Source of the DNA: an uncultured Dehalococcoidia bacterium | Lineage (GTDB): Bacteria > Chloroflexota > Dehalococcoidia > Lucifugimonadales > UBA1123 | Direction of reading: 5' to 3' | NCBI GenBank assembly: GCA_958296105.1 | Contig: OY282441.1 | Span: 2,984,773-3,048,772, forward strand | Length of the DNA: 64,000 bases | In this document: one piece after another, positions 1 to 64,000 of the stretch | Layout: every line of letters begins with the position of its first letter | Position numbering within the stretch: position 1 is the stretch's first letter | Position numbers and translations under genes: made by a program | Notes under the pieces: generated by a model | Seen by the model: only the letters and a program-made list of their open reading frames with translations | Told to the model about the DNA's origin: nothing | The model's database searches: none

Positions 1-2469
1 TCAGCTGTTCTCCCTCACCGTCTGCCCCTTGTACTCCGCGAATCTGGCAGCCAGCGCGCTGTGCTTCGGGTCGGACAGGTCGCGGTCGAAGGCGAGCAGA
101 CGCACGGCCTCGCGGCGGGCTAGGGTGAGAATGTCCTGATCCGTGATCTGAGCGACCTTGAACGCGGGCAGCCCGCTCTGACGAGTGCCGAGATAGTCGC
201 CGGGACCGCGCAGCTTGAGGTCTTCTTCCGCCAGCTGGAAGCCGTCCGAGATGCGCTCCAGCAGCTTCAGCCGCCGCATCGCCTCCGCGCCCGGAGAGTC
301 GGACATCAGCAGACAGTGGCTCTGATGCTCGCCGCGCCCCACGCGCCCCCTGAACTGGTGCAGCTGCGACAGCCCGAACCTGTCGGCGCCGTCTATTAGC
401 ATGACCGTAGCATTCGGCACGTCTATCCCCACCTCCACGACCGGCGTGGAGACCAGGATGTCCAGCTCGCCGCTCTTGAACCGCCCCATCACCCCCTCCT
501 TCTCTTGGAGCGACATCCGACCGTGCAGGAGACCGATCGCCCTGTCCGGGTACACCTCTTTCGATAGACGTTCGTACTCCTCGTGCGCCGCTCGCGTCTG
601 GATAGCCTCCGATTCGTCTATGAGCGGGCATACCACGAACGCTTGGCGTCCAGCCTCGATCTCGTCTCGAACGAAGGCGTATGCCGCGTCTCGACGCTCG
701 CTCTCCACGAATCTGGTGCGTATCGTCTGCCTGCCCGGCGGCATCTCGTCTATCACCGAGACATCCAGATCCCCATAGACCGTCAGCGCCAGCGAGCGCG
801 GAATGGGCGTGGCGCTCATCGCCAGCACGTGCGGGCGCGCCCCCTTCTCCCGCAGAGCCGCCCTCTGAGCCACCCCGAACCTGTGCTGCTCGTCCACCAC
901 CGCCAGCGCGAGGTTTGGGATGTCCACCCCCTCTTGGATAAGCGCGTGCGTGCCTATCACTATGTCTATCATCCCCGCAGACAGGAAGCTGTAGAGATCG
1001 TCCTTCTCGCGCTTTCTGTGACCGCCCAGAAGCAGCGCGACAGTCACCTTGCGATCCGCCCCCGCCACGTCCAGCCGCTGGATGTACCCCCCCGCAGGCT
1101 GGAATCCGGGGCCGTCCAGAAGTCCGCACACCGTGAGAAAGTGCTGTTCGGCAAGTATCTCGGTGGGCGCCATCAGCGCCGCCTGCTTGCCGTTGTGTAC
1201 GGCGGCGAGCATCGCCGCCGCCGCCACGACCGTCTTGCCGCTTCCGACGTCGCCTTGCAGAAGACGGCTCATGGGCCTGTCGGATTCTATGTCGTTCAGC
1301 GCCTCCTTGAGCGACTTGGTTTGAGCGCGCGTCAGCTCGAACGGCAGCGACTTCAGAAAGGCGTCCATCGCCTCCGCGCCCACTTCCAGCGGAATTCCCA
1401 CACCCTCCGCCTTCCAATCGCTTCTGCGCTCCAGCACCGTCATCTGAAGCAGGAACAGCTCGTCGAACGCCAGCCGCCGCCGCGCCGCCGCCAGGCTGTC
1501 CCAGTCGTCCGGATAGTGCATCTGCCGAATGGCGTCTCTCAGCCCGATCAGCCCCGAACGGTGCAGAACGTCATCCGCCAGATACTCCTCCACCTGCTCG
1601 ATGCACCCAACGAGCGCGCGCCTGACGAGCGAGCGCAGCGCGCGCTGCGTCAGCCCCTTGGTGGACGGATACACCGGGACGAGCCTGCCGGTGTGAGCCA
1701 AGCCCTCGTCTTCATCGAGCGTCTCGCACTCCGGCCCCTGGAATACGAGACTGCCGCGAAAGACGCTCACCTTTCCGCTCAGGACTACCTGCGTCCCCGC
1801 CTTGAGATGGTTCGCCAGCCACGGGTTGCCGAACCAGACGGCGCGCACGCTGCCCGTCTCGTCGCCCAGAACCGCCTGAGTGGATTTCTGCCTTCCGAGC
1901 ATCGTCTGAGACGCCTCCCAGACGGTGAGCATGGCAGTCTGACCGTCTCCCGGCACGAGCTGAGCCACCGGCCTGATGCTGCTGAAGTCGTTGTGCCGAC
2001 CCGGAAACGCCTGAACGAGGTCGCCCACAGTCTCGATGCCCAGATTTCGCAGTCGGGGCAGGTTCTTCTTCGACACGCCCCGCATCTGAGATATGTCGTC
2101 CGAGAGGTTCATCGGAGGATCGGGAGGGCGCGGTTTTCTGGCAGCTCGCGGCGGGGCAGGGCGATAGCGCGGCGCGGCGGCTTTCTCTGCGATCTTCCCT
2201 GCGGAGGTCCGCCCAGCCGGAGACGCCGAAGCGCGCGCGGCGAGCGCCCCCCGCATCCTCTCCACGGCGCGCCCTGCCCAGTCCGCCCTCTGCTCCGGCG
2301 ACAGAGACGAGTAGGGCGAAGACCGCTCGATGAGCGTGCCGAGATGCGCGGCGCTGCGGTCGAGAAACCCATCCAGACCGCCAATGACCGCCCTGTTGTC
2401 GAAGCCGCGCGCGCGCTCCTGCCTCAACATGCTGTACAGAGATCGGATAGCCTGTTCGTTGTCGTCCAC
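1..2469 (-). CDS. recG: ATP-dependent DNA helicase RecG
   Basis: 822-aa ORF with Walker A GDVGSGKT, motif II VVDEQHRFG, SATPIPR, then a C-terminal helicase domain. Stop codon sits at window positions 1-3. Confidence 0.9.
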   Translation of the reverse strand: MDDNEQAIRSLYSMLRQERARGFDNRAVIGGLDGFLDRSAAHLGTLIERSSPYSSLSPEQRADWAGRAVERMRGALAARASASPAGRTSAGKIAEKAAAPRYRPAPPRAARKPRPPDPPMNLSDDISQMRGVSKKNLPRLRNLGIETVGDLVQAFPGRHNDFSSIRPVAQLVPGDGQTAMLTVWEASQTMLGRQKSTQAVLGDETGSVRAVWFGNPWLANHLKAGTQVVLSGKVSVFRGSLVFQGPECETLDEDEGLAHTGRLVPVYPSTKGLTQRALRSLVRRALVGCIEQVEEYLADDVLHRSGLIGLRDAIRQMHYPDDWDSLAAARRRLAFDELFLLQMTVLERRSDWKAEGVGIPLEVGAEAMDAFLKSLPFELTRAQTKSLKEALNDIESDRPMSRLLQGDVGSGKTVVAAAAMLAAVHNGKQAALMAPTEILAEQHFLTVCGLLDGPGFQPAGGYIQRLDVAGADRKVTVALLLGGHRKREKDDLYSFLSAGMIDIVIGTHALIQEGVDIPNLALAVVDEQHRFGVAQRAALREKGARPHVLAMSATPIPRSLALTVYGDLDVSVIDEMPPGRQTIRTRFVESERRDAAYAFVRDEIEAGRQAFVVCPLIDESEAIQTRAAHEEYERLSKEVYPDRAIGLLHGRMSLQEKEGVMGRFKSGELDILVSTPVVEVGIDVPNATVMLIDGADRFGLSQLHQFRGRVGRGEHQSHCLLMSDSPGAEAMRRLKLLERISDGFQLAEEDLKLRGPGDYLGTRQSGLPAFKVAQITDQDILTLARREAVRLLAFDRDLSDPKHSALAARFAEYKGQTVRENS

Positions 2470-2531
2470 GAGAGCGCCACTCCGCTGATCGAATATCCCC
2501 CTTTATACGGAGAAGATGGTTAGCGTGAAGG

Positions 2532-3377
2532 TTAATCCCCCGCGCTGAGCAGTACGATGCCGAGCGAGTTCGGGCCCACGTAGGTTCCGAGCGCAGGACC
2601 GAAACGGGCTGTAATCGGCGTTGCCGACCCTTCCACCAGCGACCCCAGCGACTCCGCTAGCTGGACGGCTTCGTCTGCATTGGTGCTGTACATGACGGCG
2701 GCGGTTTCGAGGGGCGCGAACTGCTCGGCGGTGCGCCGCAGACGAGCCATAGCCTTGCCGCGCGTGCGCTCCTTCGCCAGATCGTGAACCTCGCCGTCCT
2801 GCAAGATTATGAGCGGCTTTATGCGCAGCAGGCTTCCGATCATGCCGCGCGCCTTGCCTAGCCTGCCGCCCTTCACCAGATATTCCAGCGTGTCCAGCAG
2901 CGCGAAGCATTGGCTTCTGCGAATCGCGCTCGCGGCTATGGCTGCCACCTCCTCCACCGCTGCGCCCCTCTGCGCCGCGCGCGCGGCTTCTATGGCTACC
3001 AGCCCGCTCCCCATGGACGCCTGCTGAGTGTCCAGAATCTCTATCGGGCAGTCGAGCGCGGCTTGCTGCGCCCCTTGCCGCGCCGAGTTCATGGTGCCGC
3101 TCAGCTTGCCCGACACGTGGACGGACACGATGCCGTCCGCATCGGCGGCTGCCTGCGTGTAGGCGTCCCTGAACTCCCCTATCGACGGCTGAGACGTGGT
3201 CGGAAAGTCCGGGCCATTCAGCAGCTTGTCGAAAAATTCGTCAGCCGTCAGATCCACCCCGTCTTTGTAAGCCTCGTTGCCGAAGCGAACGTTTGCCGGC
3301 ACGACTGTTATGCCGAGATCTTCCACGATCTCGGACGGTAGATCCGCGGTGCTGTCTGTGACTACTCGAACGGCCAT
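2532..3377 (-). CDS. DegV family fatty-acid-binding protein
   Basis: 281 aa. N-terminus VRVVTDSTADLP and overall length are typical of the DegV family. Position next to yloV/recG matches the conserved cluster. Confidence 0.85.
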   Translation of the reverse strand: MAVRVVTDSTADLPSEIVEDLGITVVPANVRFGNEAYKDGVDLTADEFFDKLLNGPDFPTTSQPSIGEFRDAYTQAAADADGIVSVHVSGKLSGTMNSARQGAQQAALDCPIEILDTQQASMGSGLVAIEAARAAQRGAAVEEVAAIAASAIRRSQCFALLDTLEYLVKGGRLGKARGMIGSLLRIKPLIILQDGEVHDLAKERTRGKAMARLRRTAEQFAPLETAAVMYSTNADEAVQLAESLGSLVEGSATPITARFGPALGTYVGPNSLGIVLLSAGD

Positions 3378-3387
3378 GTGATTCTCC

Positions 3388-5016
3388 CTACTCTATTGAA
3401 AGGAACAGGTGATAGTGCGCCTGCCCCCCCTCTACTGCCTCGAACTCGATCTCCGGGAAGCTGCGCTTCGCCCACCGCGCCAGCGACTCCGCGCCCTGCG
3501 CGTCCATCGGCTGACCCCAGTACAGCGTCACCAGCTCGGAGTCGTCTTGAATCGCGCTGTTCAGCAGCCCCGTCAGCGTATCCTCCAGCGTGTCGGATGC
3601 GAACACCAGCTGATCGTCCAGCATGGCGGCAAGCTGACCCGCCTCTACCTCGACCCCCGGCTGTATCTCGGAGTCTCTGGAAGCTGAGAATATCGCGCCG
3701 CTGCGCACGTCGCCTAAGCGCTCCTCCATGTCTTCCGCCAGCCTGTCCAAAGACTTCCCCTCCGGGTACTCCCAGCCTGCGGCTATGCCCTGCGTTACGG
3801 TGCGGCTCGGAACGACTCGGACGGTCTTCGAAGACCTGTCCGCCGCCTGCCGCGCCGCCAAGATGATGTTCCTGTTGTTCGGGAGTATCACCACCCCGTC
3901 TGTGGGAGCGTCCTCGATGGCGCGCAGCAGATCGCCCACACTTGGATTCATCGTATCGCCGCCGCTCACCAGATTCTCTATGCCCTGATCCCTGAAGATG
4001 CGCTCCAGCCCCGATCCCTGCACCACCGCGACCACGCTCGGGTCGTCCTGCGCAAGCTCGGCGCGACGGTCTGACGAGTAGCGCTCTCGCTGCTCGTCCA
4101 TGTCCTGAATGTTCCGATTGCCGACCTCGCCCAGCCCTTCGCCATACTCCACCACCTCGCCGGGTTCGGAGGTGTGAACGTGAACCCGCACCACAGCATC
4201 GTTCCCGATGACGACCGGAGAGTCTCCAAGCTCCATCAGGCGGCGCATGATGGCGTCTTTGTCCAGCCCGCTTCCGTGGATGACGAACTGAGTGCAGAAG
4301 CCGTACTCCTCCTCTTCTATCTCGTCGAGGAAGGCGGCGGATATGTTCCCGTCGTCGGCAGCTGGCTGAGGAGGTACGAACTCCTCGTCCAGCGCGCCCG
4401 CGCCCGTCACGTGGCGGCGCATCCCTTCGAGCATGACGTAGAAGCCGTAGCCGCCGGAATCCACCAGCCCCGCCCTGTACAGAACCGCCAGCATCGTAGG
4501 CGTTCTGGCTGTGGTATCCAGCGCAGCCTCGCACACTGCCCCCAGCACCTGCGCCAGATCGTCCGAGTCCGCCTCCTGCGCCGCGTCCGCAGACTCGCGC
4601 ATGACGGTCAGGATCGTTCCCTCGCGCGGATGGCCAATGCCGCCGTATGCGTGGACGGACGCTGAAGCCAGCGATCTGGCAAGCTCCCGCCCGCCGAAGT
4701 CGTCGCACCCGTCCAGCGCCTCCGCCATGCCCGCGAAGAACAGCGACAGCAGAACGCCGCTGTTGCCCCTGCCGCCGTCCAGCGCCGCGTCCGCCATGAC
4801 GCGCGAAGTCTCGCCCACGGAGGCGGCGGCGCGCGGCAGCGAGTTGTCCACCACGTCCAGCAGCGTCAGGTACATGTTCGTGCCGGTGTCCCCGTCCGGC
4901 ACCGGAAACACGTTCAGCCGATTGATCTCCGGCACGTTGGCTTGAAGCAGATCCAGCGCCGATGCGAACATCGAAACCAGACCCAGCCCGTCGTATCTCT
5001 TCTCAGTAACAGTCAT
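3388..5016 (-). CDS. DAK2 domain-containing protein (YloV-like)
   Basis: DAK2 motif NVFPVPDGDTGTNM near the N-terminus and a YloV-type C-terminal half. Start placed at ATG 5016 (MTVTEKRYDG). The ORF is open up to 5121, so the start is uncertain. Confidence 0.8.
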   Translation of the reverse strand: MTVTEKRYDGLGLVSMFASALDLLQANVPEINRLNVFPVPDGDTGTNMYLTLLDVVDNSLPRAAASVGETSRVMADAALDGGRGNSGVLLSLFFAGMAEALDGCDDFGGRELARSLASASVHAYGGIGHPREGTILTVMRESADAAQEADSDDLAQVLGAVCEAALDTTARTPTMLAVLYRAGLVDSGGYGFYVMLEGMRRHVTGAGALDEEFVPPQPAADDGNISAAFLDEIEEEEYGFCTQFVIHGSGLDKDAIMRRLMELGDSPVVIGNDAVVRVHVHTSEPGEVVEYGEGLGEVGNRNIQDMDEQRERYSSDRRAELAQDDPSVVAVVQGSGLERIFRDQGIENLVSGGDTMNPSVGDLLRAIEDAPTDGVVILPNNRNIILAARQAADRSSKTVRVVPSRTVTQGIAAGWEYPEGKSLDRLAEDMEERLGDVRSGAIFSASRDSEIQPGVEVEAGQLAAMLDDQLVFASDTLEDTLTGLLNSAIQDDSELVTLYWGQPMDAQGAESLARWAKRSFPEIEFEAVEGGQAHYHLFLSIE

Positions 5017-5147
5017 TACTCGATCCGTTTGCCCGCCCATTCGCGCGTATGCTAAGGTTTCACTGCTCGGTCTGTCTCGGCTTCTTGGATATTGGAGGCG
5101 TATCGAGCCAATTGTAATCAAGGGCAGAGATACAGTAAAGGTTGATC

Positions 5148-5339
5148 ATGGCAAGATGTCAGCTGTGTAACAAGGCAGGACAGTCTGGGAACAACGTCAG
5201 CCACTCCAAGAGACGCACGCGCACGCGCTGGTTCGCCAACGTGCAGAGGACGACCATCGTCAGAGACGGCAAGGCTCGGAGGATGTACGTCTGCACGCGC
5301 TGCCTCAGAACCGAGTACAAGACCACCATGCGCGGCTGA
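5148..5339 (+). CDS. rpmB: 50S ribosomal protein L28
   Basis: MARCQLCNKAGQSGNNVSHSKRRTRTRW... is the classic L28 N-terminus. 63 aa. Confidence 0.9.
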   Translation: MARCQLCNKAGQSGNNVSHSKRRTRTRWFANVQRTTIVRDGKARRMYVCTRCLRTEYKTTMRG

Positions 5340-5554
5340 CGCCCGGCGCGCCCTGTCACTCCCCCGCCTGTTCGTTTGGGGGCGGCCCTCGCGCCCCGCT
5401 TCTGGTTCCGCCCTCGTCCAGAGGTTGCGGAAGCGCGATTTTCTCCCTTCTCATTGACACTGACTATCGCCAAAGCTACCATATCCGAAGTGAGTTCTGA
5501 CTAAGAACACAGATTCACAATGCCGCGCGAGCGCTGAAAACCGTGGAGCGAGAG

Positions 5555-6529
5555 ATGGCAGAGTACACCAAGACCGAAGCGATGGACTGGGCGCGAGAGA
5601 ACCTTCGCGGACAGTGGACGACTCTTATGACTCCATTCACTCCCGATGACGAGATAGACGAAGACGGCTTGCGCGCCAACATCGCCCACGTCCGTTCACT
5701 CGGCAGCCACGGCGCAGGCTGCACCTGGGGCATGGGAGAGTTCTGGAGCCTCACCCGAGAAGAGCGCCTCAGCGTCTACGACATCGTGGCTGAGGAGTCC
5801 GCGGGCGAGTGGCCCATCGGCGCCCACGTCTCCCACACCTCCGCCAAGTCCATGCTCGATCTGGCGAAGCACGCCGAGGGCGTTGGCTTCGACCTGCTCA
5901 TAGTGGCTGCGCCGTACTTCGTCACCAACACAGAGGATCAGGTGGTCGATTGGGTGAAGCTGCTCGCCGAGAACACCGATCTCGGCATCATGTACTACAA
6001 CTCGCCGCAGTTCGGCGCGATCATGGGCGCCCAGGCCCTCCAGCGCATATGCCGGATACCCAACGTAGTGGGCGTGAAGGAAGCCAGCTTCGACCCCGAG
6101 CTCTCCATCGAGACCCACCAGCTGGTCGGACGCGACGCCATAATAAGCACCCCAGACGAGTGGATACTGTTCAAGGGGCGCGAGCTGGGGTTCGAGCAGC
6201 AGGTGATGTTCGCCAACACGTCCGACTGGCGCTTCGACACGCCGGAGAAGAACTACTACGTCCAGTTCATAGACAGGGCGATGCGCGGCGATCTGGACGA
6301 CGATTTCTACGCCACCCACGTCAAGCCCATCAAGCAGGTGTCGGATAAGTGGTGGGCGTACACCGTCCAGAAGTTCGGCGGGGCGCTCCCGGCGTCTATG
6401 TGCAAGTATTGGGGCGAGCTGATGGGGCTGGCTGGCGGCCACGTGCGCCCGCCGCTGGCAGATCTCGACGAAGAGGAGAAGGCAGAGCTCGGCTCGGACG
6501 TAGAAGAGGCGCTCTCGCAGATGCCCTGA
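5555..6529 (+). CDS. Dihydrodipicolinate synthase/N-acetylneuraminate lyase family aldolase (DapA-like)
   Basis: ~324 aa. LRGQWTTLMTPFTPDDEIDEDGL... is the typical DHDPS-family N-terminus. GGAGCGAGAG SD precedes ATG 5555. Specific substrate unknown. Confidence 0.7.
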   Translation: MAEYTKTEAMDWARENLRGQWTTLMTPFTPDDEIDEDGLRANIAHVRSLGSHGAGCTWGMGEFWSLTREERLSVYDIVAEESAGEWPIGAHVSHTSAKSMLDLAKHAEGVGFDLLIVAAPYFVTNTEDQVVDWVKLLAENTDLGIMYYNSPQFGAIMGAQALQRICRIPNVVGVKEASFDPELSIETHQLVGRDAIISTPDEWILFKGRELGFEQQVMFANTSDWRFDTPEKNYYVQFIDRAMRGDLDDDFYATHVKPIKQVSDKWWAYTVQKFGGALPASMCKYWGELMGLAGGHVRPPLADLDEEEKAELGSDVEEALSQMP

Positions 6530-6693
6530 TTCCCCATTGCAGCCCAAATGCCAGAGGCGCATCCACCCAGTGGCGGACGCGCCTCATGCGTGTGCGCCGT
6601 GCCGTGCTATATAATCTATAATAGATGATAGCGTGTGCATCAGATATGTATGAGAACAGCCCTAAACAGAGTATCAGCCCGAGGTGATTACGT

Positions 6694-7692
6694 ATGTTGC
6701 TCATGGTAAGCGTTCAGAATCTGGAAGAGGCTATAGAGGCTCTTCACGGCGGCGCGGACATAGTCGACGTAAAGAACCTTCAGGAGGCGCTCGTCGGCTC
6801 TGCGCACCCGCTCACGGTCAAGGCGGTTAGAGACGCCATCCCCGGCTCGCGCCACGCCAGCGTTACGCTGGGCGTCGTCCCCAATCAGGCGGGAACAGTG
6901 GCGATGGCAGTGTACGCCGCCGGCATACTGGACGCCACCTCCGTAAAAGTGGGCTTCATGCGAACCGAGTACGAGCAGGCAGTGGAGACCCTGCTGGAGT
7001 GCCGCGAGGCGCTGAACGGATTCGACACCAAGCTGATCGGCTCGCTGTTCGCAGACAACCCACTGTACGACGGACTGGAAGCGGACCACATGATCGACCT
7101 CGCCGAGGCGGGCAAGTGCGATGGCTGGCTCATCGACACCCTCACCAAAGACGGCAGAAACCTGTTCGACTTCATGCCCGAATCGCAGCTCAGAGACATG
7201 GTCCTGTCCGGCAAGAACGCCGGCATGTCCACCGCGCTGTCAGGCCACCTGAAGATGGACGACCTAGACGAGCTTGCGCGCATCAACCCGGATATCGTGG
7301 GCGTTCGCGGCGCCGTGTGCCAGAAGGGCGACAGAGTAGCGGCAGTACACAGGGACGCCGTGGGCGAGTTCAGCCGACAGCTCGATTTGCGCGAGACCGG
7401 GCAGATCAGCGTGCGCGAGGCTCACATCATGGCAGGAGACGGAGCGAACGGAAGCGCGTCCGCAGACTCCGGCGGATGGGTCGTCATAGACGGCTCTGGC
7501 AAGACCTGCGCGGGAATCCTCGCCGCCCTCAACGCCCAGATCGAGCAGGACTCCTACTCCTTCATCGAAGTCATCATCCCAGACGTGCTGAACACCTACG
7601 ACGTGGTCGTATGGGCAGAGGAGCGCAGCCACAGCGTGCTGACCCAGCGCCGCGACGCCACAGGCGCAACCAGAATGCTGATAAAGCCCTGA
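6694..7692 (+). CDS. MfnB-like (DUF556, (5-formylfuran-3-yl)methyl phosphate synthase family) enzyme fused to a C-terminal TusA/SirA-like domain
   Basis: The N-terminal ~240 aa align by eye along their length with archaeal MfnB (GGADIVDVKN with the Schiff-base Lys, IDT..KDG, PDIVGVRGAVCQKGDR). The last ~75 aa (IDGSGKTCAG...VIIPDVLNTYDVVVWAEE...MLIKP) follow the TusA pattern. GAGGTGA SD lies before the ATG. Confidence 0.7.
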   Translation: MLLMVSVQNLEEAIEALHGGADIVDVKNLQEALVGSAHPLTVKAVRDAIPGSRHASVTLGVVPNQAGTVAMAVYAAGILDATSVKVGFMRTEYEQAVETLLECREALNGFDTKLIGSLFADNPLYDGLEADHMIDLAEAGKCDGWLIDTLTKDGRNLFDFMPESQLRDMVLSGKNAGMSTALSGHLKMDDLDELARINPDIVGVRGAVCQKGDRVAAVHRDAVGEFSRQLDLRETGQISVREAHIMAGDGANGSASADSGGWVVIDGSGKTCAGILAALNAQIEQDSYSFIEVIIPDVLNTYDVVVWAEERSHSVLTQRRDATGATRMLIKP

Positions 7693-7829
7693 GCGCTCCG
7701 CCCGAACGGGCATGGCTGACGGGATGTCTAGGCGGTTCGCAATCCGCCTCGTCCGGTCGCGTTTTCCGCGCTTGTCTTGTTGCGAGGCACTATGCCCCGT
7801 GCTACGATAAATCTTGTAACCGTCTAATA

Positions 7830-8138
7830 ATGGGGGTGTTGGTGGATACAGTTTCAAATATCGCTACCATAGTCGGATTGGTTAGGGATATTCTTCTGCT
7901 GCTGTTGCTGGCGGTCGCGCTCGTAACGCTCTTGTTGCTGGCGGCCATGATCAGGAAGCTTTTTGCCACCGTAGGAGACACTGCGGAGACGGTTCAGGAA
8001 GCGGTCAAGAAAATTTCCGAAAACGTAGTAGAACCTGCGACCTCCAACACCGGCGCGGCGCGCAACGCGGGCCGTATGGCAGGGTTCCTGCTGGGAATCT
8101 TCAGCGGCAGAGGCCGCAAGAACCACAATCGAAGTTAG
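7830..8138 (+). CDS. Small membrane protein (DUF948-like)
   Basis: 102 aa: N-terminal TM (ILLLLLLAVALVTLLLLAAMI), then a helical tail. Lies in-frame at the end of a much longer spurious ORF (6999..8138) and directly precedes the ytxH-like gene. Confidence 0.5.
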   Translation: MGVLVDTVSNIATIVGLVRDILLLLLLAVALVTLLLLAAMIRKLFATVGDTAETVQEAVKKISENVVEPATSNTGAARNAGRMAGFLLGIFSGRGRKNHNRS

Positions 8139-8149
8139 GAGAGTGTAAA

Positions 8150-8689
8150 ATGGCGAATGACAACTGTGGCGGAGGATTCGTCCTCGGCCTTTTCGTAGGC
8201 GGCGTTATCGGCGGAATGGTAGGCTTGCTTCTGGCGCCCAAGTCAGGCTCGGAGACCCGCGCCGAGCTAAGAGAGATCGGCGAGTCTTGGAGGACGCGCG
8301 CGGATGAGATGGCAGCCGAAGTTCGCAGCCGCGGAATGCCAGAGTTCACTGACGTCGGCCAGAGAGTCGGCCCAGCAGTGGATTCTCTAAGAGCGCGCGG
8401 GGCTTCTACGGTGGAGACCGTGCGCGAGGCAGGCAGCAGCGCGATGGCAAGCGCGCAAGAAAGCGTGGAAGCTGTACGCTCCAGAATCGGCGACGGGCAT
8501 CAGCCGCCGCCGGCGACCAACGCGGATGCGAGCATAGCGGATGCCGACGCAGGCGCGCAGGCGCAGGAGGCATCGGGCGGCGTAGGCACGCAGGAGGCGC
8601 CGAGCGTGGGCGCGCAGGAGGCGGCCGGCGGAGACGTGGCAACCAACGGCTCCGCACAGCAGCCGCCCCCTGGCGGCGCAACCGCGTAG
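8150..8689 (+). CDS. YtxH domain-containing protein
   Basis: N-terminus GFVLGLFVGGVIGGMVGLLLAPKSGSETRAEL is the YtxH signature. Low-complexity C-terminal tail. Confidence 0.75.
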   Translation: MANDNCGGGFVLGLFVGGVIGGMVGLLLAPKSGSETRAELREIGESWRTRADEMAAEVRSRGMPEFTDVGQRVGPAVDSLRARGASTVETVREAGSSAMASAQESVEAVRSRIGDGHQPPPATNADASIADADAGAQAQEASGGVGTQEAPSVGAQEAAGGDVATNGSAQQPPPGGATA

Positions 8690-8721
8690 CGAGTTCGCCC
8701 TCGGATTCCATCGAAACAACA

Positions 8722-8790
8722 GGGGCTGGATCGCGCGATCCAGCCCTTGGAATTCTCAGAAGCCGTCGGATCCCGAGTCCGACGGCTTCT
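8722..8790. terminator. Two strong hairpins between convergent ytxH-like and pheA genes (possible bidirectional terminators)
   Basis: GGGCTGGATCG/CGATCCAGCCC at 8723-8746 and AGAAGCCGTCGGA-N7-TCCGACGGCTTCT at 8758-8790. U-tracts are weak. Confidence 0.4.
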
Positions 8791-8795
8791 GACCC

Positions 8796-9629
8796 CTACT
8801 CCAGCGCCTCCGCTCTTGGGTAAGACCCCAGTATCTTGAACATGGACGCGCGCGCCTCCACGCCAGCCAGCGCGTCCCTGACCACCGCGTCGTCCCTGTG
8901 TCCCTCCACGTCTATCAGAAAGACGTATCTCCCCAGGCTCCTCCTGTCGGGGCGGGACTCTATCTTGATCATGTTCACACTGCGAGACGCAAGCTCCCCC
9001 AGCGTATCGTACAGAATGCCCGGCGCATCCTCCGAGAAATCGAAGCATATAGAGGTTCTGTCGTAGCCCGTGCGCCGCCCGTCCTTGGCAGCCAGCGCCA
9101 CGAAGCGCGTCTGGTTGTTGGATACGTCCTCTATATTGGACTCCACGATGTTGGCATCCAGTATATCCGCAGCCCTCCGACTCGAAATGGCTGCTGCCGG
9201 GTGGCGGCTCTTGCGCATGTCCTCGATCGCGCTCGCCGTGCTGAGAGATGCCACGTGTTCGGCGTCCGGCAGCTGCCTGCTCAGATAGCTTCTGCACTGC
9301 GCTATCGCCTGCGGATGAGAGTACACCACGCGCACGTCCTCGATTCTGGTATCCGGCTGGGCGAGCAGACAGTGGTGAATCGCCACCACCACCTCGCCCT
9401 TGATCTTCAGCTTCGACTGGTGTATCAGCAGATCCACCGTGAACGTCACCGTCCCTTCGAGACTGTTCTCGATTGGGACGATAGCCTCGTCCACCTCCCC
9501 CTCGTCGGCGGATCTGACCACGGCGGGAATGCTGCTGTACGCCACGTGCGCCGCTTCGGGAGCGTAGTCGACCGCCGCCTCCTCGCTGTATGTTCCCGGA
9601 GGGCCGAGGTACGCCAGCCTGATACCCAT
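8796..9629 (-). CDS. pheA: Prephenate dehydratase
   Basis: 277 aa. YLGPPGTYSEEA and PIENSLEGTV PDT-domain motifs plus a C-terminal ACT domain (IESRPDRR). Confidence 0.85.
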   Translation of the reverse strand: MGIRLAYLGPPGTYSEEAAVDYAPEAAHVAYSSIPAVVRSADEGEVDEAIVPIENSLEGTVTFTVDLLIHQSKLKIKGEVVVAIHHCLLAQPDTRIEDVRVVYSHPQAIAQCRSYLSRQLPDAEHVASLSTASAIEDMRKSRHPAAAISSRRAADILDANIVESNIEDVSNNQTRFVALAAKDGRRTGYDRTSICFDFSEDAPGILYDTLGELASRSVNMIKIESRPDRRSLGRYVFLIDVEGHRDDAVVRDALAGVEARASMFKILGSYPRAEALE

Positions 9630-10058
9630 TTAGTGGCCTCCGATCTCCTCAGCGAGCATGTGTCCCAAGTTCTCTTGGAACGCCTCCACGAAAATTCCAG
9701 TCACGTCCAGAGACACGTCCACCCCGAGCCTGTCGAACAGGTCCACATGCTCCGATACGTTGATAGCCGCCATCACCCTCTCGACCTCGAACAGGTGCTT
9801 TGCCATCTGGCAGATCACCAGATTCTCGTCGTCCCTGCGCCCTGTGACGATCAGCGTCTGCGCGCGCGCCGCGCCCGCCCGTCTCAGCACACTGTATTCG
9901 GTGGCGTCTCCATGCACCGCCACACTGCCAAGCTCGTCTTCTACGCTCGCGCAGCGGATGGGGTCGCGGTCTACCACCGTAACCTCCTGCTCGGCTTCCA
10001 GCAGCCACCGCGCGATGGCGGTTCCGACTCTTCCCGCTCCAACTATGATGGCGTACAT
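9630..10058 (-). CDS. TrkA-N (RCK N-terminal) NAD-binding protein
   Basis: MYAIIVGAGRVGTAIARWL Rossmann GxGxxG. 142 aa single-domain protein. Confidence 0.7.
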   Translation of the reverse strand: MYAIIVGAGRVGTAIARWLLEAEQEVTVVDRDPIRCASVEDELGSVAVHGDATEYSVLRRAGAARAQTLIVTGRRDDENLVICQMAKHLFEVERVMAAINVSEHVDLFDRLGVDVSLDVTGIFVEAFQENLGHMLAEEIGGH

Positions 10059-10082
10059 CGCATCCGTGCCACACGCGCCCCG

Positions 10083-10544
10083 TCAGCCCAGCAGACGCTG
10101 CATCACCATGTCCCTCGACAGGTTGACTTGGCTGACAGCCCTCAGCTCGAGTTTCTCGTACAGGTCTCGCTTCACCGGGTCATCCAGCCTGCATACCACC
10201 ACAGGCACCATGAGAATATGATGGGCGATCTGCGCCGACAGCGCGTTGGTCGCGTCGCTGCCTGCCACTGCCACGAATATATCCGCTTCGTGAACATTCG
10301 CCGCGCGCAGGTGAGATTCCAGCGTGATGTCCGCCACTACGGGCTGGACCCTGCCGCTCGCCCCTCGCGCTTCGGGAAGGCGGTCGAAGGCTTCCGCCGC
10401 CCGGTCGAGTATGTGAACGAGGTATCCCTGATCGCCCAGCGCCTTCGCTATCTCGGCCCCCGTCCTTCCGCACCCGCCGACTGCGGCTCTTCCGGATTCG
10501 TTCCTGGCGACGGCATACCCCAAGCGGCTCGACATCTGCACCAC
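10083..10544 (-). CDS. TrkA-N (RCK N-terminal) NAD-binding protein
   Basis: AVGGCGRTGAEIAKAL Rossmann motif. 153 aa, adjacent to other Trk/Ktr genes. Confidence 0.65.
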   Translation of the reverse strand: MVQMSSRLGYAVARNESGRAAVGGCGRTGAEIAKALGDQGYLVHILDRAAEAFDRLPEARGASGRVQPVVADITLESHLRAANVHEADIFVAVAGSDATNALSAQIAHHILMVPVVVCRLDDPVKRDLYEKLELRAVSQVNLSRDMVMQRLLG

Positions 10545-10550
10545 CCTGAT

Positions 10551-11006
10551 TCAGCGGCGGTAGCCGTCGAGACTGCCCATCGCCGGTTTCGGATCGCGGG
10601 AGACGATCACGCGGCAGGGGGCATGTCTCAGCACGTAAGGTATGTAGTCGCCCAGCGAAAACGAGCCATAAGACTCCGCTTCGGTCGTTCCCATCACTAC
10701 GGCGTCCACGTTCTTGTCCACCGCCTCGCGCACCACCACAGCGCCCGCCTTTCTCGCCTGCACCAGATGGGCTTCCGAGCTGCAATTGTAGCTGTTGGCT
10801 ACCTGCTCCATCTTCCTCAGCACTCGTTCGCCCTCTTGGTAGTCCTCCGCCACGTCGGCGTCTATCGGCGAGTGTCGCCCCACCTCGATCACGTAGAGAA
10901 TGTGCAGCAGACTGCGCCTCGATTCGAGCAGCTCGCATCCAAGCCTGACCACATCCTCGTCGCAGTCCGCCCCAGTAACCGGAACCAGTACCGAAGAAGC
11001 CCTCAT
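10551..11006 (-). CDS. Universal stress protein family protein
   Basis: VLVPVTG...LHILYVIEV...VVMGT...G..IPYVLRHAPCRVIV is the Usp pattern. Start at ATG 11006; the ORF is open to 11060. Confidence 0.7.
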   Translation of the reverse strand: MRASSVLVPVTGADCDEDVVRLGCELLESRRSLLHILYVIEVGRHSPIDADVAEDYQEGERVLRKMEQVANSYNCSSEAHLVQARKAGAVVVREAVDKNVDAVVMGTTEAESYGSFSLGDYIPYVLRHAPCRVIVSRDPKPAMGSLDGYRR

Positions 11007-11111
11007 ACTCTTGTGATTCGCGTCTCCTCTCCGGGACGGCCACCTAGCCCAGCCGAACAAATGGACCCTCCCGGCAAACTCTATGCGCGCCTCGAGACCT
11101 TCGAGACCGCC

Positions 11112-11810
11112 CTACGTCGCCGCCGCCGCCAGCGACGGAACCGGCTGTCCTCCCAGCGCGTCCAACTGGTCGAGCATCTCGTCCTTCCCAGCCAAGACCA
11201 GCCAATCGCCGGATCGCAGCCTGTCTTCCGTGTCCGGATTCAGGGTGACGTCCCGCCTGCGCCTGATGGCAAGCACCACCAGGCCGTACTTGTTTCTTGG
11301 ACTCGAAAAGCCCAGCTCTTTGAGGCTCATGCCCACGAACCTGTCCGGCACCCTCAGCTTGCTGATGCCGAAGTTCGGGGTGATCTCCAGATACTCTTCC
11401 ACGTTCGGGTTGAACATGTTGTGAGCCAGACGGTTTCCCATCTCCGCCTCGGCGTGGACGACCTTGTTCACGCCAATCAGGTCCAGCGTGTTCCCGTGCA
11501 GCTCGTTGTGCGCCCGCGAGACCACGTAAGGCACGCCCAGCGTCTTGAGCAAGACGGACGCCATGATGCTGGACACCACATCCGATCCAATAGCCACCAC
11601 CGCCGCGTCATAGTCCGGTATTCCGAGCTCTTTCAGCACCGCGTCGTTCGTACAGTCCCCCGTCAGCGCGTAGGTGGACATTCCCACCATGTTCTGGACG
11701 CGGGTCTCGTCCTTGTCTATCGCCAAGACGTCGTGACCCAGATTGTAGAGCGAGCGAGCGAGGCTCGACCCGAACCTGCCAAGTCCCAATACTGCTATCT
11801 GCTTCTTCAT
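11112..11810 (-). CDS. K+ uptake regulatory subunit KtrA/TrkA (RCK N + C domains)
   Basis: KKQIAVLGLGRFGSSLARSL GxGxxG followed by a TrkA-C-like C-terminal domain. Start taken at ATG 11810; the ORF is open to GTG 11828. Confidence 0.8.
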   Translation of the reverse strand: MKKQIAVLGLGRFGSSLARSLYNLGHDVLAIDKDETRVQNMVGMSTYALTGDCTNDAVLKELGIPDYDAAVVAIGSDVVSSIMASVLLKTLGVPYVVSRAHNELHGNTLDLIGVNKVVHAEAEMGNRLAHNMFNPNVEEYLEITPNFGISKLRVPDRFVGMSLKELGFSSPRNKYGLVVLAIRRRRDVTLNPDTEDRLRSGDWLVLAGKDEMLDQLDALGGQPVPSLAAAAT

Positions 11811-11861
11811 CTCTCTTGCCTCGGACACACTGGGGCCCCGCGCGGGCGCGGGCTGAAGTTC

Positions 11862-13268
11862 TCACCCTATTGTAACTCGTTCTCTTGCAAATCGGTACAT
11901 GTCCGTGCTGCCCTTCTGCGCCATAGCGAGGCCGATGGTGAAAGGCCCCAGGCGTCCAACGAACATCGCCGCCACCAGAATGAGCTGGCCCCACTGCGAC
12001 AGGAACGAGGTGATCCCTGCGCTCAGCCCCACCGTCCCAAATGCGGACACGCTCTCGAAGAGCAGGAAGAGGAAGTCGTGGTCGCCGTCCGAAATGCTGA
12101 GCGCGACCACTATCGTAAAGACTATCCCGGTCGAGATGGCGCCCAGCACCAGCGCCCTCCTCACCTGCTCCGAGGGGATTTCCCGCCCGAACGCCGAGGC
12201 GCTGTCGCGCCCTCGGATGGTGGAGACCACCGCAACGAGTATGACCGCCAGCGTGTTTATCTTGATGCCCCCCGCCACCGACGCCGACGCCCCCCCAATG
12301 AACATCAGACCGGAGATCATGAAGTTGGTCTCATGCTCGGTTTCGCTGTAGTCGAACGTCGTAAAACCCGCTGTCCTTCCGCTGACCGACTCGAAGATCG
12401 AGGTCGTCACCTTCTGGCTGACCGGCATCGGCCCCAGAGTCTGCGGGTTGCGATACTCGAACGTCATGAATATCCCAAAGCCTATCAGTATGGTCGCCGC
12501 CGTGAGGGTCAGCACCAGCTTGGTCGTGAGGCCGAACAGCCTGAACCGTCTGTTCAGCAGGACGTCCATCAGAACGCCGTAGCTGATCGCGCCCATGAAG
12601 ATCATGCCCGCAGTTACGCCGATGACCGTTCCGTCCATCTGGAACGCGCCCATCCCCGCGCTCTCGCCGAAGAATACGAAACCCGCGTTGTTGAACGAAG
12701 AGATCGAGTGAAACAGCGCCAGAGTGAGCGCGCGCTCCGGAGGGTACAAGAACCAGAATCTGACCGCGAGAATGACGAAGCCCAGCAGCTGAACGCCCAC
12801 CGCGAATATCACGATCCCGACCGTCAGGCGCACCAGTCCGCCGTGTCCCATCCCCAGAAGGTCACCGCCGAGGCTCTCTCGAATCAGCAGCCGCTGAGAC
12901 AGCGTCACCCGCTGCCCCGCCACGACCAGCGCGAACGTGGCTAGAGACATGAACCCAAGACCGCCAACGAAGATGATCGCAGCCAGTATGATCTGTCCGC
13001 CGGTAGTCCAGTACGTCGGCGTATCCTGCACGGTCAGCCCCGTCACCGTCACCGCGGAAGTCGCCGTGAACAGCGCCGTCATGAAGGGAGTCGCGCCTTC
13101 GCCGTGATGCGTAAACGGCAGCATCAGCAGCAGGGTTGCAGCCGCTATGAGTCCAGCGAAGACATAGATCACGATGAGCGGAGACGTCAGCGCTCTGGAG
13201 TTGACCTTGCGAGTCTCCACAGTCACCGTGACGGGTCTCAACTCCTCCCGTCTCGGGTGTCTGACCAT
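11862..13268 (-). CDS. TrkH/KtrB family potassium transporter
   Basis: Polytopic membrane protein with TrkH-type pore motifs (SAVTVTGL, SSFNNAGF, SGRTAGF, SAFGTVGLS). Start at ATG 13268 is uncertain; the ORF is open to 13364. Confidence 0.85.
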   Translation of the reverse strand: MVRHPRREELRPVTVTVETRKVNSRALTSPLIVIYVFAGLIAAATLLLMLPFTHHGEGATPFMTALFTATSAVTVTGLTVQDTPTYWTTGGQIILAAIIFVGGLGFMSLATFALVVAGQRVTLSQRLLIRESLGGDLLGMGHGGLVRLTVGIVIFAVGVQLLGFVILAVRFWFLYPPERALTLALFHSISSFNNAGFVFFGESAGMGAFQMDGTVIGVTAGMIFMGAISYGVLMDVLLNRRFRLFGLTTKLVLTLTAATILIGFGIFMTFEYRNPQTLGPMPVSQKVTTSIFESVSGRTAGFTTFDYSETEHETNFMISGLMFIGGASASVAGGIKINTLAVILVAVVSTIRGRDSASAFGREIPSEQVRRALVLGAISTGIVFTIVVALSISDGDHDFLFLLFESVSAFGTVGLSAGITSFLSQWGQLILVAAMFVGRLGPFTIGLAMAQKGSTDMYRFARERVTIG

Positions 13269-13668
13269 GCGGTCGCCGGGTTTGGGTGTCCATGTGGGGC
13301 GCAATGCCAAGTGTTCCGAAGAGACCGGATGCGGCGGCGAGGCCGGGTGCCGTCCGTCCGCCAAACCGTCTCGTATGATGCTCGTCTAGCCAGTAGCCGC
13401 TCGTGCGATTCTAGGATTCGTCCAAGCGTCTTGTCAACGAAAATTGCAATCTTCCAATTCCGCCGACTCTTGGAAAGCATATGCTGCGGCATACCCCAGC
13501 CCATGACTTCGGCGCAGAGAACGCTTGCCCTGCTTGGTGAGACTCAATAGACTACCACCAAACAGGACATTTTCCACAGATGCGGGGAGCAGCTCGCGCA
13601 TCCTTGCGCGTCCACGCTGGCCGGTATGCGCCCGCAGGGGAAACAGCCACGTGATCTAATCTAGGGGA

Positions 13669-14769
13669 ATGACCAGAACGGCAGGCGTCGAGAGTATGGC
13701 GGACATAGACGAAATCGTATTGAGCGTGGTGGACCAATCCCCCATGAGGAAGGGCGGCAAACCCTCCGAGGCGCTGCGCGAGACGGTCACGCTGGCACAG
13801 AGAGCCGAGCGCTTTGGGTACAGCCGATACTGGGTGGCGGAGCATCACAACTCCACGTCGTTCACCGGCACCAGCCCGGAGGTGCTGATAGGCCAGATCG
13901 CGGCGAGGACGGAGCGAATCCGGGTTGGAAGCGGCGGAGTGATGCTGAGCCACTACTCGGCGCTGAAGGTGGCGGAGCAGTTCAGAGTTCTGGACGCATT
14001 CTACCCGGGCCGCATAGACCTTGGGATAGGCAGAGCGCCGGGCAGCGACCGCCTGACCGCCGCCGCCCTCAGCCATCCCAGGCCTCCGGTGGACGTGCTG
14101 CGCGAGTTCCCCCAGATGGTGGGAGACCTGCTGGGGTTTCTCAGCGGCAGCATGGCGGAGGGTCATCCACTGCGCGAGATAAAGGCGCAGCCGGGCGGCG
14201 CGCCCGAAACGGCGCCCGAGGTGTGGCTGCTGGGGTCGTCCGACTACAGCGCGCAGCTGGCGGCGCATCTCGGACTTCCGTTCAGCTTCGCCGATTTCTT
14301 CGGCACCACCAGCGAGTACGGCCCGCGCATGGCAGACCTGTACCGAGACCTGTTCCAGCCGTCCGAGTACCTGTCGGAGCCGAAAGTCAACGTGGGGTTG
14401 CAGGTCATCTGCGCGCCCACTGAGGAGGAGGCAAGGTTCGTGGGCGCGTCTCGCAGCCTCAACAAGGTGGTATCGGCGCTGGGCTTGACCACCGGCGGAC
14501 TTCTGCCGCCGGAGGAGGCAATCGACTGGCCGCTGGACGAGCGAGCGCGGGAGTATATGGCCCAATCGACCCAGAGCTACATCGAGGGCGATCCGAACCA
14601 GGTGCGAGATGGGATCCTTGCATCGGCGGAGCGCTACCAGACTGCGGACATAGGGATCGTGACGAACTGCTACTACTTCGATCACCGTGTGAGATCATAC
14701 GAGCTGGTGGCGAGGGCGATGGGGATGGCTTCCGGCTGCGCGAACCCCTGCGGCATGGGCTACGGATGA
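13669..14769 (+). CDS. LLM-class (luciferase-like) flavin-dependent oxidoreductase
   Basis: 366 aa. LSVVDQSPM...ETVTLAQRAERFGYSRYWVAEHHN...GSGGVMLSHYS is typical of the MsnO8/LLM family. Confidence 0.85.
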   Translation: MTRTAGVESMADIDEIVLSVVDQSPMRKGGKPSEALRETVTLAQRAERFGYSRYWVAEHHNSTSFTGTSPEVLIGQIAARTERIRVGSGGVMLSHYSALKVAEQFRVLDAFYPGRIDLGIGRAPGSDRLTAAALSHPRPPVDVLREFPQMVGDLLGFLSGSMAEGHPLREIKAQPGGAPETAPEVWLLGSSDYSAQLAAHLGLPFSFADFFGTTSEYGPRMADLYRDLFQPSEYLSEPKVNVGLQVICAPTEEEARFVGASRSLNKVVSALGLTTGGLLPPEEAIDWPLDERAREYMAQSTQSYIEGDPNQVRDGILASAERYQTADIGIVTNCYYFDHRVRSYELVARAMGMASGCANPCGMGYG

Positions 14770-14933
14770 ATCACCACAACACAGGTTTGGATAGAGTAAT
14801 CGAAGGCGTGCGTTTTGGCAGCGGCATGGGCTACGGATGAATCACCACAACACAGGTTTGGATAGAGTAATCGAAGGCGTGCGTTTTGGCAGCGGCATGA
14901 GATACGGATGAATCACCACAACTAGGAGCAGCC
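14752..14933. repeat. 71-bp tandem repeat (about 2.5 copies) starting inside the last codons and stop of the LLM gene
   Basis: GGCATGGGCTACGGATGAATCACCACAACACAGG+TTTGGATAGAGTAATCGAAGGCGTGCGTTTTGGCAGC starts at 14752, 14823 and (partial) 14894. The paralogous locus at ~16005-16044 has one copy only and lacks the 37-bp TTTGGATAG... part. Confidence 0.85.
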
Positions 14934-15416
14934 GTGACACGAGACAATCGACCCCAATCGACTCAGAGAGAATCCATCTGGGCCATCGACCCCAAATGGA
15001 TAAACACCTACCTTGCCATCTTCACGTCTTTGAATACAATCAACATAGCCCGAGTTGTCTGGTACGAGACCACACAGGCAGCCCATGCGGGATGGTCTCC
15101 CGCCACTGACGCCATCTTGGAGAGCGTGGGCAAAGGCAGCATCGGCATAGCAGGATTCACGATAACAGTCACCGAAGCAGGGAGGTTTGCAATGGTACTA
15201 GGCGGAGCGCTGCAAGAGGCGCTGAAGAGGAGACGGGAGAGACAGATCGCCGAGGCGAGAGCCGAGGAGAGGGCGGAGACATGGGCAGAGGCATGGGAAG
15301 AGGTCAACGACCGCTGGCGTGCGTGGAACAGCCGTCGCCTAGACGCCCTTGCCAAAGGCGAGCCTTTCGATGAGCCGACGCCGGACATCGACGCGCCACC
15401 CGCAAACGGCCGGTAG
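14934..15416 (+). CDS. Hypothetical membrane/coiled-coil protein, paralog 1 (two predicted TM segments + ARAE/W-rich helical tail)
   Basis: GTG start 6 nt after an AGGAG SD. 160 aa. A near-identical paralog lies at 16045..16596, and the C-terminal module recurs as free-standing ORFs. Confidence 0.55.
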   Translation: MTRDNRPQSTQRESIWAIDPKWINTYLAIFTSLNTINIARVVWYETTQAAHAGWSPATDAILESVGKGSIGIAGFTITVTEAGRFAMVLGGALQEALKRRRERQIAEARAEERAETWAEAWEEVNDRWRAWNSRRLDALAKGEPFDEPTPDIDAPPANGR

Positions 15417-15430
15417 CAGGGAGGTTTGCA

Positions 15431-15691
15431 ATGGTACTAGGCGGAGCGCTGCAAGAGGCGCTGAAGAGGAGACGGGAGAGACAGATCGCCGAGGCGAGAG
15501 CAGAGGGGAGAGCCGAGGCATGGGCAGAGGCGAGGGCCGAGGGGAGAGCAGAGGGGAGAGCAGAGACATGGGCCGAGGTCAACGACCGCTGGCGTGCGTG
15601 GAACAGCCGCCGCCTAGACGCCCTTGCCAAAGGCGAGCCTTTCGATGAGCCGACGCCAGACGACGACGCGCCACCCGCAAACGGCCGGTAG
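15431..15691 (+). CDS. Free-standing C-terminal cassette ORF of the 14934 family (86 aa)
   Basis: Starts MVLGGALQEALKRRRERQIAEARAE and ends EPFDEPTPDDDAPPANGR, the same as the tail of the full-length genes. GGGAGG SD sits 6 nt upstream of the ATG. Confidence 0.4.
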   Translation: MVLGGALQEALKRRRERQIAEARAEGRAEAWAEARAEGRAEGRAETWAEVNDRWRAWNSRRLDALAKGEPFDEPTPDDDAPPANGR

Positions 15692-15745
15692 CCGGGAGGT
15701 TTGCAATGGTACTGGGCGGAGCGCTGCAAGAGGCGCTGAAGCAGA

Positions 15746-16021
15746 GGCGGGCTTCTGCCGCCGGAGGAGGCAATCGACTGGCCGCTGGACGAGCGAGCGC
15801 GGGAGTATATGGCCCAATCGACCCAGAGCTACATCGAGGGCGATCCGAACCAGGTGCGCGATGGGATCCTTGCATCGGCGGAGCGCTACCAGACTGCGGA
15901 CATAGGGATCGTGACGAACTGCTACTACTTCGATCACCGTGTGAGATCATACGAGCTGGTGGCGAGGGCGATGGGGATGGCTTCCGGCGGCGCGAACTCC
16001 TGCGGCATGGAACACGGATGA
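15746..16021 (+). pseudogene. Duplicated 3' fragment of the LLM oxidoreductase gene (copy of 14494..14769)
   Basis: Near-identical DNA encoding ...EAIDWPLDERAREYMAQSTQSYIEGDPNQVRDGILASAERYQTADIGIVTNCYYFDHRVRSYELVARAMGMASGGANSCGMEHG. It has no N-terminal body and is joined at ~15745 to a truncated cassette. Confidence 0.75.
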
Positions 16022-16044
16022 ATCACCACAACACAGGAGCAACC

Positions 16045-16596
16045 GTGACACGAGACAATCGACCCCAATCGACTCAGAGAGAATCCATCTGGGCCATCGA
16101 CCCCAAATGGATAAACACCTACCTTGCCATCTTCACGTCTTTGAATACAATCAACATAGCGCGAGTTGTCTGGTACGAGACCACACAGGCAGCCCATGCG
16201 GGATGGTCTCCCGCCACTGACGCCATCTTGGAGAGCGTGGGCAAAGGCAGCATAGGCATAGCAGGATTCACGATAACAGTCACCGAAGCAGGGAGGTTTG
16301 CAATGGTACTAGGCGGAGCGCTGCAAGAGGCGCTCAAGAGGAGACGTGAGAGACAGATCGCCGAGGCGAGAGCTGAGGCGAGGGCCGAGGCATGGGAAGA
16401 GGCGAGAGCAGAGGCATGGGAAGAGGCGAGAGCAGAGGCATGGGAAGAGGCGAGAGCAGAGGCATGGGAAGAGGCGAGAGCAGAGGTCGACCGCTGGCGG
16501 GAGTGGAACAGCCGTCGCCTAGACGCCCTTGCCAAAGGCGAGCCTTTCGATGAGCCGACGCCAGACATCGACGCGCCGCCCGCAAACGGCCGGTAG
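16045..16596 (+). CDS. Hypothetical membrane/coiled-coil protein, paralog 2 (183 aa)
   Basis: GTG start after a CAGGAGC SD. The N-terminal ~95 aa are identical to paralog 1. The tail carries 4 tandem EARAEAWE (24-bp) repeats. Confidence 0.55.
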   Translation: MTRDNRPQSTQRESIWAIDPKWINTYLAIFTSLNTINIARVVWYETTQAAHAGWSPATDAILESVGKGSIGIAGFTITVTEAGRFAMVLGGALQEALKRRRERQIAEARAEARAEAWEEARAEAWEEARAEAWEEARAEAWEEARAEVDRWREWNSRRLDALAKGEPFDEPTPDIDAPPANGR

Positions 16597-16610
16597 CCGG
16601 TAGGTTTGCA

Positions 16611-16799
16611 ATGGTACTAGGCGGAGCGCTGCAAGAGGCGCTGAAGAGGAGACGTGAGAGACAGATCGCCGAGGCGAGAGCCGAGGTCAACGACCGCTGG
16701 CGTGCGTGGAACAGCCGCCGCCTCGCCGCCCTTGCCAAAGGCGAGCCTTTCGATGAGCCGACGCCAGACGACGACGCGCCGCCCGCAAACGGCCAGTAG
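16611..16799 (+). CDS. Free-standing C-terminal cassette ORF of the 14934 family (62 aa, no internal repeat)
   Basis: MVLGGALQEALKRRRERQIAEARAEVNDRWRAWNSRRL...PPANGQ. The upstream SD is degraded to GGTAGG. Confidence 0.35.
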   Translation: MVLGGALQEALKRRRERQIAEARAEVNDRWRAWNSRRLAALAKGEPFDEPTPDDDAPPANGQ

Positions 16800-16926
16800 G
16801 CGACGCCTCGGGCGGCGGCCGACGATGGAGGACGGGCCGCCAGTGTTGAACGGCGCTGTATGAGCTTGGGCTGGACAAAAAGCCAGGGCGTGTGCGAAAA
16901 TGACGATGCGGAGATGGGAGAGATAG

Positions 16927-17619
16927 ATGTACCCACCAATCCACGGACCGTATAACTGCAATTCGAGGGTGTTTCCCACAAACTGCAAGAGTTGCCGGCA
17001 GTCCGTCTTCTACTTTTTCTGCGAACACGGCAGCAAGGTGTTTTTCGACCGCCTCGGCCCACCGTGGCCCGAACACCAATGCGTCGGGAGCGCATATAGA
17101 TCGTCGCCTCCCACTCCTCCGAGGCCCTCTGGCCGCAGTGCATGGCCGCAGCTGCGAGGGGTTGAGTTTAGCGTCCGGCCCGCTAACTACGACCTGCTGC
17201 CTGGGATGACACGCGGCTCGGAACAGGCAATCCGGAGAGTCCGAGAAGCGCGTGTGCGCCCGCGTGAAACGGTCAGGATGGATCCGCTAGGATCACTCGC
17301 CGAAACGCTGGCTGGGCGAGTAACCGATGTCCACACAGTGGATGTGGCAGACAGGCTCGGTCTCGAATCGAGTTCGGTCGGTGCCACTCTGGCGAGCCAA
17401 CGCTTCCCAGGGCTGCGAGCAGTACAGATTACGATTCTCGTGGACGAAATCCACATTGACCCAAGCGCCGAGGACCTGATGAGCTACACGTTCTGGATAC
17501 AGGCATCGAGAGATGCCGAGTCTGTCGTGAGGGATGACATCATCTACGTCGAAATCGAGCCTGTGGAGATGCTCGGAGCAGAAGCCCGGTGGGTCGCAAG
17601 ACGCATGGAGGTCATGTAG
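16927..17619 (+). CDS. Hypothetical protein with N-terminal Cys/His zinc-ribbon-like region
   Basis: 230 aa. GGGAGAG SD lies 5 nt before the ATG. The motif is CNSRVFPTNCKSCRQSVFYFFCEHGSKVFFDRLGPPWPEHQC. No family recognised. Confidence 0.5.
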   Translation: MYPPIHGPYNCNSRVFPTNCKSCRQSVFYFFCEHGSKVFFDRLGPPWPEHQCVGSAYRSSPPTPPRPSGRSAWPQLRGVEFSVRPANYDLLPGMTRGSEQAIRRVREARVRPRETVRMDPLGSLAETLAGRVTDVHTVDVADRLGLESSSVGATLASQRFPGLRAVQITILVDEIHIDPSAEDLMSYTFWIQASRDAESVVRDDIIYVEIEPVEMLGAEARWVARRMEVM

Positions 17620-17694
17620 CCGCCAGCGAGCAGCGTAAGGCGGCGCGGCAGACTCTCCCTCCATCGGTGTCTTTGCCCCATGACGGCGAAGCCA

Positions 17695-18357
17695 TCAGCC
17701 CGATCCGCGTTCCCTCCAAGCGGCGTACACGGACGGTTCGAGGGTTCCTTCCAGCCACTGCCTTCTGACCCGCTCGAAGTTGGTTAGAACCTCAGACTCC
17801 AGCTCCGTCTCCGCGCCGTTGTTGAAGATGACGAGGTCGGCGGCGGGCGCGCGGTCTTGCCAAGCTCGCTGGCTGGCTAGGCGCTGCTCCACCTCGTCCT
17901 CCGAGAGCTGGTTGCGCGCCGCCAGACGCTGCTTGGCGCTGCTCTGGTCGCACGCGAGCAGCCATACCCGATTGCACCAGCGCCCGTATCCAGCCTCGAT
18001 GAGGTTGACGGCTTCCAGTACAGCCACGCCGTTGGCGTCCATGCTCTCGTTCCACCCGTCCACCACGCCCTTCACGGCGTCCGCGATGCTTCCGATGGCG
18101 GAGGTGAGCTTGTTCATCTCTTCCGGCTTGCCAAAGACCTTCGCGCCCAGCTTGCGCCGATCTATGTAGCCGTCTTCGCCTACGATCTCGACGCCGAATA
18201 TGCCCGTGATCCGCTCGAATGCGTCCGTGCCGGGATCGTACATCCTGTGTACGAGCCTGTCCGCGTCACAGTGGACCGCGCCCATAGCGGTGAGCGCGCG
18301 GCAGGCGGTGGACTTGCCGGTGGCGATGGAGCCTGTGATGCCTATGATGAGGGGCAT
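17695..18357 (-). CDS. coaE: Dephospho-CoA kinase
   Basis: IIGITGSIATGKST P-loop and DADRLVH...; 220 aa with a C-terminal extension. Confidence 0.85.
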   Translation of the reverse strand: MPLIIGITGSIATGKSTACRALTAMGAVHCDADRLVHRMYDPGTDAFERITGIFGVEIVGEDGYIDRRKLGAKVFGKPEEMNKLTSAIGSIADAVKGVVDGWNESMDANGVAVLEAVNLIEAGYGRWCNRVWLLACDQSSAKQRLAARNQLSEDEVEQRLASQRAWQDRAPAADLVIFNNGAETELESEVLTNFERVRRQWLEGTLEPSVYAAWRERGSG

Positions 18358-18475
18358 GAAGGTTCACCCTCCGTAGGGAGAGGAGCGAGGACTGTGCGCG
18401 TGAGACGCCCGCCCTCCCCCAAAGAGATCGAGGGCGCCCGCAAGATGCGCCCATACGAGAGCGATGGAAAGTGGG

Positions 18476-19672
18476 CTAGTCGTCTGCGGGGACGGCCTCC
18501 GCCTCGCGCACGCGGGACTTGAAGTGAGGCATGACCTCTTTCCCGAACGCTTCCAGCTGCTCCAGCAGCACACTCTGCGGCGTTCCCACCGGAAGACCCA
18601 TGTTGACATGATCTAGGCCGGGCCAGCGGTCTTCGATCTCCTCCATCTTTTCGATTATCTGCTCGGGGCGGCCAACGAGCCACGAACCCGATTCGACAGC
18701 CTGCTCGATGGTTGGCAGGTCGGCGTATGGCGCGCGCGCCGGGTCCCCCAGAGCCGCCATCTGATCGTCGCTGAGACCGCTCACGAATCCGAGCGGCGCG
18801 AACATCTTCATGTTCTCCTCGAAGAAAGGCTTGGCTTGCCGTATGGCCTCCTCCTCGCTGTCTGCGATGAAGAAGGAGATGCCCAGTATCAGGTCGCCCC
18901 CAAGCTCGGTCTCGTTGCCGTGGTCGGCCTGTACGTCCTGCCACTTGCGAACCACCTGCTCGGACGCGCCACCCGGCGCCGCGCCGCCGCCGATGACTCC
19001 CTTGATGCCGTGCTTCGCCATGAAGTTCAGCCCGCGCTCGCTCGCGCTCACTATCGGCTGCCAGCACTCGACGGGCATGTTGAACGGTCTGGGAACCAGC
19101 GAAATCTCCTTGAGCGTGTATCCCCTGTACGGCACTTCGGGCGGGATGGTGTAGTACTTCCCATGATGGGAGAACGACTCGTTGTTGAACGCCTTGAACA
19201 GCACCTCGACCTGTTCTTCGAAGTACTCGCGGTTCTCGTCTTGGCTCATCATGGGAGCGCCGAACGCCTCCACTTCGCGGGTGTGATAGCCCCGACCAAC
19301 CCCGAATACGACCCTGCCGCCCGTCAGGATGTCGGCGGTGGCGTAGTCCTCCGCGAGTCGCAGAGGATGCCACATTGGGGCTATGTTGAACCCGCAGCCG
19401 AACTTGATCTGCTTGGTGAGATGCGCCAGATGTACGCTCAGCTGGAGGATGTTGGGTATGCACTCGTAGCCCTCGGGCTGGAAGTGATGCTCAGCCATCC
19501 AGAATACGTCATATCCGAGGTCGTCCATGAGGACGCACATGGCTTCGGTCTTGTCGAAGACCGTTGCGAGGCGCTCGTTGGAGTAGAAGCGGTCGTTGGC
19601 GGCGGTCGCCGCGAATCCCACGTCGTCTAGGTCTATGTGTCCGGCGAATAGGCTTCCGAATTTGTCGATCAT
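18476..19672 (-). CDS. LLM-class (luciferase-like) flavin-dependent monooxygenase
   Basis: 398 aa. FWMAEHHFQPEGYECIPN...GGRVVFGVGRGYHTREVEAFG is typical of the LLM family. Confidence 0.85.
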   Translation of the reverse strand: MIDKFGSLFAGHIDLDDVGFAATAANDRFYSNERLATVFDKTEAMCVLMDDLGYDVFWMAEHHFQPEGYECIPNILQLSVHLAHLTKQIKFGCGFNIAPMWHPLRLAEDYATADILTGGRVVFGVGRGYHTREVEAFGAPMMSQDENREYFEEQVEVLFKAFNNESFSHHGKYYTIPPEVPYRGYTLKEISLVPRPFNMPVECWQPIVSASERGLNFMAKHGIKGVIGGGAAPGGASEQVVRKWQDVQADHGNETELGGDLILGISFFIADSEEEAIRQAKPFFEENMKMFAPLGFVSGLSDDQMAALGDPARAPYADLPTIEQAVESGSWLVGRPEQIIEKMEEIEDRWPGLDHVNMGLPVGTPQSVLLEQLEAFGKEVMPHFKSRVREAEAVPADD

Positions 19673-19962
19673 GTCACCGTCTCCATTCTGCTGTTGCGCC
19701 TAATTGTAATTGAGAGGACGGCAGTGTCAAGGATTCCGCCAAAAACAGACTGTCAAACACGTAGACGGAACAGGGCGTGTGGATGTGATAATGCTATCAA
19801 GGCTTCGCTGGTGACCTTGGCCTTATCGGTCCCGATTTCGCCTAGGCGAAACAATCGCGGAGGACGGCCCCCCTCGCCGGGTTCGTCCAATACCGAAAGG
19901 CAGCTGCCCCATCACCAGCGAAGCCCCTTCTTTTCTCTCGCGGGCGCGGGTTGGTGGTGGCT

Positions 19963-20562
19963 TCAGACGCTCTGAGACAAGAAGTCGCGCAGCCTTCTGA
20001 AATGCGCGCAGTTTCGGCTGACTCTGGACTCGTCGACCAGTTCGAGCAGCTTCGCGCCGTCACTTACTTTGTCGTATCTGCGTTTTGCGCCGCTTGATCG
20101 CAAGCCCCGCTTGATCGAGTCGGTTAGCCGAGCGGGCGGAATCGACTCGGCGTTTTGAGGGTTGGGCAGCTGCTTGACGTCGAATCTGTGTCCAAAGCGT
20201 TCGATCAGAGCCTGCGGATCGGCTATGAACCACGATTCCATAGCCTGAACCATGAAGTTGAGCTGGCCATCATCGCATGTTGCGTTCGCGTCCCAAAAGT
20301 CGCGTGAGCGAAGAGTCCTTATGAAACCCGCAGTGCTTGGCACAGGCCCTTCGGAGTCTATCAGCAGTATGTTGAGATCGGACGGATGCAGTCGGCATGA
20401 CCTGATAAAGTCCTTGACAGTCTCGACGTTGGACCCGCCAGAGATCAGCTTGAATCCAATCCTCTTCTGGCGCGCCCGCTCCGCATGGGATTTCAGCAAG
20501 GCGTGGAAACCGGGTCTGAGATTGGCGTCCCCCTCGAAATGGATGGTTACTTGGGTTACCAA
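19963..20562 (-). CDS. DUF4276-like protein (possible divergent TOPRIM-type nuclease)
   Basis: 199 aa from a TTG start that overlaps the upstream ATPase stop (CGTTGGTAA). Motifs FEGD, ILLIDSEG and a C-terminal CAHFRRLRDFL. Family assignment is from memory of DUF4276 proteins that pair with AAA ATPases and needs HMM confirmation. Confidence 0.65.
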   Translation of the reverse strand: MVTQVTIHFEGDANLRPGFHALLKSHAERARQKRIGFKLISGGSNVETVKDFIRSCRLHPSDLNILLIDSEGPVPSTAGFIRTLRSRDFWDANATCDDGQLNFMVQAMESWFIADPQALIERFGHRFDVKQLPNPQNAESIPPARLTDSIKRGLRSSGAKRRYDKVSDGAKLLELVDESRVSRNCAHFRRLRDFLSQSV

Positions 20563-21779
20563 CGGTTGCCGCCAATTACTCCCTTCTTCCAAAGCTCGGC
20601 CAGCCGGTAGTCTTCCAGCCACTCGTTTAGCTCATCCTCTGGAAGGCGTTTCAACTGAGTGTCGCCGTCGAAACCCCTTTCACATACCATGATGACGTCA
20701 GGATCGACAGTGAACTGATCGACCAGATCCGGCGAATGTGTGGTTACGATCACTTGAGTACGCTCCGACGCGCCTCTGAGCAGATCTGCCAGCAGCGGCA
20801 TGGCGTTGGGGTGGAGCGCAAGCTCCGGTTCTTCGATGCAGACAAGCTCGGGCGGCTGCGGATGGCACAGAACGGTCAGCAGAGCTATGAACCTCAGCGT
20901 ACCATCGGACAGTCTGGTTGCGGGTATCGAGCTGGACATCCCCGATTCGTTGACTGCCAGCTGTATTGCGCCTCCGAACACGCGCGAGCGCAGACTGTAG
21001 TATGTCTCGTAGAAGCGGTTGAGATACTCGTCCATCGGTTTTTCGAGTCCACGAGTCTGGAGGTCGTTGACCATCAGGGCCAGGTTGCTGAAATCCTCTT
21101 CGAGGAAGCCAATGGGTCCGTCTGTTGCCTGTGGAAGGCGGGCAGGGCTGTTTCGCCCCACGTTCCAATTCCGGTAGAGCCGTATCGAGCCGAATTTGCG
21201 AGAGGTCTGCGTCAGCACGGGAAAGTTGACCGGGTCGCGGATCTCGCTCAGCACCGAGCGCGTGGGGGCGAAGTTTTCGGGGGTCAGCCTTGTGACAATC
21301 TCTCCATCGGAATCTTCGCTCTCGCCGTATGACCTGCGGGGCGAGACTCGACCATATCCGTTCTCCACGCTGAAGTAGTAGAACGGAAGCCGTTGGTAAT
21401 CGTAGTAGGGACGGATGTTCTCGAGCTTTTCCGCGGCGACTTCCATGCGCTCGTTGTTCTCTGCGAGCTGAAGATTGTAGATCAGCCGTCGGTCGGCCTC
21501 TTGCGCGCCTGTTGGATTGTCGAGCGTCGCCGTGACCTCTGCCACTTGGGATACTGCGCCCGGAGCAAGGTCTCCCTTCCACAGCCAGTCGGCGATTGGG
21601 CCATTGCGCCGAAAGAAATCTGCTAGGTCTGCCGGTACTGCCTGAAGCAGCGCGAACGTCTCGATCAGGTTGGACTTGCCGGATGCGTTGGGGCCGATCA
21701 GCACATTGAGAGGGCCAAGTTCTATCTTGACGTCCTTGAATGAGAGCATGTTCTTTATATCGAGCGAATGGAACAGCAT
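20556..21779 (-). CDS. ABC/SMC-type AAA ATPase (AAA_15/AAA_21-like)
   Basis: 407 aa. Walker A GPNASGKSN near the N-terminus, signature-like LSDGTLR, Walker B LVCIEEPELALHP, H-loop VTTHSP. Confidence 0.8.
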   Translation of the reverse strand: MLFHSLDIKNMLSFKDVKIELGPLNVLIGPNASGKSNLIETFALLQAVPADLADFFRRNGPIADWLWKGDLAPGAVSQVAEVTATLDNPTGAQEADRRLIYNLQLAENNERMEVAAEKLENIRPYYDYQRLPFYYFSVENGYGRVSPRRSYGESEDSDGEIVTRLTPENFAPTRSVLSEIRDPVNFPVLTQTSRKFGSIRLYRNWNVGRNSPARLPQATDGPIGFLEEDFSNLALMVNDLQTRGLEKPMDEYLNRFYETYYSLRSRVFGGAIQLAVNESGMSSSIPATRLSDGTLRFIALLTVLCHPQPPELVCIEEPELALHPNAMPLLADLLRGASERTQVIVTTHSPDLVDQFTVDPDVIMVCERGFDGDTQLKRLPEDELNEWLEDYRLAELWKKGVIGGNRW

Positions 21780-21861
21780 TTCATCTCCGCGCGCTTCGAA
21801 CGGTACATCGCTCCAGCGCAGTTACGGTTCGGGCTATTATACATGCTAGAATAGCCCCATA

Positions 21862-23367
21862 TTGAACGCCGCTCACACCCATCTGGCCGACCGTCGCAGG
21901 CGCCGCCTCATACTGCTGACCATAGCGGCAGGCACTTTCGTGTCCGTACTCGACCAGACGGGCGTCACACTTGCCCTCCCCCTGATGACCACCGAGTTCG
22001 GAGCCACCATCCCGTTCGTGCAGTGGGTGGCGCTGGGCTACATGCTGGCAACCGGATCGCTGCTGCTGCCGGCGGGACGGCTGTCCGACATGGTTGGGCG
22101 CAAGGTGGTCTACATGGGCGGCTTCGCGGTGTTCGTAGTCGGCGCGGGGCTGGCGGCGGCGTCTCCGAACCTGATAGCCGTGATCGCCTTCCGAATCGTT
22201 CAGGGCGTGGGCGCGGCGATGATTCAGGCCAACGGAATGGCGATCTTGACCACCACCTTCCCCGCCTCCGAGCGCGGGCGCGTCATTGGCATGTTTATGA
22301 CCATGGTCGGGCTGGGCGCGATCATGGGGCCGGTAGTGGCGGGTCTGGTGGTGGACGTGTTCGGCTGGCGCGCGGTGTTCGCCGCCAGCGCGCCTCTCGG
22401 CATCCTGTCGCTCGTGGCGGCGATGGTCGTGCTGAACAGAGACCCGCCGAGCGTCGGGAGCGCCAGACAGCTCGCCAGCGGGTTCGACTGGGCGGGGGCG
22501 CTCATGTCAGCGGGCGGCTTGGTCTCCTTCCTACTGGTGATGACCACAGCGTACCGTCTGGGGTGGGCTTCCCCCGGCGCGGTCGCGCTTCTGATCCTCA
22601 GCGTGGCGCTGCTGGCGGCGTTCGTCTACTGGGAGAGGCGCGCATCCCATCCCATGCTCGACTTGGATCTGTTCAGCAGGCGCACGTTCGCGCTCGGCTC
22701 CTCTGCCAGCTTCTTCGGCTTTCTGGCGGGGACTTCGGTATTCTCGATGATGCCGTTCTTCCTCCAAGACGTGATCGACCTGTCCCCGCGCAGCGCGGGG
22801 CTGTTCATCGCTCCCGCCGCGCTCGGCTTCGCCTTGGCTGGGCCGATGTCCGGCTTGCTGTCCGACAGGATCGGACCTCGCCGCATCGAGTTCGCGGGGC
22901 TGGGGATGCTCGCCGCGTCGCTGATCATCCTCGGCAGGCTGACCGTAGAGACCGAGCCTTGGATGGTGGCTGGCGCGATGACGATGCAGGGGCTGGGAAT
23001 GGGCATATACTACACTCCCAACACCGCCTCGGTTCTCAGCGTGGTGGAGCAGGCGAGGTACGGCGTGGCAACCGCGTTCCTCAACATGACCAGAAACACC
23101 GCGAACGTGGTGGGGGTGGGCTTGGCGACCACGATAGTCACCGTGACGATGGCGTCCAGAGGCTTCGAGCCGACGCTGGACGCGGTGGCAGACGGCGGCG
23201 CGGGCGTGGAGGTGGCGTTTACACAGGGATTGAGAATCGCGTTCTTGGCGCTGGGCGCGTTCATCGGCGTCTCCATCGTTCTCACCTATCTCAAACCGTC
23301 CGCGCGGGAGGACGTCACTGTCCGCGAACCCGTCGGCGAGGCGGAACCTCAGCCAAGCGGAGATTGA
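21862..23367 (+). CDS. MFS transporter (DHA2/EmrB-QacA-like, 14 TM)
   Basis: 501 aa. LDQTGVTLALP...GRLSDMVGRK motif. TTG start. Confidence 0.85.
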   Translation: MNAAHTHLADRRRRRLILLTIAAGTFVSVLDQTGVTLALPLMTTEFGATIPFVQWVALGYMLATGSLLLPAGRLSDMVGRKVVYMGGFAVFVVGAGLAAASPNLIAVIAFRIVQGVGAAMIQANGMAILTTTFPASERGRVIGMFMTMVGLGAIMGPVVAGLVVDVFGWRAVFAASAPLGILSLVAAMVVLNRDPPSVGSARQLASGFDWAGALMSAGGLVSFLLVMTTAYRLGWASPGAVALLILSVALLAAFVYWERRASHPMLDLDLFSRRTFALGSSASFFGFLAGTSVFSMMPFFLQDVIDLSPRSAGLFIAPAALGFALAGPMSGLLSDRIGPRRIEFAGLGMLAASLIILGRLTVETEPWMVAGAMTMQGLGMGIYYTPNTASVLSVVEQARYGVATAFLNMTRNTANVVGVGLATTIVTVTMASRGFEPTLDAVADGGAGVEVAFTQGLRIAFLALGAFIGVSIVLTYLKPSAREDVTVREPVGEAEPQPSGD

Positions 23368-24884
23368 GCTTGCCTTCCATCAGCATAAGAGCCGTGAGCG
23401 CGATCACGTCCAGCCCCAACTATCACTGGTGGGCGTATGGCGCCGTGGCCGTCGGAATGTTCATCAACGTGATGGACCAGTCCGGCATCAACATCGCCCT
23501 GCCCAAGATCGCAGACGAATTCTCTGCGGACATCCCCACCGTCCAGTGGATATCGCTCGGATACAGCCTAGCCACCAGCGCGATGCTCATGCCTATGGGC
23601 CGCCTCTCGGACATGTTCGGACGCAAGCGCATCTACCTGACCGGCTTCGCGCTGTTCGTTGCGCTGGCGGCGCTCGGCGGCATGTCCCAAAGCATCGGTA
23701 TGCTGGTGGTCGTCAAGATACTTCAGGGGCTGGCGTCCGCCGGCGTTCAGGCAAACAGCATGGCGTTCATCACGGAGGTGTTCCCCGACAGACAGCGCGG
23801 CAAGGCTATGGGCTTGTACATGGCCGTCATCGGCACCGGCGCGATCTCGGGCCCCATAGTCGGCGGTGTTCTGGTATCCGAGCTGGGCTGGCGCTCTATA
23901 TTCTTTGCGGGCATTCCAGTATCCGTGGTGGCGATGGCAGCGTCCGCGCTGGTGCTGAAGGGGAGGTCGGCGCAGCAGCTCGCTCGCGGCAGCGGCTCGT
24001 TCGACTGGGGCGGAGCCGCGCTCTCTTCGGGCGCGCTCGTGGCGTTTCTGCTGGCGATGACCAACGGCTGGAGGCTGGGCTGGACGTCGGGGCCGATCAT
24101 GGCGGGCTTCATCGCCTCGATAGTCCTGCTTGCCGGGTTCGTCTTCTGGGAGATGCGCGCGCGCGAGCCGATGCTCGATCTGTCTCTGTTCCGAAATCGC
24201 GTGTTCTCCATGTCCATCGCCTCTAGGTTCGCCTCGTTCCTGGGCGGATCTGCCATATTCTTCCTCATGCCCTTCTACCTTATACAGGGCTTGGAGTACG
24301 AGGCGAGAGATGCAGCTTGGCTGCTGGTGCCGGGCGCGCTTGGCATGGCGATTCTGGGTCCGCTCAGCGGACGGCTTTCGGACCGTTTCGGCACTCGCTG
24401 GCCCAGCGCGCTGGGAATGGTCTCTTCCACCGCCGCGATGTTCGTCCTAGCCGCGCTCGACACCAGCTCCCCCGCGTGGCACGTCATCATCGGCATGGTA
24501 CTGTCCGGCGTGGGCATGGGTACCTTCAGCTCGCCCAACACCAGCGCCATCATGGGGTCGCTTCCGCGTGACAAGTACGGCGTGGTGTCCGGTTTCGTCA
24601 ACCTCACCCGCACCTCGGCGAACGTATCGGGCGTGGCGATCTCCACCACCATAGTGACCCTCACTATGGCGTCTTTCGGATTCGAGCCGAACCTGTCGGT
24701 GCTGTCGGATGGCGGCGGAGCCGAGGTCAGATCGGCGTTCGTCATCGGCCTCAGCCGCGCGCTCTTGGTATCCGGCTGCCTCATGCTCATCGCCCTCGTG
24801 CTGTCGATAATCAGGCCCGAAGTCGGTTCGGTCGGCGGACGGACGCGCCAGCCCGCGCGGGCTTCGGCAGCTGGGGACGACTAG
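23364..24884 (+). CDS. MFS transporter (DHA2-like), tandem paralog
   Basis: MDQSGINIALP...GRLSDMFGRKR. Start taken as TTG 23364, overlapping the upstream TGA; GTG 23394 is an alternative. The 22023 start in the ORF track is a frame artefact. Confidence 0.8.
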   Translation: MSLPSISIRAVSAITSSPNYHWWAYGAVAVGMFINVMDQSGINIALPKIADEFSADIPTVQWISLGYSLATSAMLMPMGRLSDMFGRKRIYLTGFALFVALAALGGMSQSIGMLVVVKILQGLASAGVQANSMAFITEVFPDRQRGKAMGLYMAVIGTGAISGPIVGGVLVSELGWRSIFFAGIPVSVVAMAASALVLKGRSAQQLARGSGSFDWGGAALSSGALVAFLLAMTNGWRLGWTSGPIMAGFIASIVLLAGFVFWEMRAREPMLDLSLFRNRVFSMSIASRFASFLGGSAIFFLMPFYLIQGLEYEARDAAWLLVPGALGMAILGPLSGRLSDRFGTRWPSALGMVSSTAAMFVLAALDTSSPAWHVIIGMVLSGVGMGTFSSPNTSAIMGSLPRDKYGVVSGFVNLTRTSANVSGVAISTTIVTLTMASFGFEPNLSVLSDGGGAEVRSAFVIGLSRALLVSGCLMLIALVLSIIRPEVGSVGGRTRQPARASAAGDD

Positions 24885-25366
24885 CGCCCAATGCCCCGCT
24901 TGGCGCGGGCGAAGCGGCGCGACAGCTCCTCCGCATCGGCGTTGTCCCACTCCGGAAAAGAGGCGATTATGTCCTCCCCTTCCAGTACGGGGAATATTAT
25001 AGTGGTGTTGGGAGAGTGCCGAAACAGGCTGTTCAGCAGCAGGTATATGCCCACGACGAAGGCGAGCGCGCCGATGAGGAAGATGAGGGCTTCCAGCCTC
25101 CCGTCGATTCCCACGACGAATGGCAGGAAGATGCTGACTGCCAGCACCGCCACCCCCGCTGCGAGCAGCCTCAGCGCAATGCCCTTCTTGCTCTGGTAGC
25201 CGCCGTTGAACTTGTTGGGCGGCCCAATCTCTCTAAGATCGGCGTCATCGAACCCGCCCGCGCTGGAGGAGCCGAAGTTGCCTATCAGCCGCCTGTTGGT
25301 AAGAACCGCCCTCTCGTTCTCGAACAGTATCTCTTCGTCCGGAAGCAGCTGGATTTGGGACTGCAT
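24881..25366 (-). CDS. Hypothetical membrane protein (two central TM helices)
   Basis: 161 aa. Soluble N- and C-terminal parts flank LRLLAAGVAVLAVSIFLPFVV and ALIFLIGALAFVVGIYLLL. No family recognised. Confidence 0.45.
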   Translation of the reverse strand: MQSQIQLLPDEEILFENERAVLTNRRLIGNFGSSSAGGFDDADLREIGPPNKFNGGYQSKKGIALRLLAAGVAVLAVSIFLPFVVGIDGRLEALIFLIGALAFVVGIYLLLNSLFRHSPNTTIIFPVLEGEDIIASFPEWDNADAEELSRRFARAKRGIGR

Positions 25367-25503
25367 CTCTGTTCACCCCTTTGTTTAGCGTCTTCACGGG
25401 CATTATAAGGGTTCGGACGCTGTGGGGTCATTTCCCAAGCCTGCGCCGCTTGAACTCGAATGCCCCCACTGCTAGGATCCGTAGCCTGAGATGGGGGAAG
25501 CGG

Positions 25504-26346
25504 ATGGACGAACCAAGACCAAGAGACGGCTATCTCGAAAACGGCCCCGTCCGCCTCCACTATGTGGAGTGGGGGAGCGCGCGCCGCCCGCCCATGCTGC
25601 TTCTGCACGGAATGCGCGACTGCGCCCGAAGCTGGGATGTCTTCGCGCAGTCGATGGCGTCCGACTTCAGGGTCGTCGCTCTCGACAGCCGCGGACACGG
25701 AGACAGCTCTTGGGCTGGCGTCGGCGGGTACAGGTACGCCGACTACGTATCCGACGTCGAGACGCTGGCAGACCGTCTCGACCTGCGCGAGATGGCGCTG
25801 GCGGGACACTCCGCCGGCGGCAGATACGCATGGAGCTACGCCGTCGAACATCCCGAACGTGTGCGCGCCCTGATCGTGGTCGACATAGACCCAGACCCGT
25901 TCGACCCGCAGACAGCCCGAGATCTCGCGCAGATCGCCAGCGAGCCGGATTCGTGGAACACTCTGGACGCCTTCGCGCGGCGGCTCGGAGCGAGACAGGT
26001 TCACACCAGCGCGGACATGCTGAGGATGCACGCGCGGGCGCTGTCCAAGCCGGCGCAAGGCGGCGGCTTCGTCTGGAAGGCGGACATGAGGACAGTCACG
26101 GAGTACGAGCGCCCCGATCTGTGGGACACGTGGCGGCGCATACCATGCCCCGTGCTGCTGCTGCGCGGAAGGCAGAGCTCGCTGCTGACGCACGAGACGG
26201 CGGTTAGAATGCGCCAAGCCCTTCCCACTTCGCAGGTCCGCCTCGCCGAGCTGGAGGGCGGCGGCCACTGGTTCCACCAAGACTTCCCCGGCGCATTCGA
26301 GACGACCGTCCGCTGGTTTCTCGCAGACCTCCCAGACGGCGGATGA
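25504..26346 (+). CDS. Alpha/beta hydrolase
   Basis: PPMLLLHGMRD..., nucleophile elbow GHSAGG, C-terminal GGHWFH. Confidence 0.8.
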   Translation: MDEPRPRDGYLENGPVRLHYVEWGSARRPPMLLLHGMRDCARSWDVFAQSMASDFRVVALDSRGHGDSSWAGVGGYRYADYVSDVETLADRLDLREMALAGHSAGGRYAWSYAVEHPERVRALIVVDIDPDPFDPQTARDLAQIASEPDSWNTLDAFARRLGARQVHTSADMLRMHARALSKPAQGGGFVWKADMRTVTEYERPDLWDTWRRIPCPVLLLRGRQSSLLTHETAVRMRQALPTSQVRLAELEGGGHWFHQDFPGAFETTVRWFLADLPDGG

Positions 26347-26546
26347 TGGGCGGATGAGACGATAGGCGGATGAGACGATAGGATGATTGCGCCCAAGACG
26401 AGAAAGCCCCCGCCTCGTTCGAGACGGGGGCAGGTATGCCCGACCTCCGGAATGGGGGGAGAAGCGATTGCGTGTACAAACAGGTTGTCGAGAGCCTATA
26501 TGCCGCAGCAGTCCGGAGATTGGGCGCAGTTGTCCATCACGTCGTT

Positions 26547-27830
26547 TCAGGCTGGCTGAAGCTCCCGCCTCGTCACCGGCTGCGCCCTCGTCGAGCGAGC
26601 CACCGCGCCTGAGATCAGCCGCGCCGCGCTCTCCACCGTGAGACGGTCCATGTTGATGCTTATGTCGTAGCGGCTCGCGTCGAGCGCGTCCAACCCGTAC
26701 AGCCCTTTGTGTATGGATTCGAACCGCTTGTCTGCGCTCCTGAGCGTCCGCCGCGCCGCGTCCGCCCCCAGCTTGGTCTCCAGCCGCGCCTTCTGTACGC
26801 GGCTCTCCTGACTCATGTCGATGAAGACGTGGAAGGCCGTCTGTCCGTCTGGAATCAGCCCCACGGCTCCGTGGCCGTGGATGACCGTAATCACGTCCTT
26901 GACAGACGCGGCTACCACGTCCTTCAGCCCCTCGATGTACTGCTCTTTGGTCAGGTAATCGAACGGCTCGATATAATCCACCCTCGTAAAGGTTCCCACG
27001 AGGTCGGCAGAGGCGTCCATCGCCCCGTACCGCTCCCACGGCTCCAGCGCCGCGCGCAGCATCCTTGCCCAGATCGAAGCGTAGCTGGCTTCCAGCGCCT
27101 CCAGCTCTCCCTCCGTGCGCTGAAGGCGGATCGCCAGCTCTTTCGTGATCTGCTCGTCTGCGAAGTTGGCTCTCATCAGCCTTGCGCTCTCGGCTGCCAC
27201 ATGCTCCGAGCCGCTCCCCGGCGCGCCCGTAACCGTCACGATTGGAAAGACACACTCTCCCGCCGATTCGGGCGGCAGCTTTCGATGTCGGTAGTCCGAC
27301 TCCGCCAGCGCCATGATCACGGCTCGCAGCGCGCCGCCGTCCGTCGCAGAGCAGAGAATTCGGTCGCTGACTGCCGTGAAGCCGAGCCTGCTGAACAGGC
27401 GCAGCGCCGCCACGTTGTCCTGCGGCACGCTCACCCACGCCTGATCCACCGGGTAGTCGTAGAATATACGGTCGAGCAGCTGAAGCGCCGCCGCCGCCCC
27501 GTATCCCCGATGCCAAAGCTCCTTTCGACCGATCAGAAGCGATATCTCCACGCCGCCCCTGCCGTCGAAGACCGCTTGACACTCGCCGATATGCCCCTCG
27601 TCCGCCGCGTGGATCGAGAAGATCAGTCTGCTCCGGTCCCTGTCGAACACCCTGACCCAGTCTTCGGTCGAGGCGTTGAGCATCAGGATAGGCTCGTAGC
27701 CCCGATGGACGGGGTCGCCGCAGGAGTAATGCCCGAACCAGCGCGACGAAACCTCCTCGTCCATCAGCCATTCGGATATTCGATGTACGTCGTCTCTCGT
27801 GACGTGTCTTAATTGAACCAACGGAAGCAT
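26547..27830 (-). CDS. GNAT N-acetyltransferase fused to a cytidylate-kinase-like (PF13189-like) domain
   Basis: The N-terminal ~170 aa carry a GNAT core (IGRKELWHRGYGAAA, NVAALRLFSRLGF). The C-terminal half starts VTVTGAPGSGSEHVA and resembles the cytidylate kinase-like family. Start at ATG 27830; the upstream part of the 511-aa ORF was rejected. Confidence 0.6.
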   Translation of the reverse strand: MLPLVQLRHVTRDDVHRISEWLMDEEVSSRWFGHYSCGDPVHRGYEPILMLNASTEDWVRVFDRDRSRLIFSIHAADEGHIGECQAVFDGRGGVEISLLIGRKELWHRGYGAAAALQLLDRIFYDYPVDQAWVSVPQDNVAALRLFSRLGFTAVSDRILCSATDGGALRAVIMALAESDYRHRKLPPESAGECVFPIVTVTGAPGSGSEHVAAESARLMRANFADEQITKELAIRLQRTEGELEALEASYASIWARMLRAALEPWERYGAMDASADLVGTFTRVDYIEPFDYLTKEQYIEGLKDVVAASVKDVITVIHGHGAVGLIPDGQTAFHVFIDMSQESRVQKARLETKLGADAARRTLRSADKRFESIHKGLYGLDALDASRYDISINMDRLTVESAARLISGAVARSTRAQPVTRRELQPA

Positions 27831-28188
27831 AACCAACCCCTTTCGAAGCCCCGAGCGCCTCGCCCTGTTCGGGTCAGAGACGGCGGGGCGGATGAGCGCG
27901 AATAGCAAACCCCTTTCGCAGCCCCGAGCCCCTCGCCCCGGCGTCTCTCGTTCCTCGTATCGGGGGTGCTTATGACACCCAAAATATCCCCAGAGAGAAT
28001 GATATAAATTGCACTGTGCAATACTGCGCTTATATTGAGAATAGGGGCGATGTGCCTGTCTGTCAACGCCAATATCGCGCATCCGCAGAATTGGCGAGTG
28101 GCGCGCAAGCGGAACGGGCCACCGCCGAATGCGATGGCCCCCCTGACTGGGCTTAGGATTGGAGGCTTAGGATTGGAGCGTAAAGCCC

Positions 28189-31100
28189 TCAGCCGCTGCT
28201 CTTTACCAAGCCTATCGTGGCGCTGAGCCCGTCGAAGCGCTGCTCGGCGGTGTGCGCGCCGGACGGGGCATCGCCCTCGACCAGATCCACGCTCAGCGTC
28301 TCCTGCTTGACGTAGCCGCCGTGAGCGGAGACCAGATCGCCCAGATCGCCGCCAGCGTAGTAGGTGGTGATGTAGTCGGCGATGTCGAAGCCCGCGTCTC
28401 GGCGCATGTTCTGGATGCGGTGAACCAGCTCCCGCGCCTGCCCTTCCAGCAGCAGCTCCGGCGTGATCGTCGTGCTGACCGCTACCGCGTAGCCGGCGTC
28501 CACCGCTGTGGACAGCCCCTCGCGCTCCTCCGTCGTAACCAGCGCCTCGTCCGGCTCGAGGCTGTACCCCCCCGCTTCTATGGCGCGCCCCGCGCGCATG
28601 GCGTCGGCAGTTGCTGCGGCGTCCGCCTGCGCCAGCGCCTGCCGCACCGCGCCCACCTCTGCGCCGTACTTGGGTCCCAGCAGCCGCAGGTTGGGCATGA
28701 CCGCGTACCTCATCAGCGCGCTCTCGTCCTCCACCACTTCGAGCGCGCCCACGTTCAGCTCGTCCAGTATCTGCGGAGCGGCGGCGGAGAGCAGATCGCG
28801 CTCGCTCGCTGCCCTCGTCTTGACCAAGACGCGCTCCAGCGGCTGCCTGACCTTGATCCCCGCCTTGCTGCGCGCCGCGCGCCCCATGGACGAGACGCGC
28901 TGAGCCAGCCGGGTCACCTCGTTCAGCCTCTCGTCCACCAGAGACATGTCCGCCACCGGGTAGTCTTCTAGGTGGACACTCTCGCGCGCGCCGCCATTGG
29001 GCGCGGCGAGATTGCGGTAGATGACGTCCGTGACGAACGGGATGATGGGCGCGAGCAGCTTGGACAGACTCAGCAAGACCTCGTACAGCGTGGCATACGC
29101 CGCGAGCTTGTCCGCCACGTCCTCCGGCGCTGAAGCCTGCCCGTTCGCCCCGTCCCCGCCGATCAGCCCGCTCTTCCAGAAGCGGCGGCGGCTTCTTCGG
29201 ACATACCAGTTGGACAGCGACTCCACGAACTCCTCCGCGCGCCGCGCCGCCGACTCCGGCTCGAACCTGCTCAGGCTGGCGGTAACGTCCGCTATGAGCT
29301 GGTGCAGCTCCGACAGTATCCACCTGTCCAGATCCGGCCGCTCGGACGCCGCCGGAGCCTTCACGGACGGGTCGAACCTGTCTATGTTGGCGTATGTGAC
29401 GAAGAAGCTGTACACGTTCCACAGCGGTATGATGAAGCGTCTGCGAACCTCGTCAGCGGTCGCGTACCCGAAGTTGATGTTGTTCTCCGGCGTGTGGCGC
29501 GCGAACGTCCAGCGCATCGCGTCAACGCCCATGTTCTCCGCCGCGTCCTCGAACCAGATCGCGTTGCCCGCCGACTTGTGCATCTCCTCCCCATGCTCGT
29601 CGCGCATCAGCGCGTAGCTGAACACCAGCCTGAAGGCGGGAGCCTCCTGAAGCACCGCCCCCATCGTCAGCAGGCTGTAGAACCAGTTTCTGAACTGCCC
29701 CGGGAAGCTCTCGGAGATCCAGTCCGCCGGGAACCACTCCTTCCAGTAGTCCCGGTCGTGTCTGTACTTCAGCGTGGAGAAAGAGACGATGCCCGCGTCC
29801 AGCCACGGGTTGCCCACGTCCTGAATTCTCGGCGCCACTGCGCCGCAGTCCCTGCACTCGATCTTCACCGCATCGACCCATGGGCGATGCGGCGAATGCC
29901 CCTCGAACTCGTTCCAGCCCTCCACCGCGCGCCCTTTCAGCTCGTCCTCCGACCCCATGATCTCGAAGCCGCCGCAGCCTTCGCACTTGAAGATCGGCAG
30001 AGCCAGGCCGTAGTAGCGCTTCTTCGAGATCATCCAGTCGTCCATGTTGCGCAGCCAGTCCAGCTCTCGCGCCCGCCCGAAGGATGGGACCCACTCGATC
30101 TGTTCCGTAATCTCCATCAGCAGATCGCGGATCGGATCCATGCGGATGAACCACTCGTCCACCAGCCTGAACACCAGCTCAGTGCCGCACCGCCAGCAGA
30201 CGGGGTACCTGTGCGGATACTGCTCCAGAGCGTAGAACATGCCCTTGCTCTTGAGACTTTCGTAGATCGGCTCGTTGACCTCGAACACGCTCATTCCGCT
30301 GAGCCAGTCGAAGCCCTCGGCGAACACCCCCTCCTCGTCCAGGGGCGCGATGACTGCCAGCCCATGCTCCTTGCCCAGCGCGAAGTCCTCCTTGCCCGCG
30401 CCCGGCGCGGTGTGGACGATCCCCGTTCCCTCAGACTCCGATACCTCGTCCCAGGCGATGACCACGTGCTGCGCCCCGTCCTGCGCCGGCAGCTCGTCGA
30501 ACGGGCCTCGATAGCGCAGACCAACCAGCTCGCTGCCCTTGACCTTCTCGATCACCTCGTAATCCCCGCGCAGCGTGGAGAGCCGCGCCTCCACCACCCA
30601 CAGCGTGTCATCCCCGTTCCGAGCCTTGGCGTAGGTGAGATCGGGATGCACGCAGGCAGCCACGTTGGAAGACAGCGTCCACGGCGTGGTCGTCCACACC
30701 AGCAGCGCCTCCCCCTCGCGGTCGAGCAGCGGAAACTTCACGAACAGGCCCGGATGGACTATCTCCACGTAGCCCTCCGTAACGATCTCGTGTTCCGAAA
30801 GCCCCGTGCTGCATCGCGGACACCAGGGCATTACGTCAGTGCCTTCGTAGATCAGCCCCTTCTCGTGGCAGGTCTTGAGGAAGTGCCAGATCGTATAGTT
30901 GTTCTCGTCCGATTTGGTATGGTAGGAGTCTTCCCAGTCCATCCAGTAGCCCAGCCGCTTCGACTGCTCGGTGATGATGTCGCTGAAGTGGTCGACGCGC
31001 GCCTTGCACATGTCGACGAACTCGCCCACGCCGAACTTCTCGATGTCGCGCTTGGATCCGAAGCCCAGCTCCTTCTCGACCTCCACTTCGATCCACAGCC

Positions 31101-31368
31101 CCTGACCGTCGTAGCCGTTTTGGAAGCGCTGCCTGTAGCCGAGCATGTTGCGGAAGCGCAGGAACAGGTCTTTGTAGCTCCGCCCCCAGGCGTGATGAAC
31201 GCCCATCGGGTTGTTGGCGGTGATCGGCCCGTCTATGAACGAGTAGCGCTTGTCCGAATCTTCGTTGCGCCGCATGTACTTCGAGGGGATGTCGTGAGCG
31301 TTCCACCACTCGATGGCGTCCTGCTCCATCTTCACGAAATCGACCCTCGATCCGACCGGTTCGAACAT
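28189..31368 (-). CDS. ileS: Isoleucine--tRNA ligase (long, type-2-like)
   Basis: 1059 aa. PITANNPMGVHHAWG (HIGH-type), KMHKS-type EMHKSAGN, editing domain. AAGGAG SD lies before ATG 31368. Confidence 0.95.
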   Translation of the reverse strand: MFEPVGSRVDFVKMEQDAIEWWNAHDIPSKYMRRNEDSDKRYSFIDGPITANNPMGVHHAWGRSYKDLFLRFRNMLGYRQRFQNGYDGQGLWIEVEVEKELGFGSKRDIEKFGVGEFVDMCKARVDHFSDIITEQSKRLGYWMDWEDSYHTKSDENNYTIWHFLKTCHEKGLIYEGTDVMPWCPRCSTGLSEHEIVTEGYVEIVHPGLFVKFPLLDREGEALLVWTTTPWTLSSNVAACVHPDLTYAKARNGDDTLWVVEARLSTLRGDYEVIEKVKGSELVGLRYRGPFDELPAQDGAQHVVIAWDEVSESEGTGIVHTAPGAGKEDFALGKEHGLAVIAPLDEEGVFAEGFDWLSGMSVFEVNEPIYESLKSKGMFYALEQYPHRYPVCWRCGTELVFRLVDEWFIRMDPIRDLLMEITEQIEWVPSFGRARELDWLRNMDDWMISKKRYYGLALPIFKCEGCGGFEIMGSEDELKGRAVEGWNEFEGHSPHRPWVDAVKIECRDCGAVAPRIQDVGNPWLDAGIVSFSTLKYRHDRDYWKEWFPADWISESFPGQFRNWFYSLLTMGAVLQEAPAFRLVFSYALMRDEHGEEMHKSAGNAIWFEDAAENMGVDAMRWTFARHTPENNINFGYATADEVRRRFIIPLWNVYSFFVTYANIDRFDPSVKAPAASERPDLDRWILSELHQLIADVTASLSRFEPESAARRAEEFVESLSNWYVRRSRRRFWKSGLIGGDGANGQASAPEDVADKLAAYATLYEVLLSLSKLLAPIIPFVTDVIYRNLAAPNGGARESVHLEDYPVADMSLVDERLNEVTRLAQRVSSMGRAARSKAGIKVRQPLERVLVKTRAASERDLLSAAAPQILDELNVGALEVVEDESALMRYAVMPNLRLLGPKYGAEVGAVRQALAQADAAATADAMRAGRAIEAGGYSLEPDEALVTTEEREGLSTAVDAGYAVAVSTTITPELLLEGQARELVHRIQNMRRDAGFDIADYITTYYAGGDLGDLVSAHGGYVKQETLSVDLVEGDAPSGAHTAEQRFDGLSATIGLVKSSG

Positions 31369-31387
31369 CTTGGTTAACTCCTTGCGT

Positions 31388-32233
31388 CTAATCCTGCGTT
31401 TCCTGCGTTGCCGCTTCTCGTATCTTCCTGCGCCCTGCCACCCACATACGGCTGGAATCCGCATCGAGAGGAACCAGCCTGAGAACCTCTCGCTTCGTCT
31501 CGGCTCCCATGCCGCGCAGGTAAGCCCAGCCCGTCTCTTCCAGCAGAGCGCGCATCTCGTGAAGGCTGTACACGCGCAGGCTTATGTCCACGCTCACCCT
31601 CGGATCCGCCAATATGGGCATGACGTCCCATATCTCCCACGTGTTGTTGATCACCGATGACTCCAAGTCCACGCTGTGACGCTGCCTGATCGAGTGCATA
31701 CCCGCCGATTCCCAGCGCTCGCGCTGATAGTGCCTGATAACGAAGTCTCGGTTGACGGTCATAACCACGAGAACGCCCCCCGGCCTCGCCAGCGCGCTCA
31801 GCCCCCCGAACATCTTCACGTCGCCCTCGCGTCCGTAGTAGGCGTGAGACGTGAACATGTTGATGATGGCGTCGTATGGCTCTTCGCCCTTCAGAACGTC
31901 CTCCACGTCCAGAGCGTCGCCGACTAGGAATTCGGCGTGAACCCCCTGCTCGGCGGCGTACTGCCGCGCCTTCTCGATGAACAGAGGAGAGAAATCGACC
32001 CCCGTCACGTCGTACCCCCGCTTGGCGAGCGGCACCGCGTGCCTGCCGATTCCGCAGGCGAGGTCCAGCACGCGCCCGCGCTCCGGAACGCCGAGATCAG
32101 AGAACAGCCCGAGCAGCGCCTCGATCTCCGCCGGAGCCAGGCGTCTCTTCGCCTTCTCCAAGAACGGCAGATACAGCTCCGCGTTCTCCACGAACAGAGT
32201 ATATGCCCAGTGACTTCGCTCGGTCTCCGCCAT
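31388..32233 (-). CDS. Class I SAM-dependent methyltransferase
   Basis: 281 aa. Motif I VLDLACGIGRH. First gene after the T-box leader, 19 nt upstream of ileS. Confidence 0.8.
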   Translation of the reverse strand: MAETERSHWAYTLFVENAELYLPFLEKAKRRLAPAEIEALLGLFSDLGVPERGRVLDLACGIGRHAVPLAKRGYDVTGVDFSPLFIEKARQYAAEQGVHAEFLVGDALDVEDVLKGEEPYDAIINMFTSHAYYGREGDVKMFGGLSALARPGGVLVVMTVNRDFVIRHYQRERWESAGMHSIRQRHSVDLESSVINNTWEIWDVMPILADPRVSVDISLRVYSLHEMRALLEETGWAYLRGMGAETKREVLRLVPLDADSSRMWVAGRRKIREAATQETQD

Positions 32234-32246
32234 CGTCTCACCCCAT

Positions 32247-32289
32247 AAAGCAAAACTCCCGTCCCCAATTCTCGAATCAGGGACGGGAG
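32247..32289 (-). terminator. Intrinsic terminator of the T-box leader
   Basis: Minus strand reads CUCCCGUCCC-N13-GGGGACGGGAG followed by UUUUGCUUU. It lies directly 3' of the T-box sequence and 14 nt before the methyltransferase ATG. Confidence 0.75.
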
Positions 32290-32577
32290 CAAGATATTGC
32301 GAATACCAGCGCCCGCGGTACCACCCGCGTTCCCGACCGCCGCGGCGGATCGGACTCTCGGCCCCGGCGGCTCGGCGTGGCGAGCGACCGGGTCGCTCCT
32401 GTAACGGAGAGCGACTCCGCCGGAGCCTACTCGCCCGCGCTAGCGGCTTTTCGGTCCGAGGCTCGGGAGGGATTTTCGGACGGTTTCCGGCGCCTGCTCT
32501 CACCATGTCAGGCTCGCTGATCCGGAATCTGCCTTCCTACTCGTCTCCGTCTTGGCCTTGATCTCATTCTACTGTCT
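32247..32577 (-). promoter_or_regulatory. T-box riboswitch leader (probably Ile-specific)
   Basis: Minus strand has the conserved T-box AACGCGGGUGGUACCGCGGGCGC (32311-32333). It also has stem-I elements (AGUA, GGUGAGAGC) and a specifier-loop candidate GAAAAUCC with AUC at 32471-32473. A terminator follows. A possible promoter, TTGACG-18-TAAGCT, lies at 32613-32584. Confidence 0.75.
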
Positions 32578-32769
32578 GTCGCCAGCTTAGCAACCGGCGC
32601 AGTCGGACGTCAAGATAGTATTCTCGACTCGTGCTGGTATTACATACTTTCATTAGACTCACGAGCCGAGAATACCCGTCAAGATCGCTCGCCCTGCGCG
32701 ACGGCCTCCGATAGGGTAAACTGGACACCCGCCAATGTGATGCGCCAATGTGATGTTAGGTGTTACAGG

Positions 32770-33348
32770 ATGCCCGACGTGTTCGATCTTGCCATTTCAG
32801 ACCTATTGACCGCCGCGATATCCATAGCGAGCTTTGCGCTCGGCGCGTGGCTGGGCAGCTGGTTTCCGGACGTCGACCAGAAGATCCGCTTCCTTCGCCA
32901 CAGGTCGATCGTCACGCATGGCTTCCTGCTGCCCGTTCTGCTTCTTGTCGGAGTGGGCGCGACGCGGCTGGAGCGAGTCGACTGGTTCATAGCCGGCTTC
33001 GCGGCGGGGGTATCCGTGCATCTGGCGTTCGATCTGTTTCCCGAAGGCTGGCGCGGCTACGCGCTCATATCCGCGCCCATCTTCGGCACACTCTCCAAGA
33101 CCGCCTCCATGATATGGCTGGCGGTCAGCGTGTTCCTGTGCCTGTCCATCTCCGTAGTATTGGCGCGCGGACAGGTGGGACTCGTCACCTACGGCGCGGC
33201 GCTCCTCTTGCTGTACGTGTACGGGGTAGTGTCGCAGAGAGAGCGGATCGCAGGCCCTCTGCTGACGCTGATCGCCTTCGGATGGGGAGCCGCCTCGTGG
33301 ACACTCGTCACCGATGGACGATACATCCGAGACCTGCTCCCACTGTGA
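32770..33348 (+). CDS. Hypothetical polytopic membrane protein (possibly membrane-bound metal-dependent hydrolase, YdjM/DUF457-like)
   Basis: ~192 aa, 5-6 TM segments. PDVDQKIRFLRHRSIVTHG resembles the DUF457 His-rich motif. Start at ATG 32770. Confidence 0.45.
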   Translation: MPDVFDLAISDLLTAAISIASFALGAWLGSWFPDVDQKIRFLRHRSIVTHGFLLPVLLLVGVGATRLERVDWFIAGFAAGVSVHLAFDLFPEGWRGYALISAPIFGTLSKTASMIWLAVSVFLCLSISVVLARGQVGLVTYGAALLLLYVYGVVSQRERIAGPLLTLIAFGWGAASWTLVTDGRYIRDLLPL

Positions 33349-33659
33349 CGAATCGAGACTGTCCGCGCGAGCGCGCCGAGCGTGTCCGCCGCAGCGACCG
33401 GCTGATGCGGCCGATTGAGAACGGCATCGCCACCGCGCCCGCTTTGGCGGCATTGGTCTACTCGCCTGTAGGGGCTTTTTGCGTCCAGCGCGGAGCAAAT
33501 CGCCACCGCGCCGGCTTTGGCGGCAGTGGTCTGCGGTATCGCTCGACGAGGGGCGCGCGAAATGCAGCGCGCCATCCCGAACCCTGAGCGCAGCCGAAAT
33601 ATCTCGGCGGCTCTCAGCGCTGGCTCGCCGCGCCCCTCGCCTGGATCCCTAGAAGCCCC

Positions 33660-34100
33660 CTAAGCCAGCGATGCGCTTACGCTCAGCTCCACGTTGCCCA
33701 CCATGGCGCGGGAGATCGGGCAGCCGTCCTTGGCCGCTTCCGCCGCCGCCGCGAAGTCCTCTTCGCTGATGCCCTCCACGCTGCCCCGCACCGTGAGCGC
33801 GCTCGAAACCACTGTCGGCGCTCCGTTCACCATGTCGAACGTGACGCTCGCGCTCACGTCGAGCGATCCGGGCGGGGTCCCCGCCCGCGTCAGTCCTGCC
33901 GACAGCGCCATGCTGTAGCAGGACGCATGAGACGCCGCGAGCAGCTCCTCCGGGCTGGTGTTGCCCGCCGCCTCTCCGCTGCGAGTGGGCAGAGTCACGT
34001 CCAGATCCGTAAACTTGCCGGAAGTGGCAGCCGTCACCTGACCGCCGCCGCTGTTGAGATCGCCCGTCCAGACCGACCTCGCCGTTCTCACTGCTGCCAT
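33660..34100 (-). CDS. OsmC family peroxiredoxin
   Basis: Both conserved Cys contexts are present (ASHASCYSMAL and KDGCPISRA). GAGGAGG SD lies 7 nt before ATG 34100. Confidence 0.8.
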   Translation of the reverse strand: MAAVRTARSVWTGDLNSGGGQVTAATSGKFTDLDVTLPTRSGEAAGNTSPEELLAASHASCYSMALSAGLTRAGTPPGSLDVSASVTFDMVNGAPTVVSSALTVRGSVEGISEEDFAAAAEAAKDGCPISRAMVGNVELSVSASLA

Positions 34101-34248
34101 CGAGTTTTCCTCCTCTGTGTTCATGTGTATTCCGAAACCACCGCGATTGTACCATCCGCCACCCTCGAGCGCTAACCACTAGCCACACGCCCACATTCGC
34201 TATACAATCGCCGCCACAGACAATCACCAGAACACGGGAGGCGACCCA

Positions 34249-35115
34249 GTGGCAGTAGTAGGATCAGGCGATTTTCAGTACGAGCGAGTCCCGGAGTGGC
34301 CGAACATGCCCAAATACTGGGCGTTCGGAGCGGCATCTGACGGAGCGGTCAATTCGAGCGACGAGGTCTATATCTTCAGCAGAGGGCTTCATCCGGTGAC
34401 CATCTGGGACACCGACGGCAATTTCATAAGCTCGTGGGGCGAGGGGACTTTCTCCGCCAACCCGCACGGCATCTACATCGCGCCGAACGATAACGTGTGG
34501 CTCGTGGACCGCGACTTCCACATCGCCACCGAGTACACCCCCGGCGGCGAGGCGCTGCGAACGCTCGGCGAGAAGCTCGCGCCGTCCCCATCGTTCCAGG
34601 GTATGCCGTTCAACATGCCATCCGGCCTTGCCATCGCGCCGGACGGCCACATGTTCGTCTCGGACGGCTACGGCGGCCACCGCGTCCACAAGTTCACCGC
34701 CGAGGGCGAGCTGGTGAAGTCTTGGGGCAGTCAGGGGACAGGCCCAGGCGAGTTCGCGCTGCTTCACAACATCTGGGTCGACCGCAACAGCCGAGTCTAT
34801 ATCGCCGACCGCGAGAACGACCGTATGCAGCTGTTCACGGACGAGGGCGAGTTCATCGAAGAGTGGACCGACATGACCGCGCCCGGCGACCTCTGGATTC
34901 AGGACGACGTAATCTACGTCATCGAGCAGGGCGGGGGCAACGGCGTCAGCATCTGGACGATGGACGGCGAGCTGATCACGCGCTGGCGCGGCAATGAGGG
35001 CGCCGGATTGGGAACCCTCATCGGCGGACACGGCATCTGCGTCGACTCGCGCGGCAGCATATACGTTACCGAGATAGGGCAGGGGGAGCGGGTTTCCAAG
35101 TTCGTGAGAGTGTAA
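34249..35115 (+). CDS. NHL-repeat six-bladed beta-propeller protein (peptidyl-alpha-hydroxyglycine alpha-amidating lyase-like)
   Basis: 288 aa. Repeated blades (PHGIYIAPNDNVWLVDR, PSGLAIAPDGHMFVSDGYGGHRVHKF, VYIADRENDRMQLF, GHGICVDSRGSIYVTE). GTG start after a GGGAGG SD. Confidence 0.8.
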   Translation: MAVVGSGDFQYERVPEWPNMPKYWAFGAASDGAVNSSDEVYIFSRGLHPVTIWDTDGNFISSWGEGTFSANPHGIYIAPNDNVWLVDRDFHIATEYTPGGEALRTLGEKLAPSPSFQGMPFNMPSGLAIAPDGHMFVSDGYGGHRVHKFTAEGELVKSWGSQGTGPGEFALLHNIWVDRNSRVYIADRENDRMQLFTDEGEFIEEWTDMTAPGDLWIQDDVIYVIEQGGGNGVSIWTMDGELITRWRGNEGAGLGTLIGGHGICVDSRGSIYVTEIGQGERVSKFVRV

Positions 35116-35311
35116 GTCCTCTCTCCCCTCAGCGATGCGATCTTCAGGAAAGCGGCTGATTCCCCCGCTTGCGTCACTGGCTGACCGAGTTACCGAGATA
35201 GGACAGGGGGAGCGGGTCTCCAAGTTCGTGAGAGTGTAAGTCCTCCCTCCCCTCGGCGATGCGATCTTCAGGAAAGCGGCTGATTCCCCCGCTTGCGCCA
35301 CTGGTTGACCG
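35066..35311. repeat. 123-bp tandem duplication (2 units) spanning the convergent 3' ends of the NHL gene and aroE
   Basis: Unit 1 is 35066-35188 and unit 2 is 35189-35311, with only a few mismatches. Each gene keeps one intact 3' end, and the other unit holds a silent pseudo-end. Confidence 0.85.
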
Positions 35312-36173
35312 CCTCGAACATAACGTCTATGGGAGCCTCGATTCCCGTCCACATCGTCCACGCAGCCGCGCCTTGGTGGACGAGCATGGGCAATCCGCCC
35401 ACCGTCTGCGCCCCTGACGCAGCCGCCAGCGCGAGCAGCGGCGTCAGGGGCGGGTTGTAAACCATGTCATAGACCACGCAGCCCCGCCCGATGCTCCCTT
35501 TGGGAACGGGCGATTTCCCCTCGGCGGGGCCGTGCAGCATACCGACCGACGAGGAGTTGACGAGCAGATCGGCGCAGGCGCAGGCGCGCCCGAAGTCTGG
35601 ATCGGACAGCCCGACTCCGCGCGCATCGACTCCGCGCCCCGCGATCTCAGCCGCCAGCGACACAGCGCGCTCCGGCGTGCGGTTGGCGATGGTGAGCGCG
35701 CCCACGCCCTCTTGCGCCAGCCCGTGCGCCGCCGCCCGCGCCGCCCCGCCCGCGCCTATCAGCACGGCGTTCATGCCCGCCGGCTCCACGCCCGCCTCGG
35801 ACTGGAGCGAGCTTAGGAATCCGTGCGCGTCCGTGTTCGCCCCGCGCAGCCGTCCGCCCACGTTTACTATGGTGTTGACCGCCCCGATCCTGTTTGCGAG
35901 ATCGTCAATCTCGTCCAGCCACGCCATCGCCGCCCGCTTGTGCGGCACCGTCACGTTCGCGCCCAGATACTCTTCGCCCCGTAGCCTAGAGATCCCGTCC
36001 GCCAGCGCGCTCGGATGCGTCTCCCATGCCGTGTAGCTCGCGTCTATGCGCGCATGGTCGAACGCCGCTTGGTGCATCGCCGGCGATATCGAATGGCTGA
36101 TCGGATACCCGAATATGCCCGCTTTCAGTTTCACAGCCCCCCCTCGCCGCGCCTGTTTGATCGTCCTCGTCAT
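35268..36173 (-). CDS. aroE: Shikimate dehydrogenase
   Basis: GYPISHSISPAMHQAAF, NVTVPHK, NTD, GAGGAARA motifs. Start ATG 36173 (GTG 36134 also possible). The upstream 89 codons of the ORF were rejected. Confidence 0.85.
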   Translation of the reverse strand: MTRTIKQARRGGAVKLKAGIFGYPISHSISPAMHQAAFDHARIDASYTAWETHPSALADGISRLRGEEYLGANVTVPHKRAAMAWLDEIDDLANRIGAVNTIVNVGGRLRGANTDAHGFLSSLQSEAGVEPAGMNAVLIGAGGAARAAAHGLAQEGVGALTIANRTPERAVSLAAEIAGRGVDARGVGLSDPDFGRACACADLLVNSSSVGMLHGPAEGKSPVPKGSIGRGCVVYDMVYNPPLTPLLALAAASGAQTVGGLPMLVHQGAAAWTMWTGIEAPIDVMFEAVNQWRKRGNQPLS

Positions 36174-36200
36174 GCTAACATATGGTAAGGAGGCGCAGTG

Positions 36201-36422
36201 ATGAAATCCGACCCCGCCATCTCTCTGGAACAAGATCTGATGTACGCCATCGTGAAGCAGCGCTACGGCAGTCTGCTGAGCGACGAGCAGCTGGAGGAGG
36301 TGCGCGCCTCCGTCATCGGCTTGGATGGCTTCCTGCGCCCGCTGCGCTCGTTCCGCCTGACCAACGACGTGGAGCCGTTCTCTACGTTCAGCCCATTCAG
36401 GAGCGAAGACAGTGGCGAATGA
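36201..36422 (+). CDS. GatC/AtzG-like small subunit (partner of the downstream amidase)
   Basis: 73 aa with a perfect AAGGAGG SD 7 nt upstream. LSDEQLEEVRASV...L...NDVEP pattern as in GatC/AtzG. Overlaps the amidase start by 11 nt. Confidence 0.5.
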   Translation: MKSDPAISLEQDLMYAIVKQRYGSLLSDEQLEEVRASVIGLDGFLRPLRSFRLTNDVEPFSTFSPFRSEDSGE

Positions 36423-37824
36423 CCTGACATTCAAGACCATTCGGGAGCTTTCCGCTCTGATCGGCAGTGGAGGCGTCTCTCCGGCAGAGGTCGCCGAGCA
36501 TTTCTTGGCTAGGCTCGAAGAGCTTGGCCCCGCCTACAACTCGGTAGTGACCGTCACACGCGAGCGCGCGATGGAGACCGCGCGGCGGGTCGAGGCGCAG
36601 ATCGTCAGAGGCGAGCTGAGCGGCCCCCTTCAGGGCGTGCCGTGGGGCGCGAAAGACCTGCTGGCGACATCCGGGGGGATACCCACCACGTGGGGAGCCG
36701 AACCCTTCCGAGATCAGCGCTTCGACTACGACGCCGCCATCGTGGAGCGTCTGGAGGCGGCGGGCGCGCCGCTGGCGGCTAAGCTGGCGATGATCGAGCT
36801 TGCCGGCGGCATGGGCTACAACCAGCCCAACGCCTCGCTCACAGGCCCCCCGCGCAACCCTTGGAACCCTAGCCGCTGGACAGGCGGCTCCTCCAGCGGC
36901 TCCGGCGCGGCGGTGGCAGCCGGACTCGTGCCGTTCGCCATCGGCTCCGAAACGTTCGGCTCCATCCTGTCCCCTGCCAGCAGCTGCGGGCTGTCCGGCT
37001 TGCGCCCCACCTACGGCAGGGTGTCGCGTCGCGGCGCGATGGCGCTGTGCTGGACGCTGGACAAGCTCGGCCCCCTGTGCCTGACCGCAGACGATTGCGG
37101 CATCGTGCTGGAAGCGATCTCGGGCCCCGACCCCAAAGACACCACCACGTGGCAGCGCGAGTTCACCTACCGAGACTCGTTCGATCTTGGAAGAAAATTC
37201 AGGATCGGCGTAATCCGAGACGTGAGCGAGGGGGCGCAGGACGCCGTAAAGAGCAGCTTCCACGCCGCCTTGTCCGCGCTGTCGGACGTGGCAGACGTAG
37301 AGGAAGTCCGCCTGCCGCACATGCCATACGTGGAAGTCACGCGCACTATTCTCATGGTCGAGTCTGCCAGCGCCTTCGAGGACTTCTTGGCAGACGGCGG
37401 GCCGCAGCAGCTGACCGCGCCCGAAGATCATCATGCCCCATACGCTAGGACTGCGATACTGGCGACCGACTACGTGAAGGCGCTGCGTCTGCGCGGCGTC
37501 ATCGCGCGCGAGGTGGACGCCGCCATGAGCGGATTCGATGCTTGGGCGGCGCCGACTTCCCTGACCACCGCGACCCCAATAGACCAGCAGTTCAGGCGAA
37601 CGACCTCCGGCCCCGGAGACGTGATGGGCGCCATTGGCAACGGCTGCGGCTTGCCCTCGATCTCCGTCCCCAGCGGCTTCGACCCGGACGGCTTGCCCAC
37701 CGGAGTACAGTTCATGTCCCGCGCTTACGGAGAGAATATCTGCCTCGCCATAGCCAGAGCCTACCAGTCGCGTACAGACTGGCACACCCGCCACCCCTCG
37801 AACGTCTCCCCGCCAGCTGCTTGA
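36412..37824 (+). CDS. Amidase (amidase-signature family, GatA/AtzE-like)
   Basis: 470 aa. AS signature GGSSSGSGAAVAAG, catalytic K/S/S context. GTG start after AGGAGC. Confidence 0.85.
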   Translation: MANDLTFKTIRELSALIGSGGVSPAEVAEHFLARLEELGPAYNSVVTVTRERAMETARRVEAQIVRGELSGPLQGVPWGAKDLLATSGGIPTTWGAEPFRDQRFDYDAAIVERLEAAGAPLAAKLAMIELAGGMGYNQPNASLTGPPRNPWNPSRWTGGSSSGSGAAVAAGLVPFAIGSETFGSILSPASSCGLSGLRPTYGRVSRRGAMALCWTLDKLGPLCLTADDCGIVLEAISGPDPKDTTTWQREFTYRDSFDLGRKFRIGVIRDVSEGAQDAVKSSFHAALSALSDVADVEEVRLPHMPYVEVTRTILMVESASAFEDFLADGGPQQLTAPEDHHAPYARTAILATDYVKALRLRGVIAREVDAAMSGFDAWAAPTSLTTATPIDQQFRRTTSGPGDVMGAIGNGCGLPSISVPSGFDPDGLPTGVQFMSRAYGENICLAIARAYQSRTDWHTRHPSNVSPPAA

Positions 37825-38155
37825 TTAGCCAGCTTGATTAGCCAGATGGCAACCGCCCCGCTGGGGAGCATTGGAAAGCATCCGAGATACGCAGATTATG
37901 AACATCCTCCGCTCCTCACAGAGACACTTGGCGGCTTTGTCCCATCGTCGCCTTGTCGACTGGCGACAAAGCTCTCACTACATTCATCGACGGTTGCGGT
38001 GACGCTGATCTGTCCACTAGAGCCGATGAGTGGCAGGGCAGACCAGCGCCCCGTTCCGTCGTCAGCCGACGTCACCTGAGACGAGCCTTGTATATTTCCA
38101 GCTTTCACCGTAGCTGACGACCAACCCTCTACACGGCATATCCCCGAATCCGCAG

Positions 38156-41100
38156 CTAACTGGGCGTGAGCGTGGCGGCAGGCGTAGGCGTGGCGGTAAT
38201 GGGTTCGGCGGCAGGCGTAGGCGTGGCGGCAGGTGTAGGCGTAGGCGTAGGCGTGGGTGTAGGCGTCGATGTGGGTTCGGCGGTAGGTGTAGGCGTAGGC
38301 GTGGCGGCAGGTGTAGGCGTAGGCGTGGGCGTGATGATAGGTGTAGGCGTAGGCGTGATTGTAGGCGTAGGTGTGGGCGTGGCGGTCTCGCCGCCGCAGA
38401 ACGGCAGGCCAAGCACCGAGAAATCGTTAGTTTGCACACGCCGCAAGCCTTCAGGCACACATCCGCTCGACTTATTGCCGCGGAGGTACAGCAGCTCTAG
38501 GTTGGCAAGATTGCCCAGCTCCTTCGGGATCGCGCCGCTCAGCTGATTGCTGGAGAGCCACAGCTCTTTCAGGCTGTCGAGTCTGCCCAGCTCTGGCGGA
38601 ATCTCGCCGCCCAGCTGATTGTCGTAGAGTACCAGATGTGTCAGATTGTCGAGTCCGCCCAGCTCCGTCGGAATCTCGCCGCTCAGCTGATTGAAGGAGA
38701 GGATCAGTGATGTCAGATTGTCGAGTCCGCCCAGTTCCGTCGGAATCTCGCCGCTCAACCGATTTCTGGCGAGCCACAGCTCTCTCAGGCTGTCGAGGTT
38801 GCTCAGCTCCGTCGGGATCTCGCCGCTCAGCTGATTGTTGTAGAGGACCAGATCTTTCAGGCTGTCGAGGTTGCCCAGCTCCGTCGGGATCTCGCCGCTC
38901 AGCTGATTGAAGGAGAGTACCAGATGTGTCAGATTGTCGAGGTTGCCCAGCTCCGTCGGAATTTCGCCGCTCAACCGATTGCTGTGGAGAAATAGCGTTG
39001 TCAGATTGTCGAGGTTGCCCAGCTCCGTCGGAATTTCGCCGCTCAACCGATTGTCGTGGAGGTCCAGTCCCGTGACGCGCCCGCTGTCGTTGGTGGAGAC
39101 TCCGTACCATTCACCGATTGGCATGTCGCTCAGCCAGTTTGTGTTGTTCGCCCAGCTGCGACCGTTGGCGGCTTTGTAGAACGCTGTCAAGGCGGCTCTG
39201 TCCGTCGAAGCTCCGCCCGATGTTGGCGTTGGCGTGGGGGTAGGCGTTGGCGTGACGGTAGGCGTGGGGATCTCGTCGCCGCAGAACGGCAGGCCAAGCA
39301 CCGAGAAATCGTTGTCCCGCACACGCCGCAAGACCGCAGGCACACATCCGCTCAGCTGATTGTCGCCGAGCCACAGTATCTCTAGGTTGGCGAGATTTCC
39401 CAGCTCCGGCGGAATCACGCCGCGCAGCTGATTGTCGTAGAGCCACAGCTCTCTCAGGCTGGCGAGGTTGCCCAGTTCCGGCGGAATCACGCCGCTCAGC
39501 TGATTGTCGCCGAGCCACAGCTCTTTCAGCTTGGCGAGATTGCCCAGTTCCGGCGGAATTTCGCCGCTCAGCTGATTGTCGCGGATATACAGCCGCTCTA
39601 GGTTGGCAAGATTGCCCATCTCCGGCGGAATCACGCCGCGCAGCTGATTATTGTCGAGCCACAGCTCTCTCAGGCTGGCGAGGTTGCCCAGTTCCGGCGG
39701 AATCACGCCGCTCAGCTGATTGTCGTGGAGGTTCAGTCTCGTGACGCGCCCTCTGCCGTCGGTGGCGACTCCGTGCCATTCACCGATTGGCATGTCGCTC
39801 AGCCAGTTTGTGCTGTTCGTCCAGTTGCGTCCGTTGGCGGCGTTGTAGAACGCTGTCAAGACGGCTCTGTCGACGGGCGTGGGTGTGGGAGTCTCGTCGC
39901 AGAACAGCAGGCCAAGCACCGAGAAATCGTTGTCCGGTACACGTCGCAAGCCCGCAGGCACACATCCGCCCAGCTGATTGCCGCGGCGGAGGTACAGCAG
40001 CTCTAGGTTGGCGAGATTTCCCAGTTCCGGCGGAATCACGCCGCGCAGCTGATTGTCGTAGAGCCACAGCTCTCTCAGGCTGGCGAGGTTGCCCAGCTCC
40101 TGCGGAATTTCGCCGCTCAGCTGATTGTCGTGGAGGTACAGCAGCTCTAGGTTGGCAAGACTTCCCAGCCCCTGCGGAATCACGCCGCTCAGCTGGTTGT
40201 CGAGGAGGTTCAGCTCCGTGACGCGCCCGCTGCCGTTGGTGGTGACTCCGTACCATTCACCGATTGGCATGTCGCTCAGCCAGTTTGTGTTGTCCGCCCA
40301 GCTGTTGCCGTTGGCGGCTTTGTAGAGCGCTGTCAAGGCGGCTCTGTCCGTCGAAGCTCCGACTGATGCTGTTGGCGTGGGCGTGGGCGTCTCGTCGCAG
40401 AACGGCAGGCCAAGCACCGAGAAATCGTTGTCCTGCACACGCCGCAAGCCCGCAGGCACACATCCGCTCAGCTGATTGTCGCCGAGCCACAGCAGCTCTA
40501 GGTTGGCAAGATTTCCCAGCTCCGTCGGAATCACGCCGCTCAGCCGATTATCGGGGAGGTACAGCACTCTCAGGCTGGCGAGGTTGCCCAGCTCCGTCGG
40601 AATCACGCCGCTCAGCTGATTGTCGCCGAGCCACAGCTCTTTCAGCTTGGAGAGGTTGCCCAGTTCCGTCGGAATCACGCCGCTCAGCTGATTGCCGAGG
40701 AGGACCAGATGTGTCAGTTCGGCGAGGTTGTCCAGCTCCGTCGGAATCACGCCGCTCAGCTGATTGTCTTGGAGGTGTACCCACTCCAGGTTGGTAAGAC
40801 TGCCCAGCTCCGTCGGAATTTCGCCACTCAGCCGATTGGCGTGGAGGCCCAGTCCCCTGACGCGCCCGCTGCCGTCGGTGGAGACTCCGTACCATTCACC
40901 GATTGGCATGTCGCTCAGCCAGTTTGTGCTGTTCGTCCAGCTGCGTCCGTTGGTGGCGTTGTAGAACGCTGTCAAGGCGGCTCTGTCGATGGGCGTGGGT
41001 GTGGGCGTGGCGGTCGCATCGCCGCAGAAGGGCAGCCCAAGCCCCGAGAAATCGTTTTCCGGCACACCCCGCAAGCTCGCAGGCACACATCCGCGCAGCT

Positions 41101-43537
41101 GATTCTCGCCGAGCCCCAGCAGCTCGAGGTTGGTAAGACTGCCCAGTTCCGGCGGAATCACGCCGCTAAGTTGATTGCCGAGGAGGACCAGATCTCTCAG
41201 GCTGGCGAGGTTGCCCAGTTCCGGCGGAATCACGCCGCCCAGCTGATTATGGTCGAGCCACAGCTCTCTCAGCTTGGCGAGTTTGCCCAGCTCCGGCGGA
41301 ATCACGCCGCTCAGCTGATTGTCGTAGAGTTGCAGTCCCGTGACGCGCCCACTGCCGTCGGTGGAGACTCCGTGCCATTCACCGATTGGCATGTCGCTCA
41401 GCCAGTTCGTGTTGTTCGCCCAGCCGTTGCCGTTGGCGGCATTGTAGAACGCTGTCAAGGCGGCTCTGTCCGTCGAAGCTCCGCCTGATGCTGTTGGCGT
41501 GGGCGTGGGCGTCTCGCCGCAGAACGGAAGGCCAAGCACCGAGAAATCGTTGTCCTGCACACGCCGCAAGCCCGCAGGCACACATCCGCTCAACCGATTG
41601 TCGCCGAGCCACAGCAGCTCCAGGTTGGTAAGACTGCCCAGCTCCGGCGGAATCTCGCCGCTCAGCTGATTGTCGTAGAGGACCAGCACTCTCAGCCGCC
41701 TGGCGAGTTTGCCCAGTTCTGGCGGAATCTCGCCGCTCAGCTGATTGTCGTGGAGGTACAGCTCTCTCAGCTTGGCGAGTTTGCCCATCTCCGGCGGAAT
41801 CACGCCGCTCAGCTGATTCTCGGGGATGTACAGCACTCTCAGGTTGGTAAGATTTCCCATCTCCGGCGGAATCACGCCGCTCAGCTGATTGTCGTGGAGG
41901 TCCAGCACTCTCAGGTTGGTAAGACCGCCCATCTCCGGCGGAATCACGCCGCTCAGCTGATTGTCGTAGAGTTCCAGCTCCGTGACGCGCCCGCTGTCGT
42001 CGGTGGAGACTCCGTACCATTCCCCGATTGGCATGTCGCTCAGCCAGTTTGTGCTGTTCGTCCAGCTGCTGCCGTTGGCGGCGTTGTAGAACGCTGTCAG
42101 GGCGGCTCTGTCGATGGGCGTGGGAGTGGGCGTGGCGGTCTCATCGCAGAACGGCAGGCCAAGCCACGAGAAATCGTTATCCGGCACACGCCGCAAGCCC
42201 GCAGGTACACATCCGCTCAGCTGATTGTCGCCGAGATGCAGCCACCGCAGGTTGGTAAGACCGACCAGTTCCGGCGGAATCACGCCGCTCAGCTGATTCT
42301 CGGGGAGGTACAACTCTCTCAGGCTGGCGAGATTGCCCAGTTCCGGCGGAATCACGCCGCTTAGATCATTATAGTCGAGCCACAGCATCTCTAGGTTGGC
42401 GAGGTTGCCCAGTTCCGGCGGAATCACGCCGCTCAGCTGGTTGTCGTAGAGGTCCAGTTCCGTGACGCGCCCGCTGCCGTCGGTGGTGACCCCGTACCAT
42501 TCACCGATTGGCATGTCGCTCAGCCAGTTTGTGTTGTCCGCCCAGCTGCGTCCGTTGGTGGCGTTGTAGAACGCTGTCAGGGCGGCTCTGTCGGTCGAAG
42601 CTCCGCCTGATGCTGGCGTGGGCGTGGCTGCGGTCGCATCGCCGCAGAACGGCGGGCCAAGCGCCGAGAAATTGTTGTCCGGCACACGCCGCAAGCCCGC
42701 AGGCACACATCCGCTCAGCTGATTCTCAGGGAGGTACAGCACCTTCAGGCTGGCGAGGTTGCCCAGCCCCGGCGGAATCTCTCCGCGCAGCCGATTGTGG
42801 ATGAGGTGCAGCACCTCTAGGCTGGCGAGATTTCCCATCTCCGGCGGAATCACGCCGCTCAGCTGATTGTCGCCGAGCCACAGCTCTCTCAGGTTGGCGA
42901 GATTTCCCATCTCCGGCGGAATCACGCCGCTCAGCTGATTGTCGTAGAGGAACAGATTTATCAGGCTGGCGAGATTTCCCATCTCCGGTGGAATCTCTCC
43001 GCTCAGCTGATTATCGTCGAGCGACAGCTCTGTCAGGCTGGCGAGATTGCCCAGTTCCGGTGGAATCTTGCCGCTCAGCTGATTGTCACCGAGCTGTAGC
43101 CACCCTAGGCTGGCGAGATTGCCCAGTTCCGGTGGAATCTTGCCGCTCAGCTGATTGTCACCGAGCTGTAGCCACCCTAGGCTGGCGAGATTGCCCAGTT
43201 CCGGCGGAATCTCGCCGCTCAGCTGGTTGTCGTAGAGGTTCAGTCCCGTGACGCGCCCGCTACCGTCGGTGGCGACTCCGTGCCATTCCCCGATTGGCAT
43301 GTCGCTCAGCCAGTTTGTGCTGTTCGTCCAGCTGCTGCCGTTGGCGGCGTTGTAGAGCGCTGTCAAGGCGGCTCTGTCGGTCGAAGCTCCGCCTGATGCT
43401 GCGGGCTTGGACGTCGTTGGCGGCGCGGGTGTATCGAGTGGGGACGGCTCAGGTGTCGGCTGCGCTCCATCGGCGCAGCCCGCGCCAAGTGCCAGCGCGA
43501 CTGCAACCGCTGCTGCCACGACTGCCATTAGCTTCAT
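38156..43537 (-). CDS. Giant secreted/lipoprotein with 8 super-modules of plant-type (24-aa) leucine-rich repeats and PT-rich linkers
   Basis: 1793 aa. Signal peptide ending ALGAGC. Eight modules each begin DRAALTA(F/L)[24 protein letters not shown](H/Y)GV..D..GRVT.L.L. Each module then has 4-8 LxxLxxLxLxxNQLSGxIPxELGN repeats and a [23 protein letters not shown] cap. TPTPTP tail. Confidence 0.85.
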
Positions 43538-43804
43538 GCGATACTCCCAAACTGCCAGATACGGCCAAAAGTCAGGACATTATACCCCAGCCGCTCCGCT
43601 AATCTACAGGGCAGCGCGCCGGTACTCCTCTCACGCGCTGACAACATTGGGAACGAGGGGCTGCGGCTGCGCTCGGTGTTGCGAGCGCAGCTGAACATGT
43701 TGGCGCGCCGGACGAAGCGGCACGGCAATAGCGTAGAGACGCTGGCGGGGCGTTGTCGATGGCGCGGCCCAATATAGTATCAGCGCGTGAAGAGAATACC
43801 CCGA

Positions 43805-43833
43805 TTGACAGCCATTTATACCTCTGTTAGCAT
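43805..43833 (+). promoter_or_regulatory. Candidate sigma70-type promoter upstream of glmU
   Basis: TTGACA (43805-43810), 17-nt spacer, TAGCAT (43828-43833). About 100 nt upstream of the glmU ATG. Confidence 0.3.
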
Positions 43834-43933
43834 GAAGCGAATTGGAAGACCTACCTCATAGACTCATCGGCAGTTTTGCGCTTGGCTTGGGAAGTTGCGA
43901 CTTCATGGCTGGGCGCGTTTTTGTTTCATTCCT

Positions 43934-45292
43934 ATGACGAACTTCGCAGCCGTAGTTCTTGCCGCAGGCAGGGGCGCACGCATGAGGTCACGCATTCCAA
44001 AGGTGTTGCATCGCGTCTGCGGCAAGCCGATGGCATCCATCGCAGCGTCCGTTGCGAGCGACGCCGGGCTGGAGCCGATTGTATTCGTGACGCCGCCAGA
44101 CTCCGCCCCCGTGCGATCCGCCATTGGTGACGGCTGCGCTTACGTCGTCCAAGAACAGCCCATGGGAACGGGCCACGCCCTGCTCCAAGCCCAAGAGGTC
44201 TCCCGCGAGTACGAAGACCTGCTGGTGATGAACGGCGACATACCCCTGATTACGTCATCGACCCTCGAATCGCTGGCAGAGGCTCATATCAGGTCCGGCG
44301 CTCCCGTCACGATTCTGGTGTCCACCGACATCGACCCCAATGGACTCGGCAGAGTCGTTCGAGACGCCAGCGGCGGAGCTGCCGCGATCGTCGAACAGAA
44401 CGATGCAGACGAACAGACACTCGCAATCGGCGAGGTCAACGTTGGCGTGTACTGCTTTCGGACGCGCTGGCTTTGGCGAAATCTGCCTCGTCTGACGCCG
44501 TCGGAAAGCGGCGAGACGTACCTCACCGACCTGATCGCGCGCGCCGCGCGGCAGGGCCATCGCGTGGAGACGATCCGCGCGCACGACGGGAATGAAGCGT
44601 GGGGTGTGAACACGCGCGAGGAGCTGGCGAGGGCCGAAGCGATCATGCGCGACAGGATTCGCCGCCAATGGATGGCGGAAGGAGTCTCCATCCCCGATCC
44701 CCCGTCCGTCTACATCGACTGCGACGCTCGGATCGGAATGGATACCGTCCTGCTGCCCAACACCCACGTCAGGGGTGCGACGAGCATCGGCGAGGCGTGC
44801 GAGATAGGCCCGAACTCGATAATCTCGGACTCCGAGATAGGAGACCGCAGCCTCGTAGTGGCATCGGTCGTCGAGGATGCGACCCTAGAGACCGATGTCA
44901 GCGTCGGACCATTCAGCCACATACGGCCACGTGCCCACTTGGAATCGGGCGTCCACATCGGCAACTTCGGCGAGATCAAGAACAGCCGCATAGGGAAGGG
45001 CGCCAAGTCCGGACACTTCAGCTATATAGGAGACGCCGAGGTGGGTTCCAACGTCAACATCGGCGCGGGGTCCGTCACCTGCAACTTCGACGGGCAGGAC
45101 AAGCACGCGACCGTGATAGGCGACGACGCCTTCATCGGCTCATCCACCATGATGGTAGCGCCGCTGAGAATCGGCGCGCGCGCCTACACGGGAACCGGAT
45201 CGGTGGTCACCAAGGATGTGCCGGATGACTCAGGGGCTGTCGGCGCGCCCGCCAGAATCAGATCGAAAAGACCCAGTCAAGGCGGATCCTAG
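43934..45292 (+). CDS. glmU: Bifunctional UDP-N-acetylglucosamine diphosphorylase/glucosamine-1-phosphate N-acetyltransferase
   Basis: AVVLAAGRGARMRSRIPKVLH N-terminus and a C-terminal left-handed beta-helix of hexapeptide repeats. Start ATG 43934. Confidence 0.9.
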   Translation: MTNFAAVVLAAGRGARMRSRIPKVLHRVCGKPMASIAASVASDAGLEPIVFVTPPDSAPVRSAIGDGCAYVVQEQPMGTGHALLQAQEVSREYEDLLVMNGDIPLITSSTLESLAEAHIRSGAPVTILVSTDIDPNGLGRVVRDASGGAAAIVEQNDADEQTLAIGEVNVGVYCFRTRWLWRNLPRLTPSESGETYLTDLIARAARQGHRVETIRAHDGNEAWGVNTREELARAEAIMRDRIRRQWMAEGVSIPDPPSVYIDCDARIGMDTVLLPNTHVRGATSIGEACEIGPNSIISDSEIGDRSLVVASVVEDATLETDVSVGPFSHIRPRAHLESGVHIGNFGEIKNSRIGKGAKSGHFSYIGDAEVGSNVNIGAGSVTCNFDGQDKHATVIGDDAFIGSSTMMVAPLRIGARAYTGTGSVVTKDVPDDSGAVGAPARIRSKRPSQGGS

Positions 45293-45405
45293 CGTCGTGT
45301 CCAGATGGCATTGCCAGTATGATCGTGTCACACTTTCCCACATTCGTATGGACCCGCGCCAGTTCCACAGATTGGTGAACCGCCGCCCCGCAGTGGAGCG
45401 CTAAA

Positions 45406-46644
45406 TTGGAGAGCGACAGTACGTTATCGGCGCTGGCCCTAGCTGTATCGGCCCTGCTCCTGGCGATTTCGGAGGCGGGCGCTGCCGCAATAGCCGCGGC
45501 GCTTCGCGCTCCGATCCAACAGGCCTCGAACGGCTCTCCGTCTCGCGCCAGATCGCTGGGCTTGCTAACGAATCTGCCCGGCGGTCCGACGGCTTCACTG
45601 AGACTCGTCAGCCTCGCCGCGCTTGCCGCGTCGATGCTCTCCGCAGCCGTCACGGTCGCCTCCATCTGGGGCGCGCGCTGGGATCTGGTCGCCGTATATG
45701 GGGTCGCGGCTCTGGCGGCTCTGATGGTCGTCACCTTCTTGGCGCGCGGAGTCGGGATTCGGAACTCGGATGCGATGCTCGGCGTCAGCTCCAGAGCGGC
45801 TTGGCTGCTCTCTTTTCCCTTCAGACCCGTACTCCTGCTCCACTCGTACATACTCCACAGCCTCGCCTCCGACCAGACCGCCCCCGACATGGACTTCGAG
45901 ATCTCCGTCGATACACACGACGAGCCGCTGGACGAGTACGAGATGAGGATGATCAGGGGAGTGGTGCGGCTGGACAAGACGGTGGCGCGCGAGATAATGG
46001 TGCCGAGAGTCGATATTGTGGCGGTCGAGTCCAGCGAGTCGCTCGATGCGCTGGCGGAAGAGATGAACTCCGCAGGTCACAGCCGAGTGCCAGTGTTCGA
46101 GCGGGACTTGGATAGAGTATCGGGCATTGCGCACGCCAGAGACGTCCTTCAGAAGCTCGTGAGCGGATGCGACCCTTCCAAGATTACAGCCCGAGACGTG
46201 TGCCGAGATCCGCTGTTCATACCCGAGTCCAAGACGCTCGAAGAGCTTCTCGAAGAGTTTCAGCAGAAGCGAACTCATCTGGCAGTGGTGGTGGACGAGT
46301 ACGGAGGCGTTTCGGGAATCGTCACCATCGAGGATCTGCTCGAAGAGATAGTGGGCGAGATTCGAGACGAGTTCGACACGGAGGAGTCGGAGATTCAGAG
46401 CTTGAGTCCATCGAGGTTCTTGGTGGACGCCCGAGTTCCGATCGACGACCTCAACGAAACGCTCGGCGTGCAGATCGTTGGCGACGGGTTCGATACCATC
46501 GGCGGCTTGGTGTTCGATCAGCTGGGAAAGATACCAGTAGCCGGCGATACCGTCGAGTACGGCAGACTCAGCATCGAAGTCATAAGCACCATCGGGCGAA
46601 GGCCCACGTCTCTCATCGTGCGCGTTGCAAGCGCGGAGCGATAG
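45406..46644 (+). CDS. HlyC/CorC family transporter (CNNM/DUF21 TM domain + 2 CBS + CorC_HlyC)
   Basis: 412 aa. ...VREIMVPRVDIVAV..., HSRVPV, AVVVDEYGGVSGIVTIEDLLEEIVGEI, with a C-terminal CorC domain. TTG start. Confidence 0.85.
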   Translation: MESDSTLSALALAVSALLLAISEAGAAAIAAALRAPIQQASNGSPSRARSLGLLTNLPGGPTASLRLVSLAALAASMLSAAVTVASIWGARWDLVAVYGVAALAALMVVTFLARGVGIRNSDAMLGVSSRAAWLLSFPFRPVLLLHSYILHSLASDQTAPDMDFEISVDTHDEPLDEYEMRMIRGVVRLDKTVAREIMVPRVDIVAVESSESLDALAEEMNSAGHSRVPVFERDLDRVSGIAHARDVLQKLVSGCDPSKITARDVCRDPLFIPESKTLEELLEEFQQKRTHLAVVVDEYGGVSGIVTIEDLLEEIVGEIRDEFDTEESEIQSLSPSRFLVDARVPIDDLNETLGVQIVGDGFDTIGGLVFDQLGKIPVAGDTVEYGRLSIEVISTIGRRPTSLIVRVASAER

Positions 46645-46845
46645 CGAGTAGCGCGAGTACAGCAGACTCGGCATAGAGGTAGTGAGCGCCGCCCGCTGCT
46701 CGGACGAGAAGGCCCCACGTCTCTCATCGCGCGCGTTGCAAGCGAGTAGCGCGAGTACAGCAGACTCGGCACAGAGGTAGTGAGCGCCGCCCGCTGCTCG
46801 GACGAGAAGGCCCCACGTCTCTCATCGCGCGCGTTGCCGCTGCGG
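46555..46845. repeat. ~97-100-bp tandem repeat: one diverged copy forms the 3' coding end of the CorC-like gene, and two near-identical copies follow downstream
   Basis: GAGTAC(G/A)GCAGACTC...GGCCCACGTCTCTCATCG(T/C)GCGCGTTGCAAGC recurs with GAGTAC at 46555, 46655 and 46752. Downstream copies carry a 17-nt insert relative to the coding copy. Confidence 0.8.
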
Positions 46846-47079
46846 AGATTCAGGCTAACCTCGAACCGCCCCCGTACTTGGGCTGAGTTTTCATCCCGTA
46901 CTGACAACACCCAGCCGCGGCCTGTCACCAAGCGTGGGTCGGACAGCCGCAGCCAGCCTATTCCCGCCCCTCGGCCCCGCATATGTGCGCTCAGTATCTC
47001 AGGATTGCGGATAGACAGGCAGAGACGGTTCGAGAGCCGTTCCTATTTGGACTCCCTTCCCATGTGTGTCCTCCCTCCT

Positions 47080-47262
47080 CCGCGCTTCATCGGAACGACG
47101 GGCAGGGTAGGGCAGCTGCCGCTCGTGGGCGCGATTACAGTATGCCGCGCTTCACCGGAACGGAGCAGGGGTAGGCAGGGTAGGGCAGCTGCCGCTCGTG
47201 GGCGCGACTACAGTATGCCGCGCTTCACCGGAACGGCGGGCAGGGTAGGGGTAGGTATTTCG
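47080..47262. repeat. 65-73-bp intergenic tandem repeat (about 2.6 copies)
   Basis: CCGCGCTTCA(T/C)CGGAACG...CAGGGTAGGGCAGCTGCCGCTCGTGGGCGCGA(T/C)TACAGTATG starts at 47080, 47145 and 47218. Confidence 0.8.
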
Positions 47263-47294
47263 CCAGATGTCGGAGTTTGTGAGTGACACACAAC

Positions 47295-47318
47295 GACGCC
47301 TCCGAGATCGGAGGCGTC
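47295..47318 (-). terminator. Hairpin downstream of the collagen-like gene (possible terminator)
   Basis: GACGCCTCC-N6-GGAGGCGTC is a perfect 9-bp stem. On the minus strand it is followed by GUUGUGUGU, a weak U-tract. Confidence 0.3.
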
Positions 47319-47352
47319 GCGCGTACTATCTAGGCTGTGTGTTGGGTGGCGG

Positions 47353-48228
47353 CTACTTTTCCTCTGCGACCACGAGAGGCGCGGTTGCCGAGGAACCCTT
47401 GTTGCCGACCGCTTGCAGGGTGTAGATGCCTGCGCTCAGCGGGTTCGGAGATTCCACCATGAACGCGCCCGATCCGTTGGCTGTCGCCCCAACTAGGATG
47501 CGGTTGTTCCCACCGTCTGCGGCGGCGACTGCGATCATGGTCACGGCTTCGCCTGCATCGAATCCCGCGCCCCAGACGCTGATGTCTTCGCCAACGGCTG
47601 CTGCTGCCGCGAGCAAGCTGGTGTCCACAGATGTTTCGGACGCAGGCGCGGCGATGACCCTAACAGGAACGCTTGCCCTGCTTCCATCAGCCCCGTGCGC
47701 CAAGAACGATCTCTGGCCCCTTGCCCTGTCTTGGCTGGCTGCCGCGCCGCCGATCTCGTCGAACGAGACCATGAACGCGCCGGCTTCGTTGGCCTGAACC
47801 TGTGAGCCTCTGGCTCCGCCTGCGATGATCGTAAGATCCGGACCTACTCCGAGCATCAGAGTTACAGGCTCGCCGGGCAGGAATCCAGAACCCCACACCG
47901 TGATCGGGTCGCCGGAAGTGGCAAGCTCTGTCTTGTTAATCGAGATCGCCGCCTCGGGGGAAACCCCCGGAGGCCCCTGAAGGCCCGGAGCGCCTGGAGG
48001 CCCTGGAGGGCCGGCGCTACCGGGGTTGCCGGGGTTGCCGGGCAGTCCGGGCAGTCCCGGCTCGCCCGGAGGACCTGCAGGACCCGGCTGTCCAGAGTTG
48101 CCGGGGTTGCCGGGCAGACCCGGAAGTCCGGGTTCGCCTGGTGGTCCCTGGCAAGCAATCAGCGCGAATACTAGAACGGAAGAAAGCAGGGCTAATACCA
48201 TACCCTTCATGGGGAAACGCCTTCTCAT
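47353..48228 (-). CDS. Collagen-like triple-helix-repeat lipoprotein with two C-terminal Ig-like/beta-sandwich repeats
   Basis: Signal peptide + lipobox (LIAC), then ~31 uninterrupted G-X-Y triplets ([17 protein letters not shown]...). Two similar ~90-aa segments follow ([17 protein letters not shown] / [17 protein letters not shown]). GAGGGGG SD lies before ATG 48228. Confidence 0.7.
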
Positions 48229-48460
48229 CTGACCCCCTCTCGAGATGATTCCTATGGGTCGAAGTCCAATCTGTCGAGTCCGTTCCCGGACTAACGACGC
48301 TCGGACATAAATGGTTTCGCCGGACATTCCGGCACTGCACAAACGCGGCATAATCATATGCACCTCTCAGTTGTATGTCAAGTGTTTCCGAACCTATTGG
48401 GGCAGCAACCACGCGCCTTGTCACCCCTGCCTGAGCTTGCTATATTCTGTTGGCTGAAGT

Positions 48461-48535
48461 GCCCCCGTAGCTCAGTGGATAGAGCGCTGGCCTCCGGAGC
48501 CAGGCGCGTGGGTTCGAGTCCCGCCGGGGGTACCA
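48461..48535 (+). tRNA. tRNA-Arg (anticodon CCG), CCA encoded
   Basis: Cloverleaf by hand: acceptor GCCCCCG/CGGGGGT, D-arm GCTC-AGTGGATA-GAGC, anticodon arm CTGGC-CTCCGGA-GCCAG, T-arm GTGGG-TTCGAGT-CCCGC, then ACCA. Confidence 0.9.
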
Positions 48536-48537
48536 TA

Positions 48538-49410
48538 TCACTTCCACTGCTCTGGCGCATCGCGCAGACGCCCCAGCCCCAGACTCTCGCAGAGCTCGAT
48601 GTAACCCGCCCTCGGAACGCCCGTCCAGCGCAGATCCCCCAGCCCCTCGTCCAGCCGAACGTCCGTCCTCAGCGTCGCCAGCGTCTTGTAGAGCGCGGCT
48701 TCGCGCCTGTTGGCGGCAAGCGTCCGAGCGAGCGACGCCGCGCCTCGAACCTTGACCGTCCAATCCTCATGCGAGTCGGGTATCGCTTCGAGGCGGCGGT
48801 ACTCGGACAGCGCGGCGGCAGTCCCCTTCGCTCCCCACCCGCGCAGCCCCGGGATCCCGTCCGCAGAGTCTCCCACCAGCGCGAGGTAGTCGGGAATGGA
48901 CTCCGGCGGCACGCCGAACCGCTCCCGCGCCTCGCTCTCCCCGTAGGTGATGTCGCGCCGCCTGTCCCACACCACCACGCGCGAGCCTTCCACCAGATTC
49001 ATCAGATCCTTGTCCACCGAGCATACGATCACCCGCTCGATTGCCGGGTCGTCCTTCCACCTGTGTACTGCGGTGGCGATGGCGTCGTCCGCCTCGAACT
49101 CGACCATCGGCCAGACGACTATGCCCAGCGCCCTCACAGCCTCTTCCGCCAGCGTGAACTGCGCGTACAGCTCTTCCGCAACCCCCTCGCCCGTCTTGTA
49201 GCCCTCGAAGAGGTCGTTCCTGAACGACTCGACCACGTGGTCGAACGCGCAGGCGATGAAGTCCGGCCTCCGCTCCCTCAGCAGCCTAAGCAGCGACTGG
49301 AGCAGGCCCGCGACTGCGCCAACGGGCGCGCCGTCCGGAGCGGAGCGGCTGGGCGCACCGAAATGCGCGCGGAACAGCTCGTATGTGCCGTCTACGAGAT
49401 ACAGATTCAT
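48538..49410 (-). CDS. 5'-3' exonuclease (FEN/PolI N-terminal domain family)
   Basis: 290 aa. MNLYLVDGTYELFRAHF, VCSVDKDL, H3TH LVGDSADGIPG. The longer 595-aa ORF in the track reads through the next gene in a wrong frame. Confidence 0.85.
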   Translation of the reverse strand: MNLYLVDGTYELFRAHFGAPSRSAPDGAPVGAVAGLLQSLLRLLRERRPDFIACAFDHVVESFRNDLFEGYKTGEGVAEELYAQFTLAEEAVRALGIVVWPMVEFEADDAIATAVHRWKDDPAIERVIVCSVDKDLMNLVEGSRVVVWDRRRDITYGESEARERFGVPPESIPDYLALVGDSADGIPGLRGWGAKGTAAALSEYRRLEAIPDSHEDWTVKVRGAASLARTLAANRREAALYKTLATLRTDVRLDEGLGDLRWTGVPRAGYIELCESLGLGRLRDAPEQWK

Positions 49411-49415
49411 GGCGA

Positions 49416-50387
49416 TCAGAACCAGTTCGCCTTGTCGACCACATTCCGCAGATCCCTGCCCTCGCTGAAGCGAACGCAGTTGTCGATGAACAGCTCGGCG
49501 CGTCGGTCGTCCAGATACGGCCCCGCGCCCGCGCAGTGCGGCGTTATGATCACGTTGGGCATTCGCCACAGCGGATGATCGGACGGCAGAGGCTCCGTCT
49601 CGAACACGTCCAGCGCCGCGCCCCTCAGCGCCCCCTCTTCCAGCGCCCGCGCCAGATCGTCCAAGACGACCGTCGCGCCCCGACCGATGTTGATGAAGTG
49701 CGCGCTCGGCTTCATCAGACGGAACTTCTCGATGGTGAACAGCCGCTGCGTCTGCGGAGTCTCCGGGACGGTGACGATCACGAAATCGGCGCGCCCAAGC
49801 GCATCGTCCATGTCTTCGGGGCGCGCAAGCTCGGCAACGCCTTTGGGCGCAGATTCCACCCTCGGATCGACTCCGATGACAGTCATGCCGAACTCCGAGC
49901 ATAGCCGCGCCGTCTCCCCGCCGATGCCCCCGATCCCGACCACCGCCGCCGTGGAGTCCGGCAGATTCACTATCTCGTACCCCGGCCTCCACTCCGCCCT
50001 CGTCTGGCTGCGAACATAGGCGTGAATCCCTCTGGCGAAGGCTAGGACGTATGCCATGATGTGGTTGGAGATGTGATCGTTGTAGATGTCCCGCGTGTTG
50101 GTCACCACAACGTCGCTGCCGATCAGGTCCGGGTGGTAGTAGCCCGCCGCTGGCCCTGCCTGCGGACAGGCGATCCAGCGAAGATTGCCCCTGCGCTCGA
50201 ACACTTCCGGAACGATGTCGCCAAAGGCGGCGTCCGCCTCGCCGATCATCTCCATCGCCTCGCCCGCCGAGCGCGCCACGTTGACCCGTATGCCGGGAAC
50301 GGCATCCTCGAGACGGCGCGGCCACTCGTCCAAGTGGCTGCCCTCGGACTGTCTGCCCGTTCCCATGATCAGCAGGTTGAAGGTCAT
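49416..50387 (-). CDS. D-isomer-specific 2-hydroxyacid dehydrogenase family protein
   Basis: 323 aa. NAD-binding VGIGGIGGETARL, INIGRG, D..E...TPHCAG catalytic context. Confidence 0.85.
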   Translation of the reverse strand: MTFNLLIMGTGRQSEGSHLDEWPRRLEDAVPGIRVNVARSAGEAMEMIGEADAAFGDIVPEVFERRGNLRWIACPQAGPAAGYYHPDLIGSDVVVTNTRDIYNDHISNHIMAYVLAFARGIHAYVRSQTRAEWRPGYEIVNLPDSTAAVVGIGGIGGETARLCSEFGMTVIGVDPRVESAPKGVAELARPEDMDDALGRADFVIVTVPETPQTQRLFTIEKFRLMKPSAHFINIGRGATVVLDDLARALEEGALRGAALDVFETEPLPSDHPLWRMPNVIITPHCAGAGPYLDDRRAELFIDNCVRFSEGRDLRNVVDKANWF

Positions 50388-50452
50388 TCGCGTCTCCGTT
50401 CTGAGCGGTCGATGGTCGAGTGGTCGATGGTCTTATGGTTGGCGTCTGACGG

Positions 50453-51436
50453 TCAGCGCGTTCTCGGGTTGAGAACGTCGTTGAGCGCGTCCCCGAACAG
50501 ATTCCAGCACAGTACGAGCGTCCAGGATACGATGCCCGGGGTGAGCAGCATCCAGGGCACCTCGCGCAGCGCGCTCAGGCTTCCGGCTTCCAGCAGCATG
50601 GTTCCTAGGCTCGGCCTCGGCGGCTGTATGCCCAGCCCCAGCCAGCTGAGGATTATCTCCGCGCCCACCATCGAACCCATGCCCATGGATACGGCTACCA
50701 CAATGGGGCTTATGGCGTTGGGCAGCAGGTGGTTGAACAGGATGCGCGGCGCGCTCGCGCCTATGGCTTGCGCCGCGTCCACGTACTGAGTTCGCTTCAG
50801 GTACAGAACCTGCCCGCGCACCAGCCTGGCTATGCCGAACCAGCTGAACGCCAGCAGCGCGAACGATATGACCACGTAATCCGCCAGCCCCGATCCAATG
50901 ATTCCGTCGAGGAACGTTTGATCCTCCAGCGAGCGGATGAAGCTCTTGATGCGAGGGCCGAGCGTGGCAGCCAGTATGATGATTAGCAGGATGTCCGGAA
51001 AGGCGGCGAACACCTCCCCAACGCGCATGATCAGCGCGTCTATCCACCTGCCGAAGTACCCAGACACCAGCCCCATAGTCACGCCGATCAGCAGCCCGCC
51101 CGTGGCCATGGCGACCACCGTTATTATGACCGTGTTCTGTATCCCCCACATGACGCGGGTGAGCAGGTCGCGCCCCTTGAGATCGGTTCCCGCCCAGTGA
51201 TCGACGCTCGGCGGCTTGCGGATGGCGGTGTAGTCCTGCGCGGTGTACTCGTATGGCGCGATGAACGGCGCAAGTATGCCCGCGCCGTACAGCCCGATCA
51301 GCAGGACCACGCTGAGCATGGCGAGCTTCTTGCGCACCAGACGCGACATAGCGCGCGCCAGATGCCCGCGCCCCCCTTGGTCGCTCCCCGCGTCCTCCAG
51401 CGCCGCGATTGCGGGTCTCGACCGCTCCATACTCAC
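50453..51436 (-). CDS. ABC transporter permease (peptide/nickel type, DppC/OppC-like)
   Basis: 327 aa, 6 TM. Binding-protein-dependent transport motif region (YVDAAQAIGASAPRILFNHLLPN). Confidence 0.85.
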   Translation of the reverse strand: MSMERSRPAIAALEDAGSDQGGRGHLARAMSRLVRKKLAMLSVVLLIGLYGAGILAPFIAPYEYTAQDYTAIRKPPSVDHWAGTDLKGRDLLTRVMWGIQNTVIITVVAMATGGLLIGVTMGLVSGYFGRWIDALIMRVGEVFAAFPDILLIIILAATLGPRIKSFIRSLEDQTFLDGIIGSGLADYVVISFALLAFSWFGIARLVRGQVLYLKRTQYVDAAQAIGASAPRILFNHLLPNAISPIVVAVSMGMGSMVGAEIILSWLGLGIQPPRPSLGTMLLEAGSLSALREVPWMLLTPGIVSWTLVLCWNLFGDALNDVLNPRTR

Positions 51437-52368
51437 TGGTACCTGATCCTAGGGTCCACCATCGAGTACGCTATGTCCGCCAGCAGGTTCGCCAAGACGA
51501 ACGCCGTAGCGCCTATCAGCGTTATCGCCATGATGATCGGATAATCTCGGTTGAAGATCGAGTCTATCGCCAGGCTGCCCATTCCGGGGATGCCTAGTAT
51601 CCGCTCCGCTATGAATCCCGTGCTGAGCATACCCGCCAGCGTGAATGAGAGAACCGTGATGATGGGTATGACGGCGTTCTTGAAGATGTGTCGATAGTCG
51701 ATCGCAAGAGCGGACAGCCCCTTCGCTTGAGCGGTGCGAATGAAGTCCTGCCCCATCACGTCCAGAGTGCTGGCGCGCATCAGCCTGACCAGCCCGGCAA
51801 CGCCCGGAATGCCCATGGTGACTGCCGGAGTGATGATCCGCACGTCCCAGAAGCCGCCCCAGCCCGAGCATGGCAGAAGGTCCGTCTTCAGACAGGTCAC
51901 CCACAGGAAGGCGGGGATGCTGACCATGATCGGGATGGACATGAGGATGAGCGCCGTCGCCACGACGCTGGGGTCTATCCAGCTGCCCTGCTTGTGGGCG
52001 ATGAAGAAGCCGAGCGGAAGCCCGATGACGAGGCTGACGACCAGCGCAGCCACGTTGACTTGGAACGACACCCATATCTTGGCAGTCAGGAGATCGGACA
52101 CCGGACGCCCCCGAAATCGGTAGCTCTCTCCGAAATCCCCTTTCAGCGCCCCCCACACGTAGCCCGCGTACTGGATTGCGAACGGCCTGTCCAGCCCGAG
52201 CTGCGAGCGAAGGTTCTTCGTCACCTCCGAGCTGGGATCGTAGCGATTGCCGAGCATCACCTGAACCGGGTCGCCCGGCCCGAAGCGCCCCAGCGTGAAG
52301 GTGACGAAAGACACCGCCAGCAGCAGCACCGGCAGCCAGAGCAGCCTGCGGGTTATGTACAGCCACAT
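51433..52368 (-). CDS. ABC transporter permease (DppB/OppB-like)
   Basis: 311 aa. MWLYITRRLLWLPVLLLAVSFVTF N-terminus, FIRTAQAKGLS EAA-type loop. 4-nt overlap with the downstream permease. Confidence 0.85.
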   Translation of the reverse strand: MWLYITRRLLWLPVLLLAVSFVTFTLGRFGPGDPVQVMLGNRYDPSSEVTKNLRSQLGLDRPFAIQYAGYVWGALKGDFGESYRFRGRPVSDLLTAKIWVSFQVNVAALVVSLVIGLPLGFFIAHKQGSWIDPSVVATALILMSIPIMVSIPAFLWVTCLKTDLLPCSGWGGFWDVRIITPAVTMGIPGVAGLVRLMRASTLDVMGQDFIRTAQAKGLSALAIDYRHIFKNAVIPIITVLSFTLAGMLSTGFIAERILGIPGMGSLAIDSIFNRDYPIIMAITLIGATAFVLANLLADIAYSMVDPRIRYQ

Positions 52369-52573
52369 GCCGAGAAGTCCCTTCTTCCCTCACGTCCTCT
52401 TACACCTTGCGCGCACATGATACACCCTTTCACCACTCGGCGGGGAGAGTATGAGAGAAGAAATCCCTTCTCCTTGGCGTGAGAAGTCCAGTCTATATAA
52501 ATCCCTTCCCCCTTGGCGTGAGAAGGCTAGGATGAGTGGGATTCCTTCGCATCCTAGCCCCACTTGGCGGGTA

Positions 52574-52606
52574 GAAAAAATCCCCTCTCCCGCAATGGGA
52601 GAGGGG
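52574..52606 (-). terminator. Intrinsic terminator/attenuator between the substrate-binding gene and the permease genes
   Basis: Minus strand reads CCCCUCUCCC-AUUGC-GGGAGAGGGG followed by AUUUUUUC, 20 nt after the binding-protein stop. Confidence 0.6.
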
Positions 52607-52626
52607 ATCGGGGATCGTCTTCTCGA

Positions 52627-54388
52627 TCACTCGTCGCTGAAGTGGACGTCCTTCAGCTTCGGCACGATCATCGGCGTCACGCGGTAGTCTTTCACGTGGT
52701 CTTTGATCAGCACGTAGCGCTCGCCGCTGTACCACAGCGGCAGCCATGCCGCGTCCTTCACGATCAGATCCTCCGCCTCTTGGTACAGCTCGACCCGTCT
52801 GTTGACGTCAGGCTCCACTCTTGCCCGTTCCAGTATCGCATCCGCATCGGGGTTGGAGTATAGGCCGTGGTTGAGCGAGCTTTCGGTGTGGAACAGGATG
52901 TCCAGAAAGTCCTGCGGATCCGGGTAGTCCGCCTGCCAGCCAAGCCCTGCGTATGCTTGGAACCTGTGCTGATCCAGGTCCTGAAGGTAGGTCGCCCATT
53001 CGACCTGCTGTATCTCCACCTCCACCCCCAAGACCTGCTTCCACATCTCGATCACCACTTCCAGGTCCAGCCCTATGGTGCCGCCCGTGCCGGGTACGGT
53101 CACGACGATCCTGGGCCGCGTGGCGGGGTCGGCGTATGCCGAATCCTCCAGCAGGCTCTTCGCCAGCTCCTCGTCGTAGCGCAGCCCGTCAAGCTCCGTG
53201 TTGAAGCCCGGGAAGCCCGGAGGCAGTATGCCGTATGCCGGCTCCACCAGATCCGAGAGGACTTCCGCCGAGATCAGCTCTTTGTCCACCGCGTGGTTGA
53301 GCGCCTTCCTGAAGTTCGCGTCGTCGAAGGGGGCCATGCTCGTGTTGAAGCCCACGTAGGATACGCTGAAGTCCGGCGGAGCCACCACCAGCTCCCTGTT
53401 GAGGTCTTCGGACGGGTCGAGAACACGGTCGAGGTCGAACAGACCCACTCCCGTAATGTCTATCTCGTCGTTCTCGTACATCGCCATCGACTGCCCGCCC
53501 GCGAGGTTCATGGCTATCGAATCGAGGTGCGGCGGCTCGCGGTAGAAGTTCTCGTTGCGCTCCAGGATGATGCGCTCGCCGATGCGGTACTCCTTCAGCT
53601 TGAACGGGCCGCTCCCGTTCGGATTGTCCGTCCACGTCCTGCCGCCGCTCTCGACGTTCTCGCGGTCGAGAACGTACGCAGTCGGGTAGGTCAGCTTGGC
53701 GAGGAAGTACGCCTTCGGCGCGTCTATCTCTATCTGCAAGGTCGATTCGTCTATCACCCTTATTCCGCTTATGTTCGTGGCGTCGCCTTCCAGCACCGCC
53801 TCCACTCCCACGATGTCCTTGAGGTAGGTATCGGCAACCGGAGAGGCGGTATCCGGGCTGGCGGCGCGCTCTATCGACCACTTGAAATCCGAGGCGGTTA
53901 TGCGCTTTCCATCGTGGAACTTGGCGTTCTCCCTCAGATAGAAGGTGTACACGGTGCCGTCGTCGCTCACGTCCCAGCGTTCGGCGATGTCCGGCGCCAG
54001 CTGCAAATCGCTGTCGAGCGCCACGAGTCCGCTGAACACCTCGACCACCACGCCCGAAGATGTCGTGTCCGAAGTGAGGTGCGGATCCAGGGTTGGGGGA
54101 TCGGCCCACAGCCGCCGGAATACGCCGCCCTCCTCGGTGTCCTCTGCGACTGCCGGCGCGGACTGCGCCTGAACAGGGGTCGGCGCCGTAGCGGGCGCAG
54201 TCCGTAGGCGCAGGCGCCATGGCGGGCGCGACGACAGGCGCGGGCGCCGCCGTGGCAGTCGCCGGAATCTCCGTGGCGACTGCCACGGCCTGCTCTGCCG
54301 GCTCCGGCTCCGGCTCGTCCGAGCCGCCGCACGCCAGCGCGCCAATCGCTGTTATCGAAAGTAGAAGGAAGATCGCCGCTCTAATCAT
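52627..54388 (-). CDS. ABC transporter substrate-binding protein (family 5, peptide/nickel type) with an apparent frameshift near 54.2 kb
   Basis: The mature body (from GGVFRRLWADPPTLDPHL...) is in the frame of ORF 52627..54345. The only signal peptide/lipobox (MIRAAIFLLLSITAIGALACGG, ATG 54388) is in another frame. The body frame is closed by TAA just upstream of 54345. Confidence 0.7.
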
Positions 54389-54413
54389 TTTTCACTCTCA
54401 CTGCCCTCACTTG

Positions 54414-55509
54414 CTATCCAACCGTTGTCTTCAGATACGATGTGATGAATCCGTCCAGATCGCCGTCCAGCACCGACTCTGCGCTCGATACGGAGTGATC
54501 GGTGCGGTGATCCTTGACCATCTGATACGGATGCAGCACGTAGCTTCTGATCTGATTGCCCCACTCCGGGGATATATGCTCGCCCTTGATTCGCGCCATC
54601 TCCTCAGCGCGCCGTTTCATCTCCAGCTCCGCCAGCCGCGCCATCAGAATTCTCATCGCTATCTCGCGGTTCTGGTGCTGGGAGCGCTCGTTCTGGCAGC
54701 TCACCCTCACCCCTGTGGGCAGGTGAATTATCCTGACCGCCGTCGAGTTCTTCTGAACACTCTGCCCGCCGTGTCCGCCCGCGCGGAAGGTGTCTATCCT
54801 GATGTCGTCCGCGCTCACGCTCACGTCCGTACCTTCTTCCACCTCCGGCATCACCTCCGCCAGCGCGAACGAGGTGTGGCGCGCGTGGTTGCCGTCGAAA
54901 GGCGATATCCTCACCAGCCGATGAACCCCCTTCTCCGCCTTCAGGTAGCCGTAGGCGTTCAGCCCGGACACCTGCACCACCACGCTCTTGATTCCCGCCT
55001 CCTCTCCCGGGGAGACGTCGAGAACTTCCGTGCCGAACCCCCTGCGCTCCGACCATCTGAGATACATTCTCATCAGCATCTGCACCCAGTCCTGAGAGTC
55101 CACCCCGCCCGCGCCCGCGTGGAGCGCGAGTATGGCGCTGCGCTCGTCGTACTCGCCGGACAGCATCAGCTCGAACTCCAGCCGCTCCAGAGTCGAAGCC
55201 AGCTCGGCAAGCTCCTCGCCCATGGACTCGGTCAGAGACTCGTCCCCCTCTTCCATCGCCATCTCCAGCAGCTCGCGCAGATCGCTGGCGCGGCTGTCCA
55301 GCCCTGTCCAGGATTCGATCTCCCCCTTGAGGTCGGACATGCGCCGCATCACGCTCCGCGCCCTGCGGTTGTCTTCCCATATCGAGGGGTCCGCCGCCTG
55401 CTTTTCCAGATCGGCTATCTCCCTTGCCTTGCCGTCTAGGTCAAAGACGCACCATGAGATCCGAGATTCTGGAGCGCACCCCGTTCAACTGTCCGCTTAT
55501 GTCCAGCAT
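54414..55509 (-). CDS. prfB: Peptide chain release factor 2 (programmed +1 frameshift)
   Basis: Frame 0 reads MLDISGQLNGVRSRISDLMVRL then CUU UGA C (55446-55440). The +1 frame continues DLDGKAREIADLEKQAADPSIWED..., with SPF and GGQ motifs. Confidence 0.9.
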
Positions 55510-55686
55510 CTGTTTCGACCTCACATTCTATAAACTGAAACGCCCTAGCTTGCGAAAGGTTATCTTCCCAGCGCCCCCGAATTATACCAAGCCCAAATTT
55601 GCGGTATCCAGAGCGCCGCCAGCCCCCAAATCGCGCCCCAACCGTGTACAATCGTCACGCGCGCACTTATGGCGAGGTGACTTTCA

Positions 55687-57252
55687 TTGCTCGACCTGCT
55701 GATCCAAAACGGCATGATCATAGACGGTACCGGCAACCCGGGCTACTACGGCTCCGTCGGCGTCGAGGGCGACAGGCTGACCGTCTTTCGCGGCTCGGTG
55801 GACGGCGTCGAGGCGGCGCGCGCGATCGACGCGCGGCGCATGGTCATCTGTCCCGGCTTCATAGACATGCACGCCCACTCCGGCCTGGTCCTGCTCTCCG
55901 AGCCTATGCACGAACCCAAAGTCAGGCAGGGCGTCACCACCGAGCTTATCGGAGTGGACGGCAACTCCTACGCGCCGTTCAGGTCTCAGCGAGACTTTCG
56001 CCTGTTCGTGGAGATGAACTCCGGGCTGGACGGCAGACCGCCGCTCCCGGGCTCGTGGTCCACCGTGGAGCAGTACCTAGACATGTTCGACCGCAGAGCG
56101 GCGGTCAACATCGCCTACATACTCGGAAACTCGCCCCTCAGAATAGACGCCATAGGCTGGGAATCCACACCCGCCACCGAGCGCGACCTAGCCAACATGA
56201 AGGCCATGATACGCGAGGCGATGCAGGAGGGCGCGCTCGGCATGTCCACCGGCTTGGACTATCCGCCCGGAGGGTACGCCAGCACGGACGAGCTGGTCGA
56301 GCTGTCCGCGCAGGTCGCCGAGCTTGGCGGCATCTACCATACCCACGTCAGATACAAGTCCGGAGACAGGTTCCTAGACCCGTTCAGAGAGGCGATAGAG
56401 ATAGGCGAGCGCAGCGGCGTTCCCGTCCACATCACCCACTTCTACCAGAAGTCGCCTGCGCCCGGCGGCGCGCCGCAGCTGCTCGCGCTGGTCGAAGACG
56501 CCGCCGAAGCCGGCCAGGACGTCACCTTCGACAGCTACCCATACAGCCTTGGCAGCACCCGAATCCTCATCGTGTTCCCAGACTGGATCCACGAGGGCGG
56601 CCCCGAGCGCCTCAAGCGCGCTCTGGCGGACGAGGACGCGCGCGAGAGGCTGAGAGACGAGGTCGAACCCAGAGCTCCCACGTGGCACGACATGTGGCTG
56701 ACGTACTTCCAGCGCCCCGAGAACCACGCCTACGAGGGCCGCTCCATCGCCGAGATTTCCGAGATGCGCCGACAGCACCCGGTGGATGCGCTGTGCGACC
56801 TCCTCATCGAGGAAGACCTTCAGACCTGCTACGTCGCCGAGGGGCTGAACCCCAAGACCCTGCCCGCGTTCGTCACACATCCCCTATCCATGGTGGGGAG
56901 CGACGCCGTTCTTCTCGGAGACTTCCCAAGCCCGCGCACCTATGGCTGCTTCCCCGTGATTCTGGCGGAGTACGCCCGAGACGAGCGCCAGATGTCCCTG
57001 CCCAACGCCATCAGGAAGATGACCTCGTTCCCCGCTCAGCGGCTCGGCATACAGGATAGGGGAGTATTGCGAGACGGCATGAAGGCAGACATCACCGTGT
57101 TCGACCCCCGTTCCGTGCGCGCCCCCGCCACTCGCGCCCAGCCCAAGCAGTTCCCCATCGGCATAGAGTACGTGATCGTCAACGGCGTCATCGTCATAGA
57201 CGGCGGCGACCACACCGGCGCGCTCCCCGGACGCGCGATACGGCGAGCGTGA
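55687..57252 (+). CDS. N-acyl-D-amino-acid deacylase (D-aminoacylase) family amidohydrolase
   Basis: 521 aa. LLIQNGMIIDGTG...PGFIDMHAHS metal-binding HxH and family-typical length. TTG start. Confidence 0.85.
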   Translation: MLDLLIQNGMIIDGTGNPGYYGSVGVEGDRLTVFRGSVDGVEAARAIDARRMVICPGFIDMHAHSGLVLLSEPMHEPKVRQGVTTELIGVDGNSYAPFRSQRDFRLFVEMNSGLDGRPPLPGSWSTVEQYLDMFDRRAAVNIAYILGNSPLRIDAIGWESTPATERDLANMKAMIREAMQEGALGMSTGLDYPPGGYASTDELVELSAQVAELGGIYHTHVRYKSGDRFLDPFREAIEIGERSGVPVHITHFYQKSPAPGGAPQLLALVEDAAEAGQDVTFDSYPYSLGSTRILIVFPDWIHEGGPERLKRALADEDARERLRDEVEPRAPTWHDMWLTYFQRPENHAYEGRSIAEISEMRRQHPVDALCDLLIEEDLQTCYVAEGLNPKTLPAFVTHPLSMVGSDAVLLGDFPSPRTYGCFPVILAEYARDERQMSLPNAIRKMTSFPAQRLGIQDRGVLRDGMKADITVFDPRSVRAPATRAQPKQFPIGIEYVIVNGVIVIDGGDHTGALPGRAIRRA

Positions 57253-57265
57253 GGCGAGCCGCCCC

Positions 57266-59182
57266 ATGTCCGCACTCAGATGGACGGGCGCAATCCTGCT
57301 GTCCCTGCTGCTGATCCCGACCACGTGCGCCGGCCTCGTGGCGATGGAGCTGGAAGGATCGGCTTCGGACCCGCAGTTCTACAAAGACCGCCTGCGAAAC
57401 GCCGACTTCTACGAATTCGCGCTGAACGATCTGACAGCGGCACTCATCCGCGAGGCGATCCGCAGCCGCCCCGACGTCCCCCCGCCCCTATCCGCCGCCG
57501 ATATGGTCGCGTCTCTGAACCGCGTGTTTCCCCCGTACTGGGCGCAGGCGCAGGCCGAATCGTGGATAGACCAGCTTGTCAGGTACATGACAGGCCGCCG
57601 AAACAGATTCACCGTGAACGTACAGGTCTCCGACCGCATCCCCGCCGCTACGGACGAAGCGCGCGCCATCTCGCGCAAGCTGGACATCCCACGACTTGCG
57701 ATCGACGCCATGGACGACGGCGAGCTTGACTCCATGGCCCGGGATCTCGGCTCACTGGGCATACGCATGGACCGCGAGCGTCTGCGAGATATCGCGTCCA
57801 CAGTGTTCGATGAGGCATGGACGAACGAGCAGGCGGACTCCGCCATAGACGCCGTCGCGCCCTACATGACGGGCGAGACTGACAGCTTCGAGTTTCGGAT
57901 CGACTTCCAAGACAGAGCGGACGCGGCGGCGGCGGCTGTGAAGGAAGTCCTGCGCGAAGTGGACTGGTACGCGCTGGCGTTCGATGAAGTGGTCGAGCCG
58001 ATTGTGAGAGACAGGATCGGAGACGCCGTCCTGCCCGCAGGCGTGCGCCTGTCCAGCGATGGAATCGTCCCCGTCATCAGAAGCTCGCTCCCGCGAGAGT
58101 CGTTCGAGCCGGTGGCGGAGGACACTATGGAGCAGGTGTCCCGATACGTGGTGGGCATGTCCGACCACATATCCGTCGCCATAGACCTGCGCGAGGACAA
58201 GCGCCGCGCTCATCCACTGCTGACCGACCTAGCGGTATCCACGTTCGATCTGGTCGTGACGAGACTGCCCCCCTGCTCCGGAGGCGTCACAACGTACGTC
58301 GCGCCCGCCGGTCTGTCGGGCCAATCCGCCGGTCGAATCCCCTTGTGCATGCCTGCCGAAGAGCCTGCGCGCGCCGAGGCCTTGACTGCGATAGCCGCGC
58401 TGCGCTCTTCCATGGATGACGGAGTGGAGCAGGTGATACTGTCCCGCGTACCCGACCGCATCGACCTGAGCGAACAGGACGTCAGAGAAGGTCTCGTTGG
58501 ATTCGGCGGCGCAGACGCCCGCCAGAAGCGAGACGCTGCGCTGAGCAGAATAGACGGGGCGAGGTCTCTGATGAGTCTCGGCATGACCTTCGGCGACGAG
58601 GATCTCAAGGCTTTGCTGCCCTCGCTGAATTTGCGCGGCTCGGATCCCGTGACCCAGCTGGAATCCGTTAGAGCGTTCTTGCGAGACGGCCAGCGGCTCA
58701 CCGAGCGCCACCTGCTGGACTTCTTGAAAGAGAACACCTATGGCGGCGATGAGTGGGTCGAGATCGTCCGCCTCTCGTTCTCGCGCGCGAGGTGGGCGCC
58801 GCTGTCCATCATGCTGCTCGCGCTCGCGCTGGCTGCCGCGCTCGGCATGACCGCCGGACGCCGCGCGCGCTCGCGCATCGCTTGGGGCGCGGGTGGAGTG
58901 GCGCTGTCCGCCGCCGTCGCCCTCGTCCTGTTCGGACCCGTGTTCGACCTGTTCGGACCTCCTGCGATGCAAGACGCGATGCGCCTCGTCATTCCGCCCG
59001 CCGATATCGGGTCCAGCCAGCGCCTCGTGACAAACAAGGCAGTGGAGATAGCCGTAGACGCCGCGCTCAGCCTCACCCGGGGAATCGCGCTCAAGTCAGC
59101 CGTCATCCTGTTCTTGGCGGCGCTGGTGACACTCGGCGCGACTCAGTGGGGAAAGATTATCAGGGAGCCTGACCGCCCCTGA
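57266..59182 (+). CDS. Hypothetical membrane protein (N-terminal TM, large extracytoplasmic region, 3 C-terminal TMs)
   Basis: 638 aa. The recurring internal motif Y(M/V)(T/V)G..(N/D).(F/I) occurs three times (RYMTGRRNRFTVNV, PYMTGETDSFEFRI, RYVVGMSDHISVAI). No family recognised. Confidence 0.5.
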   Translation: MSALRWTGAILLSLLLIPTTCAGLVAMELEGSASDPQFYKDRLRNADFYEFALNDLTAALIREAIRSRPDVPPPLSAADMVASLNRVFPPYWAQAQAESWIDQLVRYMTGRRNRFTVNVQVSDRIPAATDEARAISRKLDIPRLAIDAMDDGELDSMARDLGSLGIRMDRERLRDIASTVFDEAWTNEQADSAIDAVAPYMTGETDSFEFRIDFQDRADAAAAAVKEVLREVDWYALAFDEVVEPIVRDRIGDAVLPAGVRLSSDGIVPVIRSSLPRESFEPVAEDTMEQVSRYVVGMSDHISVAIDLREDKRRAHPLLTDLAVSTFDLVVTRLPPCSGGVTTYVAPAGLSGQSAGRIPLCMPAEEPARAEALTAIAALRSSMDDGVEQVILSRVPDRIDLSEQDVREGLVGFGGADARQKRDAALSRIDGARSLMSLGMTFGDEDLKALLPSLNLRGSDPVTQLESVRAFLRDGQRLTERHLLDFLKENTYGGDEWVEIVRLSFSRARWAPLSIMLLALALAAALGMTAGRRARSRIAWGAGGVALSAAVALVLFGPVFDLFGPPAMQDAMRLVIPPADIGSSQRLVTNKAVEIAVDAALSLTRGIALKSAVILFLAALVTLGATQWGKIIREPDRP

Positions 59183-59308
59183 AGATAAAAGCCGAAGCCA
59201 GACGCGACGCTGGAGAAGCCCCCAGCGCCACGCCCGCCGCAGTCAGACGCGCCAGCCGCCTGCTCCGCGTCCAGCCCCATCTTGACACCGAGACGGCGCA
59301 GACGGCGT

Positions 59309-62300
59309 TCACCCCCCCAAGACGGGCAGGACTATCTGCGATGGCCACTCCTCGCAGTGGTGTACCGTCTGGAGCGCGACCTCGTATGTCCGATCCATCC
59401 CGAGCGCCTCGCCCGTGTTGTGGTTCACGTCGAATCTGGGCCAGTTGCTCGAGCTCACGTCCACCCTGATCCTGTGGCCTGCGGCGAACACGTTGGACGT
59501 GGGGTACAGCTCGAATTCGAGCGCGTACACCTCTCCGGCTTCCATCAGCTCGGCGCGCTCGAAGCCGTTCCTGTATCTGGCGCGGATGATCGAGTCGGTA
59601 ATATTTATCGCAAGGCCCTCGGGGTACTCCGCGCGCGGCGGATAGACGTCTATCAGCTTGGCGGTGAAGTCCGTGTCCGGCGCGGACGACGACACCCACA
59701 GCCTGACCGTGATCGGCCCCGTGACCTCCACGTCCGCCCCGAGTTCGGGCGTCTCGAACGTCAGCACGTCCGCGCGCGCGTTCAGCGGCTGGTGATCCGC
59801 CGAGCCGTAGAACCGCGAGGGGTCTCCGCGCTGGTCGTATGCGCCCGGCTCCATGATCGGGTTGGCGGCCGATATGCCGCCCCCTATGGTGGGAACCGGG
59901 TCGGACGGGTCGAACAGATACGCCGTGAACTCAGGCTCGCCGTCCTTAGGCCGCTGCCGCGAAAGGCTGCCGTCCGCGTGGAAGTAGTGGGGGACGAACC
60001 GCGTTCCCGGCAGCGGCCAGTCTTCCGCCTGCCGCCACGCGCCCCCGTGATTCAGCCGATGCTCGCCGCCGATGCGCCCGTCGCCCCCTCCCATCGTGAA
60101 TATCCGCACCGGACCCCAGTCGGCGGCTTCTGTGCGCAGCCCTTTCAGGTGGTGGTCGAGCCACGCCAGCTTCAGATCGTTGTAGTCTATGTGCGAATCT
60201 AGGCCGAAGTCTATGTCGCCGGAGTGTGTGACTTCATACTGCCCGTGTGTCCACGGCCCCATCAGCAGACGCTGCGCAGACTGCTTGAGGCGGCTGAGCG
60301 CCATGTAGCTCTCGGTGGTGTTGCGCGCGTAGGAGTCGTACCAGCCGCCGAGATAGAGAGTCGGAACGTCCGCGTGCTGCTCGTAGTATTCCACAGGCGC
60401 GTAGCCGCGCTGCTTCCAGTAGTCCGTGTACTCCCCGCGCGTCTGAAGGTCCATCACCCACCGCTCCACCTTCGGAATGCGGCGGAGTATGGACGCGCCC
60501 TCGCGTATCGGGAAGTTCTCCGCCACTTCCGACATGCCGTTCTCGAATATGTTCTGAAGAGCCGCCCTGAGCGACGGGTCTGCCATCGCCTCCGGGCTGT
60601 CGACCGCCATGCGGTAGGCGTATATCAGGAAGCGCTGCTCCAGCGCGCCGTTCTGCCGCATCGAGCTGCTGAAGTAGTTGGAAGCGCCCACCGCCACGAT
60701 CATCGTGGCGAGATGCGGCGGGTCGAGCGTGGCGAGCGCGGCTTGGTCCGATCCCGCGTAGGAGTCGCCCATCGTCCCCACCTTGCCGTCGCTCCACTCC
60801 TGAACGCCGAGCCATTCCACAGTGTCGAAGCCGTCCTCCGCCTCCTCCGCGAACGGATACCATTCGCCCTCGGATGCGAAGCGTCCGCGCACGTCCTGAA
60901 TCGCCGTCACGTATCCGCGCCGCGCGAAGAACCTGCCCTTGCTCGTCTGCCGCGCCGTCGCCTTGTCGTATGGCGTGCGCTCCAGTATCACGGGGAATCG
61001 CCCCTGAGCGGGCGCGCCCATCAGAGCGGGGAAGTACAGATCGGTCGCCAGCAGCGCGCCGTCCCTCATCTCGATCATCACGTCGCGCCGAACGATCACC
61101 CCGTACCCCGCGCGCGAGCCTTCGTACACGGCGGGTTCCCCCTCGTCCTGTGTCATATCCTCGGTGACGGCATCCTGTACAAGCGCGGCTGTGGTTTCCG
61201 TCGCGTCTTGTTCCCCCCCGTCGTCCCCTTCGTCCTGTGTCAGGTTCTGCGCGGCGTCATCTTGTATAGGCGCGTCTTCGGTTTCCGTCGCGTCTTGTTC
61301 CCCGCCGTCGTCCGCTTCGTCCTGTGTCAGGTTCTGCGTGTTTGCATCCTGTACAAGCGCGGCTGCGTCCCCGCCCTCGTCCGCTTCGTCCGTTGGCATA
61401 TCTTGCGTGACGTCATCCTGTATAGGCGCGTCTTCGGCTTCCGTCGCGTCCTCGCCCTCGTCCGCTTCGACCTGTGTCAGGTTCTGCGTGTTTGCATCCT
61501 GTGAAATCGCGTCTTCGCCCTCGATGATTTCGTCTTCGTCTTCCGTTGCGCCTTGTTCCCCGCCGTCGTCCGCTTGGTCCTGTGTCAGATTCTGCGTGTT
61601 TGCATCCTGTATAGGCGCGGCTGTGGCTTCCGTCGCGTCTTGTTCCCCGCCGTCGTCCACTTCGTCCTGTGTCGGATCCTGTATAGGCGCGGGCGCAGGT
61701 TCGAGCCTCTGAACCGACTCCGCCTCCCGTTCCAGCTTGTCCCAAGAGTACGTGGCGGGGATGAGCCGCACGTCCGCCCAGACAGCCCCTTGGTCGGCGT
61801 AGTGCGCGCTTCCCGGATGCCCCGACGCGCCGAGCGGCACTATCCAGCGCGAGTTGTCCCAGTCGGACGTGTCCCACACGTAGCGCGCCACCGACGTACC
61901 CGTGACCGTGTAGCCTGTTCCGCCTTCACCCTGAAGCGATGCGTAGCTGCCGGCTTGCGGAGTGTCGCCGTCCCCGCTCACCGGGAATCCCGGCGGATTC
62001 AGCATCTCGGCGACGTCGGGGAACAGCGCAGACAGCGGATGTTCCGGCTTGGTGCGGTGGACGCCGCCCCACGTCCACGCGCTCACGTCTTCGCCCAGCC
62101 TGCTGCGGACGCCGTCGAAGATGAACGGCTTGTCCAGTATGTGAGCGGTTAGCGCCTCCCAGTCCGCCGCTTCCCCGTCCGCAGACGTGATGGAGGCGCG
62201 CCCGCTCCACAGGTCCGACACCATCAGAGACGCAAGCTGTCTCAGGTGTCCGGGCGCCCCTCTGCCCTGAGCCGAGATCGCCTCTTCGTAGAGCGCGCCC

Positions 62301-64000
62301 AAGATACCTGAAAATACGATGCCTTGCAGCTCGCCCCGAAGCACGCTGTATATCGTGGGCGCAACGAGGTCGCGCTCCATATCCCCGTCCCAGCTCGCCA
62401 GCAGCTCCCTGCACGTGTTCGCCCAGTCGTCTCGAGGCGCGTCCAAGTTGGCGATGAAGCCGGCGTATATCTGCGCCGGTATGGAAACCGTATCCGAGTG
62501 GATCGCCTCCATGTCCTCCACAGTCGCCTTCTCGATCTCGTCCAGCCTGTCGAATATGCGCTGCGCGCGGTAGTCGGGCGCGAAGTCGAGCGCGATGTAG
62601 TAGGGATAGTCCGCGTTGACGATGCGGTTGTTCGCCGTCACGATCACGCCCTCGCGCGGGTTGCGGATGCGCGCAAGCTCCTCGAAGGGTATCGCCCCCT
62701 GCCACTCGTGTTCGCCCGTCCAGCCGGGAACCGGCAGCCATGCGTTCGCCATGGAGCGGATTGGAACCTGCCCTCTGTTCAGGTAGCCGATGTCTCCGTG
62801 AACGTCCGCGAACACGAAGTTGTTGCACGGATCCACCCAGCCGCGCATGGACTCGTCCATCTCGTCCGCGTTCTGAGCGTACAGCATCAGCCTTATGCTC
62901 TCGAACCCCAGGTTCGGCCCTGCGGTGGCGGTATACTTGAAGGCAAGCCCTTTCGCCCCGTCCGCGCTCTCGGCGATCACCGGGCCGTGTTCCGTCACCC
63001 GAACCGCGATCTCCACCGGCTGCCCGTCTCGAACGTGGATCGTCTCGCGGCGGAGATCCCCCGCCTTCCACTCGCCCGCGTACTCGTACTCCACCCCGTC
63101 CGCCGTCTCGCGCAGGTTCTCAACGTACAGGTCTTGGTAGTCCGCGCCCGCGTGGGTCACGCACCAAGCCACACTCGCGTTGTGTCCGAAGTGCGGAAAC
63201 CCCGGAACGCCGGGGAACGACAGCCCTATGACGTCGAAGTCCGGACAAGCCACTTGGTTCTGGTAGTAGACGTTTGGCGTATCCAGCCCGCGATGCGGGT
63301 CGCCCGCCACCAGCGGCTTGCCGGACGCCGTCTTGGATCCGTGGACAGCCCAGTTGTTGGAGCCGGCGTCCACGTCCTCCAGCCACTCGATGGCGGCAAG
63401 CCCCTTCTCCAGCTCCTCGACGCCGTCTAGGAAGTCGCCGTCGTACTCGTCCCCCGGAGGCGCGATCACCAGCTGCCCCGGCTGGTACCCTCTGAAGAGC
63501 TCCGCCGCCCGCTCCGCTCCGAGCGTGTTCACCAGCTTGGCGCGCCACGTCTTGCCCTCGAACACGCCCATCATTATGTGCCTGACCTTGAACACCGATA
63601 GGCTGTCCTTCGGATCCCACGCGGTCGGGCGCGTCCCCGTCAGCCCGTACTCCACCGGCAGCGCGCTCGCGCTCTCGATGAAGGCGTTGACGCCGGCGGC
63701 GTATGCCTCGAACATGGCGCGCGTCTCTTCGGACAGAGCCGCCCAGTCCTGCTCCACCGATGCCGCGATCTGGAAGCGGCGCATCGTCCTGTCCTGTTCC
63801 ACGCCGGACCCTCCCACCAGCTCCGACCAGCGCCCACAGGCGCGAGCGCGGTCGCAGTCCATGTGCCACAGACGATCCTGAGCCGTGGCGAACCCCTGCC
63901 CGAAGAAGGCGTCGTGAGTCGTTCCAGCGCGCACGTGCGGGATTCCGTGACCGTCTCGGATGATGACGATGCGCCCGTCAGCGCCTTCCAGCGTCAGCGC
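59309..64000 (-). CDS. Penicillin-acylase-family (Ntn hydrolase) domain fused via an acidic repeat linker to a CocE/NonD (S15) hydrolase domain; 5' end beyond the window
   Basis: The frame stays open to the window edge (ALTLEGADGRIVIIRDGHGIPHVRAGT...). Acylase motifs are DRLWHMD and DAGSNNWAV (beta-chain Ser). The linker spans 61140-61705. The CocE/NonD part has YGVIVRRDVMIEMRDG..., GDSYAG and a C-terminal jelly-roll domain. There is no stop between the parts. Confidence 0.8.
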   Translation of the reverse strand, partial: ALTLEGADGRIVIIRDGHGIPHVRAGTTHDAFFGQGFATAQDRLWHMDCDRARACGRWSELVGGSGVEQDRTMRRFQIAASVEQDWAALSEETRAMFEAYAAGVNAFIESASALPVEYGLTGTRPTAWDPKDSLSVFKVRHIMMGVFEGKTWRAKLVNTLGAERAAELFRGYQPGQLVIAPPGDEYDGDFLDGVEELEKGLAAIEWLEDVDAGSNNWAVHGSKTASGKPLVAGDPHRGLDTPNVYYQNQVACPDFDVIGLSFPGVPGFPHFGHNASVAWCVTHAGADYQDLYVENLRETADGVEYEYAGEWKAGDLRRETIHVRDGQPVEIAVRVTEHGPVIAESADGAKGLAFKYTATAGPNLGFESIRLMLYAQNADEMDESMRGWVDPCNNFVFADVHGDIGYLNRGQVPIRSMANAWLPVPGWTGEHEWQGAIPFEELARIRNPREGVIVTANNRIVNADYPYYIALDFAPDYRAQRIFDRLDEIEKATVEDMEAIHSDTVSIPAQIYAGFIANLDAPRDDWANTCRELLASWDGDMERDLVAPTIYSVLRGELQGIVFSGILGALYEEAISAQGRGAPGHLRQLASLMVSDLWSGRASITSADGEAADWEALTAHILDKPFIFDGVRSRLGEDVSAWTWGGVHRTKPEHPLSALFPDVAEMLNPPGFPVSGDGDTPQAGSYASLQGEGGTGYTVTGTSVARYVWDTSDWDNSRWIVPLGASGHPGSAHYADQGAVWADVRLIPATYSWDKLEREAESVQRLEPAPAPIQDPTQDEVDDGGEQDATEATAAPIQDANTQNLTQDQADDGGEQGATEDEDEIIEGEDAISQDANTQNLTQVEADEGEDATEAEDAPIQDDVTQDMPTDEADEGGDAAALVQDANTQNLTQDEADDGGEQDATETEDAPIQDDAAQNLTQDEGDDGGEQDATETTAALVQDAVTEDMTQDEGEPAVYEGSRAGYGVIVRRDVMIEMRDGALLATDLYFPALMGAPAQGRFPVILERTPYDKATARQTSKGRFFARRGYVTAIQDVRGRFASEGEWYPFAEEAEDGFDTVEWLGVQEWSDGKVGTMGDSYAGSDQAALATLDPPHLATMIVAVGASNYFSSSMRQNGALEQRFLIYAYRMAVDSPEAMADPSLRAALQNIFENGMSEVAENFPIREGASILRRIPKVERWVMDLQTRGEYTDYWKQRGYAPVEYYEQHADVPTLYLGGWYDSYARNTTESYMALSRLKQSAQRLLMGPWTHGQYEVTHSGDIDFGLDSHIDYNDLKLAWLDHHLKGLRTEAADWGPVRIFTMGGGDGRIGGEHRLNHGGAWRQAEDWPLPGTRFVPHYFHADGSLSRQRPKDGEPEFTAYLFDPSDPVPTIGGGISAANPIMEPGAYDQRGDPSRFYGSADHQPLNARADVLTFETPELGADVEVTGPITVRLWVSSSAPDTDFTAKLIDVYPPRAEYPEGLAINITDSIIRARYRNGFERAELMEAGEVYALEFELYPTSNVFAAGHRIRVDVSSSNWPRFDVNHNTGEALGMDRTYEVALQTVHHCEEWPSQIVLPVLGG
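61140..61705 (-). repeat. Imperfect ~90-100-nt tandem repeats encoding the acidic Q/D/E/T-rich linker
   Basis: About 5-6 units of QDANTQNLTQDEADDGGEQDATE(T/A)EDAPI. The DNA motif TTCCGTCGCGTCTTGTTCCCC recurs exactly at ~61196, 61283 and 61628, with diverged variants at ~61439 and ~61541. Confidence 0.8.

Follow-up and report, generated by a model that had tools for sequence, protein, structure and literature searches.

Behind a gene of the MsnO8-type luciferase-like monooxygenase (LLM) class, the 64,000-nucleotide stretch of Dehalococcoidia DNA analysed here (the window) probably carries a copy-number-variable array of an uncharacterised Dehalococcoidia small-gene family, in which the long gene encodes both a membrane-anchored protein and an anchor-less one and the short genes are stand-alone copies of the latter. 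A wider reading, in which an undescribed Dehalococcoidia system makes anchored and anchor-less protein through an internal start and stand-alone cistron copies, with a set of spacers reshuffled by recombination, is put forward tentatively.

Architecture of the array and its gene family

The locus is ordered as the LLM gene, a 71-bp repeat in 2.4 copies, long gene A, short gene A1, a truncated short gene, an orphan 3' fragment of the LLM gene, long gene B, and short gene B1 (Table 1).

Table 1 Features of the array (positions are those of the window).
Feature	Position	Strand	Description and basis
Intact luciferase-like monooxygenase gene	13669–14769	+	MsnO8 family, 366 aa; Pfam Bac_luciferase, NCBIfam TIGR03558
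71-bp tandem repeat	14750–14922	+	2.4 copies; TRF score 332, 98% matches
Long gene A	14934–15416	+	160 aa, GTG start, AGGAG 5 nt upstream; ORF list, family alignment, HMM, hydropathy
Putative internal start, long gene A	15180–15194	+	Ribosome-binding site GGGAGG (15180–15185) and ATG (15192–15194, Met87); sequence, family-wide conservation
Short gene A1	15431–15691	+	86 aa, C-terminal module only; GGGAGG and ATG 14 nt after gene A stop
Truncated short gene	15706–15745	+	SD, ATG and 13–14 codons; begins MVLGGALQEALKQR..., severed at duplication junction
Novel junction of 1252-bp tandem duplication	15741–15750		Links codon ~13 of the short gene with LLM codon 276; three-way comparison
Orphan LLM 3' fragment	15746–16021	+	92 codons including stop; 97.6% identical to 14494–14769
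Long gene B	16045–16596	+	183 aa; spacer is a 24-nt repeat in 4.7 copies at 16375–16486
Putative internal start, long gene B	16291–16305	+	GGGAGG (16291–16296) and ATG (16303–16305); sequence
Short gene B1	16611–16799	+	62 aa, shortest spacer; SD weakened to GGTAGG; right end of repeated region

The product of long gene A, which matches the family HMM with an E-value of 1.6e-75, combines a pair of hydrophobic helices with a charged spacer and, at its C-terminus, a conserved W..WN.RRLDALAKGEPFDEPTPD motif. By this division, the first part would form a hairpin of two hydrophobic helices acting as a membrane anchor with N-in/C-in topology, the second a charged helical spacer of low complexity that varies in length through slippage of a 12/24-nt repeat, and the third a C-terminal peptide that is almost invariant in the family (W..WN.RR..A.AKGEPFDEP(P/T)P). 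Hydropathy plots show two peaks of 1.6–2.1 in distant family members and weak peaks (1.0 and 1.24) in the window's own proteins. An AF2 model from a 23-sequence alignment is poor overall (pLDDT 59.5, pTM 0.29), with a single long helix over residues 70–141 and a pLDDT of 80–89 in the region of the C-terminal motif. We infer membrane location and topology, like the internal start discussed below, from the sequences. The first 110 codons of the two long genes differ by 5 synonymous and 0 non-synonymous changes, indicating that both genes are constrained, and the pN/pS of the C-terminal module in long genes is 0.13.

The family falls into 1118 clusters at 50% identity, nearly all of them from Dehalococcoidia. 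We compared 80 loci (L006–L085) from species-representative genomes; together with the window, L002, and L005, these make up a set of 83 regions. A long gene is followed by one or more short genes at 30 of the 80 loci and stands without a short gene at 34. Neither long, short, nor neighbouring proteins gave a significant profile match to Pfam, NCBIfam, PHROGs, or PADLOC, the only matches being sub-threshold and driven by low complexity (OrfB_IS605, DUF6033, TolA, and FliH). A profile search of the PDB returned no match to a solved structure, the family libraries and the PDB yielded no homologue of known function and no partner for the C-terminal motif, and a full-text literature search with the motif strings found no paper. 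Clustering of the ORFs within 5 kb in the 83 regions yielded only generic metabolic families as conserved neighbours, each at 13 loci or fewer (SDR, ABC ATPase, MFS, and beta-propeller proteins). A search of the whole window with Rfam found only a tRNA-Arg at 48461, and no terminator was detected in 13.4–17.8 kb. A large family that no database names offers a handle on an abundant uncharacterised component of Dehalococcoidia cells.

Class II holins are small proteins that combine a pair of hydrophobic helices, a strongly charged C-terminal tail, and dual-start motifs. The long gene has the same layout with two putative translation starts, but initiation at the second would cost the protein its entire anchor, where holins lose two residues, and the arrays contain as many as 7 copies of the genes. 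The neighbours are metabolic genes, and a phage or lysis context is lacking; a phage origin was rejected, as no relative was found among 2.9 million viral contigs and PHROGs gave no match.

A probable internal translation start and the short genes

In the long genes, the C-terminal module begins at one conserved ATG/GTG/TTG codon with GGAGG ahead of it. We examined this site in 54 non-redundant long genes sharing less than 70% identity with each other, with some counts made on 52 of them. A single alignment column is ATG, GTG, or TTG in 85% of these genes and no other column reaches 60%. Upstream of this column, the duplex energy with the anti-Shine-Dalgarno (anti-SD) sequence averages −8.7 to −9.2 kcal/mol, compared with −3.0 (sd 1.65) across all columns, and the SD signal forms a single sharp peak instead of running generally along the gene. 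Energies of −8 kcal/mol or lower precede 67% of the conserved start codons and 2.1% of the 8328 internal start-capable codons that served as background, an enrichment of about 30-fold. Of 52 genes, 42 have an exact GGAGG, which falls in codon phases 0, 1, and 2 in 12, 14, and 16 cases, respectively, and encodes 14 different peptides; it is thus the nucleotide sequence, rather than the amino-acid sequence, that is conserved. Because the motif is found in each of the three phases, we infer an internal translation start, from which the anchor-less C-terminal module would also be translated separately. The long genes carry this strong internal SD and start codon where the second helix ends.

SD motifs are generally depleted within bacterial coding regions (PMC5100845), and internal starts yielding functional shorter proteins are documented (bioRxiv 10.1101/520783, 10.1101/648071). 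The cases identified by retapamulin ribosome profiling (bioRxiv 10.1101/520783) and SctQ/SctQ-C of type III secretion (bioRxiv 10.1101/648071), in which a C-terminal isoform acts together with the full-length protein, share with the present family a conserved in-frame start with a strong SD, and the predicted short product is the C-terminal module of the long one. The sequences are unrelated to those of the present family, in which, moreover, one or more genes further downstream repeat the internal cistron in several lineages, and the two forms would differ by a membrane anchor. One nucleotide motif in three reading phases at deep divergence is unusually clean comparative evidence for an internal start, and it lends itself to direct tests of how bacteria encode longer and shorter forms of a protein.

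The short genes would be stand-alone copies of this internal cistron. Each has its own SD and an ATG 14 nt past the preceding stop, followed by an intact ORF; in A1 the spacer consists of a 12/24-nt repeat at 15488–15578. The preliminary description had listed them as downstream cassettes, which are indeed present, although that label undersells them: they are conserved short genes under purifying selection and not leftovers. Their pN/pS is 0.14, based on sequence pairs that are few and non-independent, and the signal could in part have been imported from long genes by gene conversion.

The array may instead be neutral debris of unequal crossing-over, with non-functional short ORFs and a GGAGG and ATG arising from amino-acid or composition constraint. 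The LLM fragment and the truncated short gene are plainly remnants of this kind, and the partial copies of L002–L005, whose breakpoints vary (HMM positions 44 or 66), look like plain recombination debris. The coding strand is also purine-rich (fraction 0.60 vs 0.48 for the window), which raises the background of GAGG-like sequences, and many loci do without short genes, as noted above. This reading is nonetheless unlikely in view of the low pN/pS of the short genes and of their behaviour at high divergence. Nucleotide identity between long and short genes ranges from undetectable to 97%, and short genes without a DNA-level match to their long neighbour still hold an intact ORF and the motif, which is kept in 50 of 59 short ORFs. 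The three codon phases, the variety of encoded peptides, and the sharp, enriched SD peak argue further against a by-product of protein or base composition. In genome annotation, the 60–90-aa ORFs behind long genes should therefore stay as genes.

Tandem duplication and possible exchange between units

Self-BLAST of the locus gave two main head-to-tail repeats, with similarity far above chance: 14494–14785 matches 15746–16037 (97.6% over 292 nt, offset 1252, E-value 7e-145) and 14892–15292 matches 16002–16403 (96.3% over 402 nt, offset 1110). The C-terminal module gives extra self-matches at offsets 239–275, 872, 1108, and 1183. The segment 14494–15745 thus recurs starting at 15746, as two diverged copies with a single novel junction, and its left end is formed by the last 92 codons of the LLM gene (14494–14769). 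The junction reads ...GCGCTGAAGCAGAGGCGGG followed by CTTCTGCCGCC..., where the intact LLM gene has ...ACCGGCGGA followed by CTTCTGCCGCC... The two sides have a short GGCGG/CGG stretch in common, so that the GGCGG microhomology proposed earlier is present, although the match is imperfect. The ORF from the start of the truncated short gene reads on into the LLM fragment.

The duplication was further compared with an independently assembled relative, L001 (ENA ERZ19489085 contig_1, ~98% nucleotide identity in the flanks). The 30-nt junction sequence is identical there (9624–9653), the order of parts is the same, and the short gene is truncated at the same point; the duplication is therefore older than the split of the two strains. 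The second copy of L001 retains two short genes and one 71-bp unit, as predicted by a simple tandem duplication of an LLM-long-short-short segment. We consider it strongly supported that this was the ancestral arrangement and that it underwent one illegitimate tandem duplication of ~1.25 kb. The breaks lie in LLM codon 276 on the left and ~13 codons into the second short gene on the right, joined through microhomology of a few bases, which explains the orphan LLM 3' fragment that now sits inside the array. Subsequently, homologous recombination between units and repeat slippage probably altered spacer lengths, deleted one 71-bp unit and one short gene from the second copy of the window, homogenised the 71-bp units, and shifted spacer variants between positions.

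The preliminary description had claimed a genuine, non-trivial tandem segmental duplication whose second copy contains an orphan 3' piece of the LLM gene together with another small gene; the self-BLAST repeats, the ORFs, and the shared junction bear this out. What it missed is that the duplication is one episode within a chronically recombining array of variable copy number. Arrays of 4–7 units stand behind an orthologous LLM gene in L002–L006, and the outer flanks of L002–L005 are unlike those of the window. Similar histories are seen in tandem duplications that were joined illegitimately at microhomology and later reshaped by unequal crossing-over and gene conversion, which share with this locus a head-to-tail repeat, one novel junction, a truncated passenger gene, and later remodelling of copy or repeat number between strains; here, however, the unit already contained an older, family-typical long and short repeat that is apparently selected and not accidental. 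The duplication per se is ordinary genome dynamics, and its value lies in the family that it exposes.

The window and L001 differ in where their spacer variants sit, the spacer of long gene B resembling that of the first long gene of L001, and the spacer of short gene A1 that of the second. Such a pattern raises the question of programmed cassette variation, in which short copies serve as donors and gene conversion swaps their spacers into the expressed long gene. Neisseria pilE/pilS and the orphan C-terminal modules of CDI/Rhs systems consist of a full gene followed by partial 3' copies with conserved arms and a variable middle. The array has the same layout, with signs of a possible exchange between positions: a variable spacer lies between conserved arms (~75 nt and ~110 nt) that are 90–97% identical among all units, spacer length differs in every unit of an array, and a short-gene spacer of the window resembles a long-gene spacer of L001 and vice versa. 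In contrast to those systems, the cassettes here have start signals and protein constraint, spacer length varies rather than an epitope or toxin domain, and immunity genes are absent. We regard a pilE/pilS-type programme as improbable, and somewhat more so than neutral debris, since the copies are not silent (own SD, ATG, and complete ORF, with the constraint given above), no recombinase or other dedicated machinery is conserved beside the arrays, the predicted cytoplasmic location of the spacer leaves no obvious selective agent, and ordinary RecA-dependent exchange accounts for the same pattern. A target of a diversity-generating element (DGR, VR/TR) was also rejected: 15 of 41 mismatches fall at A, every type of substitution is represented, and indels of repeat units make up most of the differences. 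No reverse transcriptase was present among the called neighbours in L001.

The monooxygenase gene and the assembly

The product of the intact LLM gene matches Pfam Bac_luciferase over residues 23–321 (127.8 bits, E-value 7e-37) and TIGR03558 over profile positions 1–324 of 325, with 360.3 bits where the cut-off is 166.95. Being above the cut-off and full-length, it is assigned by profile to the MsnO8 family. The orphan fragment has lost the N-terminal 275 codons, hence most of the Pfam domain, and holds no complete catalytic TIM barrel. The tails of the two copies, GCANPCGMGYG and GGANSCGMEHG, differ as first reported, by 2 synonymous and 4 non-synonymous changes, all 4 of the latter within the last 10 codons. 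The fragment is a passenger pseudogene piece, probably without a role. The 70-aa LLM remnant stands in the public protein collection as a predicted protein on the same 3.18-Mb contig, and should be labelled a fragment in annotation.

The 71-bp unit is made up of the final 20 nt of the LLM gene and 51 nt of spacer, and is known only from the window locus and L001, where it occurs three times. A structured RNA or mobile element was rejected for it, as it folds worse than shuffled sequences (z +2.7) and is restricted to these two loci.

The small proteins could also be coupled to the monooxygenase, as its substrates or partners in a RiPP-like precursor array, with the fragment retained for that reason. 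A co-oriented LLM gene does lie directly upstream in the window, L001, L002, L004, and L005, despite differing outer flanks; it is split into two ORFs in L003 and lies 496 nt upstream in L006, and the LLM proteins of L002, L005, and L006 are 85–87% identical to that of the window. Across the 83 regions, however, any LLM gene within 5 kb is found in only 26, at varied distance and orientation, and those beside L008, L009, and L011 are non-orthologous (27–31% identity); an orthologous LLM is limited to the closest clade, and elsewhere LLMs are unrelated or absent. Dehalococcoidia lineages such as SAR202 are very rich in LLM paralogues (PMC5395668, PMC6946804), and chance adjacency is therefore expected. 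With a fragment that lacks most of the catalytic domain and gathers non-synonymous changes, and with an enzyme-precursor adjacency that is not conserved, coupling was rejected as a family feature and is very improbable for this locus.

Least credible is a collapsed or chimeric assembly, to which repeat-rich regions are prone, because the independent ENA assembly with its identical junction and order of parts speaks strongly against it and the copies diverge by substitutions, spacer length, and the 71-bp unit.

A putative length-variable tether

Returning to the array of anchored and anchor-less proteins, we suggest as a best guess that it supplies a tether of variable length, anchored in the membrane, along with soluble partners. 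It would present anchored and soluble versions of one C-terminal binding peptide on spacers of varied length, the soluble forms pairing or competing with the anchored ones for a putative cytoplasmic partner.

TolA domain II, Lpp, and ER/K single alpha-helices are helical spacers that set length. Like them, the long gene product is predicted to join an anchor, a long charged Ala/Glu/Arg-rich helix, and a terminal binding element. The match to TolA is driven by composition (E-value 0.016, 14 bits against a cut-off of 213) and the proteins are not homologous; the present protein differs from such spacers in its two-helix anchor, its much smaller size, and the several lengths that stand side by side. 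If the wider reading is true, the array would be a genetically adjustable set of tethers or spacers for a putative cytoplasmic partner that binds the invariant WN.RR..A.AKGEPFDEPPP.

Structure and age of the duplication

The preliminary description proposed that segment 14494-15745 is repeated head-to-tail from 15746, and a self-comparison of 14.3-17.0 kb, the check suggested there, recovered this repeat. The copies match over 14494-14785 and 15746-16037 (97.6% identity, 292 nt, offset 1252) and over 14892-15292 and 16002-16403 (96.3%, 402 nt, offset 1110), and a shorter module recurs four and a half times with offsets of 239-275 inside each copy. The order of parts can be described in terms of long genes, which encode an N-terminal hydrophobic part, a spacer, and a C-terminal module, and short genes, which encode the C-terminal module alone. 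The ORFs agree with the earlier assignment to copy 2 of an orphan 3' fragment of the luciferase-like monooxygenase (LLM) gene and a second full small gene, and the microhomology noted at the junction is real: about codon 13 of a short gene is fused to LLM codon 276 via a few shared bases (GGCGG/CGG). Each short unit opens with (G/C)GGAGGTTTGCA-ATG, exactly 14 nt past the preceding stop codon, the start motif of B1 being weaker (GGTAGG), and both long genes contain an internal GGGAGGTTTGCA-ATG at Met87.

Features of the duplicated locus and of the candidate anti-phage system downstream
Feature	Position in window	Description
LLM gene	13669-14769	MsnO8 family
71-bp tandem repeat, x2.4	14750-14922	Last 20 nt of the LLM gene open each unit
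Long gene A	14934-15416	ORF, 160 aa
Short gene A1	15431-15691	ORF, 86 aa
Truncated short gene	15706-15745	
Duplication junction	about 15745	
LLM 3' fragment	15746-16021	
Long gene B	16045-16596	ORF, 183 aa
Short gene B1	16611-16799	ORF, 62 aa
ATPase	within 19963-21779 (-)	407 aa; PADLOC HEC-01A, E 1.6e-132
ORF overlapping the ATPase	within 19963-21779 (-)	219 aa; PADLOC HEC-01B, E 8.8e-43

L001, an ENA metagenome contig of a close relative whose flanks are about 98% identical to those of the window, has its parts in the same order, includes the orphan LLM fragment, and matches the window at all 30 nt of the junction sequence. This comparison, also suggested beforehand, upholds the view that the locus is not a trivial assembly duplication and excludes an assembly artefact; the duplication is older than the strain. 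Copy 2 of L001 holds two short genes and one 71-bp unit, exactly as expected if an ancestral LLM-long-short-short segment was simply duplicated in tandem, and copy 2 of the window has lost one short gene and the 71-bp unit since the duplication. The first two 71-bp units of the window are now identical to each other. Spacer variants occupy different positions in the two contigs, the spacer of the window's long gene B being similar to that of L001 long 1 and the spacer of short gene A1 to that of L001 long 2, indicating that inter-unit recombination was ongoing after the duplication. The duplication mechanism itself is ordinary.

The LLM gene was assigned to the MsnO8 family with 360 bits (cut-off 167). 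Its fragment differs from the intact gene by 2 synonymous and 4 non-synonymous changes, the latter all in the non-conserved tail, and is a passenger, since most of the enzyme domain is missing. A 70-aa ORF in this remnant (15809-16021, +) is listed publicly as predicted protein P0212, yet it is only a gene fragment. A continuous 296-aa ORF (15706-16596, +) runs from the ATG of the truncated short gene through the remnant in another frame and ends in frame with long gene B; its L001 counterpart is broken by a 71-bp unit. The exact 183-aa product of gene B was not found in the protein collection, so annotators probably chose a different start.

The small-protein family

Searches of Pfam, NCBIfam, PHROGs, PADLOC, and PDB gave no significant match for the small protein. 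A profile search of 1.84 billion representative proteins retrieved 1118 clusters at E ≤ 1e-3, of which 312 reach E ≤ 1e-10; lengths among the top 150 matches run from 63 to 279 aa (most about 140-200 aa, a minority below 100 aa), and no extra domains were found in 14 family matches inspected, the longest ones included. Species-representative genomes provided 80 loci, nearly all from Dehalococcoidia MAGs, the exceptions being two loci in a single Poribacteria MAG and three in MAGs of other Chloroflexota, and 2.9 million viral contigs contained no relatives.

In the family alignment, the N-terminal part is conserved and holds two hydrophobic segments, the second of which ends in an invariant Met-Val. 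A spacer follows, built of lineage-specific repeats of 4 or 8 residues (AEAR, EGR, EVAS, and others) and anywhere between a few and about 100 residues long, and the C-terminus, W..WN.RRLDALAKGEPFDEPPPD, is near-invariant. Distant members display two clear transmembrane-grade hydropathy peaks (1.6-2.1), the window proteins show weaker peaks in the same places, and the charge distribution suggests a putative N-in/C-in topology. The AF2 model is poor overall (pLDDT 59.5), includes a single long helix (residues 70-141), and is confident in the C-terminal motif region. The family-wide motif PFDEPPPD includes a PPP run, a known ribosome-stalling sequence for which EF-P is required; the window's clade has PFDEPTPD (15383-15391 and 16563-16571).

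Of the 80 loci, 30 have one or two ORFs with only the C-terminal module directly behind a long gene, and the terminal motif is kept in 50 of 59 such ORFs. At the DNA level, short genes range from 97% identical to their long neighbour to not detectably similar; in the latter cases (for example L018, L034, L037, and L074), the proteins are nevertheless clearly related and intact, indicating that short genes have long been kept and are not merely fresh debris. The association of long and short genes is a family trait. Constraint is also visible at the codon level: across their first 110 codons, genes A and B are separated by 5 synonymous and 0 non-synonymous changes, and among the nine units in the window and in L001, pN/pS over the conserved parts of the C-terminal module is 0.14 (short) and 0.13 (long), from few, non-independent pairs.

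In the closest clade, arrays of varied composition lie downstream of the orthologous LLM gene: six long copies and one partial (L002), four long and two partial (L003), three long and two partial (L004), five long-type copies, one without its 5' end (L005), and four long-type copies, one internally deleted (L006). Within an array, the N-terminal domains are near-identical and the spacer length differs unit by unit. The LLMs upstream of these arrays are 85-87% identical to that of the window, whereas the small proteins share only 52-58% identity with the window's, indicating that the family evolves quickly. Coupling of the array to the LLM is unlikely: the two are neighbours only in this clade, LLMs are absent or non-orthologous elsewhere, and LLM paralogues are plentiful in related lineages (PMC5395668, PMC6946804). 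In some relatives (P0062, P0141, and P0197), two short modules are fused within one ORF, which is another recombination outcome of these arrays.

A predicted internal translation start

In order to score each codon position, we aligned 54 long genes with less than 70% mutual identity. The sole column with a start-capable codon in at least 60% of the sequences is that of Met87 of gene A (85% ATG, GTG, or TTG). The predicted pairing between the 16S anti-Shine-Dalgarno (anti-SD) sequence and the 14 nt ahead of the codon peaks sharply at this column (mean -8.7 to -9.2 kcal/mol), compared with -3.0 kcal/mol (sd 1.65) over all columns, and 42 of 52 long genes carry an exact GGAGG upstream. This motif occurs in all three codon phases (12, 14, and 16 cases in phases 0, 1, and 2) and encodes 14 different peptides, among them GG, GR, WR, xEV, and xEG, which argues for selection on nucleotides rather than protein. 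A pairing of -8 kcal/mol or lower was reached by 67% of the internal sites. The share was only 2.1% among 8328 start-capable codons inside long ORFs at these loci, and only 9% among the best N-terminal start candidates of the same long genes. SD-like motifs are normally depleted within coding regions (PMC5100845), and functional internal starts have been documented in other systems (bioRxiv 10.1101/520783; bioRxiv 10.1101/648071). We infer that the long genes putatively also yield a C-terminal module that lacks the anchor; the stand-alone short genes would be extra copies of this predicted internal cistron.

At their annotated N-terminal starts, the long genes carry weak ribosome-binding sites (mean -4.4 versus -8.7 kcal/mol internally; 54 genes, L002-L085). 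If the predicted internal start is used, the short product could be the major one. A sigma-70-like site, TTGCCA-16-TACAAT (10/12, a consensus match only), lies within both long genes (15013-15040 and 16124-16151, +), ~150 nt upstream of the internal start; this putative promoter may drive a transcript for the short isoform alone.

Proposed function and alternative explanations

The long and short genes of this recombining array are constrained, and it is mainly the length of the spacer that sets them apart. Judging from the sequences, the long form would be a membrane hairpin that displays the conserved C-terminal peptide on a helical spacer in the cytoplasm, the short forms would pair or compete with it for some partner, and the arrays would supply multiple spacer lengths. 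No conserved neighbouring gene was found as a candidate partner.

Variation from silent cassettes fits in part: it matches the conserved arms and swapped spacers, but the cassettes are under constraint and bear their own start signals, and no dedicated machinery is conserved beside the arrays. Pure debris likewise explains the LLM remnant, the short gene cut off at the junction, and the irregularly broken copies of L002-L005, but neither the intact short genes nor the internal SD. A diversity-generating retroelement (DGR) is excluded by the mismatch spectrum, and a holin would lack a phage context here. Tandem arrays and long/short isoform genes are themselves known kinds; what is notable is an unnamed family with a conserved predicted internal start, stand-alone short genes, and a set of spacer lengths.

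Neighbouring genes

About 3 kb downstream of the array lies a two-gene candidate anti-phage system of the HEC-01 type, and the L001 counterpart of its HEC-01B ORF matches Pfam DUF4276. In two more distant relatives (L003, 8726-14813; L004, 8980-14753), an N6/N4 methyltransferase-HNH fusion gene and a gene for a 1133-aa nSTAND-type NTPase lie behind the array. Together, these genes suggest that the arrays sit at variable, defence-rich spots. Right after the window's array, a 230-aa ORF (16927-17619, +) with a Cys-rich N-terminus (C..C......C..C) has no match in Pfam, NCBIfam, PHROGs, or PADLOC; its L001 counterpart is a shorter called gene (137 aa). Upstream, a 1348-aa ORF (8898-12944, +) lies antisense to the TrkH gene (11862-13364, -); such open frames are typical of DNA with 63% GC, and this one is most likely spurious.

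Follow-up and report, generated by a model that had tools for sequence, protein, structure and literature searches.

The question raised by this locus is whether a set of near-identical sequence modules, some of them forming the ends of full-length genes and others standing alone, is a store of variant cassettes for an expressed gene, as a preliminary description had proposed, or encodes products of its own. The modules are located in a 64,000-nt stretch of DNA from an uncultured Dehalococcoidia bacterium, hereafter called the window. The species is known from two assemblies, and variation was compared between the two strains: the second, L081, is an independent assembly from another sample (ERZ19489085). 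Its flanks are 96.9–98.5% identical to those of the window, with which it has in common the architecture, the gene order, the junction between a luciferase-like monooxygenase (LLM) gene and a module, and a 71-nt tandem repeat.

The 38-nt module head GGTTTGCAATGGTACTRGGCGGAGCGCTGCAAGAGGCG is present in five exact copies on the + strand (at 15184, 15423, 15698, 16295 and 16603), while no occurrence was obtained in 100 shuffles. The five modules with SD and ATG, the predicted products of 74, 86, 97 and 62 aa and the 24-bp EARAEAWE repeats reported previously were all recovered (Table 1). The order along the locus is the LLM gene, the long gene F1, a short gene, a truncated head with a duplicated LLM 3' fragment, the long gene F2, and another short gene. 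The stand-alone copies sit downstream of the long genes and are promoter-distal, not promoter-proximal as first described; the ATG of module 2 lies 14 nt past the F1 stop codon. The first 86 N-terminal residues of F1 and F2 are identical, and the exact sequence of the module 2 protein was found in public collections (P0041). A promoter-like site was noted within each long gene (15013–15040 in F1 and 16124–16151 in F2), and no terminator was predicted 3' of the array.

Table 1. Features of the array and diagnostic peptides (positions in the window).
Feature	Position	Strand	Evidence or remark
LLM gene, 366 aa	13669..14769	+	Pfam PF00296, E 7e-37; context only
71-nt tandem repeat, 2.4 copies, 98% matches	14750..14922	+	TRF; also in L081
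Long gene F1, 160 aa, GTG start, modest SD AGGAG 14924-14928	14934..15416	+	ORF; 40 homologues
Module 1, inside F1: SD GGGAGG 15180-15185, in-frame ATG 15192, predicted 74-aa short isoform	15180..15416	+	
Module 2, stand-alone short gene, 86 aa: SD GGGAGG 15419-15424, ATG 15431	15419..15691	+	
Module 3: SD, ATG 15706, ~12 head codons, then duplication breakpoint ~15742-15750	15694..15750	+	Alignment
Duplicated LLM 3' pseudogene fragment (= 14499-14769)	15751..16021	+	Repeat D4, 96%
Long gene F2, 183 aa, GTG start, AGGAG 16035-16039	16045..16596	+	ORF
Module 4, inside F2: SD GGGAGG 16291-16296, in-frame ATG 16303, predicted 97-aa short isoform	16291..16596	+	
24-nt tandem repeat, 4.7 copies, encoding (EARAEAWE)n, the expanded module 4 spacer	16375..16486	+	TRF: 97% matches, score 210
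Module 5, last stand-alone short gene, 62 aa: degraded SD GGTAGG 16599-16604, ATG 16611	16599..16799	+	
Peptide FAMVLGGALQEALK, specific to the long form			
Peptide (M)VLGGALQEALK, N-terminus specific to short forms			
Core peptide AEGRAEAWAEAR, specific to the cassette 15431-15691			
Tail peptide WRAWNSRRLDALAKGEPFDEPTP, conserved tail sequence			

The modules themselves belong to a larger, nested duplication of 1.25 kb that carries a fragment of the LLM gene: 14483–14782 (the LLM 3' end) matches 15735–16034 at 96%, and 14924–15223 matches 16035–16334 at 99%. The source of the fragment is the last ~270 nt of the LLM gene (repeat family D4), and the 70-aa ORF at 15809–16021 is a repeat of the LLM C-terminus. 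Module 3 is indeed cut off after about 40 nt; however, this truncation is the breakpoint of the nested duplication and not a product of independent decay. Likewise, the statement that each module has its own SD holds for the GGGAGG heads but not fully for the last cassette, whose degraded SD has an energy of -6.9; this module has the shortest spacer of the array and the C-terminal end NGQ. The 71-nt repeat covers the LLM stop codon and stops just short of the F1 SD. A 296-aa ORF (15706–16596) joining module 3, the out-of-frame LLM fragment and F2 was regarded as accidental, the corresponding frame in L081 having a GTG start and being closed.

The F1 protein contains two membrane helices, a long helix with repeats, and a conserved tail. 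According to the AF2 model (pLDDT 91.6), the helices span residues 20–47 and 54–141 and are followed by an extended tail; the prediction was confident only with a deeper alignment, 27 close homologues as input giving a pLDDT of 54. The second membrane helix runs on into the long helix, along which lie a basic stretch, a period-4 spacer (EARA/EAWE in the window; EGRA, EAVA and AEGL in other family members) and the conserved end W..WN.RR...AKGEPFDEPPP. The topology inferred from these data is a two-helix membrane hairpin with a long cytoplasmic repeat helix and a tail. The second membrane helix is followed by the sequence KRRRERQ, and a signal peptide is absent from the short forms; together with the positive-inside rule and the AF2 model, this predicts a cytoplasmic location of the variable spacer. 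The long form is probably a small inner-membrane protein with both ends in the cytoplasm.

The preliminary description had not recognised the family, and profile searches against Pfam, NCBIfam, PHROGs, PADLOC, Rfam and PDB gave no match above the curated thresholds. The best sub-threshold matches were Yae1_N repeat matches and Vpu (E 0.08), Foldseek found nothing with E<1 in PDB, and the tail motif was absent from the searchable literature. The search for close homologues yielded 40 proteins of 149–188 aa, and 80 family loci were collected, nearly all from Dehalococcoidia MAGs; the family also occurs on a 5-Mb contig with the label Poribacteria. The family comprises at least 1,293 representative clusters at 50% identity (E<=1e-3), and its entries in the cluster look-up are annotated just as “hypothetical protein”. 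An exact look-up of P0001 gave no match, and the exact module head pattern was not found in JGI metagenome contigs. No relatives were found in viral contigs, and a phage origin was rejected. When all ORFs of the 80 loci were clustered, the only conserved neighbours were LLM-like paralogues (23 of 80 loci, in mixed orientation), probably a result of the abundance of LLM genes in these genomes. An array of RiPP precursors was rejected as well: conservation extends to both ends of the modules, the core between them consists of E/A/R/G/W repeats that lack Cys, Ser and Thr, modules also occur joined to a membrane domain, and the neighbourhood offers only the LLM paralogues. The family is chromosomal and uncharacterised and occurs mostly in Dehalococcoidia, and the locus in the window is a tandem array of its genes.

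Stand-alone short genes are not peculiar to the window. In ~25 of the 80 loci, one or two ORFs of 50–100 aa with zero TM segments lie directly 3' of the long gene. They begin at the residue that matches the internal Met of the long genes, and their homology to the long gene ends 0–13 nt upstream of the start, several having their own unrelated SD. In fused multi-module ORFs, the Met of each module is kept. The complete cassettes all have an ATG, with GGGAGG at -6 in two of three. In the head and tail, 10 variable codons are synonymous versus 5 non-synonymous, and the W..GEPFDEPTP core contains zero non-synonymous variable codons.

The explanation that competes best with a coding role takes the stand-alone modules of the window for functionless products of recent partial duplication at a recombination-prone repeat, still open only through their youth. 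The region is prone to duplication, as seen from the 71-nt repeat, the nested duplication with its gene fragment and the truncated module; roughly half of the family's short copies have their own neighbour as closest match; and the last cassette, with a degraded SD and non-conservative tail changes (R-to-Q and D-to-A), may be decaying. Nevertheless, such debris is unlikely to explain why ~25 independent loci have, 3' of the long gene, a “Met-to-stop” unit equipped with an RBS, at 25–40% protein identity between the short genes. Some short genes date far back, with orthologous copies in different genomes (L052/L069, L047/L051, L066/L073), the differences in heads and tails are mostly synonymous, and the complete modules are open in both strains. 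The stand-alone cassettes look like short-isoform genes and not like silent donors.

The comparison of the two strains revealed six modules in L081 versus five in the window. Every core differs in length from its positional counterpart, by multiples of 12 nt except for one 3-nt indel. The junction module of L081 has the identical breakpoint and the start codon GTG, and X6, the positional orthologue of module 5, shares the degraded SD and has one extra 12-nt unit. When neighbouring modules were compared throughout the family, 20 of 29 differences in length corresponded to multiples of 4 aa. The VNTR-like character ascribed to the core is therefore supported, and the locus is structurally unstable between the two strains compared. 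The modules are also mosaic: among nine modules, four-gamete violations were detected within 15–60 nt, with all four combinations present for tail codons 2–3 versus 7 and for 7 versus 28.

This mosaicism is what would be seen if gene conversion transferred sequence into the expressed long genes from donor cassettes further downstream, altering the protein. The same reading would fit cores that seem to have changed places from one strain to the other (the window F2 core resembles that of L081 F1', and the window C1 core that of L081 F2') and the homogenisation of heads and tails within a locus. However, any array of near-identical direct repeats would be expected to show mosaicism just as well. 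None of the complete cassettes lacks an SD or an ATG, and in two of the three the RBS is the strongest of the locus; the short genes of other lineages have independent SDs and conserved orthologues. What varies is solely the length of a low-complexity helix, predicted to be cytoplasmic, next to an invariant conserved tail. No inverted repeats, recombinase or reverse transcriptase were found near the array, which also led to the rejection of an inverton, a shufflon and a DGR. Variation through silent donors is thus improbable. The likeness to gene-conversion and slippage systems noted in the preliminary description stands with respect to the mosaic modules and the 12-nt steps; the layout of an expression gene with variant donor cassettes is not supported, the locus having two long genes and complete cassettes with RBS and start.

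The internal start of the long genes, counted one per locus, was analysed across 66 loci. Within two codons of the aligned internal position, a start-capable codon is present in all 66 long genes (50 ATG, 12 GTG and 4 TTG), and M87 is invariant in the alignment of close homologues. A GGAGG-type SD with a duplex energy <= -9.5, taken as the threshold, precedes this codon in 55 of 66 long genes (83%), whereas 2.1% of 2,468 in-frame internal control ATGs reach this value; the family loci are phylogenetically related, and these counts are not independent events. The internal SD is weak in the remaining 11 genes. The residues encoded over the SD vary (GR, GG, EV, EG, TEA, KEA) while GGAGG is conserved, and Arg three codons before the internal start is encoded by AGG in 20 of 23 loci versus a background of 10–13%. 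The long genes' own N-terminal starts have weak SDs (mean -4.0; 12% reach -9.5). In the window, the SD of the F1 GTG start has an energy of -6.5 versus -11.8 for the internal SD of module 1, and no RBS among those of the 24 genes called in the L081 locus is stronger than this internal/cassette SD with its ATG. The Met and the neighbouring Gly, Glu and Arg could have a structural role, but the AGG codon bias argues against this as a full explanation. Initiation within the long genes appears to be the best explanation of the SD conservation and codon bias, which strengthens the earlier suggestions that the internal Met has an SD of its own and that short isoforms could be made from the long genes.

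In E. coli, a part in the targeting of membrane proteins has been proposed for SD-like pause sites, and the element of every long gene lies at the point of membrane exit, where the last membrane helix ends. It could accordingly be read as a programmed translational pause that aids membrane insertion, with a start-capable codon present by coincidence. This is quite unlikely, since the start-capable codon stands at initiation-type spacing (mostly 6–12 nt), the stand-alone genes and fused modules start exactly at that codon, and the short genes retain the SD though they have no membrane segment to insert. Finally, assembling direct repeats of such high similarity is difficult, and the window comes from a single contig, but mis-assembly from a mixed population, which the preliminary description had named as grounds for refutation, is very unlikely because the architecture and junction are matched in L081, and comparable arrays occur in dozens of genomes, many of them on megabase-scale contigs or complete chromosomes.

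An internal start in frame with the full-length protein is known from dual-isoform genes such as those for CheA, IF2, ClpB and the carboxysome protein CcmM (M58/M35). The same arrangement, with a full-length and a C-terminal short isoform, is found in SpaO/YscQ of type III secretion (PMC13059759), and a short C-terminal isoform also arises from an in-frame internal start in Fha of the type VI system (PMC13389060); in-frame internal starts have been mapped by retapamulin Ribo-seq (bioRxiv 10.1101/520783). The long genes described here resemble them in having, within a longer ORF, an in-frame start with its own SD, so that the predicted short product would be the C-terminal part, likely in excess and acting together with the long form. 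Both the conservation of the start (66/66) and an RBS beyond the needs of the protein sequence (83% vs 2.1%; AGG 20/23) were observed. On the other hand, there is no relationship in sequence or fold: here the long form has two membrane helices, the short form loses the anchor and is also encoded by adjoining stand-alone genes, and the two products are predicted.

The period-4, Gly/Ala-rich helix of variable length with small-xxx-small (GxxxG/AxxxG) pattern is reminiscent of FliH/YscL and of the Yae1 deca-GX3 repeat (Pfam PF09811, Yae1_N). Weak Yae1_N matches were obtained for 8 of 70 family members, in the low-complexity repeat only, and for none of the window proteins; the membrane hairpin and the WN.RR...GEPFDEPPP tail are unrelated. 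As in coding VNTRs and contingency loci, exact 12/24-nt repeats lie within the ORF and differ in copy number between close strains. Unlike in contingency loci, on/off frameshift switching is excluded because the 12-nt repeat unit is a multiple of three, and the product is predicted to be cytoplasmic and not a surface antigen. With Neisseria pilE/pilS and Borrelia vlsE, the locus shares 5'-truncated copies adjoining full-length genes and the mosaic exchange seen among the nine modules. Donors in those systems are silent, without RBS, start or promoter, whereas the cassettes here have RBS and start, the conserved parts are identical and spacer length alone varies, there are two full-length genes, and the product is predicted not to be at the cell surface.

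The anatomy of the array, the family, the conserved internal RBS, the recurrent short genes, the strain differences in length and copy number, and the mosaicism are directly established. Building on them, we consider it reasonably probable that the locus produces a long membrane-anchored form together with short soluble forms from a nested start and satellite genes, with slippage and recombination acting on the spacer. The long gene would yield the membrane protein, and its internal SD and start a soluble short isoform consisting of spacer and tail; this form would probably be made in excess, since the internal RBS is much stronger than that of the long form. The stand-alone cassettes, beginning 14 nt past the preceding stop in an operon-like manner, would serve as extra short-isoform genes. 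The spacer would grow and shrink in 12-nt units when slippage occurs during replication. As near-identical direct repeats, the modules would also be prone to unequal crossing-over and gene conversion, by which modules are added, deleted and shuffled, and the nested duplication with its LLM piece may represent one such event. As to function, our guess is an adaptor tethered to the membrane, with the conserved tail as binding site for a common partner; free short forms would co-assemble or compete with the tethered form, and spacer length would set the reach. A bolder and rather doubtful possibility is a widespread, unannotated Dehalococcoidia system in which one anchor gene and a self-renewing array of short genes supply cytoplasmic “rulers” of varied length with a common docking peptide. 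Its spacer would be deliberately hypervariable through 12-nt slippage and inter-module recombination, which would amount to length diversification of an intracellular scaffold and not to antigenic variation.

The array is a hotspot to be reckoned with in genome assembly and in the typing of strains: two strains ~97–98% identical differ there in every module. If the inference of internal initiation holds, uncultured Dehalococcoidia possess a sizeable unnamed protein family (>1,000 clusters at 50% identity) whose most conserved nucleotide feature is an RBS inside the gene. Gene callers, which list the long ORF alone, would then miss the probably more abundant short protein wherever there is no stand-alone copy. 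The coexistence and interconversion of an internal-start isoform and separate isoform genes would bear on how nested genes become independent, and the graded lengths of the helical spacers, a series provided by nature on one conserved terminal peptide, would offer a handle for finding the binding partner of that peptide.

The stretch 14400-17400 of the window was read for the anatomy of the array. The module consists of a Shine-Dalgarno (SD) sequence, a start codon, a conserved head, a repeat core (spacer) and a conserved tail. Exactly five heads were found, every one exact in a search allowing up to three mismatches (chance expectation 0), and the four complete modules encode products of 74, 86, 97 and 62 aa. 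The head search, the ORFs and the tandem-repeat array agree with the preliminary description in the five modules, their positions and product lengths. That description, accurate as far as it went, overlooked a larger nested duplication including the 3′ end of the upstream luciferase-like monooxygenase (LLM) gene. Its "truncated" third module is indeed incomplete, but represents a breakpoint joining a module head to an LLM fragment. From 5′ to 3′ come LLM, the 71-nt repeats, long gene F1, an 86-aa short gene, the truncated head with the LLM fragment, long gene F2 and a 62-aa short gene. The 71-nt repeat duplicates the last LLM codons and the stop, and extends up to the SD of F1; before F2, the unit is reduced to the first ~31 nt of one copy. 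A chimeric ORF begins at the truncated head, crosses the LLM fragment in another reading frame and continues into F2. Since its counterpart in a second, independent assembly of the same species (locus L081) begins with GTG and has a closed frame, this ORF is probably accidental.

Features of the array and its surroundings in the window
Feature	Position	Strand	Remarks
LLM gene	13669..14769	+	Pfam PF00296
LLM 3′ end and its recurrence	14483-14782; 15735-16034		96%
71-nt tandem repeat	14750-14922		2.4 copies, 98% identical; spans LLM stop codon
Second duplicated segment	14924-15223; 16035-16334		99%
Long gene F1	GTG 14934		160 aa
Promoter-like sites	15013-15040; 16124-16151		
Module ATGs	15192; 15431; 15706; 16303; 16611		
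Chimeric ORF	15706-16596		296 aa
Remnant of 71-nt unit	16002-16032		
Long gene F2	GTG 16045		183 aa
24-nt array	16375-16486		4.7 copies, 97% identity
Cys-rich ORF	16927-17619		230 aa
HEC-01 pair (candidate anti-phage system)	19963-21779	-	HEC-01A ATPase, E 1.6e-132; HEC-01B DUF4276-like, E 8.8e-43

Directly downstream of the array, an ORF shared with L081 encodes a protein whose N-terminus is Cys-rich (CNSRVFPTNCKSCRQ...FFCEHG...HQC); it gave no matches in Pfam, NCBIfam, PHROGs or PADLOC. The HEC-01 pair is located ~3 kb from the array, with no evident link between the two.

The word-indexed homologues of the 160-aa protein number 40 (149-188 aa) and lack Pfam annotation. When 1.84 billion representatives were searched with a profile, 1,293 clusters scored E ≤ 1e-3 and 380 passed the stricter cut-off of E ≤ 1e-10, and a scan using one genome per species revealed 80 loci, nearly all in Dehalococcoidia MAGs and often several per genome. 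Two loci, L053 and L061, are located on the 5.0-Mb contig CATQHZ020000001.1, labelled Poribacteria, and one short member, P0120, is labelled Gammaproteobacteria. Such members outside Dehalococcoidia might reflect horizontal spread in a shared habitat; their MAG names suggest sponge-associated communities. No viral relatives were found, and Pfam, NCBIfam, PHROGs, PADLOC, PDB (sequence profile and fold) and Rfam contained no match to the family above threshold, the sole recurrent weak match being Yae1_N (GX3 repeats; 8 of 70 members). Clustering of neighbours at the family loci gave no conserved neighbour pointing to a specific function. The family is new and has no name in the databases.

About 25 of the 80 loci have, within 7-80 nt after the long gene, one or two further ORFs (50-100 aa) that lack a hydrophobic segment and begin at the homologous Met, usually behind GGAGG. 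At the DNA level, their heads typically share an identity of 0.8-1.0 with the adjacent long gene, yet homology ends 0-13 nt upstream of the short-gene start; in several, the SD is not related to the long-gene SD. Approximately half of the short modules are closest to their own neighbour. Others are closest to short genes in other genomes (L052/L069, L047/L051, L066/L073), which marks them as old and conserved. Full tandem arrays occur at L001 (x4) and L027 (x3), partial copies keeping the last membrane helix at L041 and L067, and fused ORFs of two or three modules, each keeping its Met, in P0158, P0217 and P0284. Stand-alone short genes are a family trait. It is unlikely that they are functionless debris of neutral duplication: this would fit the truncated module with its LLM fragment and perhaps the last cassette, whose SD is degraded in both strains, but the arrangement recurs across loci.

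In addition, 124 modules from all loci were aligned, and the sequence upstream of the column of Met87, the internal Met of F1 starting the predicted short isoform, was examined. This column contains a start-capable codon in 66 of 66 long genes, one per locus (50 ATG, 12 GTG, 4 TTG). Over the 17 preceding nt, 55 of them (83%) pair with the anti-SD at ≤ -9.5 kcal/mol, a cut-off reached by 2.1% of 2,468 in-frame internal ATGs in other long ORFs of the same loci. GGAGG is kept while the residues encoded over it vary (GR, GG, EV, EG, TEA, KEA), and where the third codon upstream of the start encodes Arg (23 loci), AGG is used in 20, although it accounts for only 10-13% of the Arg codons of conserved genes nearby. 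The SD proposed for the internal Met is thereby corroborated across the family. SDs at the N-terminal starts of the long genes are poor (best candidates average -4.0; 12% reach -9.5), and the strongest ribosome-binding site among 24 called L081 genes is the internal/cassette site GGGAGG-6 nt-ATG (-11.8). The internal site appears to be under nucleotide-level selection for initiation, and the most economical reading is therefore that the long genes also yield the short isoform. An SD-like pause site at this position is quite improbable, as it leaves unexplained why the stand-alone genes begin at that codon. Each long gene also contains a promoter-like TTGCCA-16 nt-TACAAT (10/12 matches) ~150 nt upstream of the internal ATG; this site, a consensus match only, could drive transcription of the short isoform alone.

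According to AlphaFold2 with a 70-sequence alignment (pLDDT 91.6), the long protein has a helix at 20-47 and a single helix at 54-141. The latter is predicted to span the second membrane segment, the basic stretch, the repeat and the WRAWNSRRLDALAK part; beyond it, the GEPFDEPTP... tail is extended. A KRRRERQ cluster follows the second hydrophobic segment and a signal peptide is absent from the short forms, so that, by the positive-inside rule, the repeat and tail are probably cytoplasmic.

The L081 locus, reached through the homologue P0002, lies on a 49.8-kb contig of another ENA assembly and is syntenic with the window over 20 kb (flank identity 96.9-98.5%). It shares the 71-nt repeat (2.4 copies before its first long gene, 1.4 before the second) and the identical module/LLM junction; the nested duplication therefore predates the divergence of the two strains. 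Module heads number six in L081, one of them truncated, versus five in the window, and the complete L081 modules encode 93, 78, 82, 78 and 65 aa. Module length differences between the strains are all multiples of 12 nt, except single 3-nt indels. The F2 core (EARAEAWE x4) resembles that of the first L081 long gene, and the GRAE-type core of the first cassette in the window resembles that of the second; cores look shuffled between positions. The nine complete modules of both strains show all four allele combinations at sites only 12-60 nt apart, indicating that modules recombine. Among them, 4 of the 5 variable head codons and 6 of the 10 variable tail codons are synonymous, with no non-synonymous changes inside W..WN.RR...AKGEPFDEPTP. 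Across the family, 20 of 29 comparisons of adjacent near-identical modules give a length difference that is a multiple of 4 aa, and internally repetitive cores always have a period of 12 or 24 nt. Short forms in the P0120 cluster (90% identity) are 71, 75, 75, 89 and 104 aa long; spacer-length polymorphism among near-identical proteins is thus not peculiar to the window. The most expanded spacer seen, at L010 (10150-10848), has about nine near-perfect copies of the unit VASEVRAE.

The likeness to a gene-conversion system, in which silent downstream cassettes serve as donors for the long genes, is contradicted by three observations: each cassette carries a ribosome-binding site and a start, orthologous short genes occur in other genomes, and the tail is invariant. 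The likely cytoplasmic location also speaks against it, and a search around the array found no recombinase, reverse transcriptase or inverted repeats; such a system is improbable. Mis-assembly of the array, considered in the preliminary description, can be practically dismissed, since the independent assembly has the same junction and 71-nt repeat.

Among known principles, the nearest is in-frame internal initiation giving a C-terminal isoform, as in CheA, IF2, ClpB and CcmM. It has also been described for SpaO (PMC13059759) and Fha (PMC13389060), and internal starts have been mapped by retapamulin Ribo-seq (10.1101/520783). In their behaviour, the window repeats are comparable to coding VNTRs and to the GX3 repeats of FliH and Yae1, which are likewise variable. 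What is new, besides the family, is that the short form is predicted to lose the membrane anchor and that a nested start exists side by side with satellite genes that seem to be born, homogenised and lost. The anatomy and comparative signal, both read from sequence, are strong.

The analysis shows that a long ORF with a membrane anchor has a conserved strong ribosome-binding site and in-frame start at the membrane exit, and that extra genes encode exactly the segment downstream of this start; the spacer varies in 12-nt steps, and recombination between modules alters their number and order. In the proposed mechanism, the long gene would give two proteins, with the short one in excess over the long, both presumably cytoplasmic and acting together. 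Many paralogues per genome carry the conserved tail, suggesting that they bind the same partner, and the period-4 Gly/Ala-rich repeat helix suggests helix-helix association. Spacer length would fix the distance from the membrane, or from an oligomer, to the tail.

Follow-up and report, generated by a model that had tools for sequence, protein, structure and literature searches.

A predicted lipoprotein with eight plant-like leucine-rich repeat modules in a SAR202-like Chloroflexota bacterium

The gene and its N-terminus

The window (the whole stretch of 64,000 nucleotides analysed here) comes from an uncultured Dehalococcoidia/SAR202-like member of the Chloroflexota, and the named relatives of the IleRS that it encodes belong to Chloroflexota/SAR202. 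As originally predicted, positions 38156..43537 of the minus strand hold one ATG-initiated open reading frame, a complete coding sequence of 1793 codons plus the stop codon (38156-38158). A Shine-Dalgarno-like GGGAG (43544..43548, minus strand) lies 6 nt before the ATG and a perfect TATAAT hexamer (43579..43584, minus strand), found by reading the sequence ~40 nt ahead of the start codon, is a possible -10 box; a consensus scan found no full sigma-70 site on this strand. A domain search of the protein detected no transmembrane helix, kinase or other non-LRR domain.

The first 21 residues (43475..43537, minus strand) are predicted to form a signal peptide with a lipobox: they match the PROSITE PS51257-type pattern, their h-region has a mean Kyte-Doolittle value of 2.64, and Cys21 is probably the lipidation site. 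The lipobox, L-G-A-G-C, has Gly at position -3 and not the canonical Leu. The same type of N-terminus, with Cys right behind the hydrophobic region (LAAC, LLAC, VMAC, IVGC etc.), recurs in 47 homologs, which supports the proposed classification as a lipoprotein. A Pro/Thr/Ser-rich spacer (aa 22-53; 43379..43474, minus strand) would connect the lipid anchor to the first module.

Module anatomy

The protein contains eight modules, each composed of an N-cap, a run of leucine-rich repeats (LRRs) and a C-cap, and its matches to Pfam LRR_1 (2.9e-146) and LRR_4 (4.3e-120) are far beyond chance. All on the minus strand, module 1 (aa 54-298; 42644..43378) has 8 LRRs, module 2 (aa 316-464; 42146..42592) 4, module 3 (aa 476-673; 41519..42112), the one that was modelled, 6, module 4 (aa 690-838; 41024..41470) 4, module 5 (aa 851-1047; 40397..40987) 6, module 6 (aa 1064-1213; 39899..40348) 4, module 7 (aa 1223-1419; 39281..39871) 6, and module 8 (aa 1446-1714; 38396..39202) 9, for a total of 47. 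The modules are joined by TP-rich linkers and followed by a Thr/Pro-rich C-terminal tail of 79 aa (38159..38395, minus strand), which is length-polymorphic and comprises only 46 aa in the sister strain L079. The N-caps start at the first residue of each module, and the C-caps, GCVP...FC, lie at aa 276, 442, 651, 816, 1025, 1191, 1397 and 1692. The original prediction of eight modules, each ending in a two-Cys cap and a TP linker, thus holds, but the range of 4-8 repeats per module has to be extended to 4-9.

The N-cap motif begins with DRA[AV]LTA[LF]Y[NK]A and ends with [YH]GV...GRV. It lacks any Cys typical of the plant cap and gave no match to Pfam LRRNT_2 even at E <= 10; an LRRNT_2 match was found in only 1 of 24 caps (E = 0.075). 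The label "LRRNT_2-like" is justified by structural likeness but not by the family HMM or by the Cys pair, which is absent. The C-cap has the fuller motif GCVP..L..V..NDF..LGLPFC, and its two Cys residues, invariant across 22 homologous modules, probably form a disulfide.

The LRRs have a period of 24 residues (25 in two units) and the consensus L-A-x-L-x-x-L-x-L-x-D-N-Q-L-S-G-x-I-P-P-E-L-G-N. This agrees with the published plant-specific (PS) LRR consensus (PMC2946307) at L1, L4, L7, L9, N12, L14, S15, G16, I18, P19, L22 and G23, in support of the assignment to the plant-specific class.

Comparison with plant and bacterial LRR proteins

The structural model of module 3 alone (pLDDT 97.7, pTM 0.92) matched plant LRR ectodomains in all 50 of its top 50 Foldseek hits against the PDB. 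The ectodomains of SERK1/2, BAK1 and BIR3 (PDB 4lsc, 4m7e_C, 6fg8, 4q3i) superimpose on this single module end to end, with TM scores of 0.72-0.86 in both directions (TMq 0.72-0.79, TMt 0.72-0.86), an RMSD of 2.1-2.7 A and 30-39 % sequence identity. Likewise, the 39 best matches of a PDB sequence search were plant LRR receptor ectodomains, led by GSO1 (6.6e-112) and FLS2 (3e-108). Because the best matches by sequence and by Foldseek all come from plant LRR ectodomains, "plant ectodomain-like module" is an apt term. Common to the module and the SERK/BAK1/BIR3 ectodomains are an N-terminal helix/strand cap, about five PS-type 24-residue LRRs and a C-cap. Unlike these receptors, the bacterial module comes without a transmembrane helix or kinase, its N-cap lacks the Cys pair and fails LRRNT_2, its C-cap motif is different, and eight such domains stand in tandem in a single bacterial protein with a lipobox. 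The large plant LRR receptor kinases that gave the best PDB sequence matches (GSO1 6s6q, FLS2 4mn8, PEPR1 5gr8, MIK2 8wei; E 1e-112 to 1e-86) share the repeat consensus, and the alignments reach the W.GV..D..G.V part of the cap; however, these proteins form one unbroken solenoid of 20-30 LRRs, as opposed to short capped solenoids of 4-9 LRRs with TP linkers between them. In a two-module model (pTM 0.67) the cores scored above pLDDT 90 and the linkers and caps 49-78, so that the modules are modelled as independently folded beads on a string of flexible linkers.

The closest bacterial proteins of solved structure, LIC11098 (4u08, E 6e-45) and LIC10831 (4u06, E 2.5e-41) of Leptospira, are LRR proteins of a host-associated bacterium but come far down the list after the plant proteins and are not built as a series of capped modules. 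The top NCBIfam match was the Leptospira fibronectin-binding family LIC_11051, with a score of 308 against a cut-off of 1000, and all matches to NCBIfam families of characterised bacterial LRR adhesins and effectors fell far below their cut-offs. Listeria internalins and the Xanthomonas type III effectors XopAC, XopAE and XopL are also bacterial LRR proteins, which bind host proteins via the concave face, but they differ in LRR class, caps and export (LPXTG/GW anchoring or type III secretion versus a lipobox).

Family size and distribution

A profile built from the cap alone matched 20,304 protein clusters, mostly from Dehalococcoidia-type genomes, and the genome matches were mostly to Dehalococcoidia/Chloroflexota, with some to Latescibacterota, Binatia, Tectimicrobiota, Caldilineaceae and Gemmatimonadota. 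The 1793-aa protein is an unusually large member of this huge and already recognised bacterial family and not a new type of system. Species-representative genomes usually showed 1-3 modules. The eight-fold concatenation, described as unusual in the original prediction, is indeed statistically rare but has precedent, because about 20 of the best 150 cap-bearing proteins, out of the 20,304 matching clusters, have at least 8 caps; the maximum among those listed is 20, and two proteins (P0121 and P0122) have ~15-20 caps each.

Internal duplication, gene conversion and selection

A new observation is that the six central modules represent a triplicated two-module unit of 1.12 kb with ~86 % DNA identity. 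Super-unit 1 (41519..42643, minus strand; 1125 nt) comprises modules 2 and 3, each with its preceding linker, and is 85.5-86.8 % identical in DNA comparison to super-units 2 (modules 4 and 5; 40397..41518, minus strand; 1122 nt) and 3 (modules 6 and 7; 39281..40396, minus strand; 1116 nt). The longest exact repeat in the gene, 98 nt, lies within module 1 at an offset of 72 nt (43035..43204, minus strand); this tandem duplication, which confirms the exact 72-bp repeats noted near 43040-43190, makes LRR2 and LRR3 of that module identical. Very high DNA identity between units applies to the N-caps (89-95 % identical) but is not general, since the 72-bp units have a mean identity of 70.5 % and the TRF arrays 78-84 % matches. 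The dS is 0.11-0.14 in the caps, compared to 0.42-0.89 for the units generally.

The genome of strain L080, an independent assembly, is 98.3 % identical over the first 4695 nt of the gene; its copy extends from module 1 into the beginning of module 8, with no cap shifted by even one residue over 1565 aa. Strain L079 reproduces the last ~640 nt (the final part of module 8 plus the tail), so the two together tile the whole gene with a 57-nt overlap. Comparison of the strains shows differences at 1.68 % of the positions in the gene, about 12 times the 0.14 % of its flanks, although such clustered differences in a repetitive gene could in part be consensus or polishing errors. Some tracts are closer to paralogs than to the ortholog, for example a candidate gene-conversion tract of 71 nt (39405..39475, minus strand) that is identical to 40026-40096 in module 6 and differs from the L080 ortholog. 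Both the elevated divergence and the conversion-like tracts are new observations. Taken with the triplicated unit and the low dS of the caps, the conversion-like tracts support recent expansion and potential for recombination; the gene grew by triplication of the two-module unit and probably still changes through gene conversion between its repeats.

Another new observation is that substitutions concentrate on the concave face of the modules. Amino-acid entropy across the LRR units is highest at positions 5, 6, 8 and 10, and 29 of 36 concave positions vary between in-register super-units, as against 85 of 334 other positions (Fisher p = 1e-10). The dN/dS values were 1.28 at concave codons versus 0.47 elsewhere over 46 units and 1.97 versus 0.55 for the in-register super-units, values that, among intragenic repeats subject to gene conversion, do not amount to a rigorous test of positive selection.

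Proposed function and alternatives

We favour, with a probability of roughly 0.6, the reading that this is a multivalent binding protein anchored through its lipobox and belonging to the "eukaryotic-like LRR" class known from sponge-associated Chloroflexota. The protein would be exported by the Sec route and probably lipidated at Cys21, which would display eight capped LRR solenoids outside the cell, strung on flexible Thr/Pro linkers. Each module would correspond, in a bacterium, to the small ectodomain of a plant co-receptor, with a helix-plus-strand cap, 4-9 PS-type repeats and a two-Cys C-cap. Its concave beta-sheet face is a putative ligand-binding surface, whose divergence from module to module would reflect relaxed or positive selection. 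This divergence makes a multivalent, multi-specific binding or adhesion role the most likely one. Proteins of the eukaryotic-like LRR class are thought to mediate the contact of sponge-associated bacteria with the host or matrix. They have been reported in SAR202 and Caldilineae of sponges (PMC6306507), and an enrichment of LRR proteins in MAGs from sponges over those from seawater has been reported as well (PMC8163846); these proteins, like the present one, are bacterial LRR proteins found in Chloroflexota, but the literature defines the class by Pfam LRR matches alone, without module anatomy.

The same architecture could instead have no host role and belong to an all-purpose extracellular binder. 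In a marine bacterium that is free-living or attached to particles, such a protein might mediate adhesion between cells or to particles, capture substrate, contribute to a scaffold associated with the envelope or S-layer, or act as a phage-receptor decoy. Given its enormous size and its spread over several phyla, the cap family need not be tied to one habitat; the neighbouring genes have housekeeping functions (amidase, GlmU, shikimate dehydrogenase, IleRS) and form no symbiosis island, and the locus shows no synteny to other LRR loci. We nevertheless consider this reading less likely. The MAGs that contain the closest relatives belong to Dehalococcoidia, Caldilineaceae, Latescibacterota, Binatia and Tectimicrobiota, taxa that have been described as characteristic of high-microbial-abundance sponges (PMC12586988, PMC6306507, PMC8163846), and the enrichment in sponge MAGs points the same way. 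Furthermore, the NHL propeller and collagen-like proteins noted nearby were both confirmed by Pfam (34249-35115 and 47353-48363), and there was no PADLOC match. Less likely still is a soluble LRR factor released after cleavage by signal peptidase I: Gly at -3 and the Ala/Gly-rich sequence around residues 17-24, which could be read as an AXA-type cleavage site, would fit it, but the Cys conserved behind the hydrophobic region in 47 homologs, the agreement with the PROSITE-type rule and the Pro/Thr spacer after the Cys, as typical of tethered lipoproteins, argue for the lipid anchor.

Recent acquisition of the gene or a module from a plant or alga is very improbable, even though every one of the best matches among solved structures is a plant protein and PS-LRR transfer between plants and bacteria has been discussed (Miyashita et al. 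2013, as relayed in PMC4232680). GC and GC3 (0.76, versus 0.75-0.87 in the neighbours) fit the host genome; homologs with 45-64 % identity to the protein number in the thousands among bacteria, compared to 24-41 % identity for plant ectodomain structures; and the caps and lipobox are bacterial-specific, the N-cap without the plant Cys pair or an LRRNT_2 match and the GCVP...FC motif and lipobox common to bacterial proteins. The suggestion of horizontal transfer thus finds no sign of a recent event, and an ancient transfer, from plant to bacterium or the reverse, may have occurred. Even more improbable is a module count inflated or collapsed by assembly. Contigs of two near-identical strains do end inside module 8 (window 38898 and 38842), so this region is hard to assemble. 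However, L080, whose record name follows the hifiasm-style "ptg...l" pattern, keeps every cap position and L079 supplies the end and tail; exact repeats are no longer than 98 nt and the super-units differ at ~14 % of positions; and an identical IleRS lies on a 3.18-Mb contig, which indicates a long-read assembly.

Domain organization and assembly of the LRR gene

The LRR gene is a single ATG-start ORF in the window (38156..43537, minus strand) that encodes a protein of 1793 aa; its repeats and high G+C content account for the many other ORFs that overlap it on either strand. In line with the eight-module protein of the original prediction, pattern searches recovered eight N-caps (DRA[AV]LTA[LF]Y[NK]A..G..W... 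at the start and [YH]GV.T...GRV at the end, with 12 positions between them) and eight C-caps (GCVP..LR.V...[ND]FS.LG..FC). From module 1 to module 8, the number of LRRs is 8, 4, 6, 4, 6, 4, 6 and 9, for a total of 47; the predicted range of four to eight repeats per module holds at its low end but is exceeded by module 8. The LRR period is 24 residues (two of the 47 units have 25), as is the unit spacing, which reaches 25 only once among 39 anchors. Thr/Pro-rich linkers connect the modules, and the C-terminus consists of a 79-residue TP-rich tail only, with no hydrophobic segment. A Pfam search with the whole protein identified LRR_1 (2.9e-146), LRR_4 (4.3e-120, in 23 stretches), LRR_8 and LRR_14, and no non-LRR families. 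A GGGAG motif is located 6 nt 5' of the ATG and a perfect TATAAT about 40 nt upstream on the same strand; the promoter/terminator consensus scan returned nothing on the strand of the gene, and no terminator.

The possibility that the count of eight modules is an artefact of assembly was addressed with two contigs of near-identical strains from other assemblies. An exact look-up of the neighboring CorC-like protein led to the 27-kb contig L080 (ENA ERZ19489113, record s12270.ptg013072l, a hifiasm-style name), which is collinear with the window from 38842 to 56643 at 99.4 % identity and covers the LRR protein from its start to residue 1565, with all eight N-caps and seven C-caps at unchanged residue numbers. 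The other contig, L079 (ERZ19489085), shares 97-98 % identity with the window and covers the amidase side together with the last 213 aa of the LRR gene, so that the two jointly tile the whole gene. Their ends lie at most 57 nt apart (window 38842-38898) inside module 8, which contains an array with a 216-bp period (38513-39067). Because both contigs end inside this module, the region does break assemblies; the spot at 38842-38898 is a break-point of assembly or else a place where strains are heterogeneous. An IleRS identical to that of the window (database protein P0249) is encoded on a 3.18-Mb contig that presumably represents the source genome. On the evidence of L080 and L079 we reject an assembly artefact, which is most improbable, and the eight-module structure is regarded as verified, short of raw reads.

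Repeat class and module structure

The repeat unit has the consensus L-A-x-L-x-x-L-x-L-x-D-N-Q-L-S-G-x-I-P-P-E-L-G-N, which agrees at every signature position with the published consensus of plant-specific (PS) LRRs, LxxLxLxxNxL(t/s)GxIPxxLGxLxx, and the repeat length is within the 23-25 residues of that class (PMC2946307). N12, G16 and P19 are present in all 46 units compared, L7 and L14 in 45, L9 in 44, S15, I18 and L22 in 39, and G23 in 36. When a single module was searched against all PDB sequences, the 39 best matches were plant LRR receptor ectodomains, with GSO1 (6.6e-112) and FLS2 (3e-108) followed by PEPR1, MIK2, ERL1, HSL1 and BRI1, and the first bacterial structure, Leptospira LIC11098, appeared only at 6e-45.

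An AlphaFold2 model of module 3 (aa 476-673), built with 22 homologous modules, has a pLDDT of 97.7 and a pTM of 0.92; in it, a helix at the N-terminus and a capping strand precede a regular solenoid with an E-E-H pattern per repeat. All of the 50 top Foldseek matches in the PDB were plant PS-LRR ectodomains, including PGIP. The ectodomains of SERK1/2, BAK1 and BIR3 superimpose over their full length (TM 0.72-0.86 in both directions, RMSD 2.1-2.7 A), so one module corresponds roughly to one SERK-sized capped ectodomain. The assignment to the PS class made in the original prediction is therefore borne out by the consensus, the PDB sequence search and Foldseek. In a two-module model, both solenoid cores have pLDDT values above 90, the linkers are weaker and the pTM is 0.67, a prediction that fits independently folded beads on flexible linkers. 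The Cys pair of the C-cap is invariant in the 22 homologous modules and probably forms a disulfide. The compact capped module defined in this way comprises about 150-270 residues and could be expressed alone for ligand fishing.

The N-cap had been described as similar to the plant LRRNT_2 cap. This similarity extends to structure, as the model contains the LRRNT_2 trait of an alpha-helix and, after it, a beta-strand capping the first LRR (helix 2-11, strands 35-37 and 43-47), but not to family membership, which is rejected by the HMM searches: LRRNT_2 (PF08263) did not match a single N-cap at E <= 10 and, in a set of 24 caps, matched one, at E = 0.075, without reaching the gathering threshold. 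LRR_10 (PF18805) matched 19 of the 24 caps, all of them under threshold. In ectodomain structures, the plant LRRNT_2 cap has a conserved cysteine pair, but Cys is absent from all eight 41-residue N-caps, as exemplified by DRAAL.A.Y.A.NG..W...NWLSD.P.GEW.GV..D..GRV at aa 476-523 (41969-42112). The PDB alignments with GSO1, FLS2, PEPR1 and MIK2 start inside the N-cap and reach its W.GV..D..G.V half. Since no Pfam cap model matches above threshold, the bacterial N-cap may merit a family of its own.

The module family

A module query retrieved 3102 proteins, of which the best have both caps and several are multi-module, and a query with the whole protein gave 7927 matches, many of them 1400-3100 aa long. 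By pattern count, at least eight N-caps are present in 21 of the top 120 whole-protein matches, and two database proteins, P0121 and P0122, have about 15 N-caps each, with matching C-caps and no other domains; many relatives join the modules to other extracellular domains. A profile of the N-cap only, run exhaustively against 1.84 billion cluster representatives, identified 20,304 proteins at E <= 0.001, of which 1453 remained at E <= 1e-30, and about 20 of the best 150 have at least eight caps, with a maximum of 20. Among species-representative genomes, 68 of 75 loci contain one to three modules and only three contain at least six. These surveys place eight modules in the extreme upper tail, yet with clear precedent: the suggestion that an eight-fold concatenation is unusual stands for species representatives but has to be tempered by proteins with up to 20 caps.

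Within this bacterial family of capped PS-LRR modules, itself very large, the LRR protein is a large member. It also belongs to a recognized category, the LRR eukaryotic-like proteins of Chloroflexota, and has the Pfam LRR matches by which such proteins of sponge symbionts are defined. Scores under the curated NCBIfam cut-offs place it outside the Leptospira LIC family (LIC_11051, 308 against a cut-off of 1000), the Xop effectors (XopAC 293/450, XopAE 276/600, XopL 135/500) and the internalins (internalin A 251/1600, internalin H 182/1050). PADLOC found no families in the LRR protein at E <= 0.001, and a role in a defence system is rejected as far as PADLOC tells. The protein would cause a specialist no great surprise and its classification is unchanged; what changes is that a vague category becomes a testable molecule.

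Evolution of the LRR gene

The LRR counts and linker types alternate along the protein, and the six central modules form three tandem two-module super-units (modules 2+3, 4+5 and 6+7, each with its linkers) of 1125, 1122 and 1116 nt that are 85.5-86.8 % identical. Modules 2, 4 and 6 are mutually 84-88 % identical and modules 3, 5 and 7 are 87 % identical, whereas modules 1 and 8 are distinct. The predicted exact 72-bp repeat was confirmed, as 98 nt match exactly when the sequence is offset by 72 nt (43035-43204); this tandem duplicate makes LRR2 and LRR3 of module 1 the same. Very high DNA identity had been claimed for the units in general, but outside this duplicate it is moderate, with a mean of 70.5 % over all pairs of 72-bp units. 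TRF arrays have 78-84 % matches, and the N-caps are 89-95 % and the C-caps 74-96 % identical. The dS values are 0.11-0.14 for caps versus 0.42-0.89 for LRR units in general, and the low cap dS indicates that module-level duplication or homogenization was comparatively recent.

Amino-acid entropy is maximal at repeat positions 5, 6, 8 and 10, the exposed residues of the concave beta-strand, and positions 7, 9, 12, 14, 16 and 19 are nearly invariant. Across the 46 units, dN/dS (Nei-Gojobori) is 1.28 for concave codons versus 0.47 elsewhere; between in-register super-units the corresponding values are 1.97 and 0.55, with 29 of 36 concave positions variable versus 85 of 334 others (Fisher p = 1e-10).

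The LRR gene also differs between strains. Compared with L080, it differs at 1.68 % of positions (79/4695; 31 synonymous and 38 non-synonymous codons) versus about 0.14 % for 13 kb of flank. These differences are clustered, and several tracts are nearer to a paralogous repeat than to the ortholog: around gene nt 4062-4140, 95 of 99 positions of the window variant agree with a paralog but only 85 of 99 with the ortholog, and tracts 679-705 and 4503-4512 are identical to paralogs. Such conversion-like tracts are the signature of gene conversion between repeats, although consensus errors in the repeats may also be a source of clustered strain differences. The TP tail (38159-38395, minus strand, versus L079:3-644) has 79 residues in the window and 46 in L079, with the adjacent module 8 identical in amino acid sequence.

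Probable export and function

The 21-residue N-terminal sequence satisfies the PROSITE PS51257-type lipobox rule, which combines a positively charged n-region and a hydrophobic h-region with a lipobox whose final Cys falls within about 35 residues; position -3 is Gly, where Leu is canonical. Judged from this signal, the protein would be exported via Sec with lipoprotein processing, and the tether would consist of the predicted lipidated Cys21 and a Pro/Thr spacer. The same rule is matched by 47 of 238 Met-starting homologs, at least one of them falsely (P0002, where the match is inside an LRR). Lipidation is probable in the LRR protein, and its release in soluble form after cleavage by SPase I appears unlikely. 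With its Sec/lipobox signal, the LRR protein would be surface-tethered, possibly presenting eight binding domains similar to plant ectodomains. Most sponge MAGs with such repeat proteins are reported to be without injection-type secretion systems (PMC8163846); the predicted surface display offers a concrete alternative to injection for eukaryotic-like LRR proteins.

On the best-supported reading, the LRR protein would serve as an adhesin or a recognition protein, multivalent and multi-specific, within the eukaryotic-like LRR class. Its eight LRR solenoids, each folded separately, would be displayed on flexible TP linkers, and ligands would bind to the concave faces, which diverged between modules. 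The protein may work like a string of plant SERK-type ectodomains. Membership in the plant RLKs or RLPs is rejected, as the protein has no TM helix and no kinase, fails LRRNT_2 and has a different C-cap; those receptors have a single ectodomain and a TM helix (plus a kinase in RLKs), in contrast to eight tandem ectodomain-like units here. Eukaryotic-like LRR proteins have been repeatedly counted in the genomes of sponge symbionts, and their anatomy, export route and evolution have rarely been described. The analysis adds the triplicated super-unit, the diversification of the concave face, the conversion-like exchange seen between strains, the anatomy of the module and the lipobox route. The locus offers a well-defined, expressible reagent for the question of what these proteins bind.

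A bolder interpretation, which we consider speculative and rather doubtful, combines two proposals. One is a self-diversifying bacterial receptor array, in which duplication of two-module units, gene conversion between repeats and positive selection acting on concave faces would generate strain-specific binding repertoires at the surface, by which the cell would be recognized by an animal host or evade it, an analogue of the diversification of plant R genes and RLPs or lamprey VLRs. The other is that homology to a SERK-sized plant ectodomain would extend over the whole of the Cys-free capped module, which more than 20,000 bacterial protein clusters contain. In that case, the bacterial family would be a candidate source, not a recipient, of the plant LRR ectodomain.

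Genomic context and origin

A genome scan identified 276 relatives, and the best 78 loci are almost all from MAGs of Dehalococcoidia or other Chloroflexota, with a few from Tectimicrobiota, Latescibacterota, Binatia, Caldilineaceae and Gemmatimonadota; none of these 78 has a cap identity above 70 %. A synteny search of the window neighbors against the 78 LRR loci detected no shared context, so the position of the LRR gene is not conserved between species. Its GC (0.62) and GC3 (0.76) are inside the range of its neighbors, and this comparison of per-gene GC and GC3 values gave no compositional sign of recent acquisition. The plant-like matches of the module might suggest a recent horizontal transfer from plants, but this explanation is rejected on composition and on the hierarchy of identities, and we regard it as highly unlikely.

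The named relatives of the window IleRS are Chloroflexi/Chloroflexota/SAR202 MAGs at 63-65 % identity, which places the window in Chloroflexota, near SAR202-type MAGs. The taxa represented among the LRR relatives are, in combination, described as typical of high-microbial-abundance sponges in a note on a HiFi sponge metagenome (PMC12586988). Sponge SAR202 and Caldilineae have been reported to encode LRR eukaryotic-like proteins (PMC6306507), and sponge MAGs are enriched in them (PMC8163846). A sponge link of the window organism is plausible. Alternatively, the cell could be free-living and the protein bind targets other than a host; this is less probable than the reading above but retains an appreciable chance.

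The neighbors of the LRR gene are housekeeping genes for a methyltransferase, shikimate dehydrogenase, an amidase, GlmU, the CorC-like protein and IleRS. The NHL-repeat and collagen-repeat proteins predicted nearby were both recognized by Pfam. The former (34249-35115, plus strand; NHL 2.3e-16, DUF5128 3e-09) is a six-bladed beta-propeller protein, and NHL repeats are a class often counted among eukaryotic-like proteins. The latter (47353-48363, minus strand; Pfam Collagen 1.2e-9) is a collagen triple-helix repeat protein that has, from an internal start, a signal peptide ending in a lipobox (...VLVFALIAC), so it is possibly another surface lipoprotein built on a eukaryote-like repeat. In L080, the collagen-repeat region is called as two genes.

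A 124-bp tandem duplication (35065-35311; 2.0 copies, 95 % matches) begins within the NHL ORF, about 50 nt before its 3' end, crosses the gap and runs into the 3' end of the shikimate dehydrogenase gene. The window also encodes a family-5 solute-binding protein (SBP_bac_5, 52627-54345, minus strand, 6.9e-86). In L080 (11611-15209), its gene is followed by two OppB/C-type permease genes, which indicates that an ABC transporter cluster for peptides or oligosaccharides lies downstream of the LRR locus. Finally, a two-gene pair (19963-21779, minus strand) encodes an AAA_21/AbiEii-like ATPase (20556-21779) and a DUF4276-type protein (19963-20622) and matches a candidate defence system of PADLOC (HEC-01A 1.6e-132, HEC-01B 8.8e-43); the HEC-01-like pair is present in L079 as well.
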